Source: a virus. From it: a stretch of 57,074 nt of DNA. The notes beneath the pieces are model-generated. The model made no database searches. It worked only from the letters and a program-made list of their open reading frames with translations, and was not told the origin of the DNA. Shown here piece after piece: positions 1 to 57,074 of this stretch. The position numbers were made by a program, and so were the translations under genes. Positions within the stretch are counted from its first letter, which is position 1, and each line of letters begins with the position of its first letter. The stretch lies in the UHGV virus genome UHGV-2195224. One strand, 5' to 3'.

Positions 1-426
1 GCCAGCGTATGTCCAGCGCCGTAGCTGATCACATGCGCCTTTGATATCGCCCTGGTTTATTTTGCGAAGAAGCGTCGATGTTCTGAAATTGCCAGCGCCC
101 ACGTTGTAAACGAACGAGTAAAGAGCGCCGCGCGTTGTTTCCGGTATATCGACTTTGATGTACGGGTTAATTTGTCTGGCGACAGTGGCAAGGTCTTTAT
201 TCAGGAGGGCTTTGCATTCTGCTTCGGTATACGTTTTACCGAGCATGATGTCTTTTCCGGTGTGTCCGTGACATACAGTCCATACGCCAACGATATCTTT
301 GTATGGTATGTAGCTGACACCTTCCAGGCCATCGTCACCACTCGGACCAGTGATGAGCACAGACGCTATGGCAACAGCCCCACCACCAATAGCAGCAGCA
401 ATAGCCTTGCGTAATGATGGCGACAT
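1..426 (-). CDS. rrrD: SAR endolysin (phage 21 R / DLP12 RrrD-like lysozyme), C-terminus cut by window edge
   Basis: Minus-strand translation from ATG at 424-426 reads [59 protein letters not shown]...; N-terminal signal-anchor-release segment plus lysozyme core; start overlaps holin stop. Confidence 0.85.
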
Positions 427-641
427 TATTCACCTCTCGCAGCCTTACGCTTATCTTCTTTAATCTTGAAATAAAGGTTTGTCAGATACGTCAGCAAGCC
501 AAATACCAGACTACCCAGCACACCTATTGCCGCCCACTGTGAGGGCGTGACTTTATCGAGCAACTGTAAAAACCAGTACCCGGCACTACCTGCTGAGGTA
601 CCATAGGCGACACCCGTTGTTAACTTATCCATGGATTTCAT
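426..641 (-). CDS. essD: pinholin (phage 21 S21 / DLP12 EssD-like), 71 aa
   Basis: [34 protein letters not shown]...[14 protein letters not shown]; two TM segments; immediately upstream of and overlapping the endolysin. Confidence 0.85.
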
Positions 642-774
642 AACCCCACCTCGCAGACAAAGCGGGTGTAAATTAAGGGGATACTACGTATCGCAATAAA
701 GGCAGAAACGTAACAGATTCGGAGTCAGTGAATAACTCAGGTATTGGGTTATCAGCTAATATCGAGACTCAAAA

Positions 775-800
775 AATGGAAAAACCCGCTCGACGGCGGG
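775..800 (-). terminator. tR-prime-like intrinsic terminator in the late-operon leader upstream of the holin
   Basis: Minus-strand GC hairpin cccgccgtcgagcggg followed by TTTTTCCATTTTTT; a 54-bp block containing it recurs at 43903-43956 upstream of the prophage 2 holin. Confidence 0.45.
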
Positions 801-1229
801 TTTAAGCTGTGTGACGAAGTAACCACTCTTAACAGCATAACCAATTTTTTACGTACGTAAACTACTAAATGATATTTGTGAGAATGCCACCGAGTGTTCA
901 AAACACCACCACAAATACATAAGAAAACTTCAACAAATAACCAATGAATAATTTCCGATGTTATTTTTAGTTTGTTTAAATTAAGCTAAAGAATTATAGA
1001 GCGCTTATAAATAAGTGCCATTAATATAAATTAGCTAATAGATTTATTTTCGTTCAAACAAGAGCCATGAATAGGATTAGATAGAAAAGGTTCAGATAAA
1101 AATAGAGATCTACTTCACAAATTAAATGAGAAACTAAAACTTACATCTTGAAATAATCACATTGATTAGATGAATATTTATCGCGCAGTGACATCATTTT
1201 TTAATAATAGTTCAAAAAAAGGGCGTACA

Positions 1230-2312
1230 ATGAAAAAATTAACAGTGGCAATTTCTGCTGTAGCTGCATCAGTACTGATGGCGATGTCTGCTCAGGCAGC
1301 TGAAATTTATAATAAAGACAGTAACAAGCTGGATCTATACGGGAAAGTTAATGCCAAGCACTACTTCTCCTCTAATGATGCAGATGATGGTGATACTACT
1401 TATGCCCGTCTTGGCTTCAAAGGTGAAACCCAAATCAACGATCAACTGACTGGTTTCGGTCAGTGGGAATATGAATTCAAAGGCAACCGTGCTGAATCTC
1501 AAGGTTCTTCCAAAGACAAAACCCGTCTTGCATTTGCAGGCCTGAAATTTGGTGATTACGGCTCAATCGATTACGGCCGTAACTACGGTGTAGCATACGA
1601 CATCGGTGCGTGGACTGACGTTCTGCCAGAATTCGGTGGTGATACCTGGACCCAAACAGATGTGTTCATGACTGGTCGCACTACTGGTGTTGCAACTTAT
1701 CGTAACAACGACTTCTTTGGTCTGGTCGATGGCCTGAACTTTGCTGCTCAGTATCAGGGTAAAAATGACCGCACTGACGTAACTGAAGCCAATGGTGATG
1801 GTTTCGGTTTCTCCACTACTTATGAGTATGAAGGATTCGGCGTGGGTGCAACCTATGCTAAATCAGATCGCACTGACGGTCAGGTCGCCTATGGTAAGAG
1901 CAAATTCAATGCCTCCGGCAAAAATGCGGAAGTATGGGCTGCAGGCCTGAAATATGATGCGAACAATATCTATCTGGCTACCACATATTCTGAAACTCAG
2001 AATATGACCGTTTTTGGTAATAACCATATTGCAAACAAAGCACAAAACTTTGAAGCAGTAGCACAATATCAGTTTGACTTCGGTCTGCGCCCATCTGTTG
2101 CTTACCTTCAGTCAAAAGGTAAAGACCTTGGTGTTCATGGTGACCGAGACTTAGTCAAGTATGTCGATGTCGGTGCTACTTACTACTTTAATAAAAACAT
2201 GTCCACTTTTGTTGATTACAAAATCAACTTAATTGACGATAGTAAGTTTACCAAAACAGCTGGTATTGATACCGACGACATCGTCGCTGTAGGTCTGGTT
2301 TATCAGTTCTAA
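1230..2312 (+). CDS. nmpC: outer-membrane porin (NmpC/OmpD family), intact
   Basis: ORF with signal peptide [23 protein letters not shown] then [16 protein letters not shown]... and C-terminal ...AVGLVYQF typical of general porins; antisense between Q and the lysis genes as in DLP12. Confidence 0.85.
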
Positions 2313-2329
2313 TCTGACTTACGAAAAAG

Positions 2330-2364
2330 ATATGTTGCGGGAGGCTTTGCCTCCGCAACATATA
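2330..2364 (-). terminator. intrinsic terminator hairpin (T-tract on minus strand), just past the porin stop
   Basis: 15-bp stem atatgttgcgggaggc/gcctccgcaacatat with tttg loop; minus-strand T-run CTTTTTCGT follows. Confidence 0.45.
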
Positions 2365-2450
2365 AGTGGAGCCCTCAAGCCACTTCCTTTAGAAGCACTA
2401 CCTTGCTTCTTACTATATAAACCTTCTGTTATATATTACCCTTTATTTTG

Positions 2451-2476
2451 GGGGCGTTTCCACGCCCCATTTTTAA
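2451..2476 (+). terminator. intrinsic terminator downstream of the porin gene
   Basis: hairpin ggggcgtttccacgcccc followed by ATTTTTAA. Confidence 0.5.
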
Positions 2477-2500
2477 TAACTTTTAGTAAACAATTGCATA

Positions 2501-2884
2501 TCAATTAGAATTATTAGCAACGATATCCATATCTAACCGGATATCTAATGCCATTAACATCCCTTCAATTATGCCCTCAGCCTTCTGTAACCTTTTCCCG
2601 ATATAACCATCCGAGCAGCAATGCTTACTTGCCAGTGACATGAATGTCATACCACATACATAATAATCTACTAATAAATCGTGTAAATCGCTGTTGTTCT
2701 TTTTCAGACGGGCCATGCACCCGCAAATGATCATCGCGTCATCGTCACAACATTGCGGGCGAGATTTTACTTTTGAAGGAATTAATCCCTTAAAACCGGC
2801 AGCAATGGACGACCAGGTCACATCTTCATGATTATTAGCTGCCCACGCCCCCCAACGCTCAAGAACCATCTGAACATCACGCAT
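2501..2884 (-). CDS. quuD: late-gene antiterminator Q
   Basis: ORF ...[35 protein letters not shown]...[18 protein letters not shown]...; Q family; paralogous to 45643-46005; track ORF begins at an upstream TTG. Confidence 0.75.
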
Positions 2885-3106
2885 CAACTTACTCCACAAA
2901 AATTAGGCCAGAACGCCAATTACAAGCAAAAATCAACAAAACAGTATTAGTCGATTGTTATCTCTGACTTCATACACATGCTCCTTTCAGTGTTTTGGCG
3001 TAATTCTTCAGTATCCGGTAATCGGCCAAAACAGAACCAGGAAAACGATATAAGCGCAGGCGCATCCAGCGGTGGCGAAGACGTTCTGCCATATAAAACT
3101 CAAATA

Positions 3107-3469
3107 TCATTCATTCCCCATTTCGGTGATGGTCAGCTCCAGCTTCCCACCTTTGGTAACGGGCATCTTCACAACGCGGTAATCAACGACCTGAGCATCA
3201 TCCAGCCAGAAACCTGCTTTGGTGAGTGCGTCAAAAGCGGCCTTTTGCAGATTATCAAGGTCACGGCGACGGCGATCCGGCATGTGGCACTCAATGCTGA
3301 TTTTCACAGGAATAGCCAGGCCGATATCCAGCATTGCGTTTTTAATGATTCGGGCGACATTATCGCGGTATGCTTGCCCCTCTGCGCTGACGTGCGTGCG
3401 CCCACGATTATGGCGGTAATAGCGATTATTGCTCGGCGGCCAGGGTAGTGTGATATGGTAAGTATTCAC
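3107..3469 (-). CDS. rusA: Holliday-junction resolvase RusA
   Basis: 120-aa [46 protein letters not shown]...[25 protein letters not shown]. Confidence 0.9.
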
Positions 3470-3756
3470 GCCTTAATTACCCCCTCTTTCAGCCAGATAA
3501 CCTGCGTTCTCGCCATACCTTCCAGCGCGCATTCTTTTGCATATCCAGCGTCAACAAAATGCGTGCGACGGTCGATCTCGTCGTGACAGTCAGAACATGC
3601 AATGGTGGCAATAAGGTCTGGCGGTTTAATACCGGTGCCGCACAATCCAGCCAGCCGGATATGTGCCAGTACTGACGTTTCAGGATTGCCATTACATACG
3701 CCAGGGATTCTTACCTGGCATTCCCGACCACGTGCTGCTTTTCTCAAATCAGCCAT
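3466..3756 (-). CDS. ybcO: DLP12 YbcO-like protein (DUF1364, Cys/His-rich putative nuclease)
   Basis: From internal ATG: [37 protein letters not shown]...; 96 aa; overlaps rusA start. Confidence 0.8.
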
Positions 3757-3919
3757 GATTCCTCCTTGCTGCCAGTCGCAACCATTTTTTATCAACCAGG
3801 CTGGCGGTATATCCGAGCAGTGTTGGTATTTCGGATGGTTTCAGCTCAGGCTTACGCTTACGACGATTTGGTACTCTGTAGATGTGTCCGTTCATGACAC
3901 GAATAAGCGGTGTAGCCAT
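3749..3919 (-). CDS. ninE: NinE protein (56 aa)
   Basis: Not in ORF track (below 60 aa); minus-strand ATG at 3917-3919 gives [56 protein letters not shown]; stop overlaps ybcO start. Confidence 0.75.
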   Translation of the reverse strand: MATPLIRVMNGHIYRVPNRRKRKPELKPSEIPTLLGYTASLVDKKWLRLAARRNHG

Positions 3920-4374
3920 TACGCCTCCGGCTTGTCGCGCAGCAGCTGGAACTCGCAGCTCTGCGGAATAGTCAGGTGGCAGCCAATATTCACCGCCCAG
4001 GCTTCAACCTTACACAGGAAGACATACATCTCTCCGGTATCGAGATCGGAGGTATGGCGTAACGACTGGATAGTAGTGATTTCGCCGGTTACGACATCAA
4101 CCAGGTCCTTGGTTTCATAACCGAGGTATGTGTGTTTGAGAGCATCTTTTACCCATGCTGCGGTAGCGAACGATTTCCCCCTGCTGATGAGGTATTCACT
4201 GATTTCGCTGTACCACATGTGGCTGAGTGCATTCTGGGAAAGACTGCGTTTCTCACGCCACGGTTTAAGCACCATGCGAAAGCATTTTCCGTTCTCCAGA
4301 TAAGGCTGGATCTGCTGGCCGATAGCGATGAAGTTACCGCGATGCAGTTTGATGCCATCTTGTGGTAGGTTCAC
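3919..4374 (-). CDS. ybcN: DLP12 YbcN-like protein (151 aa)
   Basis: [65 protein letters not shown]...; first gene of the nin-region block. Confidence 0.8.
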
Positions 4375-4692
4375 GCTTCACCTCCACAGAGGTCAGACGC
4401 TGGATGCAAAAAAACGCAGGTGCATTTCTGCATCTGTGAAGGGAGAAGAGAGTTTGGATTGTGTGTGCGCATAAACGTCCCCGTTTAGCGCAGAAGTCAC
4501 CGGAGTTGTTCAGGCTCCGGTGATACAATTATGGCGAATTGATTATTCATAATCAAACAAGATAAGGTCTCAAACTTCATGCAAGCCAAGATTTATTTCT
4601 GACAGAATTATACAAAGAAGCTATTGGTCAGAATCTACTCGGACTGTAAAACATACGCATAACCTTAAGCTCTCACTTTAAGCATTGTTGAA

Positions 4693-4764
4693 ATAATAGC
4701 CGTCAAGTACAACCTTAACCACGACTGGGATATTTCCCTGGCTACCACGAGTTGTACGGCTATT
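4693..4764. repeat. imperfect inverted repeat (about 17-bp arms, about 40-nt spacer) upstream of the esterase gene
   Basis: aatagccgtcaagtacaacc ... gagttgtacggctatt. Confidence 0.35.
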
Positions 4765-4821
4765 AAACTGCCGTTAAATTCAGTAAGAGAATTTCATCCG
4801 ATAAGTCAAGGCATGTAAAAC

Positions 4822-5865
4822 ATGAAAATTAACAAGATATTATCATCTGCAACACTATTGTATGGTATGTCAATGGCCATGTCGGTCGGGAGTTGTGCAA
4901 CACCTGTCCAGACTAATCTTCCTGGTTACACCCCGGGTGCAGATATCATTAGTGTTTCACCGACCAGAAACCAGGTCGATCTCATTGGTGATGTTGTTTA
5001 TTCCCAGATAAAAGGAACTCGTTCTGTCAGACAGCTTCACATGTCAGTTCTTGTCCCGCGAACAAATGATTTAAAACCAGCCATTATTTATTATCCCGGC
5101 GGCGGATTCATGTCTTCTGAACATGACAAATTTATTGAAATGAGAATGGCTCTGGCAGAAGCTGGTTTTGTTGTGGCCGCTGTAGAATACAGAACAATTC
5201 CTGATACATTTCCAGCACCAGTTGAGGATGGAAAAGCTGCAATACGTTACCTGAGAGAGCATGCCAGCAATTATGGGATTGATCCTCAAAGAATCGGAGT
5301 TCTGGGTGACTCTGCCGGTGGATGGCTTGCTCAGATGATGGGAACTACAAATGGTGACAAAACCTTTGATAAAGGTGACTTTCTTCAGCAATCCTCAGAT
5401 GTTCAGGCAGTTGCCACACTTTATGGGATTTCTGACTTGTTGAATATTGGCGAGGGGTTCCCTGAATCAGTGCAGGAGGTTCATCGCTCTCCTGCCGTAA
5501 CCGAAGCCTTAATGATCAATGGCCCTGCATTCAGAAATTTTGCGGGAGCCCCCATCACAGCGTCAAAAGAAAAAGCGCTAAACGCCAGTCCAATCGGACA
5601 TATGAAAGGAGTAAAACCCCCATTTCTTATTATGCATGGTAGCAAAGACACTCTGGTTTCACCTGAGCAAAGCGCCAAACTATTCAGGATGTTGAAGAAG
5701 AACGGCGATAACGCTGAGTACGTTCTGGTAGAAGGGGCTGAGCATGGTGATAATACATGGTATCAGCCAATTATTATAAACAGAGTTGTTGAGTGGTTTA
5801 CTAAAAACCTGGGAACCCCCATAAAAACCGCTACCCAACAACAAAAAACAAACGCTGACCTGTAA
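4822..5865 (+). CDS. alpha/beta-hydrolase esterase/lipase, probable lipoprotein (HSL/family IV-like)
   Basis: 347-aa ORF; signal peptide ending in lipobox-like VGSC; HGGG-type motif YYPGGGF; nucleophile elbow GDSAGG; C-terminal EGAEHGD; antisense cargo between ybcN and ybcK. Confidence 0.75.
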   Translation: MKINKILSSATLLYGMSMAMSVGSCATPVQTNLPGYTPGADIISVSPTRNQVDLIGDVVYSQIKGTRSVRQLHMSVLVPRTNDLKPAIIYYPGGGFMSSEHDKFIEMRMALAEAGFVVAAVEYRTIPDTFPAPVEDGKAAIRYLREHASNYGIDPQRIGVLGDSAGGWLAQMMGTTNGDKTFDKGDFLQQSSDVQAVATLYGISDLLNIGEGFPESVQEVHRSPAVTEALMINGPAFRNFAGAPITASKEKALNASPIGHMKGVKPPFLIMHGSKDTLVSPEQSAKLFRMLKKNGDNAEYVLVEGAEHGDNTWYQPIIINRVVEWFTKNLGTPIKTATQQQKTNADL

Positions 5866-5870
5866 AAAGC

Positions 5871-5895
5871 AGCCCGCACTTATGCGGGCTAACCT
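5871..5895 (+). terminator. possible intrinsic terminator after the esterase gene
   Basis: hairpin agcccgcacttatgcgggct then weak T-tract. Confidence 0.35.
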
Positions 5896-6214
5896 ATTTC
5901 ACTCGATTCAAAAGAAATTATTTTTAATGGGGGCGTGACCAGCCTCTCGGTGCTCAGATACTTAATGAAGTGGAGTGGCATTCTGGCAGGAGGTTAACAT
6001 CACCTGTTCGCCATAACTAAGCACGTGCACAAAGTTTGTTATCAGTGAATTGTTTTGTGATTGGGTATTGTTGAGCTACTAGAGCGAGAATGCCAACATC
6101 CAGTGGCAGTGCCTATAGTAAAACTATAGCTCAGGGCGCTTCGTTCAAGATAGTTAATATCATAGTAGTTACTTTACTTTCATACCATAGCACGGTTGAA
6201 AAAGTGATTATTAC

Positions 6215-7741
6215 TCAAAAATAAATCTCACCATCAACCATATATTTAAGAGTGCTTATCGCCTGCTGGGCGGATATTACTTTCATTAAAGGATAGTGTT
6301 TAAAAACAATGCCATTCATAAAATAGATATCACAGGTTTTATTATCTGTATTAATTATAATTTTTTCGAATATTTTATAGGCAAGTGTACGACATAGCTC
6401 TCGCCCATTTTTACTAGTTAAATCAATAGCATGAAAATCACCAAGTGAACTCACCCCTTTACTCTTCAAAGTTTTTAATGATACCGAAGCCCTTCGTAAT
6501 TCCTTATCTAATAGTCTTATTTTCTCTGCTATAGCGGTAACTTCAGGCGCGACAGACAATGCAACGATTAAATTATTAATTTTCATCTGAAGCTCAATAA
6601 TTTTTAACTCTAAAGTTTCATTAGCATCTTTCTTGTTTTCAACTGGTTGAATTTTGCTACAATTAAAAAGCAATTCATTAATGATATTATAATCAACCAA
6701 ATCTCTTTTTATTGATGGCCTGTCACATCGATGTAATCTTCTCATCGGACAAACATAATAGCCATGCAAACGTCCAGATACCGCATGAACAATCATGGTA
6801 TTACCACAAGCCTCACACTTCATAACTGTTCGAAGTAGATTTATTAGCATAGGATTCTTGCTACTATTGCTAATACCAAAAGGTGCCAACCGAATTTCCT
6901 GTACAGCGTAAAACAAATCATCTGATATGACTCTGGGATAATAGCCAGCGATTTCACTTATCCCTTTCCCTCTTGCACGATATGAAGGTACGCATATACC
7001 TATCAGAGCTTTATTCGCTAATAATTTTTCAATTACAGAAGGCCCCCATGCACTTTCTTTTCCTGAAAAATTTTTTACAGCATGATCATTTAAATACTTA
7101 GCTATTGCATTCAATGATCGCCTTTCCATCCTGAGTTTAAAAATTAGCTCAATCGTTTTCACCCTGTCGGGGTCTGGAATAAAAGCTGTTCTTTTGTCAT
7201 CCAATGAGAGCCATCTCGGACAAGACGCCGTCATAATCGTGCCTGATTCCAGTGCATCCTGCCGTTTTTTCTTCCATGATAATTTAACCCGACTTGACTT
7301 TATCTCGCTTTCTTCATTTGCCCTTTGTGCTATAAGTATGGCTTTTATTAATGAATATGGCTCATTCAATGAGTCTATATTATAGACTGTATTATCGCAA
7401 AGAGTTATAACATCAATACCGTGATTCAAAATCAATTTCAGACGCTCAATCGCTTCACCGACTTTTTCTCTTGAAAGTCTGTCCAGACTTTCAACTAACA
7501 ATGTAGTCCCTGGCAATATGTAACCATGTTCTATAGCATCTAAAAATTCCGAAAAAGCTCCTGATTGTGCATGCTTTCCATTGAATGCGCTTAACCCCAA
7601 ATCTTCATACGTTACGGTATCAAGGTAATAATCACTATTTACCTTTAGCCATTCAGTAATAAGCCTTCTCTGGCGGTTTAATGAATCACCAGACATCTGA
7701 CCTGGTGATGAAAATCGCATATATGCTATGGCTTTTTTCAT
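6215..7741 (-). CDS. ybcK: large serine recombinase (DLP12 YbcK-like)
   Basis: 508-aa ORF MKKAIAYMRFSSPGQMSGDSLNRQRRLITEW...; N-terminal resolvase-type catalytic domain (RFSS serine), Cys-rich recombinase domain and C-terminal coiled coil. Confidence 0.85.
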   Translation of the reverse strand: MKKAIAYMRFSSPGQMSGDSLNRQRRLITEWLKVNSDYYLDTVTYEDLGLSAFNGKHAQSGAFSEFLDAIEHGYILPGTTLLVESLDRLSREKVGEAIERLKLILNHGIDVITLCDNTVYNIDSLNEPYSLIKAILIAQRANEESEIKSSRVKLSWKKKRQDALESGTIMTASCPRWLSLDDKRTAFIPDPDRVKTIELIFKLRMERRSLNAIAKYLNDHAVKNFSGKESAWGPSVIEKLLANKALIGICVPSYRARGKGISEIAGYYPRVISDDLFYAVQEIRLAPFGISNSSKNPMLINLLRTVMKCEACGNTMIVHAVSGRLHGYYVCPMRRLHRCDRPSIKRDLVDYNIINELLFNCSKIQPVENKKDANETLELKIIELQMKINNLIVALSVAPEVTAIAEKIRLLDKELRRASVSLKTLKSKGVSSLGDFHAIDLTSKNGRELCRTLAYKIFEKIIINTDNKTCDIYFMNGIVFKHYPLMKVISAQQAISTLKYMVDGEIYF

Positions 7742-7996
7742 GGTGACACCTGCTAAAGTATGCTTTTATAAACCTTAGTGGTGAGATATGATTTTTGTTT
7801 AATTTTTATTTAAAAAGACAATTAAGGTCACATTATCTTGAATATACAACAATAATCGTATTGCAATTTTCTTACACCATAATCTTGAAAGTTCAAAAGA
7901 ATGAATAAAAACTAAAGACATTAACAAAAAGCATAAAACGAGGCCCATACAAATATACGAACCTCCATATTTTAGTCGTTTAAAAATAAATTATTT

Positions 7997-8329
7997 TTAA
8001 TGTGGTGTGCTTCGTGACAATAAATTAATAACCAACACACCGGCACAAATCAACATCATGCCTATAATGGCTGGCAGGTCCAACCGTTGGCCGAAAAATC
8101 CCCATGATAGTATGCTAATCAGGACAATACCGACTCCTGACCAGATAGCATAAGCAATCCCTGTAGGTATATAAGCCAGCGTCTGAGCTAATAACCAGAA
8201 TGATGCACAATAACAAATAATTGTACCAACAGATGGCCATAACCGTGTAAAACCTTCTGAAAACTTCATTAAGGTTGTACCAATGACCTCTGCAAGTATT
8301 GCACCACCAAGATAAATATAAGGGTTCAT
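7997..8329 (-). CDS. emrE: SMR-family multidrug efflux transporter EmrE
   Basis: From internal ATG: MNPYIYLGGAILAEVIGTTLMKFSEGFTRLWPSVGTIICYCASFWLLAQTLAYIPTGIAYAIWSGVGIVLISILSWGFFGQRLDLPAIIGMMLICAGVLVINLLSRSTPH, 110 aa, four TM helices. Confidence 0.9.
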   Translation of the reverse strand: MNPYIYLGGAILAEVIGTTLMKFSEGFTRLWPSVGTIICYCASFWLLAQTLAYIPTGIAYAIWSGVGIVLISILSWGFFGQRLDLPAIIGMMLICAGVLVINLLSRSTPH

Positions 8330-8396
8330 AGCATATTCTTTCCTGTTCAAACTGGAGAGAATTGTACTACAGTTTGAACTCAACTCACCTGTTTCA

Positions 8397-8699
8397 TCAT
8401 TGTGTACCCATTGATGTTCTTTTATATACCCTCAATACCCGTTTCATCGCGGCACTCTGGCGACACTCCTTAAAAATCAAATTCGCGCTCACCTTTCCTT
8501 CCCGTTCTTCTCTGGTAGCGAACCGATAATACACCGTTCGCCAGACCTTACCATCAACGACCAGGATTCCTGCCCGCGCCATTTTAGCCGCAGCCTGATT
8601 TATGCTGGTTACGGTTGCGCCTGTTACCGCGGCAACGTCCTGCGCACAGAAGTTCTTATGAGTCCCCAGGTAATGAATAATTGCCTCTTTGCCCGTCAT
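8397..8699 (-). CDS. ren: Ren protein (lambda ren-like)
   Basis: ORF MTGKEAIIHYLGTHKNFCAQDVAAVTGATVTSINQAAAKMARAGILVVDGKVWRTVYYRFATREEREGK... Confidence 0.85.
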   Translation of the reverse strand: MTGKEAIIHYLGTHKNFCAQDVAAVTGATVTSINQAAAKMARAGILVVDGKVWRTVYYRFATREEREGKVSANLIFKECRQSAAMKRVLRVYKRTSMGTQ

Positions 8700-9397
8700 A
8701 CTCTTGCTCCTTTCAGCCCAAACTTAGCTTTGATTTCTGCGATCTTCGCCAGAGCCTGTGCACGATTTAGAGGTCTACCGCCCATGACAGGAATTTGTTT
8801 TACTGGTTCAGGTATAGCCTCACCACGGTTAATTCGCGCTGTCATACAGGTCAGTTCATCGGCAGCCTTGCGCCGTAATTCCGCGTCAGTCAGCGCATTG
8901 GCTCGCATGTTCTGATACAGGTTGGTAACCAACCAGTAATGCGCGTTTGATTTCCATGGATAAGACTCTGCATCCGGATAAAGGCCACGCTTCCGGCAAT
9001 ACTCGTAAACCATATCAACCAGCTCGCTGGCGTTTGGCAGCCCGGCGGTAACGGATGCTTCTTCCCGACACCAGGCAACAAACTGCCCGGGTGATGGCAG
9101 GAATGGTCGATTCTGCCGACGGGCTACGCGCATTCCTGCGTTAACCTGTTCCATTGTGGTGATCCCGTTTTCCCGGAAAGCCAGAACCCACTGGCGGCGG
9201 ATTTCGTTCAGTTCGTTCTGGTCCCGGTTAGCCAGACTCGCCGGGAAAGTTGCCAGTAACTGGCTGAACACACCGTTGATGATCTGCGCTACCTGCTGTA
9301 CCTGCGGCTTTTCGTCGTACTGTTCCGGCATGTTATTGGCGATCCGGCACATCTGCTCACGGTCAAAGTTAACCATCTGTGCGGCGATGTTTTTCAT
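8696..9397 (-). CDS. P: replication protein P (DnaB helicase loader, lambda P-like)
   Basis: 233-aa ORF MKNIAAQMVNFDREQMCRIANNMPEQYDEKPQVQQVAQIINGVFSQLLATFPASLANRDQNEL...; near-colinear with lambda P. Confidence 0.9.
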   Translation of the reverse strand: MKNIAAQMVNFDREQMCRIANNMPEQYDEKPQVQQVAQIINGVFSQLLATFPASLANRDQNELNEIRRQWVLAFRENGITTMEQVNAGMRVARRQNRPFLPSPGQFVAWCREEASVTAGLPNASELVDMVYEYCRKRGLYPDAESYPWKSNAHYWLVTNLYQNMRANALTDAELRRKAADELTCMTARINRGEAIPEPVKQIPVMGGRPLNRAQALAKIAEIKAKFGLKGARV

Positions 9398-10323
9398 AAA
9401 TCCACCCCATAAATCCAGTCAGTGTTTGTCAGGTCGAGTTTTGATTTTCCGGCTGTCACGCCAGCCTGTTGCTTGTTACGGTTGATTTCGAGTTGGGTCC
9501 ACTTGTCGCGGAGTTTGGCCGGACTTAGCACGTTACCGGACCAGAAGTTGTCCTGGCATGCCCAGCGGAACAGTACACACATGTCGCGGTGGTTACGTCC
9601 GTCACGTTCACGCATCAGGCGGATATCGTTAGCCCACCCTGCAAAATTCGGTTTTCTGGCTGATGGCGCGATGGTCTTCACCATGTCAAACATCCACTCT
9701 GCGGCGGTCAGGTCTTCTGCTGTCCCCCACTTGCTGCCGCTCTGAATTGCAGCATCCGGTTTCACCACAGGAAGATCGTTTTCTGGCTGGTCAGAGGATT
9801 CGCCAGAATTCTCGGACGAAAAAGGTTTTATATTGTCTTTTGTTAGTTTGTCTTTTGTGTTTACCTGATTCGGGTAAACGTCTTTACCTGATTTGGGTAA
9901 ACTTTTCTTACCTGATTCAGGTAAATTTACCTCTTTCAGGTAAACTTTATTTTTCTTACCTGATTCGGGTAATGTTGACCATTCACTGACCACATTATTA
10001 ATGCCGATATTCCGCCCGCTCTGAATAAAAATCCCACGCTTTATCAGAACACTTTTTGCAGCAGAACACTTGTGCGGCAATATCCCGGTCAACTCGGAAA
10101 GTTGCTCGTTGCTCACCCAATCCAGTTTTTTATTAAAGCCATATGTTTTGCGCATGACAGCCAGGAAGACCAGAAGCTGGTGCTGTGTTAATCCGGCCAG
10201 CATCACAGCTTCCAGCAACTCATTTGCAATGCGCGTATAACCATCATCGAGATCTGCCACGCGCGGCTCCTTTTGTGCCACATCCGGCACTGGAAAATTG
10301 AATATCTCAGCAGTGTTTGCCAT
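9394..10323 (-). CDS. O: replication initiator O (lambda O-like); start taken at MANTAEIFNF
   Basis: N-terminus aligns with lambda O (MTNTAKILNF...VADLDDGY...); contains the iteron array; stop overlaps P start; ORF track extends to 10413. Confidence 0.8.
   Translation of the reverse strand: MANTAEIFNFPVPDVAQKEPRVADLDDGYTRIANELLEAVMLAGLTQHQLLVFLAVMRKTYGFNKKLDWVSNEQLSELTGILPHKCSAAKSVLIKRGIFIQSGRNIGINNVVSEWSTLPESGKKNKVYLKEVNLPESGKKSLPKSGKDVYPNQVNTKDKLTKDNIKPFSSENSGESSDQPENDLPVVKPDAAIQSGSKWGTAEDLTAAEWMFDMVKTIAPSARKPNFAGWANDIRLMRERDGRNHRDMCVLFRWACQDNFWSGNVLSPAKLRDKWTQLEINRNKQQAGVTAGKSKLDLTNTDWIYGVDL
9860..9975. repeat. replication origin iterons (lambda ori-like) inside O
   Basis: Five tandem copies of an approximately 18-bp unit tacctgattcgggtaaa (variants ...tttgggtaaa, ...ttcaggtaaa, tacctctttcaggtaaa), each an internal inverted repeat. 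Confidence 0.7.
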
Positions 10324-10409
10324 AATTCCTCCCGCAATGAGTGTGTTACGATTTGCACCTGAAAGTCGGTTCTGTTCGCGCAGACCGGCTTTCGCCATTT
10401 CCGAACCTG

Positions 10410-10955
10410 TCATATTGCCCCCAGCATGGTGGTGACCATCGCCATCAGTGGACCAGCCAGATCCGGGTCCACACGAAACATCGACACAATGCCTTCACTC
10501 ATCTCCTTCAGTTTCTGGTGGCGTGGTGCGTTGAGAATGACAGCCTGTTTTGCCTCACTGAGTTCCTTTTCCATTTCAGCCAGCCGAGCCATGAAGCTAT
10601 CCTGCTCAACCAGGTGGCCGCGATATTCCAGCGGTAGTACCGCCAGAATTGCCGGGGTCAGTTCACGCACGTTATTTCGGTATTTTTCAGAATCGAATTT
10701 GTTATCGAGGAAGCGGAACAGCTTCTGGCGTGCACGGCTGACATCATCAGGGAAATCGATGGTGCCGCCGCCCTGCTCCCGATACTCATTCACAATGAGT
10801 GCGGCAACAACATCCTGATTATCTGCAGCCGACCAGGCGCGAACGGCATCACGGATTTTTTCGTGGCCTGGCGCCTGTTTTGTTTGAGAACGATTTATCA
10901 CCGCAGTCGGGCTAAATCCGCTAGTCTGTTGGTATGTAAGTGGTTGCATAGTCAT
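10410..10955 (-). CDS. phage regulatory protein in the cII position (CP76/CII-like family?), 181 aa
   Basis: ORF MTMQPLTYQQTSGFSPTAVINRSQTKQAPGHEKIRDAVRAW...; sits between cro and O on the early-right operon; family assignment from memory. Confidence 0.45.
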   Translation of the reverse strand: MTMQPLTYQQTSGFSPTAVINRSQTKQAPGHEKIRDAVRAWSAADNQDVVAALIVNEYREQGGGTIDFPDDVSRARQKLFRFLDNKFDSEKYRNNVRELTPAILAVLPLEYRGHLVEQDSFMARLAEMEKELSEAKQAVILNAPRHQKLKEMSEGIVSMFRVDPDLAGPLMAMVTTMLGAI

Positions 10956-10979
10956 TGCCTTATCAGTTAACGCCGCAGA

Positions 10980-11207
10980 TTAGGCGGCAGAATTACTCGC
11001 GTTAAACAATGGTGCGAGGTCGGGACGAATATCTGCTGGTTTAATCTTTCCACCAGTGGCTGAGACAATTTTCATTACATAGCGGGCATCAATTCCGCCA
11101 CCGTGTAGCCAACGCCAAACAGTGGGCTGGGCTACACCGCATAGATCTGCCAGTCGTTTTTGACTACCTGTAATACTGATTGCGAGTTGAATGGTTTGAT
11201 TTGTCAT
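10980..11207 (-). CDS. cro: Cro-like HTH repressor
   Basis: 75-aa ORF with HTH ...GSQKRLADLCGVAQPTVWRWLHGG...; divergent from cI across an operator-bearing gap. Confidence 0.7.
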   Translation of the reverse strand: MTNQTIQLAISITGSQKRLADLCGVAQPTVWRWLHGGGIDARYVMKIVSATGGKIKPADIRPDLAPLFNASNSAA

Positions 11208-11317
11208 TATTAATTCCTATTGGTATTACAATGAATAAATAATAGCAATGCGTATTAATCACAGCAATAGCAAAACGTGTTTTGACCATCAATACGCAAG
11301 CGTATAAATTAAAACTT
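11208..11317. promoter_or_regulatory. immunity switch region (OR operators, pR/pRM) between cro and cI
   Basis: 110-bp AT-rich divergent gap with repeated motifs taatagcaatgcgtatta / cagcaatagcaa / atcaatacgcaagcgtat; same CAATAGCAAT family recurs at 13055-13150. Confidence 0.5.
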
Positions 11318-12010
11318 ATGAAAAAAGAAACTCTTGCTGATCGCTTAAACCTAGCGATGGAACAATCTGGAATGTCTCAAGGCGCTCTTGCAAAGGCGTC
11401 TGGCGTAGCTCAACCCACAATCTGGAGACTGACAAGCGGCAACGCGCGCGGCTCAACAAAAATTGTTGAAATAGCTAATGCATTGGGTGTTCGAACAGAG
11501 TGGCTCTCATCAGGCATAGGCCCGATGAGAAATGACGGTCAACAATTAGGGAAGCCTACTGCCAACCATCCCAAATACTTCAAGATTGACGTTCTTGATA
11601 TAGAAGTGAGTGCCGGGCCGGGAGTCATCAACCGTGAGTTTGTAGAAGTTCTACGCTCGGTTGAGTACTCGTTTGACGATGCTCGTCACATGTTCGATGG
11701 TAGGAAGGCAGAAAATATCCGCATCATTAACGTACGCGGTGACAGCATGTCAGGAACGATTGAACCTGGTGATCTTCTGTTCGTTGATATCACGGTTAAA
11801 TCTTTCGACGGTGATGGCATCTATGCGTTTCTGTACGACGACACCGCCCATGTAAAGCGCCTGCAAATGATGAAGGATAAGCTGCTGGTTATCTCTGATA
11901 ACAAGAGCTACTCACCGTGGGACCCGATCGAGAAAGACGAGATGAACCGGGTGTTCATCTTCGGTAAGGTTATTGGGAGCATGCCCCAGACGTACAGGAA
12001 ACATGGATAA
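11318..12010 (+). CDS. cI: CI repressor (HTH plus LexA/S24-like autocleavage domain)
   Basis: From internal ATG: MKKETLADRLNLAMEQSGMSQGALAKASGVAQPTIWRL...; C-terminal S24 peptidase domain with GDSM serine motif; no SD before ATG, consistent with leaderless pRM mRNA. Confidence 0.85.
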   Translation: MKKETLADRLNLAMEQSGMSQGALAKASGVAQPTIWRLTSGNARGSTKIVEIANALGVRTEWLSSGIGPMRNDGQQLGKPTANHPKYFKIDVLDIEVSAGPGVINREFVEVLRSVEYSFDDARHMFDGRKAENIRIINVRGDSMSGTIEPGDLLFVDITVKSFDGDGIYAFLYDDTAHVKRLQMMKDKLLVISDNKSYSPWDPIEKDEMNRVFIFGKVIGSMPQTYRKHG

Positions 12011-12076
12011 TCAGTACTGTGCTGATGAGTCGTTTAGGGGATAGTAAATTTAATTAGAATTAGACGAGAGCGATTT

Positions 12077-12940
12077 ATGGATTGTGACGCTTTACAGGAT
12101 ATAAAAATCTCTCTTAGGTATGACGGAAAAGATGCTTTAAATCATGAAATAGATTTGAACTGCCTAGGAGAATCCCTAAAGGGTTTTTCTAAAGTTCTCT
12201 CAACAGCAGCTTCTTTCTCTGTTACACAAAAATATAGTAAATACATTAATTATCAGGAAGTTAAGGTTTACGCACGCGAAGCAAAAGCTAACTGCTTTAC
12301 TCTTGAAGCAGTTCTTAACTTCGCCACTCAGAACCAGTTGTTCTCGGGGATCGCCGCAACTATACTTGGCGCAATACTACAATATATTTTTGCGAGAAAT
12401 TCTAACAAGAAAGATGAAATGAAAGCTTTGCAGCAGTCACTTGAAAAGGCCATAGAGGCACTAGGAAACAAGGATGCTGGAACCATTGATAAGTTGATCT
12501 CTTTGATTGACCGAATGGCTGTAGAGCTTCGCCCCTCTGTAAGGCAGGCAGTATCACCTATTGGTAATACTTGCGATCAGATAAGTGTTGCAACAAATGT
12601 TGACGGCTGCCTTCTAAAAGTTAACGAGAGAGATAAAGCTGAAATTGATAGGCTTGATGATGATGAAGTTCTCGGTCTTCGTGAGTATCGTGCTTTTCTT
12701 ACAGAATTTGATGCACAAAATATGACAGCTAAAATAATTTTAGATGGTGATGACTCAAAAAAGAGAATCACTGCTGAAATTAGCGATCCAGCTGCAGGAA
12801 AGAAGAATAACCCGTATATTAGAGCTCTTAGTGCATATATATCAACCAAAGGTGATCCATCTGCAGTATTCACTATAACCGCAAAGGCTACTGTTAAAAA
12901 AGGCCAGATAAACAGGTTATTTATTGTAGATGCGAAATGA
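12077..12940 (+). CDS. uncharacterized 287-aa protein in the rexAB/sieB slot downstream of cI
   Basis: [39 protein letters not shown]...; one hydrophobic segment [19 protein letters not shown]; AT-rich; co-directional with cI and followed by a terminator. Confidence 0.6.
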
Positions 12941-12944
12941 TTTC

Positions 12945-12971
12945 CCCGGCCGTCGTGCCGGGTTTTCTTTT
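12945..12971 (+). terminator. intrinsic terminator ending the cI-cargo transcript
   Basis: stem cccggc/gccggg with 6-nt loop followed by TTTTCTTTT. Confidence 0.6.
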
Positions 12972-13054
12972 GCCTCCCCTCATCACATAAACCGTTCAAA
13001 AAACCACCACGACCTCGCTTCAGTTATCGCTATGCGATGCAAGTCACAAAATTA

Positions 13055-13150
13055 ATTCTTTTTGCTATCAAACAGTTAATATCAAAACACATCAATCAAT
13101 AGCAATAAGTATTGATATAGTCAATAGCAATAGCTATTATCACCATGTCG
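13055..13150. promoter_or_regulatory. putative OL/pL operator-promoter region
   Basis: palindromic motifs atcaatagcaataagtattgat and aatagctatt sharing the CAATAGCAAT core with the cro-cI gap. Confidence 0.4.
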
Positions 13151-13417
13151 CAACAACACAACGATACGGCAATCACCTGATTCACCGTTGCGATGACCGC
13201 TTAGATCCGCAGCTTGAATTTCAGCAGGCTCCGGGGAGTGCGAGGGGTGAAGCGGACGCGTGAACGTCGGTGTGACCAGCTGAAATCAACTCAACACCTC
13301 ATACCTCAGTCGCTTCAACGAGGCGGCTTAGTTATGACAACCGGCGGCCATCCACCGCCTGAATACGCGCAGAAGTCTCTATATGTTCAGCAGCCCAGCT
13401 TACGGGCAGGAGTTTTT

Positions 13418-13624
13418 ATGGTTCATCAACATTACGGAACGCAGACCGTTAATCGAGGTGCGGTCATGCCAGGAATGCTGGTCAAACACAAAGATGGTAC
13501 CTGGACTGCATCAGCTAATTTACGCGGACGGCTTTATCTGCATCGCGGCATCGAGCGCACTTATACCCGTGATTTGCTCGTGGAAGTTTTTCTCGACGGA
13601 CGCGGTAACGGCCTCAATCACTAA
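13418..13624 (+). CDS. small early-left-operon protein (68 aa), function unknown (Kil/cIII position)
   Basis: ATG at 13418 preceded by strong SD caggag; [44 protein letters not shown]...; the longer track ORF from 13214 begins at TTG. Confidence 0.35.
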
Positions 13625-13699
13625 TCCCCTTTCCTGTTTTCCTAATCAGCCGGGCATTTCGCGGGCGATATTTTCACAGCCATTTTCAGGAGTTCAGCC

Positions 13700-13996
13700 A
13701 TGAACGCTTATTACATTCAGGATCGTCTTGAGGCTCAGAGCTGGGCACGTCACTACCAGCAGATCGCCCGTGAAGAGAAAGAGGCAGAACTGGCAGACGA
13801 CATGGAAAAGGGTCTGTCCCAGCACCTGTTTGAATCACTCTGCATCGATCATTTGCAACGCCACGGGGCCAGCAAAAAAGCCATTACCCGTGCGTTTGAT
13901 GACGATGTTGAGTTTCAGGAGCGCATGGCAGAACACATCCGGTACATGGTTGAAACCATTGCTCACCATCAGGTTGATATTGATTCAGAGGTATAA
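13700..13996 (+). CDS. gam: Gam (RecBCD inhibitor), short GamS form
   Basis: 98-aa [63 protein letters not shown]...; in-frame stop upstream excludes the long form. Confidence 0.9.
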
Positions 13997-14001
13997 AACG
14001 G

Positions 14002-14787
14002 ATGAGTACAGCACTCGCAACGCTGGCAGGGAAGCTGGCTGAACGTGTCGGCATGGATTCTGTCGACCCACAGGAACTGATCACCACTCTTCGCCAGACA
14101 GCATTTAAAGGCGATGCCAGCGATGCGCAGTTCATCGCATTGTTGATCGTCGCCAACCAGTACGGCCTTAATCCGTGGACGAAAGAAATTTACGCCTTCC
14201 CTGATAAGCAGAACGGCATCGTTCCGGTGGTGGGCGTTGATGGCTGGTCCCGCATCATCAATGAAAACCAGCAGTTTGATGGCATGGACTTTGAGCAGGA
14301 CAATGAATCCTGTACATGCCGGATTTACCGCAAGGACCGTAATCATCCGATCTGCGTTACCGAGTGGATGGATGAATGCCGCCGCGAACCATTCAAAACC
14401 CGCGAAGGCAGAGAAATCACCGGCCCGTGGCAGTCGCATCCCAAACGGATGTTACGGCATAAAGCCATGATTCAGTGTGCCCGTCTCGCCTTCGGATTTG
14501 CTGGTATCTATGACAAGGATGAAGCCGAGCGCATTGTCGAAAATACTGCATACACTGCAGAACGTCAGCCAGAACGCGACATCACTCCGGTTAACGATGA
14601 AACCATGCAGGAGATTAACACTCTGCTGATCGCCCTGGATAAAACATGGGATGACGACTTATTGCCGCTCTGTTCCCAGATATTTCGCCGCGACATTCGC
14701 GCATCGTCAGAACTGACACAGGCCGAAGCAGTGAAAGCTCTTGGATTCCTGAAACAGAAAGCCACTGAGCAGAAGGCGGCAGCATGA
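14002..14787 (+). CDS. bet: Bet / Red-beta single-strand annealing recombinase
   Basis: 261-aa [69 protein letters not shown]... Confidence 0.9.
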
Positions 14788-15464
14788 TACCGGACATTAT
14801 CCTGCAGCGTACCGGGATCGACGTGAGAGCTGTCGAACAGGGGGATGATGCATGGCACAAATTACGGCTCGGCGTCATCACCGCTTCAGAAGTTCACAAC
14901 GTGATAGCAAAGCCCCGCTCAGGAAAGAAGTGGCCTGACATGAAAATGTCCTACTTCCACACCCTGCTGGCTGAGGTTTGCACCGGTGTGGCTCCGGAAG
15001 TTAATGCTAAGGCGCTGGCCTGGGGAAAACAGTACGAGAACGACGCCAGAACCCTGTTTGAATTCACTTCCGGCGTGAATGTTACTGAATCCCCGATCAT
15101 CTATCGCGACGAAAGTATGCGCACCGCCTGCTCTCCCGATGGTTTATGCAGTGACGGCAATGGCCTTGAGCTGAAATGCCCGTTTACCTCCCGGGATTTC
15201 ATGAAGTTCCGGCTCGGTGGTTTCGAGGCCATAAAGTCGGCTTACATGGCCCAGGTGCAGTACAGCATGTGGGTGACGCGAAAAGATGCCTGGTACTTTG
15301 CCAACTATGACCCGCGTATGAAGCGTGAAGGACTGCATTATGTCGTGGTTGAGCGGGATGAAAAGTACATGGCGAGTTTTGACGAGATGGTGCCGGAGTT
15401 CATCGAAAAAATGGACGAGGCACTGGCTGAAATTGGTTTTGTATTTGGGGAGCAATGGCGATGA
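14784..15464 (+). CDS. exo: lambda exonuclease (Exo / Red-alpha)
   Basis: 226-aa [68 protein letters not shown]...; overlaps bet stop. Confidence 0.9.
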
Positions 15465-15643
15465 CGCATCCTCACGATAATATCCGGGTAGGCGCGATCA
15501 CTTTCGTCTACTCCGTTACAAAGCGAGGCTGGGTATTTCCCGGCCTTTCTGTTATCCAAAATCCACTGAAAGCCCAGCGGCTGGCTGAGGAGATAAATAA
15601 TAAACGAGGGGCTGTATGCACAAAGCATCTCCCGTTGAGTTAA
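15455..15643 (+). CDS. small lambdoid early protein (lambda orf61-like)
   Basis: 62-aa [34 protein letters not shown]...; immediately after exo. Confidence 0.45.
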
Positions 15644-15807
15644 GAACGAGTATCGAGATGGCACATAGCCTCGCTCAAATTGGAGTCAGGTTTGTGCCAA
15701 TACCAGTAGAAACAGACGAAGAATTTCATACGTTAGCCACATCCCTTTCACAAAAGCTGGAAATGATGGTGGCGAAAGCAGAAGCAGATGAGAGAGACCA
15801 GGTATGA
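15616..15807 (+). CDS. small lambdoid early protein (lambda orf63-like)
   Basis: 63-aa [40 protein letters not shown]... Confidence 0.45.
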   Translation: MHKASPVELRTSIEMAHSLAQIGVRFVPIPVETDEEFHTLATSLSQKLEMMVAKAEADERDQV

Positions 15808-15883
15808 CAACCACTGAATGCATTTTTCTGGCAGCGGGCTTCATATTCTGTGTGCTTATGCTTGCCGACATGGGACTTGTTCA

Positions 15884-16099
15884 ATGACACCTCAGCAAGA
15901 AAACGCCCTTCGCAGTATTGCCCGTCAGGCTAATTATGAAATCAAAAAAGCCAGACAGCAGTTTCCGGATAAAAACGTCGATGACATTTGCCGTAGCGTA
16001 CTGAAGAAGCACCGCGAAACGGTAACGCTGATGGGATTCACACCGACTCATTTAAGCCTGGCGATCGGCATGTTAAACGGCGTCTTTAAGGAACGGTGA
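15884..16099 (+). CDS. small hypothetical early protein
   Basis: internal ATG MTPQQENALRSIARQANYEIKKARQQFPDKNVDDICRSVLKKHRETV... Confidence 0.4.
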   Translation: MTPQQENALRSIARQANYEIKKARQQFPDKNVDDICRSVLKKHRETVTLMGFTPTHLSLAIGMLNGVFKER

Positions 16100-16121
16100 A
16101 CATGAAAAACAAAATCATCAT

Positions 16122-16148
16122 GGAGCTACAGGCTCCTTTTTTATTATT
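16122..16148 (+). terminator. possible intrinsic terminator
   Basis: hairpin ggagctacaggctcc followed by TTTTTTATTATT. Confidence 0.45.
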
Positions 16149-16197
16149 CGCATTCACCCTCAAGCGTATTAACCAACAATTCAGGGATTAATGAAAG

Positions 16198-16416
16198 ATG
16201 GCAGACATCATTGATTCAGCATCAGAAATTGAAGAATTACAGCGCAACACAGCAATAAAAATGCGCCGCCTGAACCACCAGGCTATATCTGCCACTCATT
16301 GTTGTGAGTGTGGCGATCCGATAGATGAACGAAGACGCCTGGCCGTTCAGGGTTGTCGGACTTGTGCAAGTTGCCAGGAGGAGATCGAACTTAAGAACAA
16401 ACAATGGGGACTGTGA
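16198..16416 (+). CDS. TraR/DksA-family C4 zinc-finger protein
   Basis: 72-aa ORF with CCECGDPIDERRRLAVQGCRTCASC (two CxxC pairs). Confidence 0.7.
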   Translation: MADIIDSASEIEELQRNTAIKMRRLNHQAISATHCCECGDPIDERRRLAVQGCRTCASCQEEIELKNKQWGL

Positions 16417-16463
16417 TGGCCTCAAAGCAGCAAATTTCAACATCGTCCAACTGAGGTGTAAAA

Positions 16464-16703
16464 ATGTTCAGAATCATTTTTCCTAACACCTGGTACGTCG
16501 ACCACCACGGCACTCCCTGCAAAATCCTGCGTTCTACCCACAACAAAGTTCACTACATCCGAAAAGGCAGAACATGTATCGCCAGCATGTTCCGCTTTAA
16601 TCATGACTTTGAACCTGTGAATAAAGCTGATGCAGATCGGATAGCAGAAGAGATCGAAACGGCAGAACACATTAAGAAGTTACGTGCCATACGCAGGAAA
16701 TAG
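16464..16703 (+). CDS. hypothetical small protein
   Basis: 79-aa ORF with SD gaggtg; MFRIIFPNTWYVDHHGTPCKILRSTHNKVHYIRKG... Confidence 0.4.
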   Translation: MFRIIFPNTWYVDHHGTPCKILRSTHNKVHYIRKGRTCIASMFRFNHDFEPVNKADADRIAEEIETAEHIKKLRAIRRK

Positions 16704-16842
16704 AAAAATTGATAAATTCAATACTGCATTTCTCAGCATTAAATTTATCTCTATGACCAGTCAAGAGATGTACCTGCCATGAGCTTAATATCATGTCAGA
16801 TATATCGGTCACAAACTCCCTCAGCAGCTAAGAGGAGGACAA

Positions 16843-17079
16843 ATGTCTCGACTAATCACTTTACAGGACTGGGCTAAAGAAGAATTTGGGGACTTAGCAC
16901 CAAGTGAGCGAGTTCTGAAAAAATACGCGCAAGGGAAAATGATGGCCCCACCCGCTATAAAAGTTGGTCGCTACTGGATGATTGACCGAAATTCCCGTTT
17001 TGTAGGAACGCTTGCAGAACCGCAACTCCCAATAAACGCAAACCCAAAACTCCAACGGATAATCGCTGATGGCTGCTAG
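16843..17079 (+). CDS. xis: excisionase-like protein
   Basis: 78-aa ORF with strong SD aggagg, directly upstream of and overlapping int; homologous to 55721-55966. Confidence 0.6.
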   Translation: MSRLITLQDWAKEEFGDLAPSERVLKKYAQGKMMAPPAIKVGRYWMIDRNSRFVGTLAEPQLPINANPKLQRIIADGC

Positions 17080-18211
17080 ACCCCGATCTCACAAAATCTC
17101 TATACCCAATTTATATTGCAAATTAGATAAGCGAACCGGAAAGGTATATTGGCAATACAAACATCCACTATCCGGTCGTTTTCATAGCTTAGGAACTGAT
17201 GAGAATGAAGCAAAACAAGTTGCTACTGAAGCAAATATCATTATTGCTGAACAACGTACCCGACAAATATTAAGCGTCAATGAGCGTCTGGAAAGAATGA
17301 AAGGCAGGCGCTCAGACATTACGGTGACAGAATGGCTTGATAAATATATTTCTATCCAGGAGGACAGGCTGCAACATAATGAACTAAGACCCAACTCCTA
17401 TCGGCAAAAAGGCAAACCCATTCGTCTTTTCCGTGAGCATTGTGGAATGCAACACCTCAAGGATATTACCGCACTTGATATTGCCGAAATAATTGATGCT
17501 GTAAAGGCTGAAGGTCATAACAGGATGGCGCAAGTCGTGAGAATGGTGTTAATCGACGTCTTCAAAGAAGCACAACACGCAGGACATGTTCCGCCAGGAT
17601 TTAACCCAGCGCAGGCAACAAAACAACCGCGAAATCGAGTAAACCGCCAAAGATTATCACTGCCCGAATGGCAGGCAATATTTGACAGCGTAAGCAGACG
17701 GCAGCCCTATTTAAAATGTGGGATGCTACTTGCTCTTGTCACTGGACAACGTTTAGGCGATATCTGCAATTTGAAATTCTCTGATATCTGGGACGACATG
17801 TTGCACATTACTCAGGAAAAAACCGGTTCAAAACTTGCTATTCCGCTTAACCTGAAATGCGATGCTCTGAATATTACCCTTCGTGAAGTTATATCTCAGT
17901 GCAGGGATGCTGTTGTTAGTAAATATCTGGTCCATTACCGTCACACAACCTCTCAAGCAAACAGAGGAGACCAGGTTTCTGCGAATACTCTGACAACGGC
18001 TTTTAAAAAGGCCAGGGAAAAATGTGGCATAAAATGGGAGCAAGGAACTGCGCCCACATTTCATGAGCAGCGATCTCTGTCAGAACGGTTATATCGGGAA
18101 CAGGGTCTGGATACGCAAAAGTTGTTAGGCCATAAATCCAGAAAAATGACCGACCGATACAATGATGATCGTGGTAAAGACTGGATTATCGTAGATATCA
18201 AAACAGCATAG
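17069..18211 (+). CDS. int: tyrosine integrase (lambda Int family), icd-targeting type
   Basis: 380-aa ORF; catalytic-domain motifs ...LVTGQRLGDI..., ...HEQRSL..., ...LLGHKSRKMTDRY...; adjacent to the icd-derived att core; paralogous to 55947-57074. Confidence 0.9.
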   Translation: MAARPRSHKISIPNLYCKLDKRTGKVYWQYKHPLSGRFHSLGTDENEAKQVATEANIIIAEQRTRQILSVNERLERMKGRRSDITVTEWLDKYISIQEDRLQHNELRPNSYRQKGKPIRLFREHCGMQHLKDITALDIAEIIDAVKAEGHNRMAQVVRMVLIDVFKEAQHAGHVPPGFNPAQATKQPRNRVNRQRLSLPEWQAIFDSVSRRQPYLKCGMLLALVTGQRLGDICNLKFSDIWDDMLHITQEKTGSKLAIPLNLKCDALNITLREVISQCRDAVVSKYLVHYRHTTSQANRGDQVSANTLTTAFKKAREKCGIKWEQGTAPTFHEQRSLSERLYREQGLDTQKLLGHKSRKMTDRYNDDRGKDWIIVDIKTA

Positions 18212-18220
18212 AAAATAGCC

Positions 18221-18258
18221 AGTTTTGGGGAAGGGTTTTGGGGAAAGTTTTGGGGAAG
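18221..18258. repeat. three tandem direct repeats (a/g)gttttggggaa(g/a), candidate Int arm-type sites
   Basis: agttttggggaag / ggttttggggaaa / gttttggggaag directly after the int stop. Confidence 0.4.
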
Positions 18259-18279
18259 ATTTTACATCATCATAAAACA

Positions 18280-18305
18280 ACGGGCGTGTTATACGCCCGT
18301 TTCAA
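18280..18305. terminator. bidirectional hairpin between int and the icd fragment
   Basis: stem acgggcgt/acgcccgt with gttat loop, flanked by AT-rich tracts. Confidence 0.45.
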
Positions 18306-18324
18306 TATTTAACACATGTAGAGA

Positions 18325-18489
18325 TTACATGTTCTTGATGATCGCGTCACCAAACTCTGAACATTTCAGCAGTTTAGCGCCTTCCATCAGACGTTCGAAG
18401 TCATAGGTTACGGTCTTCGCGTTGATTGCGCCTTCCATACCTTTAACAATCAGGTCTGCGGCTTCAGTCCAGCCCATATGGCGCAGCAG
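18325..18489 (-). pseudogene. icd: isocitrate dehydrogenase (icd) 3-prime-terminal fragment = prophage att core
   Basis: Minus-strand translation [54 protein letters not shown] then stop; an in-frame TAA sits immediately upstream so it is not fused to an icd body. Confidence 0.8.
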
Positions 18490-18933
18490 TAGTTAGATGG
18501 TTCATATACAACCGCATGATAAATAAAAATAATCCTATAATTTTATTGTAAATCAACTGGCTTTTATCTTTCCCCTAACCTATTGATTATCAATGTATGT
18601 TTTTTGGTTTTGATAACCGTTTTAGAGGGCAAAAACAAGTGCCTGTACCTATCAGCCCCTTCACGGCAAAGGGATTTTAAATCATGCGTGTTTTCACAAA
18701 CTATCAATGGCTTAACTAAATTTTTCGCCAATAACGTACGCTGTGAGTGAGAGGTGGATATGAAGTTACACACTCCCGGAAAATAAAGAATTGAGCGTTA
18801 TCTCATGCTATTAATGAAAAGTGTTTGCTTAATAGATTACATATAACTATGATTCAAGCCCAATTAAAGTCGTGTGTCTTTGGCTTAAATTGGCAAACAA
18901 ACAATCAAGTCAAGAATATAAAGGAACTATTCA

Positions 18934-19902
18934 ATGAATAAGAATTATAAAACGTTTAAACTTGAACTATGGGAGAAGTTTAAGCATCAATGTGCTTACT
19001 GTGGCACTAAACTTTATGAACCATTGATGGCGGATGTTGATCGTTTTTTCCCAAAATCAAAGTATACTGACTTCCAAGATGCTACAGACAACCTGCTCAT
19101 CGCTTGTAAGGCATGTAGCATGATTAAAAAAGATCAGTTTCCTCTCGATGAAAATGGCAAACCATTACTTCTAAATCCTTTAAATGAAAGTTTTTCAGAA
19201 CATATAAAACAAAATAAAAATGGATATTTAGAAGGTTTAACTGAGCGAGGACATGCGACTATAGATATATTACAGTTGAATAGACCTTCATTAATTGAAC
19301 AGCGCATTCTAGATGTTATTGATATGCAGTACTCTGATGATCGAACGCTATCTGAACGAGATGTCTATATGACATTCCAAAATAGTATGCAGAACGCCAT
19401 AAAACTAAATGATGCTCAGTTAAAAATTGATAGCACTTTACAAATACAAATGTCGTATATGCTATATGCCAATACAATAACTTCCTTGGAAACATATTTA
19501 TGTGACAGATTTATTTCCCTAATTCATGGTAGCCAAACTAATTTGAGAAATTTTGTTGAAACCTTCAAAGATTACAATACAGAAAAATTCTTACTTTCTG
19601 AATTATTTATAAGGCATGAACAAATAGAGTCTCAAGCGATAGAGTCTATGAAGAGTGTTCTTTATCATAATCTGCCAAAAGTAAGTGGCATGTATCGAGA
19701 TACCTTTGGTATTAAATTCCCTGTTTTCACAGAAGTTTATAAAAGCGTGTTAATTAGGCATGACTTAGTTCATCGAGCAGGTAAAACAAAAAATGGTAAT
19801 TTTCATAAGTTAGATTCAGAGTCAGTTAAAGATGTTATCAAAAAATGCTGTGACTTGGTTGAACAACTAGAAAAAGAGCTTAAAGATTGTGCATCATTCT
19901 AG
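18934..19902 (+). CDS. uncharacterized protein: N-terminal HNH-like Cys4 zinc-finger domain plus C-terminal helical domain with R-x4-H (HEPN-like) motif
   Basis: 322-aa AT-rich ORF; CAYCG...DVDRFFPKSKY...DNLLIACKACSMIKKD (Arg where the catalytic His is expected); C-terminal ...SVLIRHDLVHRAGK...; SD aagga. Confidence 0.55.
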   Translation: MNKNYKTFKLELWEKFKHQCAYCGTKLYEPLMADVDRFFPKSKYTDFQDATDNLLIACKACSMIKKDQFPLDENGKPLLLNPLNESFSEHIKQNKNGYLEGLTERGHATIDILQLNRPSLIEQRILDVIDMQYSDDRTLSERDVYMTFQNSMQNAIKLNDAQLKIDSTLQIQMSYMLYANTITSLETYLCDRFISLIHGSQTNLRNFVETFKDYNTEKFLLSELFIRHEQIESQAIESMKSVLYHNLPKVSGMYRDTFGIKFPVFTEVYKSVLIRHDLVHRAGKTKNGNFHKLDSESVKDVIKKCCDLVEQLEKELKDCASF

Positions 19903-20095
19903 GTAATTGCCACCAAATCGAAGGTGATCGCGCTTGCGGTCACCAAAAGTAATAAACTATTCATTCCCATTCGATCATCTGAACCAACACAATTTTATTT
20001 AATAAAGTTGACCTACTTCATTATTTGATACCCATCCAATGTGCGCAAGGGCTGCTTCTGGCACATGGTTACCCTTGATGAGAAGGTAGATCACC

Positions 20096-20219
20096 GCTAT
20101 GGGGTGTCGGGGGCGGAGGTTCAAATCCTCTCGTGCTGACCAAAAATCCTCGAAGAACCAGCCTGTTACGGCTGGTTTTTTTTGCCTGTTTTCTGAACGG
20201 GGAAGCAATGGGGAAATTA
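20096..20219 (+). repeat. direct repeat copy 1: 3-prime 45 nt of a tRNA-Pro gene (to ACCA at about 20142) plus its terminator and flank
   Basis: ctatggggtgtcgggggcggaGGTTCAAATCCtctcgtgctgACCA then aaccagcctgttacggctggttttttt; no 5-prime tRNA half upstream. Confidence 0.7.
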
Positions 20220-20405
20220 GCTTACGATTGACCCCACTGCGAAAAGCGCAGATTTTTATCAATGGACGTACATAGGGTAGATAAGGCACAATACTGCTTC
20301 AATGTCGTCTGATGGTATTGTAATACTAATTACATCAGATGATTTAACTAGATTAGTTCTTTATAGAAATCATTCTTGAATATTAATTGGCTGACTGAGG
20401 TTTTT

Positions 20406-21191
20406 ATGGATGAAAAATACAGAAGATTTGTTGATGAGGTTGACTTTTCAAGACAATTATTAGGCATAGGGCTCACTTCCCTAAGGAAAGCAAATTTTGC
20501 AAGTAGAGGATTGTATTTTCAAGCATTATCCGGCATCAGTTTAGGATTAGAAAGGCTTATGAAACTTTGCCTTATGCTTGATGATTATAATAAAAATGGA
20601 AAATATACATCACGCAAAAAATTAAGAGATTACGGTCATAACTTAAGCAAGTTATTCAACCTAGTCATTGAGAGAGTTGATTCTCCCTCTGGCTTAAATG
20701 AAATTCACTACAGAGTGATGGAGTTGTTAACTAATTTTGCAAATTCATCAAGATATAGTAATATTGATTTCATTACTAATGACAACGACAATGATCCCAT
20801 GAAGCAATGGTATAATGAAATCGATAAGAGCATTTACGATAAAATATTAACAAAAAGACAAAAAAATATAATTGATAAAAAATGCGAGCAATACCGAAGC
20901 TATGGTGAAACACTGCCATGCTATGTGCTTGGATATTATGATGAAGACAGAAACCATATAAACTCTGCAGGGGATTTAAATTATTTACTTAAAAGAAGTG
21001 AAATGCTTGCTGGTTATCGCACTTTATTAGTTATTCATATCATAGAATGCATCTATAACATATTAGACTCAATGACAGTTCAAGCAAAAGATAATCACTT
21101 CCACCATCTTGAATTAGGTCGTTTTTTTGCAACCATCATTTATGGCTCTGATAGAGACAAAATCAATAGAAAAAATTTTATCCGTATGTGA
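20406..21191 (+). CDS. uncharacterized AT-rich protein (about 261 aa from ATG at 20406) bracketed by tRNA-Pro-fragment repeats
   Basis: SD gagg 6 nt upstream; MDEKYRRFVDEVDFSRQLLGIGLTSLRKANFASRGLYFQALSGISLGLERLMKL...; no recognised catalytic motif. Confidence 0.55.
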   Translation: MDEKYRRFVDEVDFSRQLLGIGLTSLRKANFASRGLYFQALSGISLGLERLMKLCLMLDDYNKNGKYTSRKKLRDYGHNLSKLFNLVIERVDSPSGLNEIHYRVMELLTNFANSSRYSNIDFITNDNDNDPMKQWYNEIDKSIYDKILTKRQKNIIDKKCEQYRSYGETLPCYVLGYYDEDRNHINSAGDLNYLLKRSEMLAGYRTLLVIHIIECIYNILDSMTVQAKDNHFHHLELGRFFATIIYGSDRDKINRKNFIRM

Positions 21192-21267
21192 GACTACGAA
21201 GCGACCGACGAATGATGCTATCAACTTACTGTAGACGCATATAGGCCATCAGAATATTAGCACGACA

Positions 21268-21389
21268 CTATGGGGTGTCGGGGGGCGGAGGTTCAAATCC
21301 TCTCGTGCCGACCAAAAATCCTCGAAGAACCAGCCTGTTACGGCTGGTTTTTTTGCCTGTTTTCTGAACGGGGAAGCAATGGGGAATTA
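21268..21389 (+). repeat. direct repeat copy 2: tRNA-Pro 3-prime fragment (to ACCA at about 21314) plus terminator and flank
   Basis: Near-identical to 20096-20219 with a few substitutions/indels (e.g. ctgacca vs ccgacca). Confidence 0.7.
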
Positions 21390-21588
21390 CAGGGGAAAAA
21401 CCCCGTCAAATGTTGCCCCCGTATCGCTAGCACACAATGATTAAGTATCTTTTTCACTTTCGGAATTCATCAATTCACAAAACCATCATTCCGATTTACC
21501 TTACATGCTCCTTTTAAATCTTTAACGGTGTGCACCACTTTTTCTAACTGCCCTATACTTTCAGTCTGACATACGGCTGGAGGTTTCT

Positions 21589-22257
21589 ATGTGTGGACGC
21601 TTTTCACAGTCAATGACCCGTGAAGATTATCTTGCCCTTCTCGCTGATGAATCAGAACGCGATATTCCATACGATCCAGAACCCATCGGAAGATTCAACG
21701 TAGCGCCAGGAACAAAAGTTCTGCTTCTGAGCGAACGTGATGAGCAGTTGCATCTTGATCCAGTTATCTGGGGATACGCCCCCGGTTGGTGGGATAAACC
21801 GCCGCTCATTAATGCACGGTCTGAAACTGCTGCCACCAGCAGAATGTTTAAACCACTCTGGCAGCATGGCCGCGCAATTTGCTTTGCTGATGGATGGTAT
21901 GAGTGGAAAAAGGAAGGCGACCAAAAACAACCCTACTTTATTCACCGGGCAGACGGTCAGCCGATTTTTATGGCGGCGATCGGCAGCACACCATTCGAAC
22001 GTGGAGATGAAGCAGAAGGTTTCCTGATAGTTACAGCTGCAGCTGACAAAGGACTGGTTGATATTCACGACAGACGACCACTGGTACTGCTACCGGAAGC
22101 CGCGCGTGAATGGATGAGGCAGGATGTTGGAGGGAAAGAAGCAGCGGAAATTGCAGCCGACGGTGTTGTACCGGCTGATAAATTTATATGGCACGCCGTA
22201 ACGCGTGCCGTCGGGAATGTGAAAAATCAGGGCGCCGAACTAATAACGCCAATATGA
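21589..22257 (+). CDS. SOS-response-associated peptidase (SRAP / YedK-like abasic-site processing protein)
   Basis: 222-aa ORF starting MCGRFSQS (catalytic Cys2) with SD ggagg; occupies the slot where a Pin/Gin invertase gene would be expected. Confidence 0.7.
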   Translation: MCGRFSQSMTREDYLALLADESERDIPYDPEPIGRFNVAPGTKVLLLSERDEQLHLDPVIWGYAPGWWDKPPLINARSETAATSRMFKPLWQHGRAICFADGWYEWKKEGDQKQPYFIHRADGQPIFMAAIGSTPFERGDEAEGFLIVTAAADKGLVDIHDRRPLVLLPEAAREWMRQDVGGKEAAEIAADGVVPADKFIWHAVTRAVGNVKNQGAELITPI

Positions 22258-22451
22258 TTACATCACCGGACAATCATCAAACTCCGCGTTCCTCGCATCA
22301 TTAATGATGTAAGTAATCACCCCGAATATCGCGGGAGCAGAACCGTAACCGTCATCATCTACTGGTAGCATCTCCCTTCTCCCGCTCTCCAAATTAATCA
22401 GGTGGTGTTGAGGATGAGTCCGATATCGCTTGATCCTGAACTCCCCGTCGA

Positions 22452-22934
22452 TTGCACATATCAGCAGTGAGCCATCGCAGTTTGGGAGAAGGTGCTCCAG
22501 CTATTGGCGTTCCGTTCTTCTGGGCGTCCGCTGCAATGCCAAATACTGTAATCGACAGCTGGTCCAGTATGGTGTTTTTGAAGTTCAACGGGGCGAAATT
22601 TTCTGCCACTGATTACCCTGTGCTGGCGAAAGTGTTTCCGGCGTTGGCATTACCTGACGCACGCGGTGATTTCATTCGTGTCTGGGATGACGGGCGAGGT
22701 GCAGATGGTGGTCGCGAATTATTAAGCTGGCAGGCAGCTACAAACTTTTCTCAGTTTGCCGGGAATATAGGCGAAGGTGCGGGACACGCAATTAACTTTC
22801 ATGATGGCATCGCCGGAAATCAGCCAGGATTTTCACGATTTAATTTCACCAGTAACTCTGTGGGTGATGGTGTGAATTTTGTTGCTGTCAGACCGCGAAA
22901 TATTGCATTTAACTTTCTGGTGAGGGCTAAATAA
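22452..22934 (+). CDS. tail-fibre alternative C-terminal segment (silent inverted cassette)
   Basis: ...GEGAPAIGVPFFWASAAMPNTVIDSWSSMVFLKFNGAKFSATDYPVLAKVFPALALPDARGDFIRVWDDGRG...; begins at the inverted-repeat crossover half-site, no constant N-terminal part. Confidence 0.7.
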   Translation: MHISAVSHRSLGEGAPAIGVPFFWASAAMPNTVIDSWSSMVFLKFNGAKFSATDYPVLAKVFPALALPDARGDFIRVWDDGRGADGGRELLSWQAATNFSQFAGNIGEGAGHAINFHDGIAGNQPGFSRFNFTSNSVGDGVNFVAVRPRNIAFNFLVRAK

Positions 22935-23527
22935 TGAAACCTGTTTTTGATGAAAATGGGCTGGCTACAGTGCCGGGCGATATGCGTTGTTTTTATTATG
23001 ATGCTGAAACATCTGAGTATACGGGCTGGTCTGATGAATATATTAATACTGGCGTAAGTATGCCCGCCTGTTCAACTGGTATTGACCCGGGCGAAAACAT
23101 TCTGGGAAGAGTGACGGTATTTACAGGTAAGGGATGGAGCCATGAGGAAGACCATCGCAATGAGACTGTTTACTCAATCGAAAATGGTGCAGCTGTTACA
23201 GTGGATTATATCGGTGCCATCAAAGACGGTTATGTCACGCTTTCACCGTTAACGCCATACGATAAATGGGATGGTGAGAAATGGGTGACAGACACTGAGG
23301 CACAACACAGTGCCGCAGTAGACGCGGCAGAAGCACAGCGCCAGTCACTGATTGATGCAGCAATGGCTTCCATTAGTCTGATTCAGCTGAAATTACAGGC
23401 CGGACGGAAACTGACTCAGGCAGAAACAACCCGACTTAACGCCGTGCTGGATTACATTGACGCGGTGACGGCAACAGATACCAGCACCGCGCCGGATGTC
23501 ATCTGGCCTGAACTGCCGGAGGCGTAG
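22934..23527 (+). CDS. tail fibre assembly protein (Tfa; partner of the silent fibre cassette)
   Basis: 197-aa ORF MKPVFDENGLATVPGDMRCFYYDAETSEYTGWSDEYINTG... Confidence 0.8.
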   Translation: MKPVFDENGLATVPGDMRCFYYDAETSEYTGWSDEYINTGVSMPACSTGIDPGENILGRVTVFTGKGWSHEEDHRNETVYSIENGAAVTVDYIGAIKDGYVTLSPLTPYDKWDGEKWVTDTEAQHSAAVDAAEAQRQSLIDAAMASISLIQLKLQAGRKLTQAETTRLNAVLDYIDAVTATDTSTAPDVIWPELPEA

Positions 23528-23927
23528 GCCATTCAATATCGGGTGCTGTTGACGTATCAACACGCATCAGCAGCACACGGTATTTCTTCCATTGGGTGAG
23601 AGTTGTAGCTTCTTCATCAGTTGCGATATCAGCATCAACAGCATCCTGACGCCAGGATATTTCACTGTCAGCCTTTTCCCGTAATTGGGATTTTTTAACT
23701 TCAGCAATAGCTATTAATTCCTTTTTGGTCGGCTGAGGAATATCTATCAGTGCTGGTTTTCCATTCAGTGTTCCAATCTGTTTTCCTGGTGGAATATCCA
23801 TAAATAACTTTTTATGTTCTTCCTCACTGACTATTACACCATCATCAGGCCACAGACCTGATGCCTCAAATTTTTCTTTCTCCGATATGGGGAAAAAGCC
23901 ATTTGCTTTAGCGCTCCATACGTACAT
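23499..23927 (-). CDS. tail fibre assembly protein (Tfa; partner of the expressed fibre)
   Basis: 142-aa ORF MYVWSAKANGFFPISEKEKFEASGLWPDDGVIVSEEEHKKLF...; C-termini of the two convergent Tfa genes share ...RVDTSTAPDIEWP... Confidence 0.8.
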   Translation of the reverse strand: MYVWSAKANGFFPISEKEKFEASGLWPDDGVIVSEEEHKKLFMDIPPGKQIGTLNGKPALIDIPQPTKKELIAIAEVKKSQLREKADSEISWRQDAVDADIATDEEATTLTQWKKYRVLLMRVDTSTAPDIEWPTPPAVQAR

Positions 23928-23928
23928 A

Positions 23929-24513
23929 TCAATACCCCACCGCTATAATGTCCACATTAAATCCCCCGGGACCTGCCTGCCAGATGCTGGCCCCTGTTAA
24001 TGATTTTGTTTGATGAACAACCGCCACATTTGCTGGTGATTGTGTTTCAGTTGTTACAGTACCGATATCATTCCAGTTAATTGAGATGGAATAGTTCGTT
24101 GTTGTAAACGACCGGGGGAAAGTTATATGTCTTACATTAGTGCCAATAGGAAATCCAAGATAAACACGCTGAATTATCATTCCTCCAGGTAACATAACCC
24201 AGTTAGCACCTTCTCCCAAACCAAGGTTTTCGAGAGCCGTTTTCACCGTGCCATCCGATTTGATATCGCCAAACGGATTCTTGCGGCTTAACAGCAGCGC
24301 ACGAAGCGCTGTAAGCAGCTGGTCATGCCGCCCCTTCTCCAGGCTGGCACCGGATGCCTCCACAACACTGCAAAGTTCCTCCTGCAACATGTCAAAGTAG
24401 TCATCATCCAGATCGGTGGCAGGTGTGCCGGTCTGGGGGTTACCACGGGTAAAACCGTTCTTACCCGCGCCGAACTTATCCTTCTGCGCGGTTTTCGTGT
24501 CTATACGATGCAT
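23929..24513 (-). CDS. tail fibre protein (Mu S / e14 StfP-like), expressed orientation
   Basis: 194-aa [50 protein letters not shown]...; contains the 26-bp crossover site at the constant/variable junction. Confidence 0.8.
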
Positions 24514-24516
24514 GGA

Positions 24517-25101
24517 TTACTCCGGATATTTAAAAATTACGTAGGTATGCGACGGGCAGAGTTTGTTAAGCACACACTCGACAACGGTGTCGCCCCAGAT
24601 ACGCAGTGCGGAATCACAGGGATCGCCACATGTCATCCAGGTGGTGTTGGTGGCGGCTGGCATGTTGACCTGCCAGTAATACCGCCATTCCGGCGCATTC
24701 ACCGCGTCAGTACAGGCCGATGAGCAGGTGAACGTGCTTTTGTCGTATCGCGTGATGGTGGCGTCTGGTCTGCCCAGGGCAGCAAGCTGTGCAAGGTAAA
24801 AATCCTCATTGATGCCGCCCGCCAGGTTAACCTTCGCATCCAGTCGTTGCTGACGCTGGCGAAGGGTCTGTGTCCCTGCGGGAATACATTCATCCGGCAG
24901 GCCGCACAGACGCTCCCAGCGATTTATCAGTTCGGTGGTGGTGCGCGGATCCAGCTCCCGCATCAGGGCATCCGCACGCTGATGAACGCGGGTTAATGAC
25001 GGTGCCGCACCGGCAATCGCCGGATCGCTGGCTGACCACGCCGGACCGGGGGGCAACAGTGCCGACAACAGATGGATGTAATCATCGTTTGTCACGTCCA
25101 T
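24517..25101 (-). CDS. baseplate/tail protein (Mu gp48 / e14 YmfQ-like, DUF2313)
   Basis: 194-aa ORF directly upstream of the fibre gene; [31 protein letters not shown]... Confidence 0.65.
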
Positions 25102-26150
25102 GAAATCGTCCCCAGTACCGCCAGTTCATTTTTTGCAATGGAGATATTGTCCGCCGGTGCAAGCAACTGATGGCTGTATTCCCCGTTCGCACCGGAAATC
25201 GCCTCACTGATACGCGACACCTTCAGTTCTCCCTGCGGATAACCATCACGCAGCAGGAACGAACGCAACTCGGCGGTGATGGCAGCCCGTATTTCCGGTG
25301 TGTCCGGCGTCACGCGGATATGAAAATCCACTTTATGCGCCACCGGCCTGAATACATACAAATCAGAGCCTGCCACCGGGGCCAGTGGCTCAATGTGTTG
25401 TCTTGCCGCCGTTTCCGTTGATTCTTCCGGAATGGGATTAATCAGGTCACTGCTGGCAATCATCACACCGACAGTCCCCGTTCCCATCCAGTGGCGGTAT
25501 GTCCATGCACGGGTAATGCCGGGCACTTCTTTAGCCCAGACTACATAGTCCCCGTCAGCCCCGCCCTGAGGCGTCCCGTAATACCGCTCAATGACGCGGG
25601 CGCGCCACGTTTCCAGCTCTTCAGTATCAAATCCACCTGTCAGAGTGTCTGCCACGCCGGAAGACGGCAGACCATTCACCGGCGTGACCAGGATTAATGA
25701 CGTACCGTCGTCAGCGTTACCGACCGCTCCTGCACTTGAGCAGGCGATCGGCACGCGCAGGACACCACCGGCGCTGGTTGCATCGGCAGTTGCCGTGTAC
25801 TGAACCAGGTCATCGCGCTGAATAACACTCCCGGCGGTCACCTTCAGGCCATCGCTGACACCTTCCCAGCGCATATACCCGCTGGCAGCCGTGGCCCCCT
25901 TGCGCGGACACCGTTTCATCGCAGCATGTCGCGCCAGCCAGGACTCATCGCACAGGTCAGGCAGCATGTTCATTGCCAGATAATCGATGTAACCGTAAAC
26001 CGTATGCAGCGCCGCCGCATACACCTTTGCCCGCACGTCTTCATCCATGCGCCGGAGCGTGTCGCTGACGTCCAGCCTGGCGAATAAATCGTTACGGAGC
26101 ATACTGATATTTTCTGCCAGCGTCGGGCGCTGAAATTCACTGTCCGCCAT
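25092..26150 (-). CDS. baseplate J-like protein (Mu gp47 / P2 gpJ family)
   Basis: 352-aa ORF; synteny within Mu-type baseplate module. Confidence 0.75.
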
Positions 26151-26565
26151 GCGTTATCGCACTCCACAGATCATCAAAAGAAATCATTACCGGTCCGTCA
26201 CGACGCCAGAGAGTGATACTGTTACCCAGTTCATTAATCCCGGTGCGGCGGATATCCAGATCAATACGGGACACCACACCGTCATCAATCATCCATTGCA
26301 GGCATTCGCGGATATACCCCCTTACCGTCTGCACCAGCTGATTGGTCAGTTTGCCGCGCTGAAGCAGCCACAGCCGGGAGCCGTAACGGTCATTCTGTAC
26401 CGCAGGCCAGGTATCCCCCCACCATCCCATCGGGACGTCGGCATTGTCATCAGGCTCCGCCCGCCGCCAGGTGAACAGGGAAATCACCACGGCGCGGGTC
26501 AGCGGATCCAGCGGTGCGCTGGCGCAGGTGCGTTTACCGTTCACCGTCAGCCACAGTTCCATCAT
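26137..26565 (-). CDS. baseplate protein (Mu gp46 / gpW-like)
   Basis: 142-aa ORF between spike and J-like genes. Confidence 0.6.
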   Translation of the reverse strand: MMELWLTVNGKRTCASAPLDPLTRAVVISLFTWRRAEPDDNADVPMGWWGDTWPAVQNDRYGSRLWLLQRGKLTNQLVQTVRGYIRECLQWMIDDGVVSRIDLDIRRTGINELGNSITLWRRDGPVMISFDDLWSAITHGGQ

Positions 26566-27110
26566 GCCTCCATCGCTTTATCCGGTTTGTCGGTGTTACT
26601 GCCCTGACCGTTCTCTCTGTGACGATGGCCGTTATAGGCAAGCCGCATCGCTGACATGGTGGTGCCGCCGGAGTCGCACAGGTCTTTCACCTGTCCGGTC
26701 ACTTCCAGGTCCATTTCAAAACGTGCTCTGGGCGCATTGCGAAACGTGATCGTTTTACCTGCACCGTCCACCACGATCCCCTCCCGGGTCAGCGTCACAG
26801 ACTGCCCCTGATCGTCATAGACAGCCACCTCACCCGTCTGCAGCCCTTTCAGGCGGTAGCGCCGGTCCGACACCGTAACAACCACCGCATGAGAACGGTC
26901 GCCATCCGGAAACAACACCACCGCTTCCGCACCGCTGTTTGCCCTTGCGGTAAAACCGTAGGGTTCAAGATGTTCAACCCCGGCTTTGGGTTCACCGGCA
27001 ATCAGGGACACATCCACGGTCTGACATTTCGTGGCGGCACTGATGCTTTTCACCACTGCCCGCCCAATCAGGCCGAGAAGTTGTCGCTGCATGGCTTCAA
27101 TCGTCCTCAT
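26562..27110 (-). CDS. baseplate assembly protein V / spike (Mu gp45-like)
   Basis: 182-aa ORF; synteny. Confidence 0.65.
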   Translation of the reverse strand: MRTIEAMQRQLLGLIGRAVVKSISAATKCQTVDVSLIAGEPKAGVEHLEPYGFTARANSGAEAVVLFPDGDRSHAVVVTVSDRRYRLKGLQTGEVAVYDDQGQSVTLTREGIVVDGAGKTITFRNAPRARFEMDLEVTGQVKDLCDSGGTTMSAMRLAYNGHRHRENGQGSNTDKPDKAMEA

Positions 27111-28189
27111 CAGAACGGGTCCTCCTGTACTCTGGCTTTTTTCTTTTTCCGCGCGCCGGGGTCTTCAGGTTCAGGCAGATAAGCATCAGGCGGGCCGACA
27201 CGGATTTCCGTCAGGGTGCCGTTCTGGTCCTGAGTAAACGTGACTTCCGAAACAAGCAGTTCGGTATTGTCAAAACCACAGACCGGATCAAAGACAATCA
27301 CCCGCTGGTTGGGTTGCCACAGCGTACCGTTACCCTGTCGCCAGCCCTGCACCACATAGGTGGTTTCATCCGTCCGCGCCGCCCGTTGCCGGGCTTCAAA
27401 GTCCGCACGGGCAATACAGCCTGCCCCCGTAGCCTGCCCTGTCTGCCTGATATACATCGGACGGTAACGGGCAATAAATGCGTCCTCTGTGCGGGCCCGC
27501 AGCGCGGTGGTGGTGGCCTCACCGAAATCATCGTCGTTTCCGGCACGCTGCCCCGCCACCTGGTAAACTGAAAACCGATCCCGGATACTCTTCTCCGTAT
27601 CACAGGAAAGGATGTTTTCCCCAAGTACCAGCGCGGTATGTGCCCGCGTTGAGCCAATACCACCAATCACCAGCCTGCCGTGCGGGTCGTCATAAGCCAG
27701 CGCCTGCTGCTGACCGAGTATTTTGTTGATCACCTCAATCACCGTTTCACCGTGATCAGGCTGGACATCCGGAATAACACCCGACGGCGCATCGCTGTTC
27801 ACCACCTCAATGCCGAAAGGCGCAGCAAGCGCCTGCGCAATCTGTACCAGCGATCGTCCGTTAAACTGTGTCGGTTCGGCTGCACAGTCAATCAGGTCAG
27901 CAGTCAGACTACGTCCGGCAATACCGGTGCTGACCGAACGGGCATCGTAACGAACGGGGGTCGCCTCCACCCAGCCGGTGATCACCAGCTCATAACCAAT
28001 CAGCACTTCCACTTTTGAACCATTTTTAATGCGCGGCTGAAGCGTGGTGATACCCTCATCTCCCGGCCACTGGCGGGTGATCTCCACGCTGAAATCCCGC
28101 GCCAGCCGTTCAATACCGGCACCGATGCGCACCGATGTCCAGCCATTCCACTCCCGGCCATTTACCCGTAGCGTGACGTTATCGTTCAT
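27110..28189 (-). CDS. baseplate hub / tail protein (Mu gp44 P-like, P2 gpD family)
   Basis: 359-aa ORF MNDNVTLRVNGREWNGWTSVRIGAGIERLARDF... Confidence 0.7.
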   Translation of the reverse strand: MNDNVTLRVNGREWNGWTSVRIGAGIERLARDFSVEITRQWPGDEGITTLQPRIKNGSKVEVLIGYELVITGWVEATPVRYDARSVSTGIAGRSLTADLIDCAAEPTQFNGRSLVQIAQALAAPFGIEVVNSDAPSGVIPDVQPDHGETVIEVINKILGQQQALAYDDPHGRLVIGGIGSTRAHTALVLGENILSCDTEKSIRDRFSVYQVAGQRAGNDDDFGEATTTALRARTEDAFIARYRPMYIRQTGQATGAGCIARADFEARQRAARTDETTYVVQGWRQGNGTLWQPNQRVIVFDPVCGFDNTELLVSEVTFTQDQNGTLTEIRVGPPDAYLPEPEDPGARKKKKARVQEDPF

Positions 28190-29514
28190 TGCACTGGCAC
28201 CTTCAGAGGGATCACCGGCACAAAGCCGGGATGCGTAATGGCATTACGCCGGATAATGTCCGCGTCACGCGCCGCGTTATCAAACCAGGTCGCCGCCAGC
28301 ACCAGCGCGGGTAAAACCTCATCCGGTGTGCGCTGAATGATCCGTGCAGACTGTTCAAGGCGCGTGTTGATATCCGCATTCAGATCTGCTTTCACCCGGC
28401 GCAGCGCCAGAAACAGCGCATCGCTGGTTGTACGGGACAACTCCTTATCAATTGCCGTATTCAGTGTGTCGCGAATGTCAGTCAGTTCTTCCCACGTCGG
28501 CAGGTCAACCGTGTTTTTCACCGCCGGTGCATTGTTCAGTGCCGGATGCGTGACGGAAGGCCAGCCAGTGCTCTGCGCGGGTGTTGTTGCCTGCCCCACT
28601 GCGGAATTCTGCATCACCGCGGAAGTTGTTGGCGCAGGCAATCGGGTGACGGCATACGCCGCTTCGCTGATTGCGGTCGTACGAAGGGTGCTGGCAACCA
28701 CGTTACGCTGCTGCGTCGCCGTGGCGGTGGTTTTACTGTCCGTTTTCCAGACGCCGCGCGGTTGCAGATCGCTGCCGAGGCTGACACCGGAAAGCGTTTT
28801 GATCATGGTGACCAGGTCGCTGGCGTTACCATAAAGGCGTTTCCCGGTACGCCACATTTTTTGCACCTGCTCAACGAAGTTTTTGCCTGACGATGGCGGA
28901 GGCAGAAGTACCGAGATATCCCCCTGCAACAGTCTGGCGGCATCCGATACGGCAGAATCCACCACTTTCATCGCATCAGAAACATACCCAAGCATTGTGC
29001 TGGCATTACCGACGACGTCGTTCTGCACAAAATCCGCCACGCCATCGATACTGAAACCACTGAAACTGTCACTGATGCAGTCATCCAGTGCAGAACAGGA
29101 TGACATCAGCGTCTGCGCCGTCGCCGCACCTGAAGTGGGGTAAGAGAGTTCTCCCGCTTCGACAAACTTCAGGTCAAAGCGGACAATACGCCCTTCACTC
29201 TTCGATGTGCTGACCCGAACTTCTCCGTCAACACAGACTTTCAGCTCACCGTAAGTCGGATGGACAAGCGTGCCGGGACCGGGTTTATTCAGCGCGTCAA
29301 TCAGGCGATCGCGCTGGTCAAAGCAGTCATCTCCCACCACATAAGCTGTGATGGACGGGCGGAAAGTGATTTTCCCCAGGTCTTCGGTATAGGGTTTGTC
29401 GCAGTTCGGGTATTCGTGCGTTTCCACACGACGACCGGTTCCCGCACTTTCTTCTTCAACCTTAAACGGCACACCGCGAAATGACGCGTCCTGAAGTCTG
29501 TCTTTCCACGTCAT
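28186..29514 (-). CDS. DNA circularisation protein (Mu gp43 N-like)
   Basis: From internal ATG: MTWKDRLQDASFRGVPFKVEEESAGTGRRVETHEYPNCDKPYTEDLGK... Confidence 0.7.
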   Translation of the reverse strand: MTWKDRLQDASFRGVPFKVEEESAGTGRRVETHEYPNCDKPYTEDLGKITFRPSITAYVVGDDCFDQRDRLIDALNKPGPGTLVHPTYGELKVCVDGEVRVSTSKSEGRIVRFDLKFVEAGELSYPTSGAATAQTLMSSCSALDDCISDSFSGFSIDGVADFVQNDVVGNASTMLGYVSDAMKVVDSAVSDAARLLQGDISVLLPPPSSGKNFVEQVQKMWRTGKRLYGNASDLVTMIKTLSGVSLGSDLQPRGVWKTDSKTTATATQQRNVVASTLRTTAISEAAYAVTRLPAPTTSAVMQNSAVGQATTPAQSTGWPSVTHPALNNAPAVKNTVDLPTWEELTDIRDTLNTAIDKELSRTTSDALFLALRRVKADLNADINTRLEQSARIIQRTPDEVLPALVLAATWFDNAARDADIIRRNAITHPGFVPVIPLKVPVQ

Positions 29515-29574
29515 ATAAACTCCGTACATAAAAAATCCCACCGGAGTGGGACTCATTAACAGATTAATTTTTCA

Positions 29575-31410
29575 TTACCTGCCAAAGCGCGTATAGCCAA
29601 CATCATGGCTGACATCAAAACCGCTGGATCGCGTTTCCATAACCCGCATACCCGGAGGCGAATTCACAAAAGAGACCTTGATCTCACCATCAACTTTTGG
29701 CGCAGAAGCTTTGTTAATCATGAAGGGATTCGGGCCTGTGGCATCGGAGGCGTTGTTTGACTGAGCCGGATCCACCGCCGGATAAGGTGTGTATCCCCGC
29801 GCCGGTATTCCCGTCCCATAAGCATCATAAGCACCCGCGCCCCACTGCGCAGAGTTAATGGCATCGACCGTGTCACCGGAACTGTCGGTAAACCACTCAA
29901 TAATTGGCTTCAGCTTGTCCCACATATCCTGAAACCACTTAACAACCGGCCCCCAGTTATTGATCACCATCCCCAGCGGCGACCAGGCAAAAACTTTCTT
30001 AAGGAGTTCCCAGCCGGCCTCAAAATAAGGACCAATGGTTTCCCAGAGTTTCTTAAAATAAGGTCCGACAACATCCCAGTTAGTGATAATTAATCCCGCA
30101 GCCAGGGCTATCGCCGTCGCAATCATGCCAATCGGCGTCATCGACATGATCCTGCTGACAATACTGATGGCACCGCCAACGCCCATCAATCCCAGTTTCA
30201 GAATCGCAAGACCGGCAGCAAGCCCGACGACGCCGCGAATAACCCGGGGATTTTCATCCGCAAACTTCGTGAATTTCTCCCCCAACTCCCCCAGCCATTG
30301 CGTGATATTTTTAGCGTCACCAGAAAATGCGCCGCCAATAGCTGCAAGACCGTTAGTTGCGGTCCCCGTCATTGCCTCCCACAGGTTGGACAGCGTACCA
30401 AGCTGTGCCTGAACACGTTTATTCAGGCTGGCCTGTTTATTCATCTTCTGCTGGATCTGATCGTAACCATCCTTCCCTTTATCGATCAGAGCATTGACCA
30501 CCTGAAGGGTTTCGGCATCATCACCAAATATTGCCTTAAGTACACCTGTTCGCTTAACGTCGGTCAGTTTTCGCAGCTTTGCCAGTTGCCTGAACATGTT
30601 ATCAAGACCGCCAAAACTCCCTTTGCCGTCAGTAAAATCGAGCTGCACTCCGAGTTTCTGGCGGGCCATAACTTTATTAACGTCCCTGATTTTCTTAACG
30701 CTTAATCCGGACTGGATAACTTTTCGCAGGGCATTACCTGCCGACTCCCCGTTCATCCCCATCTGATCCATCATGACGCTGATGGGGGCAAGGCTCTGTG
30801 CAGCCTGAAGACCATCCTTGTTCACCATCTTCAGAACAGAACTGGTTTTAGTGAAGAAGGACAACATGTTGGTATCGTCAACGCCCAGATAAAACGCCTT
30901 CTGGATAGTGTCGAACAGCCCCATCATGTCTTCTGACGCCGTTCCGGTAGCATCCTGCATCTTTGCAGCAAACTCAGCAGCCGCTTCCGGTGTTTTTTTC
31001 AGTTGTACCGCAAGATAGGCTGTCGCTTTACCCACACCACCCAGAATGTTTTCTGCCGGGATCCCCTGACGCACCAGCATCTGCATCATGTTCTGGAAAT
31101 CAGCCGTTGTACCGGGTAGCTGGTTACCCAGGCCAATAGCCAGTTTATTGATGTCCTGAAAGCGCTTTCCGACCTCACCGTTCGCATCCATCATGGCAAC
31201 TTTCAGCCCGGTGGCGGCGTTTTCCTGATCGGCATAAGATTTCAGGGAAAGCGTCAGACCCGCAGCCAGTCCGCCACCAAGCGCCAGCCCACCCTGTGAC
31301 GCTTCTTCCGCCTGGCGTTTAAATCCCCGGATTTTCTTTTGCATTTTCGACAGCGCGGGAGAAAGCCTGTCGACACCGGTGATCAACGCCTTAAGCTCAA
31401 ATTCAGCCAT
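29575..31410 (-). CDS. tail tape-measure protein
   Basis: 611-aa ORF with Ala/Gly-rich helical repeats and hydrophobic segments; between chaperone and baseplate genes. Confidence 0.8.
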   Translation of the reverse strand: MAEFELKALITGVDRLSPALSKMQKKIRGFKRQAEEASQGGLALGGGLAAGLTLSLKSYADQENAATGLKVAMMDANGEVGKRFQDINKLAIGLGNQLPGTTADFQNMMQMLVRQGIPAENILGGVGKATAYLAVQLKKTPEAAAEFAAKMQDATGTASEDMMGLFDTIQKAFYLGVDDTNMLSFFTKTSSVLKMVNKDGLQAAQSLAPISVMMDQMGMNGESAGNALRKVIQSGLSVKKIRDVNKVMARQKLGVQLDFTDGKGSFGGLDNMFRQLAKLRKLTDVKRTGVLKAIFGDDAETLQVVNALIDKGKDGYDQIQQKMNKQASLNKRVQAQLGTLSNLWEAMTGTATNGLAAIGGAFSGDAKNITQWLGELGEKFTKFADENPRVIRGVVGLAAGLAILKLGLMGVGGAISIVSRIMSMTPIGMIATAIALAAGLIITNWDVVGPYFKKLWETIGPYFEAGWELLKKVFAWSPLGMVINNWGPVVKWFQDMWDKLKPIIEWFTDSSGDTVDAINSAQWGAGAYDAYGTGIPARGYTPYPAVDPAQSNNASDATGPNPFMINKASAPKVDGEIKVSFVNSPPGMRVMETRSSGFDVSHDVGYTRFGR

Positions 31411-31821
31411 GTGTGCGTTTCTCCTGCTCTATCCTGTTTGCCTGACTGACCAGTAAGGGAATTTCACTGATCGGCATATTCAGCAATTCGAAGGGATTAA
31501 TGCGCCAGTAGCTGGCGCAGTCAAAGAAGCGATCAGTGAGGTATTCAGCCGTCAGGCCTGGAGGAAAAAACCAGCCACAAGCCACGCCGCTGCATTCAGG
31601 TCTGCCGGAGACATCTGGTCGACAGAGTTTTGCGGCACTTTCGCCAGCCGCACAATGTATTTCGATACCACATGCGCCAGAAGTCTGACGGACTCATCCT
31701 GATTCATCTGGTAGGGATACCCCAGCTCGCGGACATCTTTCCCGGTGGGCTCATCAAACTCCAGTACGGAGAGTGTCTCGCCATGAGCGGTAATCGGTTT
31801 CTTTAACTCAAGCTCTTTCAT
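31403..31821 (-). CDS. tail assembly chaperone pair with probable programmed -1 frameshift (G/GT-like)
   Basis: 89-aa ORF 31552-31821 overlaps a -1-frame ORF running to 31403; overlap contains slippery heptamer T TTT TTC (plus-strand gaaaaaa at about 31564-31570). Confidence 0.55.
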
Positions 31822-32177
31822 TACTGGTAATCCCCTTCTTCACCGTGGAACTCAAGATCGACCGTGCCTTCTTCGGCATTATGGTTCGCTTCGCCGTGCA
31901 GCCAGGCAGACGACAGTACATAGACCTGACCGTTCGCCAGCTCGGCAGTGATGGTCATCTCATCAGACGAGGTGATTTTGCTCACCGGAAAATTCTTCGG
32001 CACCTTGAAGGTCCCTTTGACATAGGGCGCACGGTGAGTTTCCTTGCGGTCCACTGAACCGTCCAGGCCGATGATGTCATCATTGACCGTCCTGTTCATG
32101 GGCACCTCAATGCCGCCGGTCAGCGATAGCTGCTGACCGTCAATTTTGAAATAACAGGTTCCCCCGATACGGGCCAT
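31821..32177 (-). CDS. tail tube protein (Mu gpM-like)
   Basis: 118-aa ORF directly downstream of the sheath gene. Confidence 0.7.
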   Translation of the reverse strand: MARIGGTCYFKIDGQQLSLTGGIEVPMNRTVNDDIIGLDGSVDRKETHRAPYVKGTFKVPKNFPVSKITSSDEMTITAELANGQVYVLSSAWLHGEANHNAEEGTVDLEFHGEEGDYQ

Positions 32178-33673
32178 TATGCAGACTCCTCTGAATACTG
32201 AAGACGGAACTGGTTAACCACGGCAAAGACACGCAACTGGTTAACATAGTCAGGCGGGAACAGCGTGTTCAGGCGGTTCGGATCGCTGGCATCACGCTCC
32301 ACAACCAGGTACTGCTTAAACAGTTCGTAGTTTTCCACGATCCCCGCACGCTCGAGCTGACGGTAGGTTGCCAGCAGTTCCCCTTTGATCACCGCCGGGG
32401 TGACAATCGCCTGACCGGGACCAAAGCGGGTACCGTCACTGGCAAGCTTGTGACGCCCGTACTTACTGGTAATGACGGATTTCAGTTTGCGCAGTACATA
32501 CGCGCTGGTATGCAGCGTCTCGCTGTCGAGGTAGCTGTTATCCGCAACCCCGTAAGCGTTTTTCCTGTACGTGGTGACATCACGCTGAATGCGCAGTACC
32601 CCGCTTTCGACATACGCCGTTGCCACGCCATGAGACAGCAGGGTCTGTTGTTCGGTCATCGTGAACCGTTTCCCCTTCGGCGCAGGCAACATACCCACCA
32701 GCTCACCGGTCTGCGTGGGACGTGCCGGATCGTTGCGGATAAACACCGCTGCGCGGGCGGTACGGCTTGCCGCCAGCTCGTCGGCAGGCGTCTGGGTCTC
32801 TTTTTCGTACCCCGCCAGGGTGATGTGCTGCTGGTTAAACTGGTCACCTGCGGTCACCAGTTCTGACAGCGTGCCGATCTTTGCCGTATACACATGACCA
32901 TACAGCTGACGCGCATAGCTCCAGCGACCGCTGGTATCGTTCATCTCGGTCACCAGCGTGTTAACGGAGGCCGTGTCGTTGAACGGCAGACCGATATAAT
33001 CAAACGGCTCATCCGCCATTGCAGCCACCGCACCGGTGAGAACCGGAGCGCCCGTTCCGGCGGTCCCCGTCGCCACGGCAATCTGTACGCCCGCTGGCAG
33101 CACTTCGCCCCCACCGAAGCCGTAGTAATTGAGGCTGACAGGAATTTCATTCCCGCAAAGCCCCTTATGACGCGCGGTCAGTGTGACCACGCCTGCCGAA
33201 GATGAGGCCGTAAACGGCAGGGCCGGAACGGCATTAATGGCATCCTGGATACTGCTGGCAATCGTCGTGACGTTATCGCCGTTAGTCACCGGTGCCTGCA
33301 CGCGGGTACGTCCCACATAAACATTCACCGTGCCGGTTTCGGTTGCTGCTCCGGTCACCGTCAGCGTAACCGTTGCCGCCGCGCCTGTGGCTTCCGGAAC
33401 GGCAATCACATACAGCTCGCCAAACGGGTCGGTCTGGCGATAAGCCTCGACCATACGCGCCAGCTGACTTCCCGCACCACAAATCTGGCGTGCATAGTCT
33501 GCCGACGGCATCAACACCAGACTGTTGGCAACAATCTCTGCACCGTTATTGGCGTGACCAATCAGCAACGATGCCCCGCTGTCCTGTGCAGTATTCGCCG
33601 CCTGGTTATCCATTTCCGCATAAAACAACGGAACCAGCGTATTCGACGGAATGGTGTTAAAGCTTATCGTCAT
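32177..33673 (-). CDS. contractile tail sheath protein (Mu gpL-like)
   Basis: 498-aa ORF MTISFNTIPSNTLVPLFYAEMDNQAANTAQDSGASLLIG... Confidence 0.8.
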   Translation of the reverse strand: MTISFNTIPSNTLVPLFYAEMDNQAANTAQDSGASLLIGHANNGAEIVANSLVLMPSADYARQICGAGSQLARMVEAYRQTDPFGELYVIAVPEATGAAATVTLTVTGAATETGTVNVYVGRTRVQAPVTNGDNVTTIASSIQDAINAVPALPFTASSSAGVVTLTARHKGLCGNEIPVSLNYYGFGGGEVLPAGVQIAVATGTAGTGAPVLTGAVAAMADEPFDYIGLPFNDTASVNTLVTEMNDTSGRWSYARQLYGHVYTAKIGTLSELVTAGDQFNQQHITLAGYEKETQTPADELAASRTARAAVFIRNDPARPTQTGELVGMLPAPKGKRFTMTEQQTLLSHGVATAYVESGVLRIQRDVTTYRKNAYGVADNSYLDSETLHTSAYVLRKLKSVITSKYGRHKLASDGTRFGPGQAIVTPAVIKGELLATYRQLERAGIVENYELFKQYLVVERDASDPNRLNTLFPPDYVNQLRVFAVVNQFRLQYSEESA

Positions 33674-33835
33674 CGGTATTCACCTTTTTATTCACGCGCC
33701 GGATATCACCCGCTGCTTCACGGCGCAGCCAGTAGTTGTTCTCGTCAACATTTCGCCCTTCGGCGGGCAAAAGGTCGCCGCGGGCAGGGTCAGGAACTGA
33801 CCGCCCTTTAACAGGTTTGACAAACATGAGGATCC

Positions 33836-34396
33836 TCAGGAAGGAAGGGTTATTTCGGTGTGATGTTCGATATCGCCGTCAGGCCCGTTACCGGGCTCGA
33901 GATAATCAACATCAATCGCCAGCGTTTGCAGTTCATCCAGACTGTTCAGATCATCCTGCTGGCGGGTATCGTCTTCGGTCAGCTCGCTGATGATCGAAAA
34001 ATCGAACTGATAAATCAGCTCATGACGATTCAGATCCAGCAGCGTGCCGCCGTCATAGGTAATCGGGTTACCGCACGCTTCCGGGTTCCAGCCCAGCAGA
34101 GCCTTAAAGAGCATCTGCCGGACATCGTCCACCACATCATACGAGGCAAACTGACCGCGCTCATCACGCCCGTTACTCAGTATGACAACCACGGAGAAGC
34201 CCTCTTTCAGCTCCTGCCAGTAGTCGGTCTGGCTTTTGTTTTCTCCCGGAGAGTCATCACCCGGTACCACATACGCCGCCGGGAGTCTCAGCTTTCCGAC
34301 CTCCGGCAGATTTTTGAACTGTGCCGCGCCTGCCACCCGGTTTTCAAAATACGGGCAGCGGGCACGCAGCGCAGCAATAACAGGCGTCAGTTTCAT
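33836..34396 (-). CDS. phage tail-associated protein (Mu gp37-like)
   Basis: 186-aa ORF; synteny. Confidence 0.45.
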   Translation of the reverse strand: MKLTPVIAALRARCPYFENRVAGAAQFKNLPEVGKLRLPAAYVVPGDDSPGENKSQTDYWQELKEGFSVVVILSNGRDERGQFASYDVVDDVRQMLFKALLGWNPEACGNPITYDGGTLLDLNRHELIYQFDFSIISELTEDDTRQQDDLNSLDELQTLAIDVDYLEPGNGPDGDIEHHTEITLPS

Positions 34397-34899
34397 CTGC
34401 GTCGTCGCTCCGGCTTCAGTGATTTACGTAATTCCCGCGCCAGAAAATAGCGTGTCCAGCTGCGGTTCTTTTCAAGAGTTTCCACCATAAAGTTATTACG
34501 TGGAGCCAGCCGCCAGCCGCTGCCACCGGATGCACCACGATGATGACTACGACGACGTTTTGCTCCTCCCCGGACACCAAAAAACAGAAACGCCGGATAG
34601 AAGTCACCAGAGATCATCCGGTTCCCCTTCCCGTTGCGCTGGTTAGGGGCAATGCGTGTCATAAAACCGGCTCGCTTTTTACTGGCTCCCGGCACCATGT
34701 AACCAATCGAACGAGCCAGGCGTCCGGTCTGATAACCGGGGTTTTCACCCGGTGCCGACCGCGCACGGCGCATCACCAGCCGACGAGCATCACGCATATG
34801 ACGCTGCCCAATCGTGACAAACGCCCGCCGGACACGGGCGCGGTTAAAGCGCATCTCCGCGGGCTGCTGAACATCAACGTGAAAAAAGGGAGTCGCCAT
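34393..34899 (-). CDS. virion morphogenesis / tail completion protein (Mu G-like)
   Basis: internal ATG MATPFFHVDVQQPAEMRFNRARVRRAF...; synteny. Confidence 0.5.
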   Translation of the reverse strand: MATPFFHVDVQQPAEMRFNRARVRRAFVTIGQRHMRDARRLVMRRARSAPGENPGYQTGRLARSIGYMVPGASKKRAGFMTRIAPNQRNGKGNRMISGDFYPAFLFFGVRGGAKRRRSHHRGASGGSGWRLAPRNNFMVETLEKNRSWTRYFLARELRKSLKPERRRR

Positions 34900-35284
34900 T
34901 GCTGCCTCCGTGACTCTGCGTAAATTCGCCCAGCTCCGTACACTCCAGCAGCAGAAAGCGCCGCGCACCGTTCAGATCGCGCTGACGTTTCACCCGGTAC
35001 ACACTGTCACCGCAGACCACCTCATAATCAGCGGTGATCCCCCGGCGGTAGCGAATGGTGATGTAATGGGTGATGGCGTCTCCGGTCTGCGCGGTTTCCT
35101 GCCAGGTGGTGGCACTGGTCTGGACAACCTTCGCCCATGCCCGGAACGCAACCGGGTATTGAGGCTCCACGCCAAAGTTATCCGCGGGCATATCCACCCG
35201 CTGGCGGATCAGGACGCGTTTATTCAGTTCGCCGGGGTCCGGCAGAATGTAGGTTGCGCTGGTCTGCGCCTGACGAATTTTCAT
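34874..35284 (-). CDS. head-tail adaptor / head closure protein
   Basis: 136-aa ORF between connector and tail genes. Confidence 0.5.
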   Translation of the reverse strand: MKIRQAQTSATYILPDPGELNKRVLIRQRVDMPADNFGVEPQYPVAFRAWAKVVQTSATTWQETAQTGDAITHYITIRYRRGITADYEVVCGDSVYRVKRQRDLNGARRFLLLECTELGEFTQSHGGSNGDSLFSR

Positions 35285-35604
35285 TGCGGAAAGTACCTGT
35301 ACGGGCCAACAAGCCAGCCAAAACTCTGCGGCATGTCGAGTTTCTCCACTTCCGTAACCGACGAGCGGTTTTCGTAAAAATGGCTGATAAGCATCAGCAT
35401 CCCCAGACGAATATCATCCGGCAGGTGTAGTCCGTCCGGGTCGCTGTCCGGAATGGTTTCATCCGGTGCATAGAGCTTCCGGTTCAGATACGTTTCCGTC
35501 CGCTTTTGCGCCGCACAGGCCAGCAGTTGCAGATGGCGGTCATCAGCATCGAAATCCTCATCCAGCCGGAGTTGGGCTTTAATCTCTTCCATTGTCAGAA
35601 GCAT
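35281..35604 (-). CDS. head-tail connector protein (gp6-like)
   Basis: 107-aa ORF MLLTMEEIKAQLRLDEDFDADDRHLQLL... Confidence 0.55.
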   Translation of the reverse strand: MLLTMEEIKAQLRLDEDFDADDRHLQLLACAAQKRTETYLNRKLYAPDETIPDSDPDGLHLPDDIRLGMLMLISHFYENRSSVTEVEKLDMPQSFGWLVGPYRYFPQ

Positions 35605-35606
35605 AC

Positions 35607-35807
35607 TCAGCCCTCTTTACTGGTCGTGGCTTTTTTCTCTTTTGTCGCTTTACTGCTTTTTGCACTGGTTCCGCGCTCTGCTAACCCGGCCTGAAGTGCA
35701 ATCTCCTGCACCCGGGCAGGAAGCGCCCCGTCGTCATACTCACCGGCCCGAATGACCTCAACACGCATACCGTCCGGTGACCATTTCAGATCTTGTTTCA
35801 GGATCAT
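35607..35807 (-). CDS. small hypothetical head-module protein
   Basis: 66-aa ORF, Lys-rich C-terminus. Confidence 0.35.
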   Translation of the reverse strand: MILKQDLKWSPDGMRVEVIRAGEYDDGALPARVQEIALQAGLAERGTSAKSSKATKEKKATTSKEG

Positions 35808-35855
35808 GATTCTTCACCCTTCAGAACAGGGGCGCGGTTCAGCGCCCCTGAGTGA

Positions 35856-37060
35856 TTACGCCGCTGCAATCTTCAGCAGTTTGATGGCCTGCGAATCGAC
35901 CAGCATCCCGCCGGTGCGCTTGGTGGTATAAAAACCGACAAACGGTTTATTGGTGTACGGGTCGCGCAGAATGCGGGTGCCGATACGGTCAACGATGGTG
36001 TAACCCCGTTTGAAGTTACCAAATGCAATGGCTTTCGCATCAGCGGCGATATCCGGCATCTGTTCGTTTTCAGCGATACCGTAACCCGCCAGAGAGGACG
36101 GCTGCCCCAGTTCCAGCCCCGGACGCCACAGATAGTTACCCTCGGTGTCTTTCAGCAAACGGATGGCAAACAGGCTGTTGTTGTTCATCATGAACTTCGC
36201 GCCGGTGCGGTGTGCCTTTCGCAGCGTGTAAATCAGTTTGATAATGGCGTCTGCGGTCACCCCCGTCGCTTCGCCGGATACAATATGCTGAAGTTTGCCG
36301 AACGCCCGGACCTTATCGGTTTCATCGGTGGATTCATACGCCAGGAACCCTTCGGCTTCTTGGTACCATCGCCTGAGGTAAAGGCAATTTCTTCCTGTTC
36401 GGCAAATTCGGTTGCCAGCTCGCTGTTGATCCAGGCCTCCACGTTGAAGAAGGCATCGTCCAGCATTTTCTGGGTAGCCTGCGGGTTGCCGTAGATTTCC
36501 CCCATGAGAGGTTCAATCAGCTCCAGTCTGGAGGTGGCAGTCTGGGATCGCGTATCCGTTTCCCCCACCCATCCGGAAGCCGTACCGCCCAGATTCACCA
36601 GTTTTTTGTAGTCGGAACCGCCAACGGTGATCACCGTGGCTTCCTGACGCATCACCACTTCATCTTTCAGCAGGTTAAGAATGTTGCGATCCAGTTCTTC
36701 CGGCACGGCGTAGCCACCGTCTTCATCGGTGCCCACCTGCAATGCCTTACGCTCCAGATCGCGCAGACCGTCTTCACGGCCTTTACGCAGGAAGCCCACA
36801 AACGCCTCTTTATGCTCGGTGGCCAGTTTATTTTGCGCTCCACCTGCCGGACGTTTCAGCTCAAGCAGCTCTTTTTCAAGATCGCTTTTGAGGTTTTCCA
36901 GCTCGCTGAGTTTCCCGTTCAGGGTTTCCACCTGCCCGGCAAGTTTGCCTTTTTCCTGCTCAATCGCATCCACGCGCTTGTCGTTCTTTGCTTTGAAGTC
37001 GTCAAACTTCTGCTGCAGCTCCTGCGCGACCTGTTCGACATCTTTAATATCAACCGCCAT
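35856..37060 (-). pseudogene. HK97-family major capsid protein, reading frame broken by a 1-nt indel
   Basis: N-terminal part (track ORF 36257-37060) and C-terminal part (35856-36260) are in different frames; C-terminal frame stays open upstream of its ATG (FLAYESTDETDKVRAFGKLQHIVSGEATGV...); switch at minus-strand GGG run near 36366-36372. Confidence 0.65.
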
Positions 37061-37074
37061 CGTATTTCTCCTGA

Positions 37075-37761
37075 TTAGAAGTTCAGATTTTTCAGTGCAT
37101 TCAGTGCAGAGCCCACATCCTCAGCGTCGCGCAGGGACAGTGCGCCATAGCCCCCGGCCATGAATGCTTTGGCCTGGGTACGGGAGAGTCCGACATCACG
37201 CAGGACTCTTTCGATTTTTTTCTGTTCGGGGATTTCCCCGCGGGCCAGTGCGTTCTTGACGTCGCTGATCCGCGCCTCGTCGTTAGACGGGAACGTCACT
37301 AGGCTGACTTCCCAGAGGTCGATTTCTTTCAACAGAAAGGCTTCTTTGCTCCGGTCGTATTCCCAGTCTTTCAGGACGTACCCAATAGAAAGGCCGGTTA
37401 ACGAACCGGCCTTCATGTGTGCATGTGCGCGTTTTGCGAGGGGATCATCATCAATAAGCAACCGTCCCCTGACGTAAAGCCCGACATCGTCTTCCTTCAT
37501 TTCGGTGTAAACACCGATGGGTTCATCCATGCGGTGCTGCCAGAGCAGCGCAGGTAACGCTTTTCTGTCACTCCACGCCCGCAGGGAAGCAGCAAATGCC
37601 CCGGACATCACCACATCATCGTGGCTGTCCTTTACACCAAAGACGGAGCCATACCCTTCAAACTCACCGGAGTCACTGACAGATTTCAGACTCAGCGGTA
37701 CATCAAGACGTTGTTTCGTCTGCATTGGCGTTATCCTTCTGCTTACCGGCTTTACTGCCAT
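37075..37761 (-). CDS. prohead protease (HK97 family)
   Basis: 228-aa ORF ...ALPALLWQHRMDEPIGV...; between portal and capsid. Confidence 0.8.
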   Translation of the reverse strand: MAVKPVSRRITPMQTKQRLDVPLSLKSVSDSGEFEGYGSVFGVKDSHDDVVMSGAFAASLRAWSDRKALPALLWQHRMDEPIGVYTEMKEDDVGLYVRGRLLIDDDPLAKRAHAHMKAGSLTGLSIGYVLKDWEYDRSKEAFLLKEIDLWEVSLVTFPSNDEARISDVKNALARGEIPEQKKIERVLRDVGLSRTQAKAFMAGGYGALSLRDAEDVGSALNALKNLNF

Positions 37762-38944
37762 CGGAGGGTTTCGTGGTCATGTTCATCGGTGTGAGATAGA
37801 CATCACCACCGGGACGCGGATTCATATCTTCCAGGTCGCGGCAGTCATTGGGAGAGTAAATTCCCCAGTTGATCCCGGTGGCGTAGGCTTCAAAACGGGA
37901 CTTCATATCCCCGCGCAGTAACGCCCCGGCGTTAAATTTGGCGTAATAAACGCCCTGCTTACTTTTTCGTACCAGTCCGGTGTTGATCCGCTGTTCGATG
38001 CGGGTCAGATACGGCACCAGTGAATAGTTGATAAATCCGAGCCCCAGTTCTTCGATATTGTTGAAGGTGGCGCGATCGGTGTTCTGCACCATGTGCAACG
38101 GTACCCGGAACAGACGACAGATTTCTTCAAGCTGAAACTTGCGGGTTTCCAGGAACTGGCTGTCCTCGGCGTTCAGCGCCATCGACTTCCAGTCCAGCCC
38201 CATCTCAAGGATCATCGGGCGGTGAGCATTGCCAAGCCCGGTGTGACGCTCCTCAAAATCTTTCTTCAGGCGCTCATAAGCCTGATCTGACAGCGTCTGC
38301 TCTGTACGCAACACACCCGACGTCACCGCACCATTGCTGAACAGTCTGGCCCCGTGCTCTTCAGTCGCTGCCGCCAGCGATATTGCCTCGCGGGCATAGG
38401 CGATGGGATTCAGCCCCACCAGTCCGTCCAGCGTCAGCGTGCGCACATGCCAGATATCCTCCTGGCTCAGCACATCCGTGGAGCCGTCCGGGAATGTGAC
38501 CTGATAGACCGGCTCCCAGCTACTGTTAAGCTTCGGTACCACACAGCCAGGATCGACGGGCAGCAGTTCAGCCACTTCGCCAAATGCTTTCACTTTGTAG
38601 GCGTAAAAGTTTCCCCTCAGGCACAGACAGGTGACCACCAGCTCCCAGAACTCCTGCGGCGTCATATAGCCATTGGGATGCGTGGAGATCAGCTTATGCA
38701 GACGTTCGCCGGTGGCTCTCTGCTTCAGGCTGCCATTCAGGTGATACAGATTGCAGGGCAACATCCCGACCGACTCTGCCAGCACTCTGATGCAGGAAAA
38801 AACCGCCGTCAGTCGCATGGCCCGCTGACTGCTGATCTGCTTTCCGGTATAGGTGTCGTAGGACAACCCGATGGCATCCGCCAGCTCTGCTGGCGTGGTC
38901 ACCGGTGCGTCACTTTTTCGTTGAAATAATCCCGAAAAGAACAC
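37703..38944 (-). CDS. portal protein (HK97 family)
   Basis: 413-aa ORF downstream of terminase. Confidence 0.8.
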   Translation of the reverse strand: MFFSGLFQRKSDAPVTTPAELADAIGLSYDTYTGKQISSQRAMRLTAVFSCIRVLAESVGMLPCNLYHLNGSLKQRATGERLHKLISTHPNGYMTPQEFWELVVTCLCLRGNFYAYKVKAFGEVAELLPVDPGCVVPKLNSSWEPVYQVTFPDGSTDVLSQEDIWHVRTLTLDGLVGLNPIAYAREAISLAAATEEHGARLFSNGAVTSGVLRTEQTLSDQAYERLKKDFEERHTGLGNAHRPMILEMGLDWKSMALNAEDSQFLETRKFQLEEICRLFRVPLHMVQNTDRATFNNIEELGLGFINYSLVPYLTRIEQRINTGLVRKSKQGVYYAKFNAGALLRGDMKSRFEAYATGINWGIYSPNDCRDLEDMNPRPGGDVYLTPMNMTTKPSDGSKAGKQKDNANADETTS

Positions 38945-39126
38945 TATTTACCTCCGCCGACAGACGGCTGTGTACGGTCGAGATATCGCGCCACCAGCCA
39001 CGACCAGAACAGGCACAACGCCCCGGCAACAACAAACCCCGCCGGGGGATAAATCAGCCAGGCACCATACGCCAGCAAAAGCGCCCCCAGCACGCCCACC
39101 AGAGGCGCGAGAATCAGCATGATCAT
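38944..39126 (-). CDS. small hydrophobic protein (two predicted TM helices)
   Basis: 60-aa [51 protein letters not shown]... Confidence 0.35.
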
Positions 39127-39137
39127 AATTACCTCAG

Positions 39138-40871
39138 TTAAAGCGAGCGGATCCCATAGGACTCAATGTGGTCAGACAGCGTGTCTTCTTTCTCGTACAG
39201 CATGGCTCTGCCAACCGCCATAATCAGCGCAACTGCACCATCGATTTTGTTTTCCGCCTGCTCTTTGACGGGCTTCACCACATCATCGTTACCCGGAATG
39301 GTTTTGCCGACCACGTTGCCAATACACCAGGTCATGATGGGATTGCCATCATGATGAAAGCGCCCCGATTCAATTGCCGCTTCCAGCTCTTTCATCGGGT
39401 CGGACATGTTGGTGTAGTTCTGAATGATAGTGATGGGGTTCAGGTCTTCATCAGCAAGGTCATGTGACAACCCGGTCGCCCCGAAGGGGTCGATGGGTGA
39501 CTCACTGACCGGACTGATTTTGTTCGCCGCTTTGGCCTCCTCGAGGATGTAGCGATAATCCACCTCCGCACCATCGGTAACGGTCAGAACGCCCATTTCC
39601 ACCCATTTCTGAAAGCGTTCGGCTGTCCGGCGATCTTCATTTTTCTCGACGCTGTACACCGTGTCATACGGTACCCAGAAACGCGGGGCCACACTGTAGT
39701 AATGCGTTTTACCGTCAATCTCGCGGGTATAAAGTCGCGCCATGCTGTTCATATCCAGCTTACGCGCCAGGTCAAAGGCCAGAATGCACGGCTGCCCCTC
39801 GAACTGCTCAAGAGTCAGTGATTTATCCTCGCAGCTCTGCCAGCTCACCAGGTTGAAATACGCCGAACGCGCCGACACCCAGATATTGAGGTGTTTTGTT
39901 TTAAAGACGTTTGCCAGACGGGCGTTATTTTTCGCACGCTGCTGCTGACTTAACAAAAATTCGCGATAAACCGACACGCCAATATTCGGGTTAGCTTTTT
40001 CCAGCACCTGCGGGTCGGTCCAGTCATCGCCTTCGTCAACGGTATAGATGATCCCGAACAGTTCATCGTTGGGTACCGACCCGTTGAGCATCTCGATAAC
40101 TTCCCGTCGCTTGTCGTAGCACGGCCCCTCAATGTTGTACCCGGCAGTAGTAATGGCCCACATCAGTGGCTGACGTCGCGCCCCCATCCCGGTAAGCATC
40201 GTGGTGTAAAGCGCATCGGTGGCGTGCTCGTGATATTCATCCACCACCGCACAGTGGGGTGATGAACCATCACCGGGGTTACCGATCAGCGGTTCAAACC
40301 GCGCGCCATCCTCCGGACGATTCATGTTTGAGGCGTTAACCTCAATCCCGAACGCTTCCGTCAGCATGGGTGTGCGTTTACACATCAGTCGCGCCGGGCG
40401 AAAGACTTCCCACGCCTGTTTCTCTGTCGTGGCACCGGAATACACTTCCGCGCCAAACTCGTTATCACAGGCAAAACAATACAGGGCAACACCGGCAGAG
40501 ATTGCCGATTTGCCGTTCTTACGGGGGATTTCGGTATACACCTCCCGGAAGCGGCGCAGCCGGGACCCTTTATTGACCCAGCCAAACGCACAGCAGACCA
40601 CAAATAGCTGCCACGGCTCCAGCGTGATGGGCATCCTCTTGAATGCCCACTCACCCTTGGTGTGCGGCAACAGCTGAATAAATTTGGCGGCCCGTTCAGC
40701 CAGGTCCTTGTCGAAGCGGTAACGAAACGACTTACTTTTTTCCGCCATCAGGTCATCAAGATGGCGCTGGCAGGCCTGAATCACAAACTGGCAGGCCACA
40801 ATCTTTCCGCGCACAACATCACGGGCATACTGATTGGCAGCATTTACGTTGGGGTAAGATTTCCGGCTCAT
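39138..40871 (-). CDS. terminase large subunit
   Basis: 577-aa ORF with Walker A-like PRKNGKS and C-terminal nuclease domain. Confidence 0.9.
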
Positions 40872-41371
40872 GACTCGATGATTTTCAGAAACGGGTTAGT
40901 GGCTTTCTTCTGCCCCGCCAGGCCAATCAGACGCTGGCGGCTGCTGGGGTCGAGTCCGAGCATTGCCCCCGTGCTGCTCATCTCGGACTCCTGTTCTTTT
41001 TTGGCGGTCAGCTCCGGATTTTTGACCCTGCCGCCCATTGCACCGGTGATGGTGTTGCCCTGTATGGCAATATTTTTCACGGCACGTCGCCAGAACTCGT
41101 AGGCCACGCACCACCGCTCAAGCACCGCGAGGTCAGTCACGCACAGCAGGCCCTGACCGCAGAGTTCTTTGGTTGTCAGTTGCCACATGATCGTGGCGAG
41201 AGGGAGATCTTCTTCAGCGAACCACTCCGGTGGCTCAACACCTTTGATGGGCGTAAAAACAGGTTCATCTTTATTCAGGGCTCGCTTGCCGGGGTTTCCG
41301 GCCAGCGCCTTGCGCGCCGTTGGCTTGGGGCGACGCCCGGAACGCCCCGCCGTTCCAGCCATATGCGGCAC
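40868..41371 (-). CDS. terminase small subunit
   Basis: 167-aa ORF overlapping the large-subunit start; basic N-terminus. Confidence 0.7.
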
Positions 41372-41487
41372 TCCTGGTTAAATTTCATTTTTCGCGGGTA
41401 TAAAAAAACGATGGGGCGGGCAGTCCGGAAGACGTCAGGCCGCAGAGATTTGACCCGCCCCTCCCCTCAGACAGTTGAGAATTATTA

Positions 41488-41877
41488 TCACTTTAGCCGT
41501 TCACGGGCCGTCTTCGCCTTGTGGCACGGCCAGCACAGACTCTGCAGATTGCTGTCGGCATCTGTGCCGCCATGCGCTTTAGGAATGATGTGGTCAACGG
41601 TTTTCGCCTCACGTACCACACCAGCACGCAGACATAACTGACACAGGCCTTTGTCACGTTGCAGCACACGCACGCGAATAACATCCCACTTAGAACCATA
41701 ACCGCGCTGATGACGGGATTGTCCTGGCTTGTATTGCTTCCAGCCCTCGCTTTTGTGGCTTTCGCAATAGCCTGACGGATCAGTAGTGGTATCGCGGCAG
41801 CCGCGAACGCGGCAGGCTTTTGGGGTTCGTGGTGGCATGTAAAATATCCATAATGAGAGAGTACTTGTCTCTCTCAT
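41488..41877 (-). CDS. HNH endonuclease (terminase-associated type)
   Basis: 129-aa ORF with CxxC...HHIIP-like DHIIPKAHGG...N...CWPCH motif; directly upstream of terminase genes. Confidence 0.8.
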   Translation of the reverse strand: MRETSTLSLWIFYMPPRTPKACRVRGCRDTTTDPSGYCESHKSEGWKQYKPGQSRHQRGYGSKWDVIRVRVLQRDKGLCQLCLRAGVVREAKTVDHIIPKAHGGTDADSNLQSLCWPCHKAKTARERLK

Positions 41878-41884
41878 ATAAAAA

Positions 41885-42373
41885 TCAATCTATGAACACT
41901 ACAATTCTAGAATATATTTTTTCTATTTTTGATAAGTAGCACTTTTTATTTCCACCAGTCAGAATATATTGACTATAATCAGTCCTGAGTTGTCTCCATT
42001 CATCATGTATACTTTTATCTTTAATCCCCCCTTCACATAAAACCCATGCTCTCACTGCATTCTGGTATGCTGATTCAAGGTTTTCTTTCATGAAATATAG
42101 TTGTGCTTCATCATCAACTCGGTGAACAACAGCATTATACTGCTGTTTAACTCTTGTTTTAGCTATTCTATATTGTGTGGAATCCCAATTATCGGGCATT
42201 GCCTCAAAGGCATCCTCCAGCTCAAGTAAAGCTCTTTTAAACTCTAACTTTACTTTAAATTGCTCTTGTCTATTCCATGTGTTTAACGCCTTGCGTGCAT
42301 AACACAACGCCCCCAAAGACGCGATAGCCGAACCACAAGCCCCAATAGCAGACCACATATTCCAATCAATCAT
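41885..42373 (-). CDS. uncharacterized membrane-anchored protein (single N-terminal TM helix), AT-rich cargo
   Basis: 162-aa ORF with SD ggagg; MIDWNMWSAIGACGSAIASLGALCYARK...; between spanins and HNH/terminase. Confidence 0.5.
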   Translation of the reverse strand: MIDWNMWSAIGACGSAIASLGALCYARKALNTWNRQEQFKVKLEFKRALLELEDAFEAMPDNWDSTQYRIAKTRVKQQYNAVVHRVDDEAQLYFMKENLESAYQNAVRAWVLCEGGIKDKSIHDEWRQLRTDYSQYILTGGNKKCYLSKIEKIYSRIVVFID

Positions 42374-42435
42374 AATACCTCCAGTTAAAAGAGCAATATT
42401 AACATGGAATCATCTCTATGAAATTACATGCCCTT

Positions 42436-42684
42436 TTACTTGTTAGCGTCGATATTTTTTATTGTCGCTTTATCAAGATTACACTGTTCCAACGCTGACA
42501 TCAGACTCACATTCAACTCCAGACTGTCACCATAGGTCAGAGTATCGGGTATGTGCGGTACTGGTGTTTCCAAAGTCAGAGTAGCTGGAAGCGGAATTGG
42601 AGGTACTGTTACGTAAACTGTCCGCGTACTTCCGCAACCGGTCAGCAGCGGCAGCAGGCACAGGACGTGAAGCACAATCATCAT
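42436..42684 (-). CDS. o-spanin lipoprotein (Rz1-like), embedded in the Rz frame
   Basis: +1-frame ORF inside Rz with lipobox MMIVLHVLCLLPLLTGCGS and Pro-rich mature part. Confidence 0.6.
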   Translation of the reverse strand: MMIVLHVLCLLPLLTGCGSTRTVYVTVPPIPLPATLTLETPVPHIPDTLTYGDSLELNVSLMSALEQCNLDKATIKNIDANK

Positions 42685-42961
42685 CCGCAACAGCCATTTT
42701 GATATCTTCCTGGGTTCTCTGTGACTCCAGTGCGATCTGCTGTTTTGCATGCTGGTTAGCCTCCAGTACTGTATTGACAATTTGCAGTGATTGCAGGACG
42801 TTATTGGTAATGGCAGTTGCCAATTTGGCATTTTGTACAGCTTCATCAGCACGTTTCTTTTCGTACTGATATTTGCTGTAGTAGTGGTTGGCTGACCAGA
42901 TGAAAGAACCAATGACAGTAACGAAGAAAGCAGAGATAACCAGCTTATAGCTCAACTTCAT
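42527..42961 (-). CDS. i-spanin (Rz-like)
   Basis: 144-aa ORF with N-terminal TM helix and coiled-coil periplasmic domain; follows endolysin. Confidence 0.7.
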   Translation of the reverse strand: MKLSYKLVISAFFVTVIGSFIWSANHYYSKYQYEKKRADEAVQNAKLATAITNNVLQSLQIVNTVLEANQHAKQQIALESQRTQEDIKMAVADDDCASRPVPAAAADRLRKYADSLRNSTSNSASSYSDFGNTSTAHTRYSDLW

Positions 42962-43421
42962 TTACCACCCCACCAGCCTCTTTAAACCGGGAAATCAGGT
43001 CACCGATTTTATGTTCATACTGACCGTAACCTGCACCAGGTAACGACGCCCAGATATTGCTGCAACGATCAATAGCCTGACGGATATCACCGCGATCAAT
43101 CATCGGTAAAGCGCCACGCTCTTTAATCTGCTGCAATGCCACTGCGTCCTGGCTTTTGGGGGAGAAGTTTTTCAAACCAAGCTGTTTACGGTAAGCATCC
43201 CACCAGCGTGAAAGAAGCTGATAACGTCCGGCGGCTGTTGATTTGAGTTTGGGGTTTAGCGTGACAAGTTTGCGAGGGTGATCGGAGTAATCAGTAAATA
43301 GCTCTCCGCCTACAATGACGTCATAACCATGATTTCTGGTTTTCTGCCGTCCGTTATCCGTTCCTTCTGACCATGCCACCATATCGAGGAAAGCTTTACG
43401 CTGGGAATTTAGTGCCTGCAT
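42945..43421 (-). CDS. R: endolysin (lambda R-like lytic transglycosylase)
   Basis: 158-aa ORF ...QRKAFLDMVAWSEGTDNGRQKTRNHGYDVIVGGELFTDYSDHPRKLVTLNPKLKSTAAGRYQLLSRWWDAYRKQLGL... Confidence 0.9.
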   Translation of the reverse strand: MQALNSQRKAFLDMVAWSEGTDNGRQKTRNHGYDVIVGGELFTDYSDHPRKLVTLNPKLKSTAAGRYQLLSRWWDAYRKQLGLKNFSPKSQDAVALQQIKERGALPMIDRGDIRQAIDRCSNIWASLPGAGYGQYEHKIGDLISRFKEAGGVVNEVEL

Positions 43422-43424
43422 AAA

Positions 43425-43751
43425 TTACTCCTTCGAGCTACCAAATTTGTTACCGATTACTCGCATTGCAGCCCCACGAATTGCATCGACACCAATCAGC
43501 CCAACACCGCCACCAATGGCAACAGAAAGAGATTTAGGCCATCCGACATACTCAAGAGCGGATGCAAAAGTCAGCGTCAGAGCACCACAGAGCAAAATCT
43601 CGAGCGTTTTTCGCTTCCACCCACCACCACCGCCAAAATAGGCAATACGCAATCCAGCCATAACAATCGACATAATCACTGCGCCCAGTGGTGTGTCTCC
43701 ACGCCACCAGCTCTGGACCAACTCCAGCCAGGTATTTGGGTTATGAGGCAT
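43425..43751 (-). CDS. holin
   Basis: 108-aa ORF with multiple TM segments, first gene after the tR-prime-like element and immediately upstream of the endolysin. Confidence 0.7.
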   Translation of the reverse strand: MPHNPNTWLELVQSWWRGDTPLGAVIMSIVMAGLRIAYFGGGGGWKRKTLEILLCGALTLTFASALEYVGWPKSLSVAIGGGVGLIGVDAIRGAAMRVIGNKFGSSKE

Positions 43752-43902
43752 TTGTAGTTATCTCTCACCTCGCTGATACAGCAGGTGCAAATTGAGGGAA
43801 CATCATGTACCGCAAATCAGAAGCGGAAACGTCAAAGAAGCCGAGCCAATGGATAACTGCGGAATAGGCCAGGACCAACGAATCCCCAGCCCCAGAGACG
43901 AC

Positions 43903-43956
43903 AAAACCCGCTCGACGGCGGGTTTAAGCTGTGTGGCGAAGTAACCACTCTTAACA
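43903..43956 (-). promoter_or_regulatory. conserved late-leader element including tR-prime-like hairpin (paralog of 781-834)
   Basis: aaaacccgctcgacggcgggtttaagctgtgtggcgaagtaaccactcttaaca, one mismatch to the prophage 1 copy. Confidence 0.45.
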
Positions 43957-44038
43957 CGATACAATAGTTTTTGCGTACGCGTTAGTGGTTATGTAAACTT
44001 TCTCCATATAAAAACAGCAAAGAAGCGGATATTTTGAA

Positions 44039-45067
44039 ATGGCTACACTGGACGCATTCAGTAGAGTAATAACTCATCATACTATTACGATCGATACACA
44101 ATACCGTACACAGAAAATTGATGATAGCATCAGATCGAACTGTGTTTGCCCAGTACCAACAATGCGTGAACTTGCTTCTAAAATAGTACATTGTAAAGCA
44201 ATGATGCACAGTTATGAAAAAGGAGACTTAGTTTTAACTTTACAAGATGTAATATTCTTATCAAACAGAGCCGATAAAAAACCCAGCCATCTTGGTCTTT
44301 TAATTAATGCTGTAGATAAAAATGGAAGCACTACTGTATTAAAAAACATTAATACAGATGTTCGCACCGAAATATCACCAAAACATGAGGAAGGTGAAGG
44401 TTACGAAGTTTCTTCTCATATGATTATTTCTCTAGACGGAAATATGCGAACGTATGACATGAGTTTTATGCCAATACCAGGAGTTTCCACAGCAAAAATA
44501 AATGGTTTCCTGAATAAAGTTCTCTTTAACGTAGCCAAAGATAATGAAGATATCTTTTCATGTAACACTTTAACAAATGAAGTATCAAGTTTAACAAAGA
44601 AAAAAATAAAAGTATTATACAAGCCAGTCTTTGATATATCTGGAAAGTTAGATGAAGATTTGTTCAATAAAATAAATAAAGAAGGACTTTCTGATGTCGT
44701 TTTGGTAAAGAATGAATACAGAACTATTAATGCGCCAGATGTTAACGCGGCTATTATTCCTAAAGAAAGTACTTTACGCTTAGTACCAAACCATGGCCCC
44801 AACAATGTCCTTGGATGGATAAAATCTGTCTCAAACTTCTTTAAAGAAGATAAAAATGGAGGTTATGACTTAATAAAAATAAAATTCAAAGAGCCAGAGA
44901 CAGGATTCACAAGACAAGTTGACCTTCAAACTTCAAATGTAAGGCTGGATGGGCTGGAAAAAACATTTATCAAAAAGAGTGTAATAAATGGTTTTTCTTC
45001 GCGCTTAAAGGATTCTTATGATAGTATTAACATGGAGTTTGTGAATAAGATTATCGAGGTCATGTGA
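44039..45067 (+). CDS. uncharacterized soluble protein (342 aa), first gene of an AT-rich antisense cargo operon between Q and the holin
   Basis: ORF MATLDAFSRVITHHTITIDTQYRTQKIDDSIRSN...; no recognised motif; weak SD. Confidence 0.55.
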   Translation: MATLDAFSRVITHHTITIDTQYRTQKIDDSIRSNCVCPVPTMRELASKIVHCKAMMHSYEKGDLVLTLQDVIFLSNRADKKPSHLGLLINAVDKNGSTTVLKNINTDVRTEISPKHEEGEGYEVSSHMIISLDGNMRTYDMSFMPIPGVSTAKINGFLNKVLFNVAKDNEDIFSCNTLTNEVSSLTKKKIKVLYKPVFDISGKLDEDLFNKINKEGLSDVVLVKNEYRTINAPDVNAAIIPKESTLRLVPNHGPNNVLGWIKSVSNFFKEDKNGGYDLIKIKFKEPETGFTRQVDLQTSNVRLDGLEKTFIKKSVINGFSSRLKDSYDSINMEFVNKIIEVM

Positions 45068-45074
45068 GGCTAAT

Positions 45075-45650
45075 ATGATTAGTATATTTTCACATTTATT
45101 TAGACCGTTTGGTTACCTTTTCATTAAGGGAATTAGTGGTAAGTGCGCATACGATTTTTATGCACCTGCCGGGCTTGCTGTGATTTCTTTTTTTTACTTT
45201 TATTTATTTAAAATACCTACATCAGACCTACTAAAAGATGGCGGCTTTATTAAGTCTATATCTGGATTTGTATCAAATCTGCCAGGTTTTTATATAGCAG
45301 CTCTTGCAGCAATAGCCACTTTCAACAGAGAACAAATTGACTACCCTCTGATAGGAACTAATGGCACTCCTTTTATTAAAATTACACGAACAAAAGAAAA
45401 TGGTAGAATTGTTGACACTCAAGAGAAACTTACCAGAAGATTATTTCTGTGCATGTTATTTTCATTTTTAACTGCCCTCAGCATATGCATAGTGATTTTC
45501 AACGCTTTTATCACACCACTAATAAACATACTGAATAATGATATAGCAAACTGGTGCTATATCATTATCTTTTTATTCCTTACATGGCAAATGCTTGTTT
45601 CAACATTTTTTGGACTATACTATCTTGGTGATAGGATTCACATTAATTAA
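45075..45650 (+). CDS. uncharacterized integral membrane protein (191 aa, about four TM helices), second gene of the cargo operon
   Basis: Starts 8 nt after the upstream stop with SD gagg; hydrophobic runs AGLAVISFFYFYLF, LPGFYIAALAAIATF, LFLCMLFSFLTALSICIVIFNAFI, WCYIIIFLFLTWQMLVSTFFGLYYL. Confidence 0.6.
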   Translation: MISIFSHLFRPFGYLFIKGISGKCAYDFYAPAGLAVISFFYFYLFKIPTSDLLKDGGFIKSISGFVSNLPGFYIAALAAIATFNREQIDYPLIGTNGTPFIKITRTKENGRIVDTQEKLTRRLFLCMLFSFLTALSICIVIFNAFITPLINILNNDIANWCYIIIFLFLTWQMLVSTFFGLYYLGDRIHIN

Positions 45651-46005
45651 CTACCATAATGGGGTTTATAGTTATTATTACACCGCTGATAAACCCCATG
45701 GCAGTCTGCAATTCCTTCCTAATTGTGCCATCTGAACATCTTCTCTTCTTGGCAATAGTGCGTAATGAGATACCAATAACAAAGTGAGCTATGATCAGCT
45801 CATATTCCTCTGGTTTATACTTTCGCAACCGAGCCACACAACCGTCTATCATGATGCCTTCATCATCATCACACTGGAGACGTGACTTTTTACCGTGTGG
45901 TAAAAGTCCCTTGAAACCAGCCGCTATCGGCTGCCAGTCCACACCACTATTTTCTGCTGCAGCCCATGCTCCCCAGCGGTCCAATACTTCATACATATCA
46001 CGCAT
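45643..46005 (-). CDS. late-gene antiterminator Q (paralog of quuD)
   Basis: ...[62 protein letters not shown]... Confidence 0.75.
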   Translation of the reverse strand: MRDMYEVLDRWGAWAAAENSGVDWQPIAAGFKGLLPHGKKSRLQCDDDEGIMIDGCVARLRKYKPEEYELIIAHFVIGISLRTIAKKRRCSDGTIRKELQTAMGFISGVIITINPIMVVN

Positions 46006-46022
46006 CAACTTTCTCCACAAAA

Positions 46023-47018
46023 TCAGGCCAGCACGCCAATTGCCAGCGCACGATCGATAAAACGAAATATCAGCTCCAGCTGGGAGCCATACTTCTCTTC
46101 AAATGCCACGGTATCCGCATGCAGCTCGTCGTGATGCTTTCTGCACAAAGGCAACACAAAAAGGTCATGCGCTTTTGTTCCCATTCCACCCTGACCGTAA
46201 CCTATCAGGTGGTGGGGATCATCAGCGGGCCTTCCACAACATGCACACGGCTGTGTCTTAACCCAGCGCGTGTACTTTTCATTAACCCAGCGGCGACGTT
46301 TGGGGCGTAACATAAAAGACTCCGGCGACTCCGGATCCACTTTCAGCGCCAGCACCTTTTTCGCCTTATCCTGGATGATGCTGGTGGCAGGAACCGAAGG
46401 CACAAGGTCACTTTCCCGGGTGACAGACGGCACAACAGGCTTCGGTAATCTCAGTGCCTTACGGGCTGCACTTTCCGGTAAGGCATCCGCCAGGTCATTA
46501 CGAATCAGCCACCAGCACAGTTCCGGCATTGTCACAACGTGACTGTCATCAAAACCGAGATCCCGACACACAACAGACAACACCCAGCGGGCACAGTTAT
46601 CCGTTGCCATTGATTCCAGCCGTTCCGTGAACTGATCGCGCAGCTGGTTATCGCAGTGCCAGCACAGACGGATTGCGCCCGGCGCGTGTCGCATTGTGGT
46701 CATGTTCTCGCTGTGCCAGTCGGAATGAGGCCACTGACAGCCCTTTTCACGAAGTAACCAGCTTTCAAGACATTCCACGCCACCAGCACGACGGATCACT
46801 GCCTCATTGCGGAACACGGCCCGAACGGCAGGATCATCCGCCAGCGGTTGTGATGCCACCGGAACGGCACCACTGGCGAAAGATGAATAACGTTCCGGCT
46901 CAGGCTCCAGCAGGACACGCCCCTGCATAAACAGGGGCATCAGCTCTGAACCTGGCCTGAACAATACGATCCCCATACGCGGGGCAATTTCAGGGGTCAG
47001 TAGTGCTCTCACGGTCAC
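46023..47018 (-). CDS. DUF968-type phage protein with C-terminal Cys/His-rich HNH-like region
   Basis: 331-aa ORF; C-terminal ...QPCACCGRPADDPHHLIGYGQGGMGTKAHDLFVLPLCRKHHDELH... Confidence 0.55.
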   Translation of the reverse strand: MTVRALLTPEIAPRMGIVLFRPGSELMPLFMQGRVLLEPEPERYSSFASGAVPVASQPLADDPAVRAVFRNEAVIRRAGGVECLESWLLREKGCQWPHSDWHSENMTTMRHAPGAIRLCWHCDNQLRDQFTERLESMATDNCARWVLSVVCRDLGFDDSHVVTMPELCWWLIRNDLADALPESAARKALRLPKPVVPSVTRESDLVPSVPATSIIQDKAKKVLALKVDPESPESFMLRPKRRRWVNEKYTRWVKTQPCACCGRPADDPHHLIGYGQGGMGTKAHDLFVLPLCRKHHDELHADTVAFEEKYGSQLELIFRFIDRALAIGVLA

Positions 47019-47019
47019 C

Positions 47020-47817
47020 TCAATGAACGGTATCGAGCAGCTTTAACAGCTCAGGGAATCGGGATTCGAAGAAATGCGGCTGCGTCTCGCGCGGATTTGC
47101 GGGACTGGTGATGTTCTTGCCGAACATGCAGCCTTTCGCTGTCAGCGACCAGAATTTTTTGATGTTGTTAATCGCGGTACGGCTGTATCGTTCGCGTTGT
47201 TCAACTATCCCCAGCTTCGCCATCTGGTGATATGCCTGATTAGCCGTCAGGCAGATACCATACTGTTTCAGCAGTGCACTCAGTGACAGTGTCGGGCGAC
47301 TTGAGCCATCGTGTGCATCAGCAGGAGCATCAATGGCATAGCGCGGTGCCAGATTCGGTAAGCCAACAGCCTCCTGGAGTTTCTGACAGGCTCCAAGCAC
47401 TGAAGAGTTAGACAGATTTAACTCCCGGCGCATAAAGTCCAGCAGAATCACGCCAGCCTGCATCTTGTCAGCAGCCTGTCCGGATAACTTTTCCGGCGCG
47501 CTGGTTACCATATCGAAAGTACGGATCACCTTCAGATGGAATGACGGACTGATCCACATTGCATAGGCATACACCAGTTCCTTGCAGACATACGTCCCCT
47601 GGTTATTTCCGCCACGAATAACGTTAACTGGCTCTATATTGACCGAGTTGCAAATCTGCAACTCGCTTATTAAACGTTCAGTTTGCTCATTGCGGAGCCA
47701 GAATGCAGGCTTATGCTTATCCAGAGAACCGGCAGCCCTGTGCAGATCGTTCAGGCTGTAACGCCCATAAGCATCACGACGAACTTCAATACCATCAATG
47801 ACCATCAGATTATTCAT
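47020..47817 (-). CDS. KilA-N domain protein (antirepressor-like)
   Basis: 265-aa ORF; N-terminal ...IEVRRDAYGRYSLNDLHRAAGSLDKHKPAFWLRNEQTERLISEL... Confidence 0.55.
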   Translation of the reverse strand: MNNLMVIDGIEVRRDAYGRYSLNDLHRAAGSLDKHKPAFWLRNEQTERLISELQICNSVNIEPVNVIRGGNNQGTYVCKELVYAYAMWISPSFHLKVIRTFDMVTSAPEKLSGQAADKMQAGVILLDFMRRELNLSNSSVLGACQKLQEAVGLPNLAPRYAIDAPADAHDGSSRPTLSLSALLKQYGICLTANQAYHQMAKLGIVEQRERYSRTAINNIKKFWSLTAKGCMFGKNITSPANPRETQPHFFESRFPELLKLLDTVH

Positions 47818-47836
47818 ACTTCGTTTCTCCTCTTAA

Positions 47837-48226
47837 TCAGGCGGCTGCACCCGCCGTTTTCTCGTACTTACTGATAGTTATCTCGACCTTCCCTTCCGGG
47901 ATAACCGGTCCCCACTCCACCAGCATTCTTTTCACCTGGCTGTCGTCTTCCCACACACCCGCGTGGGTCAGGGCGTCAAACAGCGCCTTGTTATAGTTGT
48001 CCAGATCGCGGCTCCGGTTATCCGGAGGAAACAACACGATCTCCACTGAAGCAGGTGCCGACGTTGGTTTCGGCAGACGACGTAACTGCTCAACTATTGC
48101 TGCGCAGGCCGTGCTCTGGAATTTACGCCCCGCCGCGCTTATCAGGCTCTTACCAGCAAACGCCCCTTTGTTGGGGTGTCGCCAGTACGTGTTCACGCTG
48201 GGCGGGAAAGGCAGGATCAGCTTCAT
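47837..48226 (-). CDS. RusA-family Holliday-junction resolvase
   Basis: 129-aa ORF MKLILPFPPSVNTYWRHPNKG...DLDNYNKALFDALTHAGVWEDDSQV. Confidence 0.8.
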   Translation of the reverse strand: MKLILPFPPSVNTYWRHPNKGAFAGKSLISAAGRKFQSTACAAIVEQLRRLPKPTSAPASVEIVLFPPDNRSRDLDNYNKALFDALTHAGVWEDDSQVKRMLVEWGPVIPEGKVEITISKYEKTAGAAA

Positions 48227-48549
48227 ACTTTCAGGCCCCTCTCATGTAACCAGTGGGCTGCACGCAGCCTGCCGTTTTCCTCACCGGCAAGCAGTGCGCG
48301 GATAATCCCGACCGCCTCGCTGTCGTCGTCCTTCACCGCGGTATGAAGCGTGATGCCCCGGGCCACGCCACGCTTTATCGTGATGACGCCTTTTTTCTCC
48401 AGTGCGCGAAGATGCTCCACCGCTGCATTCACTGAACGGTATCCCAGCATGGTTGCCACCTCCTGATTGGTTGGCGGAAAGCCACGTTCTTGCTGGTAAG
48501 AAATCAGCATATCCAGCACCTGCTGCTGGCATTGAGTTAACGTCGTCAT
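48223..48549 (-). CDS. LexA-N-terminal-like winged-helix DNA-binding protein
   Basis: 108-aa ORF ...QQVLDMLISYQQERGFPPTNQEVATMLGYRSVNAAVEHLRALEKKGVI... Confidence 0.55.
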   Translation of the reverse strand: MTTLTQCQQQVLDMLISYQQERGFPPTNQEVATMLGYRSVNAAVEHLRALEKKGVITIKRGVARGITLHTAVKDDDSEAVGIIRALLAGEENGRLRAAHWLHERGLKV

Positions 48550-49199
48550 GCTGCCATCTCCCTGACAATTTTTTCTGCCTGCTGGCGAACCTGCACCAGA
48601 AAGGCCTCACCACATGCCTCAAGTTCATCGCGCCCGATGTAGCTGATTGCTGGTCCCTTCCAGGTCTTGTCGAAAACAGCAATAGCACCAGCGAAGAAAG
48701 CGCCTGTCGGCACCTGCTTCTCGTCCTTCGGGATAAACCAGGCTGGCAGTTCAAAACCAATACGCCCGCGAATAAAAGCAATATGGTCTGCATCTTCCGG
48801 CCACCAAACTTCGCTGGTGGCAGCTTTGATCAGGAAAACATAGCGCCCGCCTTTATCACGCATAGCACTGGCATGTTTCATGATGTAACGCATGCCGGTG
48901 ATGTATTGCCCCTCATGCTGACTGGCGCGGCTGTACGGGGGATTACCAAAGGCAGCACCTTTAAGCTCCGCAAGACGTTCAGACCAGTCATGCGCCAGCG
49001 CGTTGTCTTCCGCAGTGTAATAAGCGGCACATTTGGCGTTATCACCATCAGTGAACAGATCCAGAACAAACGGGCCAAACAGGGTGTTAATTCCCCAGAA
49101 AATGTTGTCCGGCGTGCGCCACTGATCGCCCACTTCCTTCAGTTCATGGGCTGGTTTGTTCCGCAGCTCCACCAGCGCCTGGCAATATTTATTACTCAT
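48546..49199 (-). CDS. phage DNA N6-adenine methyltransferase (orphan, Dam-like)
   Basis: Internal ATG MSNKYCQALVELRNK...; catalytic NPPY motif (GNPPYSRASQHEG); no adjacent restriction gene. Confidence 0.7.
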   Translation of the reverse strand: MSNKYCQALVELRNKPAHELKEVGDQWRTPDNIFWGINTLFGPFVLDLFTDGDNAKCAAYYTAEDNALAHDWSERLAELKGAAFGNPPYSRASQHEGQYITGMRYIMKHASAMRDKGGRYVFLIKAATSEVWWPEDADHIAFIRGRIGFELPAWFIPKDEKQVPTGAFFAGAIAVFDKTWKGPAISYIGRDELEACGEAFLVQVRQQAEKIVREMAA

Positions 49200-49693
49200 T
49201 AAGCCCCCACGTAATTCCCTGACAGATACCACTCTTCACCCGATGCAGCGCGCTTGCTGCTTTTCCGTAAGCACCGCTCACGATGCGCCAGAAAATTGTT
49301 TCGTTCTGGCTGGGAGTGGCTTTCACGGAATGCCTCCATCCACACCGTTGCAGCTCGACGGAATAAGCCCCTGGACTCCAGTTCTTCAGCCTGGCGGGTC
49401 AGGCACAAAATCACCCGGGGGTCGTTAGTGCCGACATAGAAATTGCGCATAGGTCTGGTTTCACGAACTGGTTGTGGTTCCGGCTCCTGCGCTCTCTCAG
49501 TCAGGCGCGGGAAATGTCTGCGTGTATCTCCTTCACAACGGTGAGCCACACGCCCACTCTGACGTAACTTGCTTGCTGACTGCAGAACGCGCTGCCGTGA
49601 GTAACCTGCAAAAGCATCCGCAATGTCTCCGGAAGTACACCCCGGATGGGCTTCAATGAATTTCTGAACTTCATTCAAAAGACTCATAATCAC
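49199..49693 (-). CDS. phage protein with PerC-like C-terminal motif
   Basis: 164-aa ORF; ...ESRGLFRRAATVWMEAF... resembles the PerC-family GLWRRAA motif. Confidence 0.4.
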   Translation of the reverse strand: MIMSLLNEVQKFIEAHPGCTSGDIADAFAGYSRQRVLQSASKLRQSGRVAHRCEGDTRRHFPRLTERAQEPEPQPVRETRPMRNFYVGTNDPRVILCLTRQAEELESRGLFRRAATVWMEAFRESHSQPERNNFLAHRERCLRKSSKRAASGEEWYLSGNYVGA

Positions 49694-50661
49694 CCCCTGA
49701 ATCCTGCCGGGATCTGGCTGTAGTCCACGTTGTCGTAACTGGCTTTGAAGTACGGGTCTTCACGTTTTTCTGTGTGCGTGCTGACGGACGGCGATAAGCG
49801 CAGGGAAAGCTCATCCCATTTTTCCCGCAACTTCGACGGGCTGAGCACGTTACGGCACCAGAACGGATCGCGGCTGACGCGGCTGTACATCTCGCAGATT
49901 TGTTTGTGAGTACGACCATCCTGCACACACATCAGGCGAATTTCGTTTGCCCAGGCTGTCCAGTTAGGTTCTTTGGGACGAACCACATCGCCGTCACATT
50001 CGGCGGCCTGCTCGTACAGGGCGATGATTTTTTTCCAGAGCCACTGTGCGCAGGTCAAATCATCCTGCGTCCCCCACTGGCGCTTTTTAGGGCTGAATAC
50101 AACCGCATCAGGATGGCGAGTTAAAAAATCCTGTTCATCCGTCTGCGTGTCCGGTTGCGAAGCGTCCGGACGAGAAGGTTTTTTATCTGACGGATCATGT
50201 TTTGATTTTACTGACGGATCCCCGCCAGATTCTGACGGGTGAAAACCCGCTTTTTTGCCAGATTTCGACGCATCAAATTTTGACGGGTCAGATTTTGATG
50301 CGTCAGATTTTGACGGGTCAGATTTTGATGCGTCAGATTTTGACGGGTCAGAATCTGACAGTTGAGAAAATGCCGCTGCCTGAAGCTTCGCAACGTTAAG
50401 CTGATAAACATTCGACGCATTGCGGTTACCCTGGCGACGCGCCTTACGCGTTAACCAGCCTTCTGCTTCCAGCCGTGCGATAGCCGTTCTGACGGTACTC
50501 ATCCCCGCGCCAATCTGACGGGCAATGGTTTCAATTGATGGCCAGCACACACCTTCGTCATTACTGAAATCAGCCAGGCGGGCCATAATTGCCACGCTGG
50601 ATAACTTCATGCCTGACGCAGCGCAACCATCCCATACATAGCCGGTTAATTTAGTGCTCAT
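49690..50661 (-). CDS. replication initiation protein (O-like; wHTH N-terminus, internal iteron-encoded repeats)
   Basis: 323-aa ORF; internal SDPSKSDASK repeats; C-terminal block PNWTAWANEIRLM...VLSPSKLREKWDEL parallels PNFAGWANDIRLM...VLSPAKLRDKWTQL in the prophage 1 O protein. Confidence 0.7.
   Translation of the reverse strand: MSTKLTGYVWDGCAASGMKLSSVAIMARLADFSNDEGVCWPSIETIARQIGAGMSTVRTAIARLEAEGWLTRKARRQGNRNASNVYQLNVAKLQAAAFSQLSDSDPSKSDASKSDPSKSDASKSDPSKFDASKSGKKAGFHPSESGGDPSVKSKHDPSDKKPSRPDASQPDTQTDEQDFLTRHPDAVVFSPKKRQWGTQDDLTCAQWLWKKIIALYEQAAECDGDVVRPKEPNWTAWANEIRLMCVQDGRTHKQICEMYSRVSRDPFWCRNVLSPSKLREKWDELSLRLSPSVSTHTEKREDPYFKASYDNVDYSQIPAGFRG
50255..50362. repeat. ori iterons: about six tandem 15-bp units tcagattttga(c/t)g(g/c)g inside the replication gene
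   Basis: catcaaattttgacgggtcagattttgatgcgtcagattttgacgggtcagattttgatgcgtcagattttgacgggtcagaatctgac. Confidence 0.6.
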
Positions 50662-50670
50662 GACCGACCT

Positions 50671-51009
50671 CTATTTCCCTGAATTTACGACGAAACTGTT
50701 CGAGCGGACTGAAGCATTCATGCTCATAGCCTTCGCGGAGGTAGATAACCCGTTGTGTTTCCGGTTCCCAACGAATGACTCTGACGGGCACTCCGTAGTG
50801 ATCTTTGAACCAGCGGTTAACTTGTCGCAAAGGACTGTCTCCTTCTGCCGGTTGAAATCACCCACAGCCCACTCAGCAAAGCTGTGGGTTACAATTTCCC
50901 TGTCACCTGGTACATTTACTGCATAGCAATACTCCACCTTCGCTTTTCCACCCGGTACAGGAAGCGCAATCAGTTGCGAGCGACGGTAGTGTGTTGTTAA
51001 ACTGTTCAT
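50671..51009 (-). CDS. hypothetical early protein (e14 YmfM-like position)
   Basis: 112-aa ORF between the YmfL-like gene and the replication gene. Confidence 0.4.
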
Positions 51010-51569
51010 GCGTTAGTTTCTCCACAGTCACGACACGCCACGGCGCCCGGAGCTGCACACTCGCGGGCGTCACTACTTTCTGAAACGCAAAAGATTTTGT
51101 AGACCAGTGCTGCATGCTCCTGCAGCTTCGAAATTGAGAGGTACAGCTCATCGTTAATTGCTGTCTTCTCATGCGGTTCCACTACACCGTCTTCAATTGC
51201 TGAACGAATCTGTTTTGAATAACTGCCGATCTGTTCAATGACCTCCAGCAGGCGTTGGTTGATATCGGCGTTGTCCACATCCTCGACGTCAGGAAGAGAC
51301 ACAAAGACGCCATTTGCAGACTGCGCCACAGCATCAGCAATGAAGTGAGTGCCACCAGCACGCTGTAAAACCATTGCCCATCCCAGCGGGAAAATCTGAT
51401 CGCCATCTGCACGAAGGCGGTTGAATAAAGCGTTTTCTGTTACATCGAGCCAGTCAGCCGCTTCAGCGTAACCACCCGGCAACGCCGCGATAGTTTTTCT
51501 GACAGCTTTCACGTACCACTCAGGCTGTTTTTCTATTTTCCAGTGATGCTTACCCACGATTAGCCTCAT
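51006..51569 (-). CDS. phage early regulatory protein (e14 YmfL-like position, follows cro)
   Basis: 187-aa [55 protein letters not shown]... Confidence 0.45.
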
Positions 51570-51600
51570 CGTTCTGTGGTTAAAAATTGAAAGTGTTCTG

Positions 51601-51801
51601 CTAATCTTTCGGATAGATATCCGGTCTTAAGTCAGATTTCGTAATTGCACCTGACGTGCATTGCTCAAGTTTTTTAGCCAGCACAAAACTGGCTTTTTTA
51701 TAGCCATTGAAAACCAGCCGTAAGTAGCCAGGTGTTGAGCCAACTTTTCCGGCCAACTCGCCCTGCTGTTCTTTGGTTAAAGAGTCCCAATACGCTTTCA
51801 T
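51601..51801 (-). CDS. cro: Cro-like HTH repressor (66 aa)
   Basis: Internal ATG MKAYWDSLTKEQQGELAGKVGSTPGYLRLVFNGYKK...; divergent from cI across an operator gap. Confidence 0.6.
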   Translation of the reverse strand: MKAYWDSLTKEQQGELAGKVGSTPGYLRLVFNGYKKASFVLAKKLEQCTSGAITKSDLRPDIYPKD

Positions 51802-51891
51802 ACAATATGTACCTCCGGTGTACATATTACATGATTGAAATGAACCTTCAAGATACTTGTACCTTAACGGTACAAGGGTTTTAATTTCGTT
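51802..51891. promoter_or_regulatory. immunity switch of prophage 2 (OR operators, divergent promoters)
   Basis: palindromes atatgtacctccggtgtacatat and cttgtaccttaacggtacaag (GTAC half-sites). Confidence 0.55.
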
Positions 51892-52566
51892 ATGAAAACA
51901 ATCCATGACATCCGGCGGTCTAACGCCAGAAAACTGAGAGATGGTGTTGGCGGGAATTCTTCCTTTGCCACTATGATTGATCGCGAGCCAACCCAGACCA
52001 GCAGGTTTATGGGAGATGGTGCTACTAAAAATATCGGTGACAGCATGGCACGACACATCGAAAAATGTTTCGACCTGCCTGTCGGATGGCTCGATCAAGA
52101 ACACCAGACAACGAACATCACAAAAAAACCTGATGTTTCAATCACTAATAAACAAATCACATTAGTCCCTGTCATATCATGGGTACAGGCCGGAGCATGG
52201 AAAGAAGTTGGATATTCTGAGGTTGATTTGAGCACAGCAGAAACGTATCCCTGCCCTGTACCCTGTGGGGAAATGACTTATATCTTGCGGGTGATAGGTG
52301 ATTCAATGATTGATGAGTACCGCCCGGGAGACATGATTTTTGTCGATCCTGAAGTACCTGCCTGCCACGGTGACGACGTTATTGCATTGATGCACGATAC
52401 AGGTGAAACCACCTTCAAAAGGTTGATAGAAGATGGGACACAGCGTTATCTCAAAGCGTTAAACCCAAACTGGCCTGAGCCTTACATTAAGATCAACGGT
52501 AATTGCTCTATAATTGGTACTGTGATTTTCTCAGGAAAACCAAGAAGATACAAAATCAAAGCCTAA
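51892..52566 (+). CDS. cI: CI-type repressor (HTH plus S24 LexA-like domain)
   Basis: 224-aa ORF; C-terminal ...LRVIGDSMIDEYRPGDMIFVDPE... S24 peptidase motif. Confidence 0.85.
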   Translation: MKTIHDIRRSNARKLRDGVGGNSSFATMIDREPTQTSRFMGDGATKNIGDSMARHIEKCFDLPVGWLDQEHQTTNITKKPDVSITNKQITLVPVISWVQAGAWKEVGYSEVDLSTAETYPCPVPCGEMTYILRVIGDSMIDEYRPGDMIFVDPEVPACHGDDVIALMHDTGETTFKRLIEDGTQRYLKALNPNWPEPYIKINGNCSIIGTVIFSGKPRRYKIKA

Positions 52567-52577
52567 TCAATGTTTAT

Positions 52578-52603
52578 GAACCTGCTTCGGCAGGTTTTTT
52601 TAT
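52578..52603 (+). terminator. intrinsic terminator after cI
   Basis: hairpin cctgcttcggcagg followed by TTTTTTTAT. Confidence 0.55.
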
Positions 52604-52719
52604 ACTTGACAATGTACCCTTGAGATACATAATGTACCCAAGAGAAACAACAAACAGGCAGGATGCCCACAAAGTAGCCGCCTGGGGCATATGAAGTCCA
52701 GGATGATTCGTTAGCAACA

Positions 52720-52748
52720 AAAAAGCGCCCTATAGGACGCTTCGCTCT
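52720..52748 (-). terminator. intrinsic terminator after the DUF1311-like gene
   Basis: minus-strand hairpin agcgtcctatagggcgct followed by TTTTTTGTTGC. Confidence 0.5.
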
Positions 52749-52768
52749 TTAACAATCTGGATGACTTA

Positions 52769-53281
52769 TTACTCAGATTTGAACTTTGGTTCTGGCAAAA
52801 GAGGAGGAGTTGAGTCCTCGAATCGTAGCCAGTGCTCCCAGATATCGTGGGATTGTAATTCCAGAAGACCAATTTGACGTGATGCAACTGCAGTGCCAGC
52901 TATAGTTCCTCCTGCATAATCAACCTGGACGGACTTTGACGCTTTCTCAATTAATTCTGTCCAAGCTTCACTTTCCGCGTTAAAAGAAGCAGTTAATTCC
53001 TGCAGACGCTGTGGATCATCCTTGTTGTCTTGTTTCAAACGATTCAGGGCGGCCACCGAATACTTATTCTTAACCCAACTAACCTGAGCTAACTGAACTC
53101 TCTGACAAGCGTCCATATCAGTAGTTGTTTCCTGAGGCATATCAAAGCAGGAAATAAAAAAAGTCTCAACACCATCATTTAGACTACTGCTCGGCTGGTT
53201 CAAAGCATCAGAAGCATTGGATGCTATCGGTATTATCAGTGCTACCGACAGAATCAAACGTTTAACATAAATCGCTCCCAT
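52769..53281 (-). CDS. secreted/periplasmic protein (DUF1311 / LprI-like lysozyme-inhibitor family?)
   Basis: 170-aa ORF with signal peptide and SD agagggg; own terminator; convergent with cI; family assignment from memory. Confidence 0.5.
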   Translation of the reverse strand: MGAIYVKRLILSVALIIPIASNASDALNQPSSSLNDGVETFFISCFDMPQETTTDMDACQRVQLAQVSWVKNKYSVAALNRLKQDNKDDPQRLQELTASFNAESEAWTELIEKASKSVQVDYAGGTIAGTAVASRQIGLLELQSHDIWEHWLRFEDSTPPLLPEPKFKSE

Positions 53282-53559
53282 TTAATTATCCCCTCTAAGA
53301 ACAGAGTCATCCAGATTAGCCGAATCCTTGTTGTTGGGGAATAACCAGGCCCACCTCGCCTGATGTGGCTAAAAGCAGGCACATAACAGCTAAGTATTTT
53401 CAACCAGAGAGAATCCTTAGCGTTGTGGTGAATGCGGCTCAGCGCACGCGGGTTAAGGTTGAGGCTGACAGTCGACCTTCTGTGGATACCCACCCGCCTG
53501 GTGTGCAACCTTCGCCAGGCACCGGGAGGCACCCGGCACCACAACTTTATGCTGTGTGT

Positions 53560-53606
53560 AGTCCTGGCGGTACCAGCTTGTACCCTTGCTTCCTGCTGGT
53601 ACCGCT
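53560..53606. promoter_or_regulatory. putative OL/pL of prophage 2
   Basis: GGTACCAGCTTGTACC and a second GGTACC share GTAC half-sites with the cro-cI gap operators. Confidence 0.4.
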
Positions 53607-53749
53607 CTTTTTACAAAACAGAGAAGAGCATCACCGGACGACGGGCTCATAACCCAATCCACCCGGGCGGCTGCCACCGCAGGTGTTCTTCTCTGTTTTG
53701 TGGAGAAACCAACCGACCTTGCAGGGTCGATATGATGAGGAACAGCAAA

Positions 53750-54112
53750 ATGGCTAGCGAACGCAGTACCAACGTGCAGGAATTTATCGGGGAGCTGGAC
53801 GGCGGCGTATTTGAAACCAAAATCGGCGCAGTTCTCAGTGAAGTCGCTTCCGGTGTGATGAACACGAAAACCAAAGGTAAGGTCTCGCTCAACCTGGAAA
53901 TCGAACCATTTGATGAGAACCGTGTGAAAATCAAACACAAACTCTCATATGTTCGCCCGACTAACCGCGGGAAAATTTCTGAAGAAGACACCACCGAAAC
54001 GCCGATGTATGTCAATCGCGGTGGTCGCCTGACTATTCTGCAGGAAGACCAGGGACAATTACTGACTCTTGCCGGTGAACCTGACGGAAAACTCCGCGCA
54101 GCAGGTCATTAA
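53750..54112 (+). CDS. hypothetical early-left protein (CPS-53 YfdP-like, 120 aa)
   Basis: ATG with SD gagga; MASERSTNVQEFIGELDGGVFETKIGAVLSEVASGVMNTKTKGK... Confidence 0.5.
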   Translation: MASERSTNVQEFIGELDGGVFETKIGAVLSEVASGVMNTKTKGKVSLNLEIEPFDENRVKIKHKLSYVRPTNRGKISEEDTTETPMYVNRGGRLTILQEDQGQLLTLAGEPDGKLRAAGH

Positions 54113-54177
54113 TATCGTTTTTAATTAACTGATTATTTATCTCATCACTGAATATTTTTATATAGTGAGGACTTATT

Positions 54178-55002
54178 ATGTCTCAGAACTTAGACGCAAC
54201 TGCAATTAATCAAATCCATGCACTTATTTCTGCTCAGGGTGTTAATGAAATTATCAGTAAGATTGGTGCTGATGCTGTGGCATTGCCTGAGAATTTCCGC
54301 ATTCATGATCTGGAAAAATTTAATTTAAATCGTTTCCGTTTCCGTGGTGCGCTTTCCACTGCCAGCATCGATGACTTTACCCGTTATTCTAAAGATCTTG
54401 CAGATGAAGGCACCCGCTGCTTTATCGATGCCGATAATATGCGTGCCGTCAGTGTGCTTAACCTGGGTACTATTGATGAACCAGGTCACGCAGATAACAC
54501 CGCCACTCTCAAACTGAAAAAAACAGCACCGTTCTCTGCTCTGTTGTCTGTTAATGGCGAGCGTAACTCCCAGAAATCACTGGCAGAATGGATTGAAGAC
54601 TGGGCCGACTACCTTGTGGGCTTTGATGCTCATGGTGACACCATTCAGGCAACAAAAGCGGCTGCGGCAGTCCGTAAAATCACGATTGAAGCAAACCAGA
54701 CCGCTGAGTTTGAAGATAATGACTTAAGCGGCAAACGCTCCCTGATGGAGTCTGTCGAAGCGAAGACCAAAGACATTATGCCAGTGGCATTTGAATTTAA
54801 ATGCGTTCCGTTTGAAGGTCTGAAAGAACGTCCGTTTAAATTACGCCTCAGCATTATCACTGGCGATCGTCCTGTATTGGTTCTGCGCATTATTCAGCTG
54901 GAAGCGGTGCAGGAAGATATGGCTAACGAATTTCGTGATCTGCTTGTTGAGAAATTCAAAGACAGCAAAGTAGAAACCTTTATTGGTACTTTCACCGCCT
55001 GA
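54178..55002 (+). CDS. DUF2303-family protein (CPS-53 YfdQ-like, 274 aa)
   Basis: [64 protein letters not shown]... Confidence 0.55.
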
Positions 55003-55021
55003 TTTCATTACTGCAAATGCC

Positions 55022-55048
55022 CCTGCGGGGGCATTTATGGAAACGTAA
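55022..55048 (+). terminator. possible intrinsic terminator
   Basis: hairpin aaatgcccctgcgggggcattt. Confidence 0.4.
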
Positions 55049-55129
55049 TTTACTCAATAATCGCCGGATGGTAAGGGATTCTTTTTACCAGAATTCAGCG
55101 CGGTGCAGCGCATATACGTGGAGAACAAA

Positions 55130-55666
55130 ATGTCATTTATTAAAACTTTTTCCGGGAAGCATTTTTATTATGACAAGATAAATAAAGACGACATCGATAT
55201 TAACGATATCGCGGTTTCCCTTTCAAATATCTGTCGCTTTGCCGGTCATCTTTCGCACTTCTACAGCGTCGCCCAACATGCGGTGCTTTGCAGCCAGCTG
55301 GTACCGCAGGAATTTGCTTTTGAAGCGTTAATGCATGATGCAACAGAAGCGTATTGCCAGGACATCCCCGCACCACTGAAACGCCTTCTTCCTGACTATA
55401 AACGGATGGAAGAAAAAATAGACACCATAATCCGTGAGAAATACGGGTTACCCCCGGTTATGAGCACGCCTGTGAAATATGCCGATCTCATCATGCTGGC
55501 AACCGAACGCCGCGATCTCGGGCTTGATGATGGCTCTTTCTGGCCTGTACTGGAAGGTATCCCGGCAACAGAGATGTTCAACGTGATTCCACTGGCACCG
55601 GGCCATGCCTACGGGATGTTTATGGAACGTTTTAAAGAGCTGCATAAGATGCATAAGCAATCCTAA
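55130..55666 (+). CDS. HD-domain phosphohydrolase (CPS-53 YfdR-like 5-prime-deoxynucleotidase family), 178 aa
   Basis: internal ATG MSFIKTF...; ...HLSHFYSVAQHAVLCSQL...ALMHDATEAY... HD motif. Confidence 0.55.
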   Translation: MSFIKTFSGKHFYYDKINKDDIDINDIAVSLSNICRFAGHLSHFYSVAQHAVLCSQLVPQEFAFEALMHDATEAYCQDIPAPLKRLLPDYKRMEEKIDTIIREKYGLPPVMSTPVKYADLIMLATERRDLGLDDGSFWPVLEGIPATEMFNVIPLAPGHAYGMFMERFKELHKMHKQS

Positions 55667-55720
55667 CTGCGAAATTAACTAGTGAAATAGTTTTGTAGCA
55701 AAAGAAATGATGTTATCAAA

Positions 55721-55966
55721 ATGCTTCAAATGCTGACACTTGAGGAATGGGCTGCGGAAAAATTTAGGAGTAACCCTCCAAGTGTGTCCACATTGCGTCG
55801 TTATGCTAAGCAGAATTTATTTTGTCCACCGGCAATGAAACAAGGTCGACTATGGCGAGTACGTGAGGACGCAGAGTTAGTTGGAGAATTAGTTACTCCT
55901 GTCATTAAGAAAAGTGATTCTATTATTCTACAAAGGATTTTAAGTAATGGCAGCCAGACCACGTAA
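55721..55966 (+). CDS. xis: excisionase-like protein (paralog of 16843-17079)
   Basis: 81-aa ORF MLQMLTLEEWAAEKFRSNPPSVSTLRRYAKQNLFCPPAMKQGRLW...; overlaps int start. Confidence 0.55.
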   Translation: MLQMLTLEEWAAEKFRSNPPSVSTLRRYAKQNLFCPPAMKQGRLWRVREDAELVGELVTPVIKKSDSIILQRILSNGSQTT

Positions 55967-57074
55967 GAATAATGTTTCAGTCCCGAACTTGTATCCGCTC
56001 TATAGCAGAAAAGTAAATAAAGTTTATTGGCGATATAAGCATCCAGTGACCGGGAAGTTTCATTCTTTGGGCACAAACGAAGCTGAAGCCATTGCTATTG
56101 CCACTGAGGCCAATACACGCCTAGCTGAGCAAAGAACCCGGCAGATTCTAGCTATCAGTGACAGGATCGCAACCAGCAAAGGAAAAGCAATCACAACGTC
56201 AACCTGGTTAGATCGCTATCAAGCAATCCAGGAAGACAGACTGAAAAGTGGCGATATAAAGCTCAACACCTATAAACAGAAAGCCAAACCAGTATCCTTG
56301 CTCAGGGAACGAGCAGGACTGAAGTTGATATCAGCCGTTGATGTCAGAGATATAGCACAATTACTTGATGAGTATATCTCTGCTGGACAGCCTAGAATGG
56401 CCCAGGTCGTAAGGTCTGTATTGATCGATGTGTTTAAGGAAGCACAGCATTACGGCGAAGTTCCACCAGGGTATAACCCTGCTCTTGCAACGAAGCAACC
56501 CAGAAGGAAAATTAGCCGTCAACGCCTCAGCCTAGAAGAATGGAAAAAAATATTCGATATCGCAGACGCCGCTCATCGTTATATGGGAAATGCCATGCTC
56601 CTAGCTTTGGTCACAGGGCAGCGTTTAGGAGATATATCCAAAATGAAATTTAGTGATATTTGGGAGGATCATCTTCACGTCATTCAGGAAAAGACCGGGA
56701 GCAAAATCGCTATCCCTCTTTCTTTACGTTTGAATGCTATCAACTGGTGTTTACGTGATGTAGTAGCTCGCTGCCGTGACTACGCAGTCAGCCCATACTT
56801 AGTGCATTTTTTCCGTACTACATCACAGGCTGAACGTGGCGCACAGGTAAAAGCTAATACACTAACGATGAACTTTAGCAAGGCACGTGATCTGGCAGAA
56901 ATTGATTGGGGTACTGGAACTCCAGCAACTTTTCATGAACAAAGATCTTTATCTGAGCGTCTTTACAAGGAACAAGGGATTGATACCAGAAAGTTACTGG
57001 GCCATAAAACCCAGCAGCAAACCGATCGTTACCATGATGACCGAGGGAAAGGTTGGAGCAAAGTAGCATTGTAA
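55947..57074 (+). CDS. int: tyrosine integrase (paralog of 17069-18211)
   Basis: 375-aa ORF ending at the last base of the window; ...LVTGQRLGDI..., ...HEQRSL..., ...LLGHKTQQQTDRY... Confidence 0.9.
   Translation: MAARPRKNNVSVPNLYPLYSRKVNKVYWRYKHPVTGKFHSLGTNEAEAIAIATEANTRLAEQRTRQILAISDRIATSKGKAITTSTWLDRYQAIQEDRLKSGDIKLNTYKQKAKPVSLLRERAGLKLISAVDVRDIAQLLDEYISAGQPRMAQVVRSVLIDVFKEAQHYGEVPPGYNPALATKQPRRKISRQRLSLEEWKKIFDIADAAHRYMGNAMLLALVTGQRLGDISKMKFSDIWEDHLHVIQEKTGSKIAIPLSLRLNAINWCLRDVVARCRDYAVSPYLVHFFRTTSQAERGAQVKANTLTMNFSKARDLAEIDWGTGTPATFHEQRSLSERLYKEQGIDTRKLLGHKTQQQTDRYHDDRGKGWSKVAL

Follow-up and report, generated by a model that had tools for sequence, protein, structure and literature searches.

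A candidate lysogen-expressed defence gene of the DUF7946/DUF7947 family in the cI operon of a Rac/lambda-like prophage remnant

Results

The gene that directly follows the cI repressor gene in UHGV virus genome UHGV-2195224 is probably a lysogen-expressed defence gene, and it belongs to a functionally uncharacterised protein family. The window that we analysed, the whole stretch of 57,074 nucleotides, holds an element that is a defective Rac/lambda-like prophage remnant without late genes. We regard the gene (12077–12940, + strand) as a candidate defence gene because its 287-residue product, the DUF7946/DUF7947 protein WP_000340376.1, is a homologue of the product of phage phi80 gene 40A, which has never been explained. 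A defence role for this very protein has already been predicted in print, and the family itself is already catalogued.

An intact gene placed in the putative cI transcription unit

The initial annotation had described an AT-rich open reading frame of 287 codons that runs in the same direction as cI and starts 67 bp past the cI stop codon, and all of this agrees with the sequence. The frame opens with an ATG on the + strand, and 12010 is the last position of the cI stop codon. Its GC content is 38.4% and its GC3 0.295, compared with 0.48 and 0.39 for cI and 0.53 and 0.58 for bet. The start methionine and the rest of the N-terminus are kept in every one of 23 aligned homologues. Comparison with the Erwinia homologue gave pN = 0.086 and pS = 0.756, that is, a pN/pS of about 0.11, with a pS high enough that synonymous sites must be taken as saturated. 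This is a real gene under strong purifying selection, and the pN/pS value rules out a non-coding or decaying reading frame.

The surroundings of the gene are those of a lambdoid immunity region. Divergent from cI lies a cro-like gene (10980–11207, − strand), which RefSeq annotates as ‘helix-turn-helix domain-containing protein’ in an identical ST70 region. The cro/cI intergenic region carries an OR-like operator cluster (11209–11290) with AATAGCAAT-type motifs, and its repeats D1, D4 and I1 are held in common with positions 13051–13146. A promoter-like sequence, TTGACC-17-TAAATT (11282–11310, + strand), matches the consensus at 9 of 12 positions and would, from its position, be pRM; transcription from it would start at about the cI ATG, so that the cI mRNA would, as in lambda, have no leader. 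The repressor gene itself (11318–12010, + strand; WP_000712396.1) encodes a helix-turn-helix domain (HTH_3, E = 1.5e-6) and a Peptidase_S24 domain (E = 1.5e-18) according to Pfam. RefSeq places its start at 11318 and not at the TTG at 11282, which corrects the initial annotation.

Between cI and the gene is a spacer of 66 bp (12011–12076, + strand) with a weak Shine-Dalgarno sequence (GAGAG) and an unremarkable fold (z = −1.24); a scan for terminators or promoter-like sites on the + strand reported none there. Four bp past the stop codon of the gene lies the intrinsic terminator of the cI operon (12945–12971, + strand), which was found by the terminator scan and consists of the hairpin CCCGGC-CGTCGT-GCCGGG followed by TTTTCTTTTG, with a folding energy of −17.7 kcal/mol (z = −3.2). 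That this is a clean intrinsic terminator had been seen before and is confirmed, with the amendment that it is a conserved element of the prophage backbone and not the cargo gene’s own: it is common to all variants of the locus described below, including an ‘empty’ one.

Further downstream, the operator-rich, OL-like region of the initial annotation was recovered as a cluster at 13051–13146, where operator-like motifs from between cro and cI recur. Of the four exact copies of AATAGCAAT in the window, three fall within these two clusters, and the downstream one includes a pL-like promoter (13112–13140, + strand) that matches the consensus at 10 of 12 positions. The leftward early operon begins with a gene for a kil-like cell-division inhibitor (13416–13622, + strand), identified through an identical region in RefSeq, from which its coordinates were carried over with an offset of 4076; we used it as the marker of the far side of the cargo slot. 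The leader between pL and kil folds unremarkably (z = −0.91). Rfam searches over the whole window, together with a permissive scan of 12900–13700, gave sub-threshold chance matches only, and a tRNA scan found none.

The shared direction, the absence of a terminator between the two genes and the common terminator downstream point to a place for the gene within the cI transcription unit, as the initial annotation had held, and it would be expressed from pRM in a lysogen. At the level of sequence, the arrangement is that of cI-operon cargo (a ‘moron’): co-directional with the repressor and closed by the operon terminator ahead of OL.

A cargo hotspot between the cI stop codon and the operon terminator

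Among the E. coli prophages that we compared, the flanks of the slot (cI, cro, OL and kil) are the same or near-identical, and homology between the variants breaks directly past the cI stop codon. Of 5426 complete E. coli genomes, 77 carry the window gene, and in one genome it is interrupted by IS1. Alternative contents of the slot are a HipA-family kinase with a DUF3037 protein (284 genomes), a PDC-M11-like pair (275 genomes), a PDC-M63-like pair (98 genomes), a cassette with an MqsA-family antitoxin and SecB, and a deletion scar with no cargo at all; a further occupant is annotated as a BamE-like lipoprotein. Two different E. coli cI alleles are each followed by a gene for the identical protein WP_000340376.1, and one cI allele was seen with other cargos or without cargo. 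The stretch from the cI stop codon to the terminator behaves as a cargo hotspot with both presence/absence and replacement polymorphism. The base composition of the window gene deviates as well, with a GC3 of 0.295 against 0.58 in neighbouring genes. The region from cI to N is a recognised mosaic hotspot that carries rexAB and bstA in other phages (PMC8585504).

The accessions of the HipA/DUF3037 cargo are identical to those of DS-6/HipAD, an experimentally validated anti-phage defence system, and the alternatives include three PADLOC defence candidates besides it. DS-6/HipAD is an allelic occupant of the exact slot of the window gene, between the same flanks in sister E. coli prophages, but its proteins are unrelated to WP_000340376.1 and it is a two-gene, kinase-based system resembling a toxin-antitoxin pair. 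The interval is thus a cleanly bounded cassette site in common E. coli Rac/lambda-like prophage remnants, at which cargo would be expressed together with the repressor. Since four of the cargo types are defence systems, either validated or predicted, the site is convenient for mining and testing further candidates.

A catalogued family that includes phi80 protein 40A

The initial annotation had found no recognisable motif in the protein and had proposed an undescribed family; neither statement holds. WP_000340376.1 matches Pfam DUF7946 (E = 3.8e-55, 187 bits) and DUF7947 (E = 1.4e-18, 67 bits), each against a cut-off of 27 bits, PHROG 5147 covers its full length (E = 1.5e-178), and phi80 encodes a homologue. 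Pfam gave no catalytic or known effector motif. The order of the two domains and the overall architecture are constant in distant members, and relatives of atypical length, in which we looked for domain shuffling, all contain the same two domains, and none was seen to exchange a domain with a known defence module. A search of full-text literature found no mention of DUF7946, DUF7947, PF25678, WP_000340376, AFV29182, PDC-S42 or phrog_5147.

Phi80 protein 40A (PHI80_46, AFV29182.1), which we treat as the founding member of the DUF7946/DUF7947 family, is 62% identical to the window protein over residues 1–285 (tblastn); a nucleotide search of phage genomes by megablast returned nothing, and phi80 was found at the protein level only. 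Gene 40A, presumably known since the 1980s as part of the phi80 immunity region, lies after cI and before OL/pL in the same direction as the window gene, its product falls into the same Pfam and PHROG families, and a similar GC-rich terminator hairpin stands directly past its stop codon. Unlike the defective remnant in the window, phi80 is a viable phage, and an N gene follows its pL. The phi80 record carries the label ‘acetate kinase superfamily domain’, which we rejected, as the window homologue has no such Pfam match. In the accessible literature we found neither a phenotype nor a transcript for the window gene or for 40A.

The family comprises about 500 clusters at 50% identity in several orders of Proteobacteria. 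In Erwinia, Enterobacter, Neisseria, Vitreoscilla, Mannheimia and Morganella, the last two with three loci each, homologues with 38–87% identity immediately follow an HTH/S24 repressor gene, so that the linkage spans Enterobacterales, Pasteurellales and Neisseriales; a separate search for related loci with a shallow alignment returned 8 loci. The preceding repressors are unrelated in Morganella, Vitreoscilla, Neisseria, Mannheimia and Erwinia, and the order repressor, gene, terminator recurs in phi80, Morganella and Vitreoscilla. A Serratia homologue is found in an AlpA island next to an Abi_2 gene, one Vitreoscilla homologue precedes a SIR2_2 gene, another member sits past the lysis genes at one end of a prophage, and some adjoin neither a repressor nor a recognisable defence gene. 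A search of plasmids found homologues on two Pantoea megaplasmids only.

A predicted OB-fold joined to a domain with a hydrophobic helix

The AlphaFold model of WP_000340376.1 has a pLDDT of 91.9. Its N-terminal DUF7946 domain (residues 11–191; 12107–12649, + strand) is predicted to consist of a strand, a long helix, a beta-hairpin, a hydrophobic helix and three more helices, and no PDB structure matches it. Sequence searches of the PDB with the single protein and with a 118-sequence profile gave no match either.

The one central hydrophobic segment noted initially is indeed present. It spans residues 88–106 (12338–12394, + strand), has a Kyte-Doolittle mean of 1.85 and falls within model helix 87–108. 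It is rich in small residues, is followed by arginine and lysine residues and occupies the same position in all close homologues; most distant homologues have it too, with a family median of 1.56. On average, about 2.4 lysine or arginine residues follow the helix and 1.0 precede it, a bias that would place the C-terminus in the cytoplasm. A constitutive single-pass topology would, however, need the export of a charged N-terminal domain of 86 residues that has no signal peptide, and according to both Pfam and AlphaFold residues 1–190 form one domain. Because of this requirement, and because the helix is only marginally hydrophobic, any membrane step in the mechanism is speculative. Matches to PHROG holins (E about 0.1) cover the hydrophobic helix only, and we rejected this assignment. 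We also rejected ‘LAPAL phage structural protein’, for which the NCBIfam score was 26 bits (cut-off 60) and which does not suit a gene of the immunity region, outside the structural module.

The C-terminal DUF7947 domain (residues 201–287; 12677–12937, + strand) is, in the model, an OB-fold: a five-stranded barrel with a capping helix. It carries a near-universal D237-P238...Y247 motif and, in addition, K270. Its best structural match is a metal chaperone, and most of its matches are ssDNA-binding proteins of replication and recombination (RPA, PriB, SSB and MCM-N). OB-folds bind many kinds of ligand.

Evidence for defence and a proposed mechanism

The supplement of DefensePredictor, an independent machine-learning study, lists exactly WP_000340376.1 as ‘Predicted novel defense gene’, with log-odds of 6.28 and 7.45 where 4 is the cut-off; the entry is a prediction only and lies outside the 118 assayed units of that study, in which 45% of 94 predicted units that were cloned were validated. 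From this listing, the distant similarity of the family to PDC-S42, the operon anatomy, the company that the gene keeps in its slot and the linkage of its homologues to repressors in distant bacteria, we infer a function in defence, and the steps that follow are likewise inferred. The gene would be a horizontally acquired moron, inserted between the repressor stop codon and the operon terminator, and as a result of that insertion its product would be made with cI in the lysogen. Its job would be to protect the lysogen against heteroimmune phages, with one DUF7946/DUF7947 protein sufficing for defence or exclusion. More tentatively, the C-terminal OB-fold might recognise a phage-derived ligand, either a single-stranded nucleic acid or a phage protein. 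The helix at residues 88–106 might normally be packed within the N-terminal fold, and the ligand could then turn the N-terminal domain into an inhibitor, acting on the membrane or in some other way, and so halt the infection. By analogy, this would be Rex-like logic within one polypeptide.

A bolder version, which we think rather doubtful, would make the whole family a single-polypeptide abortive-infection system with a new effector fold, in which the OB sensor frees a buried hydrophobic helix that permeabilises the inner membrane. The trigger of the OB-fold may in that case be a phage replication intermediate or protein, and the family may be a one-protein functional analogue of RexA/RexB.

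If the gene does act in defence, a widespread single-gene family with an N-terminal fold that has no PDB match would join the prophage-encoded defences, and the orphan gene 40A of the classical phi80 immunity region would gain an explanation.

Comparison with known exclusion systems

The initial annotation had compared the position of the gene to that of rexAB and sieB, and it would have counted homology to RexA/SieB-type proteins against novelty. Remote-homology searches found none, while positive controls scored. For RexA there was no match to Pfam PF15969 at E ≤ 1 and an hhalign probability of 0.2% (lambda control, E = 1e-97); for RexB, no match to PF15968 and 0.1% (E = 8.5e-92); and for SieB, no match to PF14163 and 0.15% (E = 1e-29). 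Since homology to RexA, RexB and SieB is lacking, that objection falls away. The sieB precedent for the slot was imprecise, as lambda sieB lies beyond N and not between cI and OL.

The lambda rexA-rexB genes share the slot between cI and OL with the window gene, for which co-transcription with cI in the lysogen is presumed, and the proposed coupling of a cytoplasmic sensor to a membrane-acting effector would be a further, analogical likeness. The differences are that Rex is two proteins and the window protein one, and that no sequence relationship exists between them. RexB is a multi-pass membrane protein, whereas the window protein has one marginal hydrophobic helix. We know of no OB-fold in RexA, whereas one is predicted here.

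Homologues of BstA, from Salmonella prophage BTP1, are often found behind diverse repressors (PMC8585504). Like the window protein, BstA is a single protein of about 300 residues encoded directly downstream of a prophage repressor and followed by its own terminator; unlike it, the window protein has no BstA-type Pfam domain and no PADLOC match to BstA, and its predicted fold differs. PADLOC matched the window protein to PDC-S42 only and not to BstA, a model of which we take PADLOC-DB 2.0.0 to contain. Membership of the RexA, RexB, SieB and BstA families was therefore rejected, as Pfam, PADLOC and hhalign gave no support for it.

PDC-S42 is likewise a single protein of about 300 residues, but only the N-terminal third matches, and distantly: residues 9–127 of the window protein align to positions 4–113 of the 302 in the profile (E = 1.5e-4). 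The profile is matched by 56 of 118 family members, at best with E = 3.2e-8. PDC-S42 was nominated as a candidate because it is embedded in known defence loci, and a PDC designation is a prediction only.

Alternative functions

A factor for lysogenic conversion or host fitness that has nothing to do with phages, acting in envelope physiology, stress tolerance or colonisation and expressed with cI, is unlikely, though prophage morons do encode virulence and fitness factors and bstA itself was first tied to virulence phenotypes (PMC8585504). The OB-fold would then bind a host ligand such as a metal or a sugar, like those of SilF/CusF, YgiW and toxin B subunits. SilF, YgiW and the toxin B subunits are exported, however, and the window protein has neither a signal peptide nor a lipobox. 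One occupant of the slot, the BamE-like lipoprotein, would suit a host factor; the others are mainly defence or toxin-antitoxin-like, one of them a validated defence system, and the DefensePredictor score is well over its cut-off.

We also considered a role in the prophage’s own life cycle, in repressor stability, induction, replication or recombination, for example through binding of ssDNA by the OB-fold. The preponderance of ssDNA-binding proteins among its structural matches and the tight coupling to repressors across three bacterial orders fit such a role. Nevertheless, the gene is dispensable and interchangeable, with the same cI allele found beside other cargos or none; it accompanies unrelated repressors and replication modules, has homologues away from any repressor and has been retained in a defective prophage without late genes. 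These observations make a life-cycle function quite improbable.

It is very unlikely that the gene encodes a selfish, addictive membrane-active toxin, held in check by low expression, that stabilises the prophage remnant with no anti-phage benefit to the host: the hydrophobic helix, the HipA-like kinase pair and MqsA-family/SecB cassette in the same slot, and IS insertions in the window gene and in a neighbouring cargo type would all be consistent with toxicity, but the gene stands alone, no antitoxin partner accompanies it in E. coli, phi80, Morganella or Vitreoscilla, and its long-term purifying selection across genera argues for a selected function and not for addiction alone.

Position of the DUF7946 gene within the repressor operon

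The ORF that the initial annotation had placed behind cI is present as described (12077-12940, plus strand; ORF call with an ATG start and 287 codons). Its reported start 67 bp past the cI stop agrees with the 66-bp spacer that we measured from the end of the cI-type repressor gene (11318-12010 by RefSeq placement in identical sequence; HTH and Peptidase_S24 domains in Pfam). A sequence scan of this spacer reported no plus-strand terminator or promoter-like site, and the spacer RNA fold was ordinary (z = -1.24). Upstream of cI lies a pRM-like promoter (11282-11310), whose transcript is predicted to begin at about the cI ATG, as in lambda. Four bases past the DUF7946 stop codon stands the clean intrinsic terminator noted previously (CCCGGC-CGTCGT-GCCGGG, then TTTTCTTTTG; -17.7 kcal/mol, z = -3.2). 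The region beyond it that had been called operator-rich and OL-like (13051-13146) does repeat the operator-like motifs of the cro-cI interval; 3/4 of the exact AATAGCAAT copies in the 57-kb window fall inside these two clusters, and a pL-like promoter (13112-13140) scored 10/12.

With a GC content of 38.4% and a GC3 of 0.295, as against 0.48 and 0.39 for cI and 0.53 and 0.58 for bet, the DUF7946 gene is foreign by composition. It is also under strong purifying selection: in comparison with an 87%-identical Erwinia homologue, pN was 0.086 and pS 0.756, with synonymous sites saturated. A non-functional ORF is ruled out by this selection.

A cargo hotspot in E. coli prophages

When complete E. 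coli genomes were queried with 10950-13450, many prophages were found whose cro, cI, OL and kil flanks are 96-98% identical but whose content between cI and OL differs. We looked at five variants in detail. Their repressors are the same or near-identical (WP_000712396.1 or WP_001295669.1), or are a second allele, WP_000858975.1. The slot holds a HipA-family kinase with a DUF3037 protein (HipAD/DS-6), a 353-aa protein with an ASCH-domain protein (PDC-M11-like), a DUF6932 protein with a 310-aa protein (PDC-M63-like), a 132-aa protein with an MqsA-family antitoxin and SecB, or no cargo (E. coli WP3-S18-ESBL-08, L028 1250-1400). This last, 'empty' variant is a deletion scar, with ~57 bp left from the start of the ASCH (PDC-M11-like) cassette and ~70 bp from its end. 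RefSeq annotation suggests further occupants, namely a Ser/Thr kinase with RuvC and a BamE-like lipoprotein.

The variants lose homology directly past the cI stop codon and regain it 0-5 bp ahead of the terminator stem, and the same hairpin is common to all of them. The cargo therefore sits inside the repressor transcription unit and the terminator is part of the prophage backbone, so that the hairpin first noted behind the ORF is real but is not the cargo gene's own. In E. coli Rac/lambda-like prophages, 12011-12944 thus marks a cassette site with sharp borders. The second cI allele, which has a different cro, is also followed by the identical DUF7946 protein; one cassette is hence combined with two repressor alleles.

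For three of the other cargos, both genes match candidate phage-defence models of PADLOC: PDC-M11A/B (E 3e-133 and 7e-52), PDC-M66A/B (E 6e-15 and 4e-16) and PDC-M63A/B (E 7e-43 and 2e-42). The HipA/DUF3037 pair (WP_000389051.1 and WP_000210934.1) is exactly DS-6, since renamed HipAD, which has been cloned and shown to protect against phage; a kinase mutant in a predicted catalytic residue lost defence (PMC13092281). Among 5426 complete E. coli genomes, HipAD was found in 284, the M11-like pair in 275, the M63-like pair in 98 and the DUF7946 gene (at least 99% identity; always single-copy and chromosomal) in 77. IS1A interrupts the DUF7946 gene in strain VG1046-3E9 (NZ_CP128594.1), and IS1X4 or ISKpn26 breaks the PDC-M11-like cassette in two other E. 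coli strains; such insertions may point to a cost of carrying the cargo or to decay alone.

Family membership and homologue loci

The ORF had been thought to represent an undescribed family with no recognisable motif. This does not hold: residues 11-191 match Pfam DUF7946 (E 3.8e-55) and residues 201-287 match DUF7947 (E 1.4e-18), PHROG 5147 covers the protein end to end, RefSeq already names it 'DUF7946 domain-containing protein' (WP_000340376.1), and it is 62% identical to protein 40A of phage phi80. The family is thus catalogued, and no function was found assigned to it in the literature searched. When 1.84 billion representative proteins were searched with a family profile, 495 clusters were returned at E<=1e-3; of the 150 listed, the full-length ones mostly measure 265-310 aa. 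Both domains recur in unchanged order in relatives of odd length, except for one that matches DUF7946 only, and none is fused to another Pfam domain.

Close relatives occur in Klebsiella, Enterobacter, Serratia, Raoultella, Citrobacter, Proteus/Morganella/Providencia, Neisseria and Vitreoscilla. The link to repressors reaches well beyond E. coli: homologues at 38-87% identity come straight after repressor genes of the HTH/Peptidase_S24 or CI type and run in the same direction. Such loci were seen in three different Morganella prophages, among which two different repressor/replication modules occur, in Vitreoscilla and Neisseria, at three Mannheimia loci, in an Enterobacter MAG, and in Erwinia, where a Tlde1-domain gene and a short ORF separate the two genes. 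In phi80, Morganella and Vitreoscilla the homologue is followed by an intrinsic terminator. Other homologues were found in a Serratia AlpA island adjoining an Abi_2 gene, at a prophage end past the lysis cassette, adjoining IS elements or integrases, and in a prophage record labelled Helicobacter pametensis. This distribution, as read from sequence, is that of a mobile, lysogen-expressed accessory gene rather than that of a core component in the regulatory circuit of a single phage.

The phi80 gene is annotated after cI and before three OL operators and pL, exactly the slot seen here, with a similar terminator hairpin directly behind it. Its GenBank name (L001 5001-5867, JX871397.1), 'protein 40A (acetate kinase superfamily domain)', is unsupported, as the window protein has no such Pfam match. 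In an older phi80 record, X13065, the gene appears as separate 40A and 40B, probably owing to a frameshift in the early sequence. In Erwinia sp. CGal63 (L011 5188-5933), the interval between the repressor and the homologue holds a gene for a Tlde1-domain protein (E 1.4e-29; Tlde1 is a type VI secretion toxin) and a hydrophobic ORF of 71 aa, and the locus looks like a multi-cargo repressor operon. In Vitreoscilla sp. C1 (L009 6661-8274), a 537-aa SIR2_2-domain protein is encoded just past the homologue and its terminator, likely as a second defence gene in the same immunity region.

Predicted structure

AlphaFold gave a mediocre model with a 23-sequence alignment (pLDDT 76) and a confident one with 118 diverse sequences (pLDDT 91.9, pTM 0.77). 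The latter comprises a strand (residues 9-16) and long helix (27-50), a beta-hairpin (62-82), a hydrophobic helix (87-108), three helices (112-128, 134-150 and 152-158), a second hairpin (168-182) with a helix (184-192), and a C-terminal beta-barrel with a capping helix (197-286). G17, S33, G36, P161, G163, D237, P238 and Y247 are near-universal in the family and K270 is found in 86%; no known catalytic motif was recognisable in the protein.

The central hydrophobic segment pointed out in the initial annotation is real (residues 88-106, Kyte-Doolittle mean 1.85). It is family-wide but marginal: the median is 1.56, and roughly half of the members fall below 1.6. K/R residues are more frequent after the helix than before it (2.4 vs 1.0), which by the positive-inside rule would make the C-terminal part cytoplasmic and require export of a charged 86-residue N-domain without a signal peptide. 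Because of this, and because residues 1-190 form one domain in both Pfam and AlphaFold, a constitutive single-pass topology appears doubtful, and a helix that is packed and can perhaps be released seems no less likely.

Predicted function

Pfam recognised lambda RexA, RexB and SieB as positive controls and matched none of them in the window protein; profile-profile comparison with the three gave probabilities of just 0.1-0.2%. The homology to RexA/SieB-type proteins that would have marked the gene as already known was thus not found, and membership of the rexAB, bstA or SieB families is rejected. PADLOC returned no known defence system for the protein. Its sole match was weak and N-terminal (PDC-S42, E 1.5e-4; 56 of 118 family members, best E 3.2e-8), to a class of candidates that are by definition predictions, drawn from embedding in known defence loci. 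The gene shares its genomic place with rexAB and bstA, and this region has been described before as a mosaic hotspot (PMC8585504); we class the gene as candidate prophage defence cargo predicted to be expressed alongside the repressor.

The DefensePredictor supplement (Science 2026, PMC13092281) lists WP_000340376.1 as a 'Predicted novel defense gene' without homology to known defence proteins, with mean log-odds of 6.28 (one genome, Table S5) and 7.45 (pangenome set) against a cut-off of 4. The complete tables of cloned and tested units contain neither its accession nor its locus tag or contig, so it is a prediction outside the tested set, in which 45% of 94 predictions were validated, at a higher rate with higher log-odds (PMC13092281).

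We consider it fairly probable that the DUF7946 gene is cI-operon cargo that protects the lysogen against other phages. A conversion factor unrelated to phages is unlikely. A function in regulating or replicating the prophage itself is less likely still, being disfavoured by the interchangeability of the gene, and a selfish toxic element is the least plausible reading. If the gene does act in defence, the predicted C-terminal OB-fold might detect a nucleic-acid intermediate or a protein of the phage, and the N-domain might be the effector. Conceivably the hydrophobic helix would be let go and perturb the membrane, a Rex-like logic in one protein; alternatively, the N-domain could inhibit a phage or host factor stoichiometrically. 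A defence role will not surprise specialists and has already been predicted in print for precisely this protein; the candidate has good support, can be tested at once, contains a domain of unknown fold and has a homologue in a classical phage.

The surrounding prophage remnant

In the cII position (10410-10955, minus strand) stands a gene of the YdaT_toxin family (E 7.6e-30), which is also the case in the Rac prophage; the phi80 gene in this position is annotated cII. The interval 13141-13415, from the pL-like promoter to kil (13416-13622), contains no N-like ORF, whereas phi80 carries N in the corresponding position; this 270-nt leader has an ordinary fold (z = -0.91) and only sub-threshold Rfam matches.

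The lambdoid element is truncated at its P side (1170-9397). Directly past replication gene P (8696-9397, minus) comes a large serine recombinase (6215-7741, minus), with an alpha/beta hydrolase (4822-5865) and a porin (1170-2312) beyond, and this side has no nin, Q, lysis or structural genes; an immunity and cargo module has thus been kept in a defective prophage. In ST70, an E. coli strain with the identical region, an inverse autotransporter lies past P instead. A lambda-type integrase (17069-18211) ends the remnant. A tRNA scan found no tRNA genes anywhere in the window; in ST70, tRNA-Arg and fimZ lie past the integrase. In the window the integrase is followed by a second prophage-like region (18900-43500), which includes genes for a tape-measure protein (29575-31410) and a large terminase (39138-40871).

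Follow-up and report, generated by a model that had tools for sequence, protein, structure and literature searches.

The window analysed here, the whole 57,074-bp stretch of the virus genome UHGV-2195224, carries two prophages on either side of a short 3' fragment of icd, the isocitrate dehydrogenase gene, which reads on the minus strand (Table 1). Prophage 1, cut by the window start, is present with lysis genes, a gene for an OmpC-like porin, Q, rusA, replication genes, a repressor gene, bet/exo, xis and int, and its part in the window showed 98% identity to the annotated 21-type lambdoid prophage of strain 82.0311. In prophage 2, the open reading frames comprise contractile tail, head, lysis, Q, replication, repressor, xis and int genes, with 94-98% identity in long blocks to the annotated full-length, contractile-tailed e14-like prophage of the same strain. 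Both elements are co-oriented, as int1/xis1 and int2/xis2 are all found on the plus strand.

The assignment of prophage 1 to the 21 type was based on the identity of its Xis to that of phage 21 and on the comparison of its Int with those of free phages; Int1 shared 99.7% sequence identity with the Int of 4A7, ev207, Perceval and others. Pfam analysis of Int1 returned the N-terminal arm-binding domain (PF09003, E = 1e-28) and PF00589 (E = 9e-24). Alignment of the two int/xis pairs gave 60% identity for Int and 36% for Xis. An earlier reading made from the letters of the window (the sequence-only reading) had claimed that a second homologous int ends at 57074 and that cargo and tail genes of prophage 2 follow on the other side of the icd fragment, and both claims held, with int2 stopping exactly at the last base of the window.

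Table 1 Features of the window around the icd fragment and at the ends of the two prophages.
Feature	Position	Strand	Basis or details
Prophage 1, right-hand (early) part, lambdoid, phage-21 type	1-18271		Cut by window start; ORF lists, Pfam on identical contigs
xis1, excisionase	16843-17079	+	Exact 78-aa sequence equals UniRef VXIS_BPP21; Pfam Exc
int1, tyrosine integrase, phage-21 type	17069-18211	+	Pfam Arm-DNA-bind_1 and Phage_integrase
21-type P' arm, three tandem 13-bp arm-type repeats	18221-18263	+	TRF; TTTTGGGGAA cores at 18223, 18236 and 18248
icd replacement cassette, 217 bp	18272-18488	-	Half-match breakpoints; multiple alignment of attB, attP, attL, attR and junctions
icd intrinsic terminator hairpin	18279-18301	-	9 pairs and T tail; within cassette; conserved in empty attB
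icd 3' fragment, 54 codons and stop	18325-18489	-	Translation, Pfam, comparison with Icd C-termini; no icd body attached
Putative strand-exchange (core) region	18479-18489		Cassette 5' edge; SNP patterns and K-12 e14 excision data
e14-type P arm, right end of prophage 2	18489-18933		Arm-type site TTTTGATAA at 18608-18616
Prophage 2, e14-type element, ~38.6 kb in window	18489-57074		Continues ~3.8 kb past window
Prophage 2 right-end cargo	18934-22257	+	HNH protein 18934-19902; 271-aa ORF 20376-21191; SRAP peptidase 21589-22257 (Pfam SRAP)
xis2, XisE-type excisionase	55721-55966	+	94% identity to K-12 XisE; Pfam Exc
int2, IntE-type integrase	55947-57074	+	95% identity to K-12 IntE; Pfam Arm-DNA-bind_1 and Phage_integrase

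Cargo and gene disruptions in the two prophages

The cargo of prophage 1 (1170-2312, 4822-5865, 6215-7741 and 12077-12940) includes the OmpC-like porin gene, located between Q and the lysis genes, and genes for a secreted alpha/beta hydrolase, for a 508-aa product aligning with a ybcK-annotated gene (recombinase family protein) of the 98%-identical relative, and for a DUF7946/DUF7947 protein adjoining the repressor. A close relative of prophage 1 in Z0117EC0036 harbours an 11-kb element inside its major capsid gene (L007, 17400-28363), which has its own integrase, primase and capsid genes with a TIR-domain gene alongside. Such a helper-embedded satellite arrangement has been described (PMC10111431).

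At the right end of prophage 2, the 322-aa HNH protein occupies the place of mcrA in K-12 e14, without an adjoining ATPase partner. PADLOC matched it to PtuB (Septu nuclease) profiles with E = 1e-23 and to a type IV methyl-directed restriction profile, and Pfam gave no match. Its identification as an mcrA homologue was rejected, since tblastn found no match despite the PtuB-like and type IV hits. The K-12 e14 cargo mcrA, pinE and lit, which is typical of such elements and does not define them, was not found in prophage 2: tblastn returned no match for PinE and, for McrA, only a weak one to an HNH gene beside the terminase genes. Cargo varies among e14-like elements, and the element of AH01 carries the same right-end cargo genes as prophage 2.

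The 271-aa ORF of this cargo, for which neither Pfam nor PADLOC gave a hit, is bracketed by two 119-bp direct repeats of 99-100% identity (20097-20215 and 21268-21386). Each repeat consists of a tRNA-like 3' end (T arm, acceptor and CCA) followed by a strong terminator hairpin, and the first extends upstream into a weak tRNA match of 18.9 bits, which is below threshold and is not called by ARAGORN. The repeats look like attachment scars left by a small island that was inserted into a degenerate phage tRNA gene.

Several further features of prophage 2 were recorded. Its major capsid gene is split into two frames at 36347-36362 by a 1-nt deletion relative to 82.0311 (CCGAAAGGG to CCGAAGGG), and the split may reflect either a defective prophage or a sequencing error. 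The tail-fibre segment at 22480-24229 is inverted relative to AH01, and about 1.5 kb of the AH01 sequence, comprising the remainder of an S24 peptidase pseudogene together with dinI and the pin invertase gene, is absent here; the tail-fibre switch appears to be frozen. With its frameshifted capsid gene and lost pin, prophage 2 may be able to excise and not to form particles. Two plus-strand genes between Q and the holin gene (44039-45650) matched PDC-M53A (E = 2e-31) and PDC-M53B (E = 2e-54) in PADLOC and form a candidate defence pair. The gene for the 323-aa replication protein contains six tandem 15-bp repeats of CAGATTTTGACGGGT (50259-50352), which are probably iterons of the origin like those in lambda O.

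The icd fragment and its flanks in related genomes

Translation of the minus strand of 18325-18540 gave the C-terminus of E. coli Icd followed by a stop codon, and Pfam Iso_dh matched the fragment at profile positions 301-348 of 348 (E = 4e-6), in agreement with the claim that the last 54 codons of isocitrate dehydrogenase are encoded here. Compared with the Icd C-termini of the empty site and of lysogens, the sole difference is the first codon, M to L. Between 18272 and 18488 the DNA agrees at every base with the 3' end of icd in other E. coli and the sequence downstream of it (100% identity), and judged by this identity a chance resemblance is excluded. The homology stops after 18488, where the window has CAG and the host CAT (Met). 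An in-frame TAA (18493-18495) is found upstream, two codons from the edge of the homology and one codon from 18489; because of this stop, the buried fragment would not be translated as a fusion. The sequence-only reading was thus right that a stop keeps the fragment from being fused to an icd body and nearly exact in placing it immediately upstream, and the distance of 110 bp that it gave between int1 and the fragment was measured as 113 bp, from the int1 end to the fragment's stop codon.

The fragment lies within a 217-bp cassette made up of the last 165 bp of icd and 53 bp downstream, the icd terminator included. This cassette occurs only once in the window and is the sole sequence common to the flanks of both prophages and the host site. 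The residues encoded by all compared copies of the cassette in this lineage are those of native Icd. The scans for tRNA genes and Rfam families gave no match in the whole window, so the attachment site is not based on an RNA gene.

We searched 5,426 complete E. coli genomes (RefSeq) by megablast with the segment 17000-20000, and no genome among them spans all of it. The left half (17000-18488) matched, at 99.8-99.9% identity, an int adjoining intact icd in genomes such as Z0117EC0036 and NC101, and over all single lysogens compared the identity was 99.8-100%. The match at the int-icd junction in the NC101 genome records was 99.8%, and the NC-SV prophage of NC101 sits in the phage 21 site within icd (PMC12803456). 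The right half (18272-20000) matched the end of an e14-like element, which in AH01 shows the order HNH gene, icd fragment and host iraM. The two half-matches overlap in exactly 18272-18488, the 217 bp of the cassette. An identical int1 sits 113 bp from intact icd in single lysogens (L020 and Z0117EC0036), and in the free phage 4A7 the cassette is flanked by int and sitA.

Exact look-up of Int2 gave seven places, standing for 23 contigs read, and intact icd was found downstream on the minus strand in all seven. The order after int2 was the same in 7/7 places: a 165-aa ORF, a 279-aa HNH protein gene, a 510-aa ATPase gene, icd, rluE, nudJ, mnmA, hflD, purB and phoP. Two of the contigs, L011 and L014, match the final 10 kb of the window at 99.99% identity, and the distance from the int2 stop to the stop codon of icd is 3,845 bp in L011. 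Host icd had been expected just beyond 57074 on the minus strand; the intact gene and its strand agree with this expectation, including in the two 99.99% identical contigs, but it lies ~3.85 kb beyond, after the three cargo genes. The flanks in these contigs thus gave neither an icd located elsewhere nor another attachment site for prophage 2, as all seven Int2 places lead to intact icd and the arm repeats are of the e14 type.

The stretch between int2 and icd in L011 (11334-14489) contains, besides the 165-aa ORF, a Septu-like pair, in which PADLOC identified the ATPase as PtuA/PDC-M01A and the HNH protein as PDC-M01B. In other e14-like elements the same slot holds lit/ymfD/ymfE (K-12) or a DUF2357 gene and a large ORF (82.0311).

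Int1, likewise looked up by exact sequence, occurs in three contexts. These are the window-type junction, examined in L019 and L021 (7 further similar places), int1 next to intact icd, examined in L020 (8 further), and int1 followed by an icd fragment and a gtr-carrying element (L018). Over 13,143 bp spanning the junction, L019 matches the window at 100% identity, and the same junction is present in the metagenome contig L021 at 99.98% identity. Since L019 and L014 come from the same draft assembly (GCA_916179605.1), one sister assembly shows both the junction and the int2-to-icd end. For the outer attachment sites beyond the window, the near-identical draft contigs point to the structure of attL and an analogous genome to that of attR.

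That genome is strain 82.0311, which contains the whole tandem array on one chromosome, with three icd copies. Its order is icd, two cargo genes, intE/xisE, a 40-kb e14-like prophage and an mcrA remnant, then an icd fragment, a 21-type int/xis pair and a 46-kb lambdoid prophage with sitABCD; at the outer attR, sitA is followed by a second icd fragment and ymgL. A hybrid-junction query, constructed so that 80% coverage is reached by hybrid junctions only, detected the window-type junction in 6 of the 5,426 complete E. coli genomes. Empty icd sites were counted with a synthetic query in at least 3,027 genomes, at least 56% of the complete E. coli genomes, which is a lower bound because only one version of the downstream flank was represented in the query. 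Tandem arrays at icd are uncommon but recurrent.

A hybrid attachment site between the prophages

TRF detected an array of period 13 with 3.4 copies just after int1. The motif TTTTGGGGAA occurs three times in the whole window, always in this P' arm, and 0/100 shuffles reached three. On the other side of the cassette, the e14-type P arm was 99.7% identical to the element end of AH01 that adjoins an icd fragment and iraM. For attachment sites whose type was known, the positions of the arm motifs were expressed relative to the fixed anchor CATATGGCG. In the attP of free phage 4A7, and likewise in attL and attR of Z0117EC0036, TTTTGGGGAA lies at -251/-238/-226 in the P' arm and at +134 in the P arm; in attL and attR of K-12 e14, these positions are taken by TTTTGATAA, at -251/-238/-227 and +134. 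AH01 and 82.0311 also have TTTTGATAA at +134, and the attL of the sister contigs has TTTTGATAA at -251/-238/-227, as in K-12 attL. The window junction shows TTTTGGGGAA at -251/-238/-226 and TTTTGATAA at +134. The presence of the 21-type motif on one side and the e14-type motif on the other, at unchanged offsets, marks the junction as a hybrid attachment site which, by its motifs, is composed of e14-type P arm, core, cassette and 21-type P' arm. Each element contributes one arm, prophage 2 the P arm and prophage 1 the P' arm, and the core between them is shared.

The 21-type copy of the P-arm site at +134 was seen in the Z0117EC0036 attR and the 4A7 attP, and the P arm belonging to prophage 1 lies outside the window. 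Looser motif matching for a second P-arm site gave weak, unconserved candidates only. From the outermost P' repeat to the P site, the junction spans ~395 bp, which fits the minimal attP of phage 21, reportedly 366-418 bp and reaching to the outermost dodecamers.

The arm motifs, the int/xis modules, the half-matches and the sister contigs all agree with the claim that two icd-targeting prophages stand in tandem with the fragment as their attachment junction. We give a probability of about 90% to the reading in which the fragment forms the att junction inside a tandem prophage pair, both members of which were inserted at the 3' end of host icd.

The pair could also have been joined by RecA-dependent homologous recombination between the 217-bp cassettes instead of by an integrase, in which case the elements might no longer be separable. 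Three direct repeats of 217 bp with 97-100% identity are adequate substrates, and an exchange that left no mosaic would give a product of the same appearance. We nevertheless consider this origin unlikely, because the junction cassette contains no mosaic and shows 100% identity to its counterpart in the attL of single lysogens with the same int1, because both arms and both int/xis pairs are intact, and because the architecture recurs with different partners, including the gtr-carrying phage.

The owner of the buried cassette was addressed by aligning 18 cassette copies of known context. The AH01 attR copy equals an empty attB copy throughout its 217 bp, down to two variants located 2-4 bp from the 5' edge. 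At 7/7 variable positions, the junction copy of 82.0311 agrees with the attP copy of free phage 4A7, and the outer attR copy of 82.0311 does not. These variant patterns indicate that the cassette stays with the P' arm and that exchange takes place at its extreme 5' edge. In K-12 populations that had lost e14, icd changes were reported at 1196220, 1196232, 1196245 and 1196247 (PMC13626634). These four are exactly the attL-specific variants of our cassette alignment, and the first of them is located 11 bp into the 165-bp repeat.

Since the cassette moves together with the P' arm, 18272-18488 would be the 21-type phage's own copy, whichever phage came first, and the fragment is most likely the replacement icd end of prophage 1 itself, to judge from these alignments. 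The fragment might instead be the displaced original host icd end, like icdC of K-12, left by one insertion. No difference separates the window cassette from the host-type copies that Z0117EC0036 and 82.0311 have at their outer attR, and the junction cassette in this lineage is also identical to the common host-type icd end, so the SNPs of the window alone do not discriminate and cannot show phage origin. A crossover within ~11 bp of the 5' edge (PMC13626634), which makes the copy on the 21-type P' arm that of the 21-type phage, and the agreement of the 82.0311 junction cassette with 4A7 attP at all variable positions, with a differing outer attR copy, speak against a displaced host end, and we regard it as quite improbable. 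We had also considered deriving the insertion order from the cassette SNPs; this was dropped, as with a crossover at the 5' edge either order yields the same junction copy.

An assembly artefact, in which separate prophages were collapsed through the repeated icd end, is very improbable: 217-bp repeats can mislead short-read assemblers and draft assemblies do break inside these prophages, but the same junction was present in L019 (100%) and the metagenome contig L021 (99.98%), and six complete genomes have analogous junctions.

For the tandem pair of integrated prophages, the predicted order along icd, which is the minus strand of the window, would begin with the icd body, the core, and the icd-end cassette and P' arm of prophage 2. 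The prophage 2 cargo, int2, xis2, the remainder of this e14-type element, its P arm and a core would come next, then the 217-bp cassette, the 21-type P' arm, int1, xis1 and prophage 1, and at the end the P arm of prophage 1, a core, the original host icd end and host genes. On the P' side of the crossover, each phage has a copy of its own of the final 165 bp of icd with the terminator, and insertion at the 5' edge of this replacement copy therefore rebuilds a full icd and displaces the resident copy. The buried copy would currently be unused, because the copy of prophage 2 is fused to icd.

In the lambda Int paradigm, arm-type sites are recognized through the N-terminal domain of the integrase. 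By analogy, each integrase would read only its own arm motif via its N-terminal arm-binding domain. If so, the junction would serve as attR of prophage 2 and attL of prophage 1, and each prophage could excise without the other. Loss of prophage 2 would join the buried cassette to icd, and loss of prophage 1 would leave an e14-type attR.

Relation to known icd-site elements and implications

The icd site is a known attachment site of phage 21 and e14 (PMC12803456; also the K-12 annotation), and the arrangement in the window is a natural instance of the phage 21/e14 situation described decades ago and is already known in this sense. In K-12, e14 is arranged as icd / intE-xisE ... mcrA / icdC. 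Prophage 2 resembles it in the close identity of Int2 and Xis2 to IntE and XisE (Table 1), in the P-arm site TTTTGATAA, found at the same offset as at the mcrA-icdC junction, in the same 165-bp icd repeat, and in the cargo carried between int and icd in its relatives. However, e14 is a 15-kb remnant, whereas prophage 2 is full-length, measures ~42 kb and includes genes for a head, a contractile tail and lysis; it has an unrelated HNH protein in place of mcrA, its pin is deleted, and its right end adjoins another prophage rather than host iraM.

The left-hand element shares its module with phage 21 and relatives such as NC-SV and the Bievrevirus phages, 4A7 among them. Xis1 is the Xis of phage 21, Int1 is nearly identical to free-phage Int, and the P' repeats and cassette match a free-phage attP. 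In the window, by contrast, an e14-type P arm adjoins this P' arm and cassette, in place of the icd body found there in attL or the phage's own P arm found there in attP.

Tandem lysogens of 21 and e14 have reportedly been made in the laboratory, and each element is said to excise itself far better than its neighbour. As in those lysogens, two lambdoid elements with related but distinct Int/Xis stand side by side in the same attB; unlike them, the window represents a natural isolate with a full-length e14-type partner, known from sequence. The comparison with lambda Int/Xis extends to the arm-binding and catalytic domains of both integrases, the three P' repeats, the P-arm site and the position of xis upstream of int. 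The difference lies in the target, which at icd is inside a protein-coding gene, so a 217-bp gene-end replacement is carried, and in the arm motifs.

The two integrase families have identical att geometry (-251/-238/-226, +134) and differ only in the arm "code", TTTTGGGGAA or TTTTGATAA. Conceivably, this orthogonality has evolved so that several prophages can be stably stacked at icd and do not excise one another. The buried cassettes would in that case be spare gene ends, switching the icd 3' allele as prophages are gained and lost; we think this quite improbable. A stronger form of the same idea is that the hybrid junction could permit regulated co-excision or hybrid phages.

Beyond correct annotation, the significance of the arrangement is small. 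The window should be annotated as two separate prophages rather than as a single element of 90 kb, and the icd "pseudogene" that separates them represents an att junction and not a product of gene decay. Tandem islands at one att site are routinely split by island-mapping studies, for example the PICI tandems at the fis site (PMC10111431). Comparison of the arm sites allows the ends of icd-site elements to be assigned to the 21 or e14 type from sequence, and would also be usable for splitting tandem arrays. The icd site is a busy insertion hotspot with defence and virulence cargo.

Follow-up and report, generated by a model that had tools for sequence, protein, structure and literature searches.

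A PtuB-type HNH domain fused to a HEPN domain at the mcrA position of an e14-like prophage: a candidate one-gene defence effector

PtuB is the HNH effector of Septu systems and of the type I-A retrons, among them Retron-Eco7/Ec78, and is represented by the models TIGR02646 and NF041761. The protein consists of an HNH domain (residues 1-152), with the zinc ligands C43, C46, C78 and C90 and the catalytic His57, and of a C-terminal domain (residues 153-216) that binds PtuA (PMC12673091). Replacement of the catalytic histidine (H57A) abolishes defence. PtuB systems cut tRNA-Tyr in vivo, and Septu PtuAB is also said to degrade DNA (PMC12673091).

HEPN domains of the Ribo L-PSP-HEPN family (PF18735) have been described as catalytically competent and as distant kin of AbiD/AbiF (Anantharaman et al., 2013, PMC3710099). 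In the architectures described for this family, the domain is fused to endoRNase L-PSP or shares an operon with ParB. R-M contexts often feature HEPN-DNase fusions, and fusions of HEPN domains to HNH DNases are noted generically, while a fusion to a PtuB-type HNH is not listed (PMC3710099). HepS of Gifsy-1 illustrates how a single prophage HEPN protein can act as a tRNA anticodon-loop nuclease that is activated by a phage protein (PMC13043305). Together with AbiV, the C-terminal domain of AbiA and RnlA/LsoA, it belongs to the solitary HEPN proteins of prophages and plasmids that sense infection and act upon it. Another prophage-borne enzyme relevant here is EcoKMcrA, the type IV restriction enzyme of e14, in which an N-terminal reader of modified cytosine (5mC) is joined to an active C-terminal HNH domain.

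Here we describe a gene that links two of these modules. It lies in a virus genome of 57,074 nucleotides (UHGV-2195224), the whole of which is called the window below. The open reading frame spans 18934..19902 on the + strand, as delimited by the initial annotation, starts with ATG and encodes 322 amino acids followed by a stop codon. RefSeq has an identical protein, WP_032162444.1, under the label 'HNH endonuclease'. The N-terminal part of the protein (residues 1-135; 18934..19338, + strand) is a PtuB/TIGR02646-type zinc-finger HNH (beta-beta-alpha-Me) domain, and its C-terminal part (residues ~140-322; 19351..19899, + strand) is an all-alpha HEPN domain of the RiboL-PSP-HEPN type. Judged from sequence, the gene would thus combine the modules of HEPN Abi nucleases and of PtuB HNH effectors in a way that appears to be uncharacterised: no PADLOC 2.0 system has the HNH-HEPN architecture, the HEPN half is without a model there, a literature search returned no paper on the architecture or on WP_032162444.1, and the paper on P4 hotspots that introduces Domainator makes no mention of the architecture.

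All motifs that had been picked out in the initial annotation, both the HNH scaffold and the string RHDLVH, could be located in this protein. The first pair of zinc ligands, C20-x-x-C23 (in C20-A-Y-C23), is encoded at 18991..19002 (+) and is equivalent to C43/C46 of PtuB. Within the stretch D34-V-D-R37-F-F-P-K-S42, the codon CGT at 19042..19044 (+) places Arg37 where a general-base histidine (CAC in relatives) is expected. The second zinc-ligand pair, C58-x-x-C61, is encoded together with the following Ser62 (AGC) at 19105..19119 (+) and closes the stretch D52-N53-L-L-I-A-C58-K-A-C61. Far downstream, at 19756..19776 (+), the HEPN R-x4-H catalytic motif reads R275-H-D-L-V-H280-R281. The gene had also been characterised as AT-rich and as equipped with its own Shine-Dalgarno sequence, and both descriptions hold: its GC content is 0.32-0.34 (33% overall) against 0.43-0.52 in the flanks, and an AAGGA that is Shine-Dalgarno-like, as read from the sequence, lies at 18921..18925 (+), 8 nt 5' of the ATG. 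A promoter scan found promoter-like matches 5' of the gene to be no commoner than in shuffled sequences. On the other side, 22 nt past the stop codon, a hairpin at 19924-19945 has a 9-bp stem and a 4-nt loop (GGTGATCGC GCTT GCGGTCACC); it is without a T-run on the + strand, and the terminator scan gave no call.

The relationship of the N-terminal domain to PtuB emerges from profile comparison. Pfam finds only a weak HNH_4 match at the N-terminus of the window protein (E 0.034), while the PADLOC models of PtuB match residues 6-156 (E 1e-23). Among 30 aligned relatives, the NCBIfam PtuB model matches all 30 (best 4e-18) and TIGR02646 matches 29. The family profile also matches the solved PtuB/TIGR02646 chains of retron I-A complexes (E 2.7e-7), and the likeness extends past the HNH core into a PtuB-specific extension with an invariant LNR...R motif. 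The scores of the window protein nevertheless stay far under the curated equivalog cut-offs of PtuB, with 32.7 bits against 150 for NF041761 and 17.7 against 52.15 for TIGR02646. The beta-beta-alpha fold with its CxxC...CxxC zinc site is that of the HNH superfamily; what the superfamily would further lead one to expect, a general-base histidine at the end of strand 1, is replaced by Arg37. This residue aligns with the histidine of the HNH of a group II intron maturase, with that of EcoKMcrA, with that of 28 of the 30 family members and, in the comparison of the family profile with PtuB chains, with His57 of retron-Eco7 PtuB, just as C20/C23 align with C43/C46. The middle asparagine (Asn53), the structural one of the superfamily, is invariant. 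Position 62, in the helix, where the superfamily has an asparagine or histidine as metal ligand, is serine in the window protein and glycine in PtuB itself; most relatives have an asparagine here, with the spacing of Asn863 of Cas9. On profile and fold evidence, then, the N-terminal half belongs to the PtuB type of Cys4 zinc-finger HNH domains and is without the C-terminal domain by which PtuB is tied to PtuA. Both the HNH assignment and the arginine at the general-base position, as proposed from the bare sequence, are borne out by these comparisons.

What replaces the PtuA-binding domain of PtuB is the HEPN domain. PF18735 (HEPN_RiboL-PSP) matches the window protein with an E value of 0.011 and 16 bits, below its gathering score of 28.4; among 30 close relatives, 12 are matched at E <= 0.01 (the best at 5.7e-9), and remoter proteins that share the HEPN domain alone reach 28.5-42.2 bits, above the gathering score. 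The fold test assigns an all-alpha HEPN four-helix fold to the residues after ~135. The R-x4-6-H motif of HEPN nucleases is present as R275-x4-H280 in all 60 family members that were compared. As a string, this motif is well within chance, since shuffled versions of the protein contain it 1.0 times on average and at least once in 64% of cases; its meaning comes from its invariance in 60/60 homologues and from its placement in the HEPN fold. With this reservation about the string, the HEPN domain that had been suspected from RHDLVH stands up to profile and fold tests, and by the same evidence the C-terminal half is a HEPN domain of RiboL-PSP type whose R-x4-H site is invariant. The window protein shares with this family the four-helix fold and the conserved motif over its C-terminal ~180 residues and differs from the architectures described for it (PMC3710099) in the PtuB-type HNH fusion. 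Other proteins join this HEPN subfamily to HEPN_RES_NTD1, to a PNP_UDP_1 phosphorylase or to a P-loop NTPase. Because one HEPN subfamily is joined to such various N-terminal modules, it appears to be the constant unit, which points to a modular effector domain with swappable partners. Representatives of these other fusions (P0129, P0198, P0132 and P0231) pair the HEPN domain with a PNP_UDP_1 nucleoside phosphorylase, a P-loop NTPase (ResIII/ABC-like) or HEPN_RES_NTD1.

Compared with the systems introduced above, the protein stands apart from each. It shares its HNH type with PtuB, and no PtuA-like ATPase gene lies near it in the window or is conserved in 12 homologous loci; the equivalent of His57 is an arginine here and labile across the family. 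HepS, AbiV, AbiA and RnlA/LsoA have the HEPN fold in common with it, but they fall into other HEPN subfamilies and lack a PtuB-type HNH module. In EcoKMcrA the HNH domain is C-terminal, whereas in the window protein it is N-terminal, lacks the catalytic histidine and is accompanied by a HEPN domain instead of a 5mC reader. Orthology with McrA was considered and is ruled out, as BLASTP against the K-12 protein aligned 28 residues of the HNH core (E 0.15) and the similarity is confined to them.

The gene sits between a displaced 3' fragment of icd and the first of two repeats of a tRNA-Pro 3' fragment (20097-20215). The icd fragment, recognised by translation at 18325..18477 on the - strand, is an att-site remnant equivalent to icdC of K-12, is annotated as partial isocitrate dehydrogenase in identical loci and forms the int-distal bound of an e14-like prophage. 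From here the prophage extends to the right as far as a second lambda-type integrase at 55947..57074, the end of the window. On its left, the icd fragment is abutted by the int/xis end of a second prophage, which is lambdoid (bet/exo, xis at 16843..17079, int at 17069..18211); together with the e14-like prophage on the right, it makes up a tandem prophage array at icd. Identical loci in E. coli have the order iraM, icdC, the gene, a 261-aa hypothetical gene, an SRAP peptidase gene, a frameshifted S24 peptidase gene and dinI, followed by a Pin-type recombinase gene, tail-fibre genes, ymfQ and baseplate genes. In e14 of K-12 the order is ymfQ, stf/tfa, pinE, mcrA, icdC, iraM. Because mcrA of K-12 lies between pinE and the tail-fibre genes on one side and icdC on the other, the gene takes the place of mcrA at the int-distal end of an e14-type prophage, and both the location between att fragment and repeat and the equivalence to the e14 mcrA position, which had been read from the window, agree with this order. 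Around the gene, ARAGORN and Rfam searches detected neither an intact tRNA gene nor a known RNA family, the tRNA-Pro pieces being 3' fragments only.

The gene is rare in E. coli, being found in 8 of 5426 complete genomes. In a large protein collection, the identical full-length protein (P0061) comes from 463 E. coli contigs; truncated or frameshifted copies (P0006, P0066-P0074) exist as well. A homologue in Serratia stands alone in the primase-integrase interval of a P4-like satellite, with a type I R-M system next to it; this interval is what we take to be the defence hotspot of such satellites. In Pantoea, a homologue lies between cI and xis/int of a lambdoid prophage, and in Vibrio parahaemolyticus (L009-L011) one is found in an array that resembles integron cassettes. 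This array is made up of short cassettes punctuated by recurring ORFs of ~25-30 aa and looks like a chromosomal integron; a 406-aa gene without a Pfam match precedes the homologue and may share its cassette. In Bacteroidota, Saccharibacteria and Firmicutes, homologues adjoin genes for SIR2_2, CAP12/Pycsar-TIR or Fic proteins. All-vs-all BLAST of the neighbours revealed no partner gene shared across the 12 loci, and an MNT nucleotidyltransferase antitoxin neighbour, as in HEPN-MNT pairs, is absent from the window and from the 12 homologous loci. A same-strand gene of 380-407 aa lies directly upstream in several remote loci and was considered as a partner; these genes are mutually unrelated (14-26% identity) and turned out to be SIR2_2, Fic and TIR effector genes and unknowns. 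Sequenced phage isolates and plasmids yielded no full-length homologue, only relatives of the HEPN domain, and a BFVD fold search gave no match at E <= 0.001.

At 50% identity, an exhaustive profile search for the family recovered ~17 clusters of full-length proteins, whereas clusters that have only the HEPN domain number in the hundreds. We compared 60 full-length members, namely the close relatives and divergent representatives from this search, of which 59 could be aligned in the HNH core columns. Invariant in all 60 are C20 and C23 and, in the HEPN domain, E186, H245, R275, H276, D277, H280 and R281; C58, C61 and N53 do not vary among the 59 sequences that align at these columns, and Pro40 is fixed as well. 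Position 37 behaves differently: it is histidine in 46 of the 59 and R, Q, N, A, C or S in the other 13, which on a neighbour-joining tree amounts to at least ~10 independent losses. The missing catalytic histidine is thus a true property of the window protein, as had been noticed, but not a trait of the family. Because the histidine was lost repeatedly while the Cys4 site and the HEPN motif are fixed, the pattern indicates that strict constraint acts on the zinc scaffold and on the HEPN active site and that HNH catalysis would be dispensable in the family. In the member from Sediminicola luteus (L033:8007-8903, 298 aa) the HNH core could not be aligned, with gaps at the columns of the histidine, the second cysteine pair and the asparagine; its HEPN motif is intact, and its N-terminal module is possibly further degraded or replaced.

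The closest relatives, from Serratia, Proteus and Enterobacter (83% identity), have Glu-His (GAG CAC) where the window protein has Asp-Arg (GAT CGT), and Asn (AAC) at the place of Ser62 (AGC). Since these relatives retain the histidine, its loss is specific to the E. coli/Citrobacter lineage: a 97%-identical protein of Citrobacter freundii (WP_171859430.1) is full-length and keeps both R37 and S62, while differing at ~9 other residues. Position 62 is N in 43 and S in 8 of the 59 sequences, with other residues in the rest. N62S was also considered as a second decisive inactivating change and was down-weighted, since PtuB has glycine here and serine also occurs in relatives that keep the histidine. 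From columns that are at least 93% conserved the window protein departs at two places only, H37R and P45T. Compared with the 83% relatives, it has a dN/dS of 0.20-0.24 over the whole protein, 0.25-0.33 for the HNH core and 0.20-0.23 for the HEPN domain, values that span the whole branch and not the time after H37R alone. Two departures and a ratio in this range argue that the protein is not generally decaying.

We therefore regard these proteins as an uncharacterised family of solitary two-module nucleases that travel as cargo of temperate phages, satellites and integron cassettes, and it is rather probable that they serve as one-gene abortive-infection or defence effectors; for the gene of the window, the genomic context makes a defence role the most likely one. 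The HEPN domain would be the indispensable catalytic effector, a predicted RNase that, as in other HEPN nucleases, probably acts as a dimer with a composite R-x4-H site. The PtuB-like module may be kept mainly for the binding of nucleic acid, for targeting or for regulation. Cleavage by the HNH would be optional in the family: the E. coli allele would lack it, and in most relatives the module may cut as well. Upon infection, the RNase might then cut host and/or phage RNA and thereby stop phage growth. By analogy, tRNA is a plausible target, given that PtuB systems cut tRNA-Tyr and that HepS cuts tRNA anticodon loops. The initial annotation had likewise envisaged a DNA-binding HNH module and a HEPN effector. 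A non-catalytic HNH joined to a HEPN effector finds support in the ~10 or more losses of the histidine beside a fixed Cys4 site and HEPN motif; the supposition of DNA binding is not established, because characterised PtuB relatives cleave tRNA-Tyr as well as DNA.

The loss of the histidine can also be read the other way round. If the family acted through the HNH, with or upstream of the HEPN domain, H37R and N62S would have killed the function, and the reading frame would be intact only through recency or through hitch-hiking with the prophage. The retention of the histidine in 46 of 59 members, all closest relatives included, speaks for such a disarmed relic, and so does the abolition of defence by H57A in PtuB (PMC12673091); the rarity of the gene (8/5426 complete genomes) and the existence of truncated or frameshifted copies fit as well. 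In the His-keeping majority the HNH may indeed be a true second effector, and His-less alleles could be weakened. Yet the two departures from near-invariant columns leave all HEPN invariants intact, R37 and S62 are common to E. coli and Citrobacter copies that are both full-length and have accumulated ~9 other differences, and dN/dS is about 0.2 in both domains. About ten independent losses in full-length and otherwise fully conserved proteins moreover mark the His-less forms as viable states and not as dead ends. We consider a relic unlikely.

A restriction-type DNase that has taken the place of McrA is suggested by the slot itself; its HNH would cut DNA by means of Arg37 or another residue, and the HEPN-like domain would be a non-catalytic helical or dimerisation element. 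The PADLOC model mREase_IV does match the HNH core (E 2.3e-11), and the DNA degradation ascribed to Septu PtuAB (PMC12673091) and the frequency of HEPN-DNase fusions in R-M contexts (PMC3710099) are in line with this. Such an enzyme is nonetheless very improbable: similarity to McrA covers only ~28 HNH-core residues (E 0.15), there is no modified-base reader domain, a general-base histidine that is missing here and elsewhere gives way variably to N, Q, A, S, C or R cannot be reconciled with a conserved DNase site, and the invariance of R-x4-H with its flanking residues would be unexpected of a purely structural domain. The protein might, on the other hand, serve the mobile element, either as a toxin in an addiction module that ensures post-segregational killing or as an RNase that benefits the phage by host RNA turnover in lytic growth. 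The 12 loci are without a conserved adjacent antitoxin or MNT gene, and the homologues occupy cargo slots that are expressed in the lysogen (the int-distal end of e14, the primase-integrase interval of P4-like elements), beside other defence genes; we hold this account to be quite improbable. All three fit the pattern of conservation and the context less well than a HEPN effector does.

Returning to this HEPN effector, a more specific proposal can be made, tentatively and as something that we deem possible without thinking it likely. The family could descend from a Septu effector that became a single chain independent of PtuA, with the HNH fold turned into a module whose catalysis is dispensable and which recognises tRNA or a nucleic-acid cue of the phage, in order to target or gate the HEPN RNase. 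If so, H37R and the ~10 other losses of the histidine would be natural separation-of-function variants, in which recognition and not cleavage has been conserved. If the gene is a working defence gene, it would be a compact system of one gene and ~320 aa made from two well-known nuclease modules, and the PtuB nuclease fold of Septu and retrons could act without its ATPase partner. The recurrent loss of the histidine beside an invariant HEPN site also provides a ready comparative experiment on a catalytically dead HNH in an immune protein.

The int-distal end of e14-like prophages integrated at icd would be an exchangeable slot for defence cargo, of which the window gives one more example: mcrA in K-12, and here the HNH-HEPN gene together with a second gene of HEPN fold, the ORF at 20406..21191. 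A functional link between the two HEPN genes was considered and rejected, as they show no profile similarity (hhalign probability 0.06) and a repeat that contains a terminator lies between them; in Proteus the second ORF is found by itself, where a P2-like prophage ends, and it is lacking beside the homologues in the Serratia satellite and the Pantoea prophage. Further downstream lies a gene for an SRAP (YedK-like) peptidase (21589..22257), and compared with strain CDF6 the segment with the S24 peptidase, DinI and Pin recombinase genes between the SRAP and the tail-fibre genes seems to be missing in the window (21589-22934). The second HEPN-fold ORF is bracketed by a direct repeat of ~118 nt at 20097-20215 and 21268-21386, the copies of which are 99-100% identical and spaced 1171 nt apart. 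In each unit, a strong hairpin and a T-run come after the tRNA-Pro 3' fragment, and the two copies look like the duplicated att-type ends of a mini-insertion.

Follow-up and report, generated by a model that had tools for sequence, protein, structure and literature searches.

The window, that is, the whole 57,074-nucleotide stretch of virus genome UHGV-2195224 that was analyzed, contains an e14-like prophage at icd, in tandem with a lambdoid prophage. Inside the e14-like prophage, two direct repeats, R1 and R2, of about 123 bp each, bracket a single gene, referred to here as the cargo. The order of the block is icd'-HNH-R1-cargo-R2-SRAP-tail genes (Table 1). The locus lies between ycgX/ymgL and icd, and the block adjoins ycgX/ymgL in strain C1. 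The tRNA gene to which the repeats are related, proL, is located between yejM and yejO in K-12 and is about 1 Mb from the repeats in K-12 coordinates.

Table 1. Positions of the features at and around the two repeats (numbering of the whole window).
Feature	Positions	Strand	Basis
Integrase of the upstream lambdoid (DLP12-like) prophage, tandem at icd	17069-18211	+	380-aa ORF
icd' fragment, duplicated 3' end of isocitrate dehydrogenase	18325-18492	-	partial isocitrate dehydrogenase pseudogene in strain C1
HNH nuclease gene (322 aa)	18934-19902	+	PADLOC and PHROG profiles
Old left (P-arm side) flank of the putative relic att	20039-20098	+	alignment to single-copy relatives
R1, putative relic proL-type attP, copy 1	20097-20219	+	sequence, repeat search, folding
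Segment from R1 to the cargo unit (about 110 bp)	20220-20332	+	matches only in doublet-bearing genomes/contigs
Imported cargo unit	20333-21240	+	same end points in unrelated contexts
Segment abutting the left edge of R2 (about 27 bp)	21241-21267	+	flank comparison
R2, putative relic proL-type attP, copy 2	21268-21389	+	sequence, repeat search, folding, proL-lysogen homology
Remainder of the P' arm and leader (21390-21588), then the SRAP (SOS-response-associated peptidase) gene (21589-22257)	21390-22257	+	Pfam SRAP, 6.8e-51
Integrase of the e14-like prophage that carries the repeats	55947-57074	+	Arm-DNA-bind_1 and Phage_integrase

The tandem prophages meet at the icd' fragment, which is also where the e14-like prophage begins on the left. 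It matches icd segments borne by phage 21, lambda-like phages and the phages L011 and L013; in L013 an ORF ends in the C-terminus of Icd. The integrase gene of the lambdoid prophage corresponds to a 'site-specific integrase' adjoining icd in strain FEX669, and identical loci have the Pfam domains Arm-DNA-bind_1 and Phage_integrase. The integrase of the e14-like prophage is 26% identical to that of a proL-integrated relative, and from the position of the prophage we infer that it is of the icd type. No proL-type cognate integrase is present among the two integrases in the window, nor is there one beside the repeats, where the neighbors are the HNH gene and the cargo. Because a cognate integrase is lacking at the site, the att sequences are called relics here. 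The phage in the window appears to be complete.

The HNH protein has a PtuB-like N-terminal domain (PADLOC PtuB, 1e-23) and matches HNH families in PHROG, with phrog_29321 for the C-terminal half; an RHDLVH motif is located in the C-terminal domain. We take its gene to occupy the McrA position of the e14 gene order. On the other side of the repeats, the conserved phage backbone opens with the SRAP gene, and this region is 91-94% identical to the tRNA-Pro-to-SRAP junction of proL lysogens and to L011 and L013.

The initial annotation described the two repeats as near-identical, and they are, although R1 begins one base further to the right than the 20096 given there. A repeat search returned 74 nt at 99% identity (20109-20182/21281-21354) and 39 nt at 100% (20177-20215/21348-21386), two segments that are parted solely by a one-base difference in a T-run, and BLAST gave 97.5% over 120 bp. 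In the sequence itself, where the right-hand ends are approximate, the copies differ by a single substitution, GTGCTGACCA in R1 versus GTGCCGACCA in R2, and by two or three single-base indels that alter the lengths of a G-run, a T-run and an A-run. The window has exactly two occurrences of a 25-nt T-arm/acceptor pattern, which was absent from all of 100 shuffles.

Both copies have the same layout. R1 has positions 32-76 of tRNA-Pro(GGG) at 20099-20142, with one G missing, followed by a 9-nt spacer, a surrogate terminator hairpin (20152-20181) with T8 and about 35 bp of P' arm. In R2, the tRNA positions 32-76 are at 21270-21314 and the hairpin at 21324-21353 with T7, and then comes the P' arm, from which R2 runs unbroken into the conserved SRAP upstream region. 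The hairpin has 12 bp in each copy (-17.5 kcal/mol, z-scores of -4.3 to -4.6) and is followed by U7-8. Rfam had no match at E<=1 over 19800-21700. Most plausibly, each copy today acts only as a predicted intrinsic terminator; the two terminators would make the HNH gene and the cargo gene separate transcription units, insulated from SRAP.

The tRNA-like part of each repeat is the 3' 44-45 nt of the E. coli tRNA-Pro(GGG) gene proL, with 43 of 46 positions matching K-12 proL in R1 and 44 of 46 in R2, so the tRNA-Pro 3' origin proposed in the initial annotation holds. Its statement that the 5' half of the tRNA is lacking is correct in part. ARAGORN called no tRNA or pseudo-tRNA anywhere in the 57-kb window, which means that there is no functional 5' half; however, upstream of R1, and without a counterpart in R2, 14 more bases match tRNA positions 18-31 in register (11-12 of 14). 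These bases (20085-20098) are the last ones of the old left flank, and a binomial estimate for the in-register match is p ~4e-5. A gapped-alignment test for a tRNA 5' half gave p ~0.01 for the relic in the UTI89 prophage and 0.15-0.39 (not significant) for R1. It is the in-register 14-mer and the UTI89 relative that are suggestive of a decayed tRNA 5' half upstream of R1. The flank itself is old: window positions 20039-20215 are 85% identical to L011 over 179 bp, and the TTCTGGCACAT...GTAGC...CCATC flank is also present in the UTI89 relic.

What follows the tRNA part is of phage origin. After ACCAAAAATCC, the native K-12 sequence continues as CAAGAAAAAACCAACCC..., whereas R1 and R2 both continue as TCGAAGAACCAGCC..., and the native proL terminator and flank are not matched; the terminator in the repeats had been taken for the one belonging to the tRNA gene, and this must be revised. 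In proL lysogens, the R-type sequence is found after an intact tRNA-Pro and continues into SRAP, i.e., the repeat flank matches the phage side (P' arm) of attL. R2 through SRAP is 93-94% identical to this tRNA-Pro-to-SRAP junction, and R1 has the first ~68 bp in common with it. In the attR of strain 100181, the same tRNA fragment leads into the native terminator. The identity of attL and attR therefore covers only about 55 bp, and P' arm makes up the remaining ~68 bp of each repeat. The P' arm of an unrelated satellite that also targets proL is different, which indicates that the 68 bp are specific to the SRAP-phage lineage. Therefore, R1 and R2 are attP-type sequences carried in phage DNA. 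The origin from a tyrosine-integrase att site suggested in the initial annotation thus stands, but as a relic of the attP type in a phage and not as chromosomal attL and attR; nor are these scars at a tRNA gene, since the locus is in a prophage at icd and the window has no tRNA gene.

Comparison with related prophages places R2 at a sharp boundary. The window and the proL prophage of strain 100181 are collinear at 89-98% identity over 27.8 of 38.6 kb (~72%), exactly from 21270 to 55639, and only the int/att/accessory segment differs between them. The homology begins at the anticodon-loop edge of R2, which is where attL/attR identity starts, and it breaks at this same position in the proL phage, L013 and Gifsy-2. 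Single relic copies are present in the icd-type phages L011 and L013, in the ssrA-integrated UTI89 prophage and in Gifsy-2, where the copy has an internal deletion; a diverged flank variant of the UTI89 relic occurs in about 170 other genomes, with the genomic context read for UTI89. To the left of the single-copy relic, each of these four relatives has different genes. Thus in icd-, ssrA- and Gifsy-2-type prophages the relic, at times much diverged, is the edge of a variable accessory-gene slot. Two apparent links to the proL phage were rejected: the 256-aa gene adjoining its attR is not homologous to the cargo, and 'CGAATGAT', common to the R2 flank and the P arm of 100181, was attributed to chance, as it comes from the downstream portion of the cargo unit, which has diverged.

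The old left flank, which L011 and UTI89 also have, is retained at R1, and the old right flank at R2. A CGAAG and a missing 'AT' after the T-run are common to R1 and R2 and absent from the single-copy relatives; judged from their sequences, R1 and R2 are closer to each other than to any other copy. Conservation is much stronger in the tRNA part of the relics than in the adjacent flank, even where the lineage has ceased to use proL; between R2 and UTI89, for example, about 1 of 46 tRNA positions differs, and the flank has ~75% identity. This is not what pure neutral decay predicts; some function may remain, or genes may often flow in from proL-type phages.

The cargo gene was initially annotated as encoding 271 aa from a TTG at 20376. 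All of its homologues begin with MDEKY, and the start is the ATG at 20406 (CDS 20406-21191, 261 aa), the same as in PGAP. The CDS is part of a unit that also has ~73 bp of upstream region and ~45 bp of downstream sequence, and this unit recurs with 76-80% DNA identity and the same end points in five unrelated contexts; the ~73 bp upstream are kept across contexts. Its GC content is 36%, compared with 50-58% in the phage structural genes. The earlier description of a horizontally acquired gene bracketed by the repeats is borne out by this composition and these contexts. Homologues are located in a P2-like prophage, a P4-like element and an island, and no repeats flank those in Klebsiella and Xenorhabdus, which shows that the repeats do not go with the cargo gene as such. 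The cargo is absent from L011, L013, 100181 and UTI89, which have other genes in the same slot. It is an accessory (moron-type) gene of atypical composition in a variable prophage slot. Among species-representative genomes, the only relative is one distant Gallibacterium locus. The family is rare, and its members in other phages, in satellites and in islands occupy accessory slots.

The structure model of the cargo is all-alpha and confident (pLDDT 88), and its best structural matches are HEPN domain proteins, HepN toxins, Csm6 and AbiV. Pfam HEPN scored 12.5 bits for the cargo, below the cut-off of 22, and gave weak matches in six of 15 family members (best E 1.6e-5). The invariant residues of the family are E49-R50, K53, G77-H78 and R116-Y-S-N. 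The canonical Rx4-6H motif is absent from the family alignment; G77-H78 has a basic residue upstream (R/K-x3-H; R/K at -4), and R116-Y-S-N has no following H. Family searches with Pfam, PADLOC, PHROGs and NCBIfam gave nothing meaningful, PADLOC 2023 had no match at E<=1 and a literature search found no paper that mentions WP_032162445. Given the model, the cargo is predicted to have a HEPN-like fold and, going by fold and context, is probably a phage-exclusion or abortive-infection type gene. A simple consensus scan found no sigma-70-like promoter upstream of the cargo, which is bounded by the R1 terminator upstream and the R2 terminator downstream. Within the ~110-bp segment next to R1 there is a small terminator-like hairpin at 20237-20251. 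The ~27 bp abutting R2 have no homology to the left flank of R1 or to the flank of any relative.

The repeat flank occurs at only 265 places in 253 of 5426 complete E. coli genomes, and the doublet is present in eight of these genomes. The HNH gene is confined to the same eight complete genomes as the cargo. The architecture of the doublet is identical in about 30 assemblies, with the R1/R2 differences fixed; C1, fEC.1 and AH01 are examples of strains that have it. The initial annotation pictured a gene that could be excised, and it named a cargo that is never missing as grounds against this picture. Within this lineage that is what is found: a cargo-less derivative next to the HNH gene was found in none of the eight complete genomes or the ~30 assemblies. 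Cargo-less loci had been suspected from index blocks (670 for HNH versus 109 for the cargo), and this difference is explained by two cargo alleles that are one residue apart. In the eight genomes and the ~30 assemblies there is also no sign of homogenization of R1 and R2. As the sequence comparisons have it, the doublet arose once, and it looks static today.

We consider it probable, at roughly 0.7, that R1 and R2 are two copies of a vestigial proL-type attP in a phage that is now at icd, and that they bracket one imported gene. The proL-type attP would belong to a family of SRAP/umuDC-carrying myovirus prophages that integrate into proL. Such an attP brings the tRNA sequence from the anticodon loop through CCA, by which integration rebuilds the gene, and with it a replacement terminator encoded by the phage and the beginning of the P' arm. 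The prophage in the window has the same backbone with a swapped integration module, i.e., an unrelated integrase and the icd' fragment; the relic attP would have survived where the variable accessory slot at the end of the prophage meets the conserved SRAP module. In one ancestor, a segment of ~1.05 kb with the HEPN-fold gene would then have become bracketed by two relic copies.

Most likely, we infer, the doublet arose by recombination within the att sequence, and the delivery by att recombination that was proposed initially is the most plausible route to the arrangement. This could have happened by integrase-mediated accretion, in which a phage integrates beside a decayed att-flanked remnant and excises from the outer sites, by insertion of a small att-bearing circle or by homologous recombination between att copies. 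A precursor, i.e., an att-flanked cargo remnant at proL, was found neither in E. coli complete genomes nor in IMG/VR or the JGI metagenomes. Distant BLAST with the spacer edges (~110 bp and ~27 bp) against the 5426 E. coli genomes returned only the eight doublet genomes, and exact-pattern scans of the JGI metagenomes and IMG/VR for these edges returned the same arrangement only. Accretion requires that the P' arm of the donor matched that of the recipient for 68 bp including two derived characters, and so, the donor would have been a close sibling; the 68-bp match and the derived characters fit a plain duplication equally well.

Such a duplication could have had a non-att origin, with an illegitimate or template-switch insertion duplicating 123 bp, or unequal crossing-over of related phages, and no integrase involved. 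The near-identity of R1 and R2 and their common derived characters are as expected from simple duplication, mosaic joints are widespread in these phages, and the cargo unit moves between unrelated contexts without flanking repeats, so that att sites are not needed. However, the left edge of the duplication is the anticodon-loop position where attL/attR identity begins in real lysogens, and a random break is not expected there; in the R1 flank, the tRNA-like sequence goes further left. We regard this origin as rather unlikely. Much less probable is the view that the repeats are chromosomal attL/attR-type scars of one or two small elements that targeted tRNA-Pro, with the cargo a live, excisable cassette. 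The repeats are indeed att-derived and direct and surround a foreign, low-GC gene, and proL is the target of several different elements, which are sometimes in tandem there. Mechanistically, two direct repeats of 123 bp could also recombine. Against this, the window has neither a tRNA gene nor a cognate integrase, the locus is in a prophage at icd, the flank is phage P' arm rather than chromosome, and the cargo is always beside the HNH gene, with the R1/R2 differences fixed, in the eight complete genomes and the ~30 assemblies.

One might also suppose that the relic copies still function, as secondary attB sites for proL-targeting satellites or phages or as an alternative attP, and that selection favored the duplication. 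The tRNA part is better conserved than its flank across icd-, ssrA- and proL-type lineages, and satellites and phages stack at proL-type att sites. Yet no locus that was read has an element inserted at a relic, R2 lacks the 5' half of the anticodon stem, the Gifsy-2 copy has lost internal sequence and repeated recent module swaps from proL-type ancestors can also explain the conservation; we regard this reading as highly improbable. It is hardly more probable that the doublet is a live integron-like cassette, with the integrases of co-resident proL phages or satellites inserting and excising small att-bearing circles at the relic sites. If this were true, the circle here would consist of one repeat and a previously undescribed HEPN-fold anti-phage gene, and phages would have a site-specific route to swap defence genes. 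'Unfilled' single-copy states are found only in related phages with other neighboring genes (L011 and L013).

The vestigial attP that we favor resembles several known systems. The att sites of tyrosine integrases in tRNA genes reportedly include a class with an anticodon-loop sublocation. In this class, an attP with the tRNA 3' part to CCA restores the gene and the displaced fragment marks the other end. The proL-integrated relative behaves exactly in this way, whereas the site in the window lies away from any tRNA gene, goes unused by the resident integrases and is present twice. Tandem accretion and cis-mobilizable elements (CIMEs) are said to occur in ICESt1-type elements. They have been reviewed (PMC5704250). 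As in a CIME, an integrase-less short segment is located here between two direct att sites of a related autonomous element type, and it can be explained by integration beside a decayed element followed by joint excision. However, in the CIME model the ICEs are at a chromosomal site and mobilization was shown experimentally, whereas the att pair in the window resides in the genome of a phage, the window has no cognate integrase and there is no presence/absence polymorphism at the att pair (5426 complete genomes and ~30 assemblies).

Other parallels concern the prophage and its cargo. Accessory genes in prophages are known as morons. For P2 and P4, two defence hotspots have been described, gpA-gpQ and psu-int (Rousset et al. 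2022, PMC9122126). The cargo is like these in being a single low-GC gene in a variable slot near a prophage end and bounded by terminators; here, in contrast, the flanking terminators are duplicated att relics. The slots of the cargo homologues (the P2 S/V position and beyond a P4-like primase) also differ from the gpA-gpQ and psu-int hotspots. Both e14 and phage 21 integrate into icd; the nuclease of e14 is McrA, and e14 in K-12 is a defective remnant. The prophage in the window shares with them the integration at the icd 3' end with a substitute icd' end, and with e14 a nuclease gene (here encoding the HNH protein) and pin/tail-fibre genes at that end of the prophage. Unlike K-12 e14, it appears to be complete, and its backbone matches a proL-integrating phage. 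The predicted all-alpha fold of the cargo is like that of the HEPN superfamily (Anantharaman et al. 2013, PMC3710099), but the cargo differs in having no canonical Rx4-6H motif and Pfam scores below threshold.

In conclusion, the locus is an example of phage mosaicism and not an active cassette. For annotators, a tRNA fragment and terminator inside a prophage are not evidence of local integration. The rare, uncharacterized HEPN-fold family is a candidate for an anti-phage gene. A phage attachment site can remain after its integrase has gone: in phages whose present sites are icd, ssrA or others, the proL-type attP still forms a sharp border between modules, with the accessory slot directly beside it. 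The duplicated relic is the likely footprint of att-mediated accretion, which would be one way for phages to gain accessory genes near their attachment sites.

The two near-identical direct repeats described in the initial annotation are confirmed, both by a repeat finder and by reading the sequence directly. The repeat finder reports two direct-repeat families in the window, with a spacing of 1171-1172 bp, that together cover about 20109-20215 and 21281-21386; the split into two families is due only to a one-base difference in a T-run. Read directly, the identity of the two copies (R1 and R2) runs from the CT at 20097 and 21268 up to about 20219 and 21389. One substitution separates the copies, R1 reading GTGCTGACCA and R2 GTGCCGACCA, and the G-run, the T-run and the A-run each differ in length by a single base. 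Scanning the window with a 25-nt T-arm/acceptor pattern gives exactly two hits, against none in 100 shuffles. Both copies are predicted to fold into an identical 12-bp hairpin with a U7-8 tail (z about -4.5, -17.5 kcal/mol). The single gene between the repeats, referred to here as the cargo, encodes 261 amino acids rather than the 271 first assigned; its ATG at 20406 is the start in PGAP and in all of the homologues.

The proposed tRNA-Pro 3' fragment is also real: from the anticodon loop to the CCA, each repeat matches the tRNA-Pro(GGG) gene proL of E. coli K-12 at 43-44 of 46 positions. However, the terminator is not proL's own, as had been supposed. The repeats diverge from the K-12 flank immediately past ACCAAAAATCC; the native terminator of proL is built similarly but is not the same hairpin. 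Repeat-type sequence is found instead in strains with a proL-integrated prophage, as the stretch 3' of the intact tRNA-Pro that runs to a gene for an SOS-response-associated peptidase (SRAP). At the far prophage end in strain 100181, one of these lysogens, the same tRNA fragment begins at TCATGGGG and is followed by the native terminator; therefore, the attP of this phage family has about 55 bp in common with the chromosome. The remaining 68 bp or so of each repeat, a surrogate terminator and about 35 bp, is the P' arm, i.e., the phage-derived side of the site. The P' arm of another proL-targeting element, the UTAK-5 capsid-encoding satellite, is unrelated to these 68 bp, which implies that they are specific to the SRAP-phage lineage. 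The functional proL-type relatives belong with the tRNA att sites of the anticodon-loop class, reportedly set out by Williams in 2002.

UTAK-5 (L004, L044) has a tandem array at proL consisting of tRNA-Pro, the satellite, a short middle att and the SRAP phage. The satellite encodes its own integrase, a primase, a prohead protease/major capsid fusion and a small terminase, and its tRNA homology is much shorter than that of the phage.

The initial annotation also regarded the repeats as scars at a tRNA gene, but an ARAGORN scan of the entire window returns no tRNA gene. The gene order, together with strain C1, where the same block adjoins ycgX/ymgL, the e14 site at icd, places the repeats within an icd-integrated e14-like prophage, which in the window forms a tandem with a lambdoid prophage. 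The prophage end resembles that of e14 and phage 21 at icd. The integrase of the window phage has only 26% identity to that of its proL-integrated relative.

Features around the two repeats in the window
Feature	Coordinates	Remarks
DLP12-like lambdoid prophage	1 to ~18.3 kb	ends in its integrase, 17069-18211
icd 3' fragment (icd')	~18325-18492	between the two prophages
e14-like myovirus prophage	~18.5-57.1 kb	integrase 55947-57074
HNH gene	18934-19902	after the icd fragment, before R1
SRAP gene	21589-22257	after R2; tail, head, lysis and replication genes follow
Second integrase	55947-57074	far end of the e14-like prophage

Both prophages in tandem at the icd site look complete, and other strains have the second phage alone. 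In L037 (CP164611.1, about 4343403-4351371), a P4-type integrase and DUF554/ornithine decarboxylase genes replace icd' and ycgX and precede HNH-R1-cargo-R2-SRAP, with homology to the window beginning at 18479; the locus may have been rearranged or may have switched its integration module once more. The SRAP gene 3' of R2 is interrupted by IS421 (IS4 family) in C1 (L001, 21690-23707) and Ecol_545 (L041), and an IS200/IS605 transposase adjoins the icd' fragment. The segment from SRAP to the tail fibre also varies among strains with both copies (window 22258-23527 versus L001 23708-25940). In C1, SRAP is followed by an S24 peptidase pseudogene, DinI and pinE, and in the window the tail-collar and tail-fibre assembly genes come almost at once, a difference that suggests a pin-associated deletion or inversion.

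Relatives of the phage place a boundary at the same sequence. Between the window phage and the 100181 prophage at proL, collinear sequence with 89-98% identity covers 27.8 of 38.6 kb. It begins precisely at 21270, in the anticodon loop of R2, and stops at 55639, just short of the integrase, and the difference between the two phages is confined to the integration/accessory module. Single copies of the disused attP, referred to here as relics, are present in two icd-type phage contigs (L011 and L013), in Salmonella Gifsy-2, which is not known to integrate at proL, and, with a diverged flank, in the ssrA-integrated prophage of UTI89 (NC_007946.1, about 4915-5090). The UTI89-type flank variant occurs in roughly 170 other genomes, mostly ExPEC-type, the context having been inspected in UTI89 alone. 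The gene content to the left of the relic is different in every case compared: three genes, one with an RNRVVH motif, in L011; a 223-aa membrane/coiled-coil protein in L013; three end genes, one encoding a GIY-YIG protein, in UTI89; and the HNH gene and the cargo in the window. To the right, SRAP is present in the window, L011, L013, Gifsy-2 and the proL lysogens, followed by UmuC in L011, L013 and the proL lysogens. The UTI89 relic has no SRAP next to it and is followed by a DinI-like pseudogene, DUF262 and a pin remnant/tail-fibre block. In Gifsy-2 (NC_010393.1, about 1505-1840), a tRNA-Pro fragment with an internal deletion is followed by a terminator and a flank leading into an unannotated SRAP-like ORF, and the relic adjoins the sseI effector region.

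The 46-nt tRNA part of R1, R2 and the relics of L011, L013, UTI89 and Gifsy-2 is identical to the host gene at 42-45 positions, and the flank beside it falls to about 75% identity, in lineages that no longer use proL. Neutral decay does not explain this higher conservation of the tRNA part. Variable-loop position 47 is G or a gap, not T, in the relics compared except L011 and L013.

Each repeat has kept a different old neighbor. The left flank of R1 is the older one, with 20039-20098 common to L011 (85% over 179 bp, repeat included) and UTI89. R2 retains the old right flank, continuous into SRAP, and its left flank is unrelated. Of the last 14 nt to the left of R1, 11-12 agree in register with tRNA positions 18-31 (binomial estimate, p about 4e-5). 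In a gapped test, the 45 nt upstream of the UTI89 relic against tRNA-Pro positions 1-31 beat 99% of shuffles (p about 0.01), and the sequence upstream of R1 gave no significance. These results are suggestive of a decayed tRNA 5' half left of R1. R1 and R2 are each other's closest relatives, sharing characters absent from all of the single-copy relatives, namely CGAAG (versus CTAAG or TTAAG) and the loss of 'AT' after the T-run. The spacer between them is 1048 bp, and the cargo unit within it (about 20333-21240) recurs in five unrelated contexts with the same end points and 76-80% DNA identity. The two edges of the spacer (left, about 110 bp; right, about 27 bp) have no match elsewhere in E. 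coli complete genomes, JGI metagenomes or IMG/VR.

The full structure is present in eight of 5426 complete E. coli genomes, and none of the others has the HNH gene, R1 or the cargo. The phage-type flank occurs in 253 genomes at only 265 places, and therefore, second copies are essentially confined to genomes with the full structure. About 30 further assemblies and contigs have the same architecture, with or without the neighboring lambdoid prophage, and the R1/R2 differences are fixed across them. There are two cargo alleles, one residue apart, which accounts for the unequal index counts of the HNH and cargo proteins. As to the suggested comparison of strains for presence or absence of the cargo, the eight genomes and the 30 or so assemblies all contain it in an invariant architecture, and no cargo-less derivative was found among these or the 5426 complete genomes. 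The structure has a single origin and is stable.

Sequence comparison shows that the repeats are attP-type relics from a proL-integrating phage lineage, borne by a phage with a different integration module, and the relic was duplicated once around an imported gene. The duplication would have arisen by recombination within att. The favored route is accretion mediated by an integrase, or else the insertion of a small circle with an att site, because the left edge of R2 is the anticodon-loop position where attL/attR identity starts and where homology to several relatives breaks. Plain duplication by homologous or illegitimate recombination, against which this edge argues, is a serious rival, given that R1 and R2 are near-identical along the whole 123 bp and that no precursor was found in E. 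coli complete genomes, JGI metagenomes or IMG/VR. At present, R1 and R2 most plausibly act as predicted terminators that keep the HNH gene and the cargo as separate transcription units.

The cargo has no significant match in Pfam, PADLOC, PHROGs or NCBIfam, and its family has only 26 clusters among 5.8 billion proteins, scattered over E. coli, Pectobacterium, Klebsiella, Xenorhabdus, Proteus, Aeromonas, Pantoea and Gallibacterium. Homologues occupy accessory-type positions: between tail genes S and V in a P2-like prophage, beyond the primase gene in a P4-like element, adjoining an AAA_15/21 ATPase in a CP4-57-like island and next to hicAB and phage head genes in Xenorhabdus. A metagenomic contig (Logan SRR22936687, 59-2700) encodes a homologue with 81% amino acid identity in the order SRAP, a 263-aa gene, cargo; thus, SRAP and the cargo are neighbors a second time, in a different order and without an att relic. 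AlphaFold gives a confident all-alpha model (pLDDT 88), and six of 15 family members match Pfam HEPN weakly. The family alignment lacks the canonical Rx4-6H motif and has E49-R50, K53, G77-H78 and R116-Y-S-N as invariant residues. From the fold and context only, we infer a role in phage exclusion or abortive infection.

The HNH gene constantly co-occurs with the cargo in E. coli. In PADLOC, the N-terminal half of its 322-aa product hits the PtuB-type HNH models for Septu and retron systems (1e-23), and the C-terminal half (phrog_29321) has an RHDLVH motif resembling the HEPN Rx4H motif. The gene occupies the position that McrA holds in e14. A second low-GC (33-37%) two-gene insert, at 44039-45650 between the lysis genes and the Q antiterminator, matches the PADLOC candidate system PDC-M53A/B (2e-31 and 1.7e-54); the same slot in the proL-integrated relative has TIR-domain and caspase-family genes (L015, 20326-21703).

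In form, the structure is like a CIME/tandem-accretion remnant (reviewed in PMC5704250), but without the mobilization or polymorphism evidence that defines one. The slot behaves like a prophage moron/defense hotspot (compare PMC9122126), although the slots of the cargo homologues differ from both of the hotspots defined there. The initial annotation was right that the repeats are real, derived from tRNA-Pro and att, and bracket one gene, and wrong about the tRNA-gene location, the terminator and the gene size. In conclusion, we interpret the structure as a duplicated relic attachment site around a HEPN-like accessory gene in an icd-integrated prophage, with no sign in its sequence of current mobility. 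It represents clear but ordinary phage mosaicism, and the cargo family offers a modest lead for defense-gene screens.

What the first reader, a model, noticed from the sequence alone, without database searches (positions are those of the whole stretch)
20406..21191. AT-rich 271-aa ORF of unknown function carried as a repeat-flanked cassette
Seen: strong SD, very AT-rich coding sequence unlike the flanks, no recognisable motif (RKKLRDYGH does not fit canonical HEPN spacing). Inference: horizontally acquired accessory gene, plausibly a stand-alone defence or anti-defence protein given its cassette-like context next to the HNH gene.
Basis: inference. Interest (0 to 1): 0.55.

Follow-up and report, generated by a model that had tools for sequence, protein, structure and literature searches.

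The report
Orphan HEPN-fold prophage cargo gene
A real, AT-rich, horizontally moving gene in a prophage's accessory slot encodes a 261-residue protein with a HEPN-type fold that lacks the usual catalytic histidine; it is probably a stand-alone anti-phage gene from an unnamed family, but its function is untested.

Summary
The gene runs from ATG 20406 to the stop at 21191 and encodes 261 aa, not 271; 271 is the ORF from an upstream TTG. GC is 32%, against 48% for the window. It sits between two 119/120-nt direct repeats.

The repeats are not cassette ends. Each is the 3' half of tRNA-Pro (proL) plus its terminator, a relic attachment site inside a prophage that now sits at icd.

Relatives sit alone in:
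- P2-like prophage hotspots
- a type I R-M operon, between hsdS and hsdR
- an island with a SIR2-pAgo and a CBASS cyclase and effector
- plasmids, next to a dGTPase
- regions beside filamentous prophages

No partner gene is conserved. dN/dS is about 0.1.

Best reading: a single-gene conflict or defence effector of the HEPN superfamily with a non-canonical active site. That is a new variant of a known kind. Function and chemistry are inferred, not shown.

The parts
20406..21191 (+). CDS of the 261-aa protein 'X'. Residues about 1-170 form a classical-type HEPN-fold domain and residues about 171-261 form a helical C-terminal domain.
20550..20564 (+). Codons E49-R50-L-M-K53, the 'ExxxK' element of the classical HEPN signature.
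   Evidence: E49 84/85, R50 85/85 and K53 84/85 across a family alignment with about 25-30% pairwise identity. The classical HEPN alignment A4 has the nearly invariant E39...K43.
20634..20639 (+). Codons G77-H78, the conserved 'GH'.
   Evidence: H78 is present in 83/85 sequences. hhalign aligns it with the invariant G55-H56 of classical HEPN proteins.
20751..20768 (+). Codons R116-Y117-S-N119-I-D121, the position of the HEPN Rx4-6H motif. Arg is kept and the His is replaced by Asp/Asn.
   Evidence: R116 84/85, Y117 85/85, N119 82/85; position 121 is D in 58 and N in 23 of 85. hhalign pairs R116-Y117 with R90-Y91 of RYPDAH in classical HEPN.
20397..20400 (+). Shine-Dalgarno GAGG, 5 nt upstream of the ATG.
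   Evidence: Read directly from the sequence.
20329..20405 (+). Upstream region that travels with the gene. It presumably holds the promoter and 5' UTR.
   Evidence: DNA homology to the Klebsiella P2-like prophage copy starts at 20329 and ends at the stop codon. The consensus scan found no sigma-70 match here, so the promoter is inferred, not shown.
20097..20215 (+). Repeat copy 1: tRNA-Pro(GGG)/proL 3' half from the anticodon loop (20097-20142), then 73 nt of downstream sequence that includes the proL terminator hairpin.
   Evidence: Repeat families D1, D2 and D6. Alignment to the intact proL gene of E. coli 100181. The hairpin sequence is the same as the terminator-like site the scan called in copy 2, but the scan did not call it in copy 1. 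ARAGORN and Rfam find no intact tRNA.
21268..21386 (+). Repeat copy 2: the same proL 3' half (21268-21314) plus terminator (21324-21353). It continues without a break into the proL-SRAP junction seen in prophages integrated at proL.
   Evidence: Window 21270-21599 is 93.7% identical to L012 6015-6345.
18934..19902 (+). Neighbouring gene (context, not a partner): a 322-aa HNH endonuclease fused to a RiboL-PSP-like HEPN domain with a canonical RHDLVH motif (aa 275-280).
   Evidence: PADLOC PtuB 1e-23. Pfam HEPN_RiboL-PSP 0.011 and HNH_4 0.034. phrog_29321 2.7e-19. Motif position. It is absent next to X homologues outside the E. coli lineage.
18271..18500 (-). icd 3' fragment, the attachment-site junction between the two prophages integrated in tandem at icd.
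   Evidence: The translation matches the isocitrate dehydrogenase C-terminus. It is annotated as a partial icd in AH01. It occurs once in the window.
21589..22257 (+). SRAP (SOS-response-associated peptidase) gene, the first conserved gene of the prophage's accessory end.
   Evidence: Pfam SRAP 6.8e-51. It is annotated as SRAP in AH01 and 100181.

Best explanation
X is a self-contained, single-gene accessory ('moron') gene carried in the variable cargo slot at the att-proximal end of an e14-like prophage integrated at icd. From memory, this is the slot where E. coli K-12 e14 carries mcrA.

The protein has an N-terminal HEPN-fold domain of the classical (PF05168-like) type and a helical C-terminal domain. 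The family keeps an almost invariant polar cluster: E11, E49-R50-x-x-K53, H78 and R116-Y117-x-N119. The His of the HEPN RNase motif is replaced by Asp/Asn.

Most likely mode of action (inferred). The protein is made in the lysogen from its own promoter and is insulated by the proL terminators on both sides. It stays latent until an infecting phage is sensed, probably through the C-terminal domain. The HEPN domain then acts on RNA or a nucleotide substrate and stops growth of the infected cell, that is, abortive infection or superinfection exclusion that benefits the prophage.

Shown: a real gene under purifying selection, horizontal mobility, the HEPN fold, no conserved partner, and residence in defence and prophage hotspots.

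Inferred: the defence function, RNase or nucleotide-directed chemistry, and the trigger.

The flanking repeats are relic proL attachment sites. The gene most likely arrived by integration or recombination at the secondary proL' site next to SRAP, and everything else of the incoming element has since been lost.
For: Fold and sequence signature:
- The AF2 model is confident (pLDDT 88, pTM 0.89).
- Homologue P0017 (61% identical) exceeds the Pfam HEPN gathering score, 25.5 against 22 bits. Three of 85 family members hit HEPN and three hit HEPN_AbiV.
- hhalign aligns GH78 and R116-Y117 with the GH and RY of classical HEPN proteins.
- Conserved polar residues lie only in the N-terminal 135 residues.

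Family: 1132 clusters at 50% identity have E<=1e-3, and almost all are 250-285 aa single-domain-architecture proteins.

Contexts of homologues:
- Gallibacterium: hsdM-hsdS-X-hsdR, with a 4-nt overlap between hsdS and X.
- Metagenome island: hsdR, SIR2-pAgo, CBASS cyclase, 4TM effector, then X.
- Klebsiella IncF plasmids: dGTPase, X, and a NACHT protein nearby.
- A P2-like prophage between gpS and gpV, a region described as a P2 tail-gene hotspot (PMC13586616).
- A P2-like prophage after ogr.
- Beside filamentous prophages.
- DUF2971/PDC-S31 nearby in three independent loci.

The same slot of related E. coli prophages holds HipA-like kinase + DUF3037. DefensePredictor validated that pairing as defence system DS-6 (PMC13092281).

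The gene is independent of its neighbours. dN/dS is 0.08-0.11.

Origin of the repeats. In E. coli UTAK-5 a satellite-like element sits in tandem at the same proL' site.
Against: - There are no experimental data for any family member. The accession appears in no searchable paper and not in the held DefensePredictor supplements.
- No PADLOC v2, PHROG or NCBIfam model matches.
- The target itself scores only 12.5 bits (E 0.17) on Pfam HEPN. Foldseek against PDB and BFVD finds nothing significant. hhalign is weak (E 0.04).
- The defining catalytic His of HEPN RNases is absent from the whole family, so RNase activity is doubtful.
- From memory, the ExxxK element is the one that nucleotidyltransferase-associated, non-RNase HEPN domains such as KNTase use to bind nucleotide and substrate.
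- Several homologues are solitary insertions among housekeeping genes (aspS-X-nudB in what look like Pasteurellaceae contigs, and a Flavobacterium sugar-use locus). These contexts carry no defence signal.
- tblastn against 50,697 deposited phage genomes gives no hit.
- No antitoxin or immunity partner was identified that would explain how a toxic effector is held in check.
Confidence: 0.55

Rival explanations
1. X is a non-catalytic HEPN protein. It binds a nucleotide or a signalling molecule, or binds and blocks another protein. In this reading it acts as a regulator, a sponge or an anti-defence factor that protects the prophage or plasmid from host immunity, rather than killing infected cells.
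Against: The strict invariance of eight polar residues at about 25% overall identity looks more like an enzyme site than a plain binding surface. Embedding inside a chromosomal type I R-M operon and inside a SIR2-pAgo/CBASS island is typical of defence genes, not of anti-defence genes. In P2-like prophages defence genes far outnumber anti-defence genes (PMC13586616). There is no match among predicted phage protein structures or deposited phage genomes.
Confidence: 0.2
2. X is the toxin of an addiction or toxin-antitoxin-like module. Its main role would be to stabilise the mobile element that carries it, with an unrecognised antitoxin such as a small RNA, as in AbiV/abiV2.
Against: There are no tandem repeats. 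The 195-nt upstream region does not fold significantly better than shuffles (z -1.5). Rfam gives no hit. No small conserved adjacent ORF or MNT gene appears in any context. The gene also sits in non-mobile chromosomal positions.
Confidence: 0.12
3. X works together with the upstream HNH-HEPN gene as a two-gene system. The repeat-flanked unit would then be one half of that system.
For: The two genes are adjacent, on the same strand, equally AT-rich (0.324 and 0.318) and always found together in the 8 E. coli genomes and 2 IMG/VR contigs.
Against: A proL terminator-type hairpin and a second small hairpin lie between them. None of the roughly 25 loci with X homologues outside this E. coli prophage lineage encodes an HNH-HEPN relative (tblastn). 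The co-occurrence is explained by one shared prophage lineage (99.6-100% DNA identity).
Confidence: 0.05

Closest known systems
Classical HEPN domain proteins (Pfam PF05168; e.g. Thermus TT1696/1UFB, 4NQF, AF0298, ST0689; usually paired with a minimal nucleotidyltransferase)
   Different: X is twice as long, with an extra conserved helical C-terminal domain of about 90 aa. It has no adjacent nucleotidyltransferase gene in any context. The His of RYPDAH (Rx4H), nearly invariant in PF05168 proteins, is Asp/Asn in X's family. The target itself is below the Pfam threshold.
AbiV (Lactococcus abortive-infection HEPN RNase; Pfam PF18728; PDB 9bj5)
   Different: AbiV has a canonical Rx4-6H motif, degrades rRNA and needs an RNA antitoxin, abiV2. 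X lacks the His, no RNA partner was found, and the hits are below Pfam's threshold.
Tha (tail-activated HEPN anti-phage system of S. aureus prophages)
   Same: A prophage-encoded, single-protein system of about 300 aa with a HEPN domain plus a second domain of unknown fold. It sits in an accessory position of the prophage and acts by an abortive-infection-like mechanism (PMC11087260).
   Different: In Tha the HEPN domain is C-terminal with a canonical R265NSIMH270. In X it is N-terminal and lacks the His. No sequence relationship was tested or is claimed. It is an analogue in logic, not a relative.
PrrC / RloC anticodon nucleases embedded in type I R-M loci
   Same: The Gallibacterium homologue sits between hsdS and hsdR and overlaps hsdS by 4 nt. 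From memory, prrC holds the same position in the E. coli prr locus. PrrC's nuclease domain is classed as HEPN.
   Different: X has no ABC-ATPase N-domain and no Rx4-6H motif. Only one lineage of X is linked to an R-M system, and most copies are solitary.
tRNA-site genomic islets, or tandem arrays of integrative elements at a tRNA att site
   Same: The unit is flanked by direct repeats made of the 3' half of a tRNA gene starting in the anticodon loop. Another E. coli strain carries a satellite-like element in tandem at the same proL' site.
   Different: No integrase or any other gene lies between the repeats. The repeats extend 73 nt beyond the tRNA end. The whole array lies inside a prophage integrated at icd, not at proL. 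Elsewhere the gene moves without the repeats.

Membership tests
HEPN superfamily | An up-and-down four-helix bundle that superposes on solved HEPN domains | tested here: met
HEPN superfamily | Rx4-6H catalytic motif at the N-terminus of the last core helix | tested here: not met
   R116 is conserved (84/85). The residue at the His position (121) is D in 58 and N in 23 of 85, and never a conserved His. N119 is nearly invariant instead.
Pfam HEPN (PF05168) | Score at or above the gathering threshold (22 bits) | tested here: inconclusive
   The target scores 12.5 bits, E 0.17. Homologue P0017 (61% identical) scores 25.5 bits, E 1.6e-5. Only 3 of 85 family members match at E<=0.1. Profile-profile hhalign gives E 0.04.
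HEPN-MNT toxin-antitoxin modules | An adjacent minimal nucleotidyltransferase (antitoxin) gene | tested here: not met
   No nucleotidyltransferase gene lies next to X in the window or in any of about 20 independent contexts.
AbiV (PF18728) | Match to the AbiV model, plus an RNA antitoxin next to the gene | tested here: not met
   The target has no AbiV hit. The best family member has E 0.004 and 17.7 bits against a cut-off of 27.1. No repeats or significantly structured flanking RNA were found.
Known or candidate defence systems in PADLOC-DB v2.0 | A hit to any of the 5027 models | tested here: not met
   No hits for the target at E<=1. No hits for six other family members at E<=0.01. Systems newer than 2023 could not be tested.
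PrrC/RloC-type R-M-linked anticodon nucleases | An N-terminal ABC-type ATPase domain fused to the nuclease, encoded inside a type I R-M operon | tested here: not met
   X has no ATPase domain. The operon position is matched only in Gallibacterium.
Integron-type or other self-mobile gene cassette | The recombination sites travel with the gene and recur at each new location | tested here: not met
   In Klebsiella, Xenorhabdus, Proteus, Aeromonas and Pantoea only the CDS plus at most 77 nt upstream is homologous. The proL' repeats occur only in the E. coli prophage lineage. The repeats are tRNA-Pro fragments.
tRNA-site integrative element | Direct repeats of the tRNA 3' end flanking an element that encodes its own integrase | tested here: inconclusive
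   The repeats are present and start in the anticodon loop. The 1052 nt between them hold no integrase or any second gene. This is compatible with a decayed or trans-mobilised element, or with homologous recombination.

The most novel reading that the evidence does not exclude
X's family (over 1000 sequence clusters in Proteobacteria and Bacteroidota) would be a new, widespread single-gene immune family. In it the HEPN scaffold has been rebuilt around a different active site (E11, E49-R50-x-x-K53, H78, R116-Y-x-N119, D/N121). The chemistry would differ from the classical His-dependent RNA cleavage, for example metal-dependent nuclease activity, or modification or hydrolysis of a nucleotide. 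The C-terminal helical domain would act as the phage sensor.
Probability: 0.25. Interest if true: 0.65.

Novelty: new variant of a known kind. Interest (0 to 1): 0.45.

Why it matters
If the defence reading is right, this adds a compact single-gene system of about 260 aa, from a large and completely unannotated family, to the list of prophage-, plasmid- and R-M-associated immune genes.

It would also be a HEPN protein that works without the canonical catalytic histidine. That bears on how far 'HEPN = RNase' can be assumed in genome annotation.

The locus also shows how prophage cargo slots grow. Relic attachment sites (here proL' inside a prophage integrated at icd) stay usable as landing pads, and they leave single genes bracketed by tRNA fragments and terminators.

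Practically, the family is a cheap candidate for a cloning and phage-challenge test.

Tried and rejected
Searches that found nothing:
- The afdb50 library was unavailable.
- Profile searches of PDB sequences with A1 and A2 gave nothing, or only casein-kinase noise at E>0.1.
- ARAGORN and Rfam found no tRNA or RNA family anywhere in the window, so the repeats are tRNA fragments and not genes.
- PADLOC, PHROGs and NCBIfam gave no meaningful hit for X.
- tblastn against INPHARED phage genomes: no match.

Searches with thin returns:
- The genome-contig scan returned a single locus, the metagenome scan 7 and the viral scan 3.
- P0005 (Pectobacterium) is not on record for context look-up.

Ideas tested and dropped:
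- A type-III-like RNA antitoxin or structured leader: no tandem repeats and the fold z-score is only -1.5.
- A two-gene HNH+X system: rejected because the HNH gene is absent from all other X loci.
- RKKLRDYGH as the HEPN motif: rejected; only its GH is conserved.
- A sigma-70 consensus promoter upstream of X: none found.

Literature: searches for the accession, and for X-like peptides in the DefensePredictor supplements, found nothing.

Full report
**1. What is in the sequence**

The ORF runs from ATG 20406 to the stop at 21189-21191 on the + strand. A GAGG lies 5 nt before the ATG. The mechanical ORF list extends it to TTG 20376, which gives 271 aa. All 22 full-length homologues (259-267 aa) begin at the residue matching the ATG (MDEKY…). 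The protein is therefore 261 aa, and the '271' in the finding's title is a miscount.

The CDS has GC 0.318. The window as a whole is 0.484 and the downstream SRAP gene is 0.507. The upstream HNH gene is just as AT-rich, at 0.324.

Two direct repeats of 119/120 nt bracket the gene, at 20097-20215 and 21268-21386. They are about 97.5% identical. The 1052 nt between them hold only this gene.

**2. What the repeats are**

ARAGORN and Rfam find no tRNA in the window. Both repeats nevertheless align to the intact tRNA-Pro gene (proL) of E. coli strain 100181. The match starts in the anticodon loop, runs to the CCA end, and continues about 73 nt further, through the proL terminator.

Copy 2 continues without a break into the sequence that joins proL to an SRAP gene in that strain. 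There, a related prophage (SRAP, umuDC, DinI, HipA-like kinase, DUF3037, pin, tail fibres) is integrated at proL. So the repeats are relic proL attachment-site sequences.

In the window they lie inside a prophage integrated at icd. An icd 3' fragment sits at 18271-18500. A lambdoid prophage with its integrase (17069-18211) lies to its left. The e14-like prophage that carries X lies to its right, and its own integrase is at 55947-57074, 60% identical to the first.

In E. coli AH01 the same right-hand prophage is present alone: iraM | icd' | HNH | X | SRAP | …. In strain UTAK-5 a satellite-like element with capsid and small-terminase genes sits in tandem at the same proL' site next to SRAP. That site is therefore a landing pad in use.

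The repeat-flanked arrangement is best read as the residue of an integration or recombination at this secondary site. It is not a cassette that moves with its ends. In Klebsiella, Xenorhabdus, Proteus, Aeromonas and Pantoea, DNA homology to the window covers only the CDS plus at most 77 nt upstream. The proL' repeats appear only in the E. coli prophage lineage. Each repeat also carries the proL terminator hairpin. The scan called it as terminator-like only in copy 2; copy 1 has the same hairpin sequence with one more T in the tail. X is thus probably insulated on both sides.

**3. The protein**

Direct family searches give almost nothing. Pfam HEPN scores E 0.17, and PADLOC, PHROGs and NCBIfam return nothing usable.

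The close family is small and rare. It has 26 clusters at 40-100% identity, all named 'hypothetical', from Pectobacterium, Klebsiella, Xenorhabdus, Proteus, Aeromonas, Pantoea and Gallibacterium. Only 8 of 5426 complete E. coli genomes carry the gene.

An exhaustive profile search shows a much larger family. 1132 clusters at 50% identity reach E<=1e-3 and 643 reach E<=1e-10. Almost all are 250-285 aa with one architecture. The family extends to Bacteroidota and Methylococcales.

An AlphaFold2 model built on the family alignment is confident (pLDDT 88.3, pTM 0.89) and entirely helical. Foldseek finds nothing in PDB or BFVD.

- YutE, and TT1696 at 18% identity
- the SO_3166 HEPN toxin
- Csm6 and the sacsin HEPN domain

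A homologue 61% identical to X passes Pfam's HEPN gathering score (25.5 against 22 bits, residues 76-169).

Across 85 diverse members the near-invariant residues are E11, G22, G47-x-E49-R50-x-x-K53, G77-H78, F111, R116-Y117-x-N119 and W135. All lie in the N-terminal half.

I built an alignment of true PF05168 proteins. The seed was the TT1696 sequence recalled from memory, and it found 98%-identical database proteins that carry PF05168. Its invariant or near-invariant residues are E39…K43, G55-H56 and R90-Y91-P-x-x-H95.

hhalign pairs X's GH78 with GH56 and R116-Y117 with R90-Y91 (E 0.04, weak but in register). X's family therefore keeps three of the four signature elements of the classical HEPN domain. 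The His of Rx4H, however, is Asp in 58 and Asn in 23 of 85 sequences.

Only its GH is conserved.

dN/dS against orthologues is 0.08-0.11, with dS near saturation. Every orthologue has GC 29-35% whatever its host.

**4. Contexts of relatives**

| Host or source | Position of X | Calls |
|---|---|---|
| Gallibacterium | hsdM-hsdS-X-hsdR; X overlaps hsdS by 4 nt | 17, 64 |
| Metagenomic island | hsdR, SIR2-pAgo, CBASS cyclase, 4TM effector, X, …, Y-family polymerase, SRAP, Macro | 54, 75 |
| Klebsiella IncF plasmids (78 records) | dGTPase, X, QueH, …, NACHT protein | 45, 46 |
| E. coli IncX plasmid | between type I toxin genes, near a SMEK-domain gene (SMEK is DS-28 in DefensePredictor's tables) | 47, 83 |
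| K. michiganensis P2-like prophage | between gpS and gpV, within the P2 tail-gene accessory hotspot | 25, 86 (PMC13586616) |
| Proteus P2-like prophage | directly after ogr | 18 |
| Aeromonas | beside filamentous prophages and an integrase | 23, 40 |
| Xenorhabdus | near HicAB and phage remnants | 24 |
| Pantoea prophage contig | next to DUF2971 | 91 |
| Contigs that look like Pasteurellaceae | aspS-X-nudB | 53, 55, 91 |
| Flavobacterium | solitary, in a sugar-use locus | 39 |
| Lewinellaceae | next to Imm53 | 38 |

DUF2971 (the PADLOC candidate PDC-S31) lies within a few kb of X in three independent loci.

No neighbour recurs as a partner. The HNH-HEPN gene accompanies X only in the E. coli lineage. 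About 10 of 16 independent contexts are prophage cargo sites or contain known or candidate defence genes.

In related E. coli prophages the same slot between att and pin carries HipA-like kinase + DUF3037. That pair has been validated experimentally as defence system DS-6 (PMC13092281). From memory, K-12 e14 carries mcrA in this slot.

**5. How it most likely works**

Shown:
- a real, selected, horizontally mobile, single-gene unit
- a HEPN fold with a conserved polar site
- residence in conflict hotspots

Inferred: the lysogen expresses X. X is latent until a phage cue is sensed, probably through the less conserved C-terminal helical domain. The HEPN domain then attacks RNA or a nucleotide substrate and aborts the infection.

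I put about 0.55-0.6 on a defence or exclusion role, and only about 0.3 on RNase chemistry, because the catalytic His is missing. From memory, the ExxxK element is the one used for nucleotide and substrate binding in nucleotidyltransferase-linked HEPN domains such as KNTase (E145/K149).

Rivals:
- a non-catalytic binder, sponge or anti-defence factor (0.2)
- an addiction toxin with an unseen RNA antitoxin (0.12); no repeats or structured RNA were found
- a two-gene system with the HNH gene (0.05)

**6. Comparison with known systems**

Closest in fold and signature are the classical PF05168 HEPN proteins. X differs from them in four ways: no MNT partner, an extra domain, no catalytic His, and a sub-threshold score for the target itself.

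Closest in logic are three systems:
- AbiV, a HEPN RNase with an RNA antitoxin
- Tha, a prophage-encoded single HEPN protein with the opposite domain order and a canonical Rx4H
- PrrC/RloC, for the copy embedded in an R-M operon

X is a member of none of these. It belongs to the HEPN superfamily by fold only.

I found no paper or library entry that describes the family. Catalogues newer than PADLOC v2 could not be queried.

**7. Verdict**

The 'cassette' is re-read as a gene bracketed by relic tRNA-Pro attachment sites.

This is a new variant of a known kind. It is worth a simple cloning and phage-challenge experiment, but it would not surprise a specialist. Interest is 0.45.

Noticed in passing
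window 18934-19902 (+): The upstream neighbour is a 322-aa fusion. Its N-terminal HNH nuclease resembles PtuB and type IV restriction enzymes (CxxC pairs at aa 20 and 58). Its C-terminal domain resembles RiboL-PSP HEPN and has a canonical RHDLVH at aa 275-280 (nt 19756-19773). GC is 0.32. From memory, it sits where K-12 e14 carries mcrA. It looks like a second, independent stand-alone defence candidate.
   Followed up: partly
window 16843-18500 and 55947-57074: Two prophages are integrated in tandem at icd. A lambdoid one (bet/exo/gam, xis 16843-17079, int 17069-18211) abuts an icd 3' fragment (18271-18500, - strand). The e14-like prophage follows, and its own integrase (55947-57074) is 60% identical to the first. 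No complete E. coli genome in the collection has this exact junction.
   Followed up: partly
window 18218-18263: Three direct repeats of about 13 nt (A/GGTTTTGGGGAAG/A), spaced 12-13 nt apart, lie between the integrase stop codon and the icd fragment (families D3/D4). They may be arm-type integrase binding sites of the attachment region.
   Followed up: no
window 22258-24229, compared with L001 24210-27461: Compared with E. coli AH01, the window lacks about 1.5 kb that carries part of an S24 peptidase pseudogene, DinI and the pin-type invertase. The adjoining 1.75-kb tail-fibre segment (22480-24229) is inverted. The invertible tail-fibre switch therefore appears frozen by an inversion-linked deletion.
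   Followed up: partly
L012 9109-10664; L035 8069-9624: Related prophages, integrated at proL, carry HipA-family kinase + DUF3037 in the same cargo region between DinI and pin. DefensePredictor validated this pair as defence system DS-6 (PMC13092281). This supports the view that this prophage end is a defence hotspot.
   Followed up: partly
L035 1-5300 (E. coli UTAK-5): A satellite-like element (SSB, prohead protease/major capsid fusion, small terminase) lies directly upstream of the proL' fragment and SRAP. It is inserted in tandem at the same att site that brackets X in the window.
   Followed up: no
L007 5433-6350; L023 3253-3909; L026 850-1581: DUF2971 proteins (PADLOC candidate PDC-S31) lie next to or within about 5 kb of X homologues in three unrelated elements: Aeromonas, a Pantoea prophage contig and a Vibrio plasmid. 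This could be a shared hotspot or a functional link.
   Followed up: partly
window 20063-20096: The 35 nt just upstream of repeat copy 1 (GGCACATGG…GGTAGATCACCGCT) loosely resembles the 5' half of tRNA-Pro (GGCACGTAGCGCAGCCTGGTAGCGCACCGTC), with an insertion in the D-arm region. Copy 1 may derive from a whole, now degraded, tRNA-like att sequence. ARAGORN does not call it.
   Followed up: no
window 20307-20345: An imperfect palindrome (TCGTCTGATGGTATTGTAATACTAATTACATCAGATGA) lies 60-100 nt upstream of X's start codon. Homology with the Klebsiella copy begins inside it (20329). It may be an operator or a recombination scar.
   Followed up: no
L030 10131-13551: In the metagenomic defence island that carries an X relative, a Y-family polymerase, an SRAP gene and a Macro-domain gene follow within 5 kb. 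This repeats the SRAP/umuDC neighbourhood of the E. coli prophages. It may be coincidence or a recurrent cargo combination.
   Followed up: no
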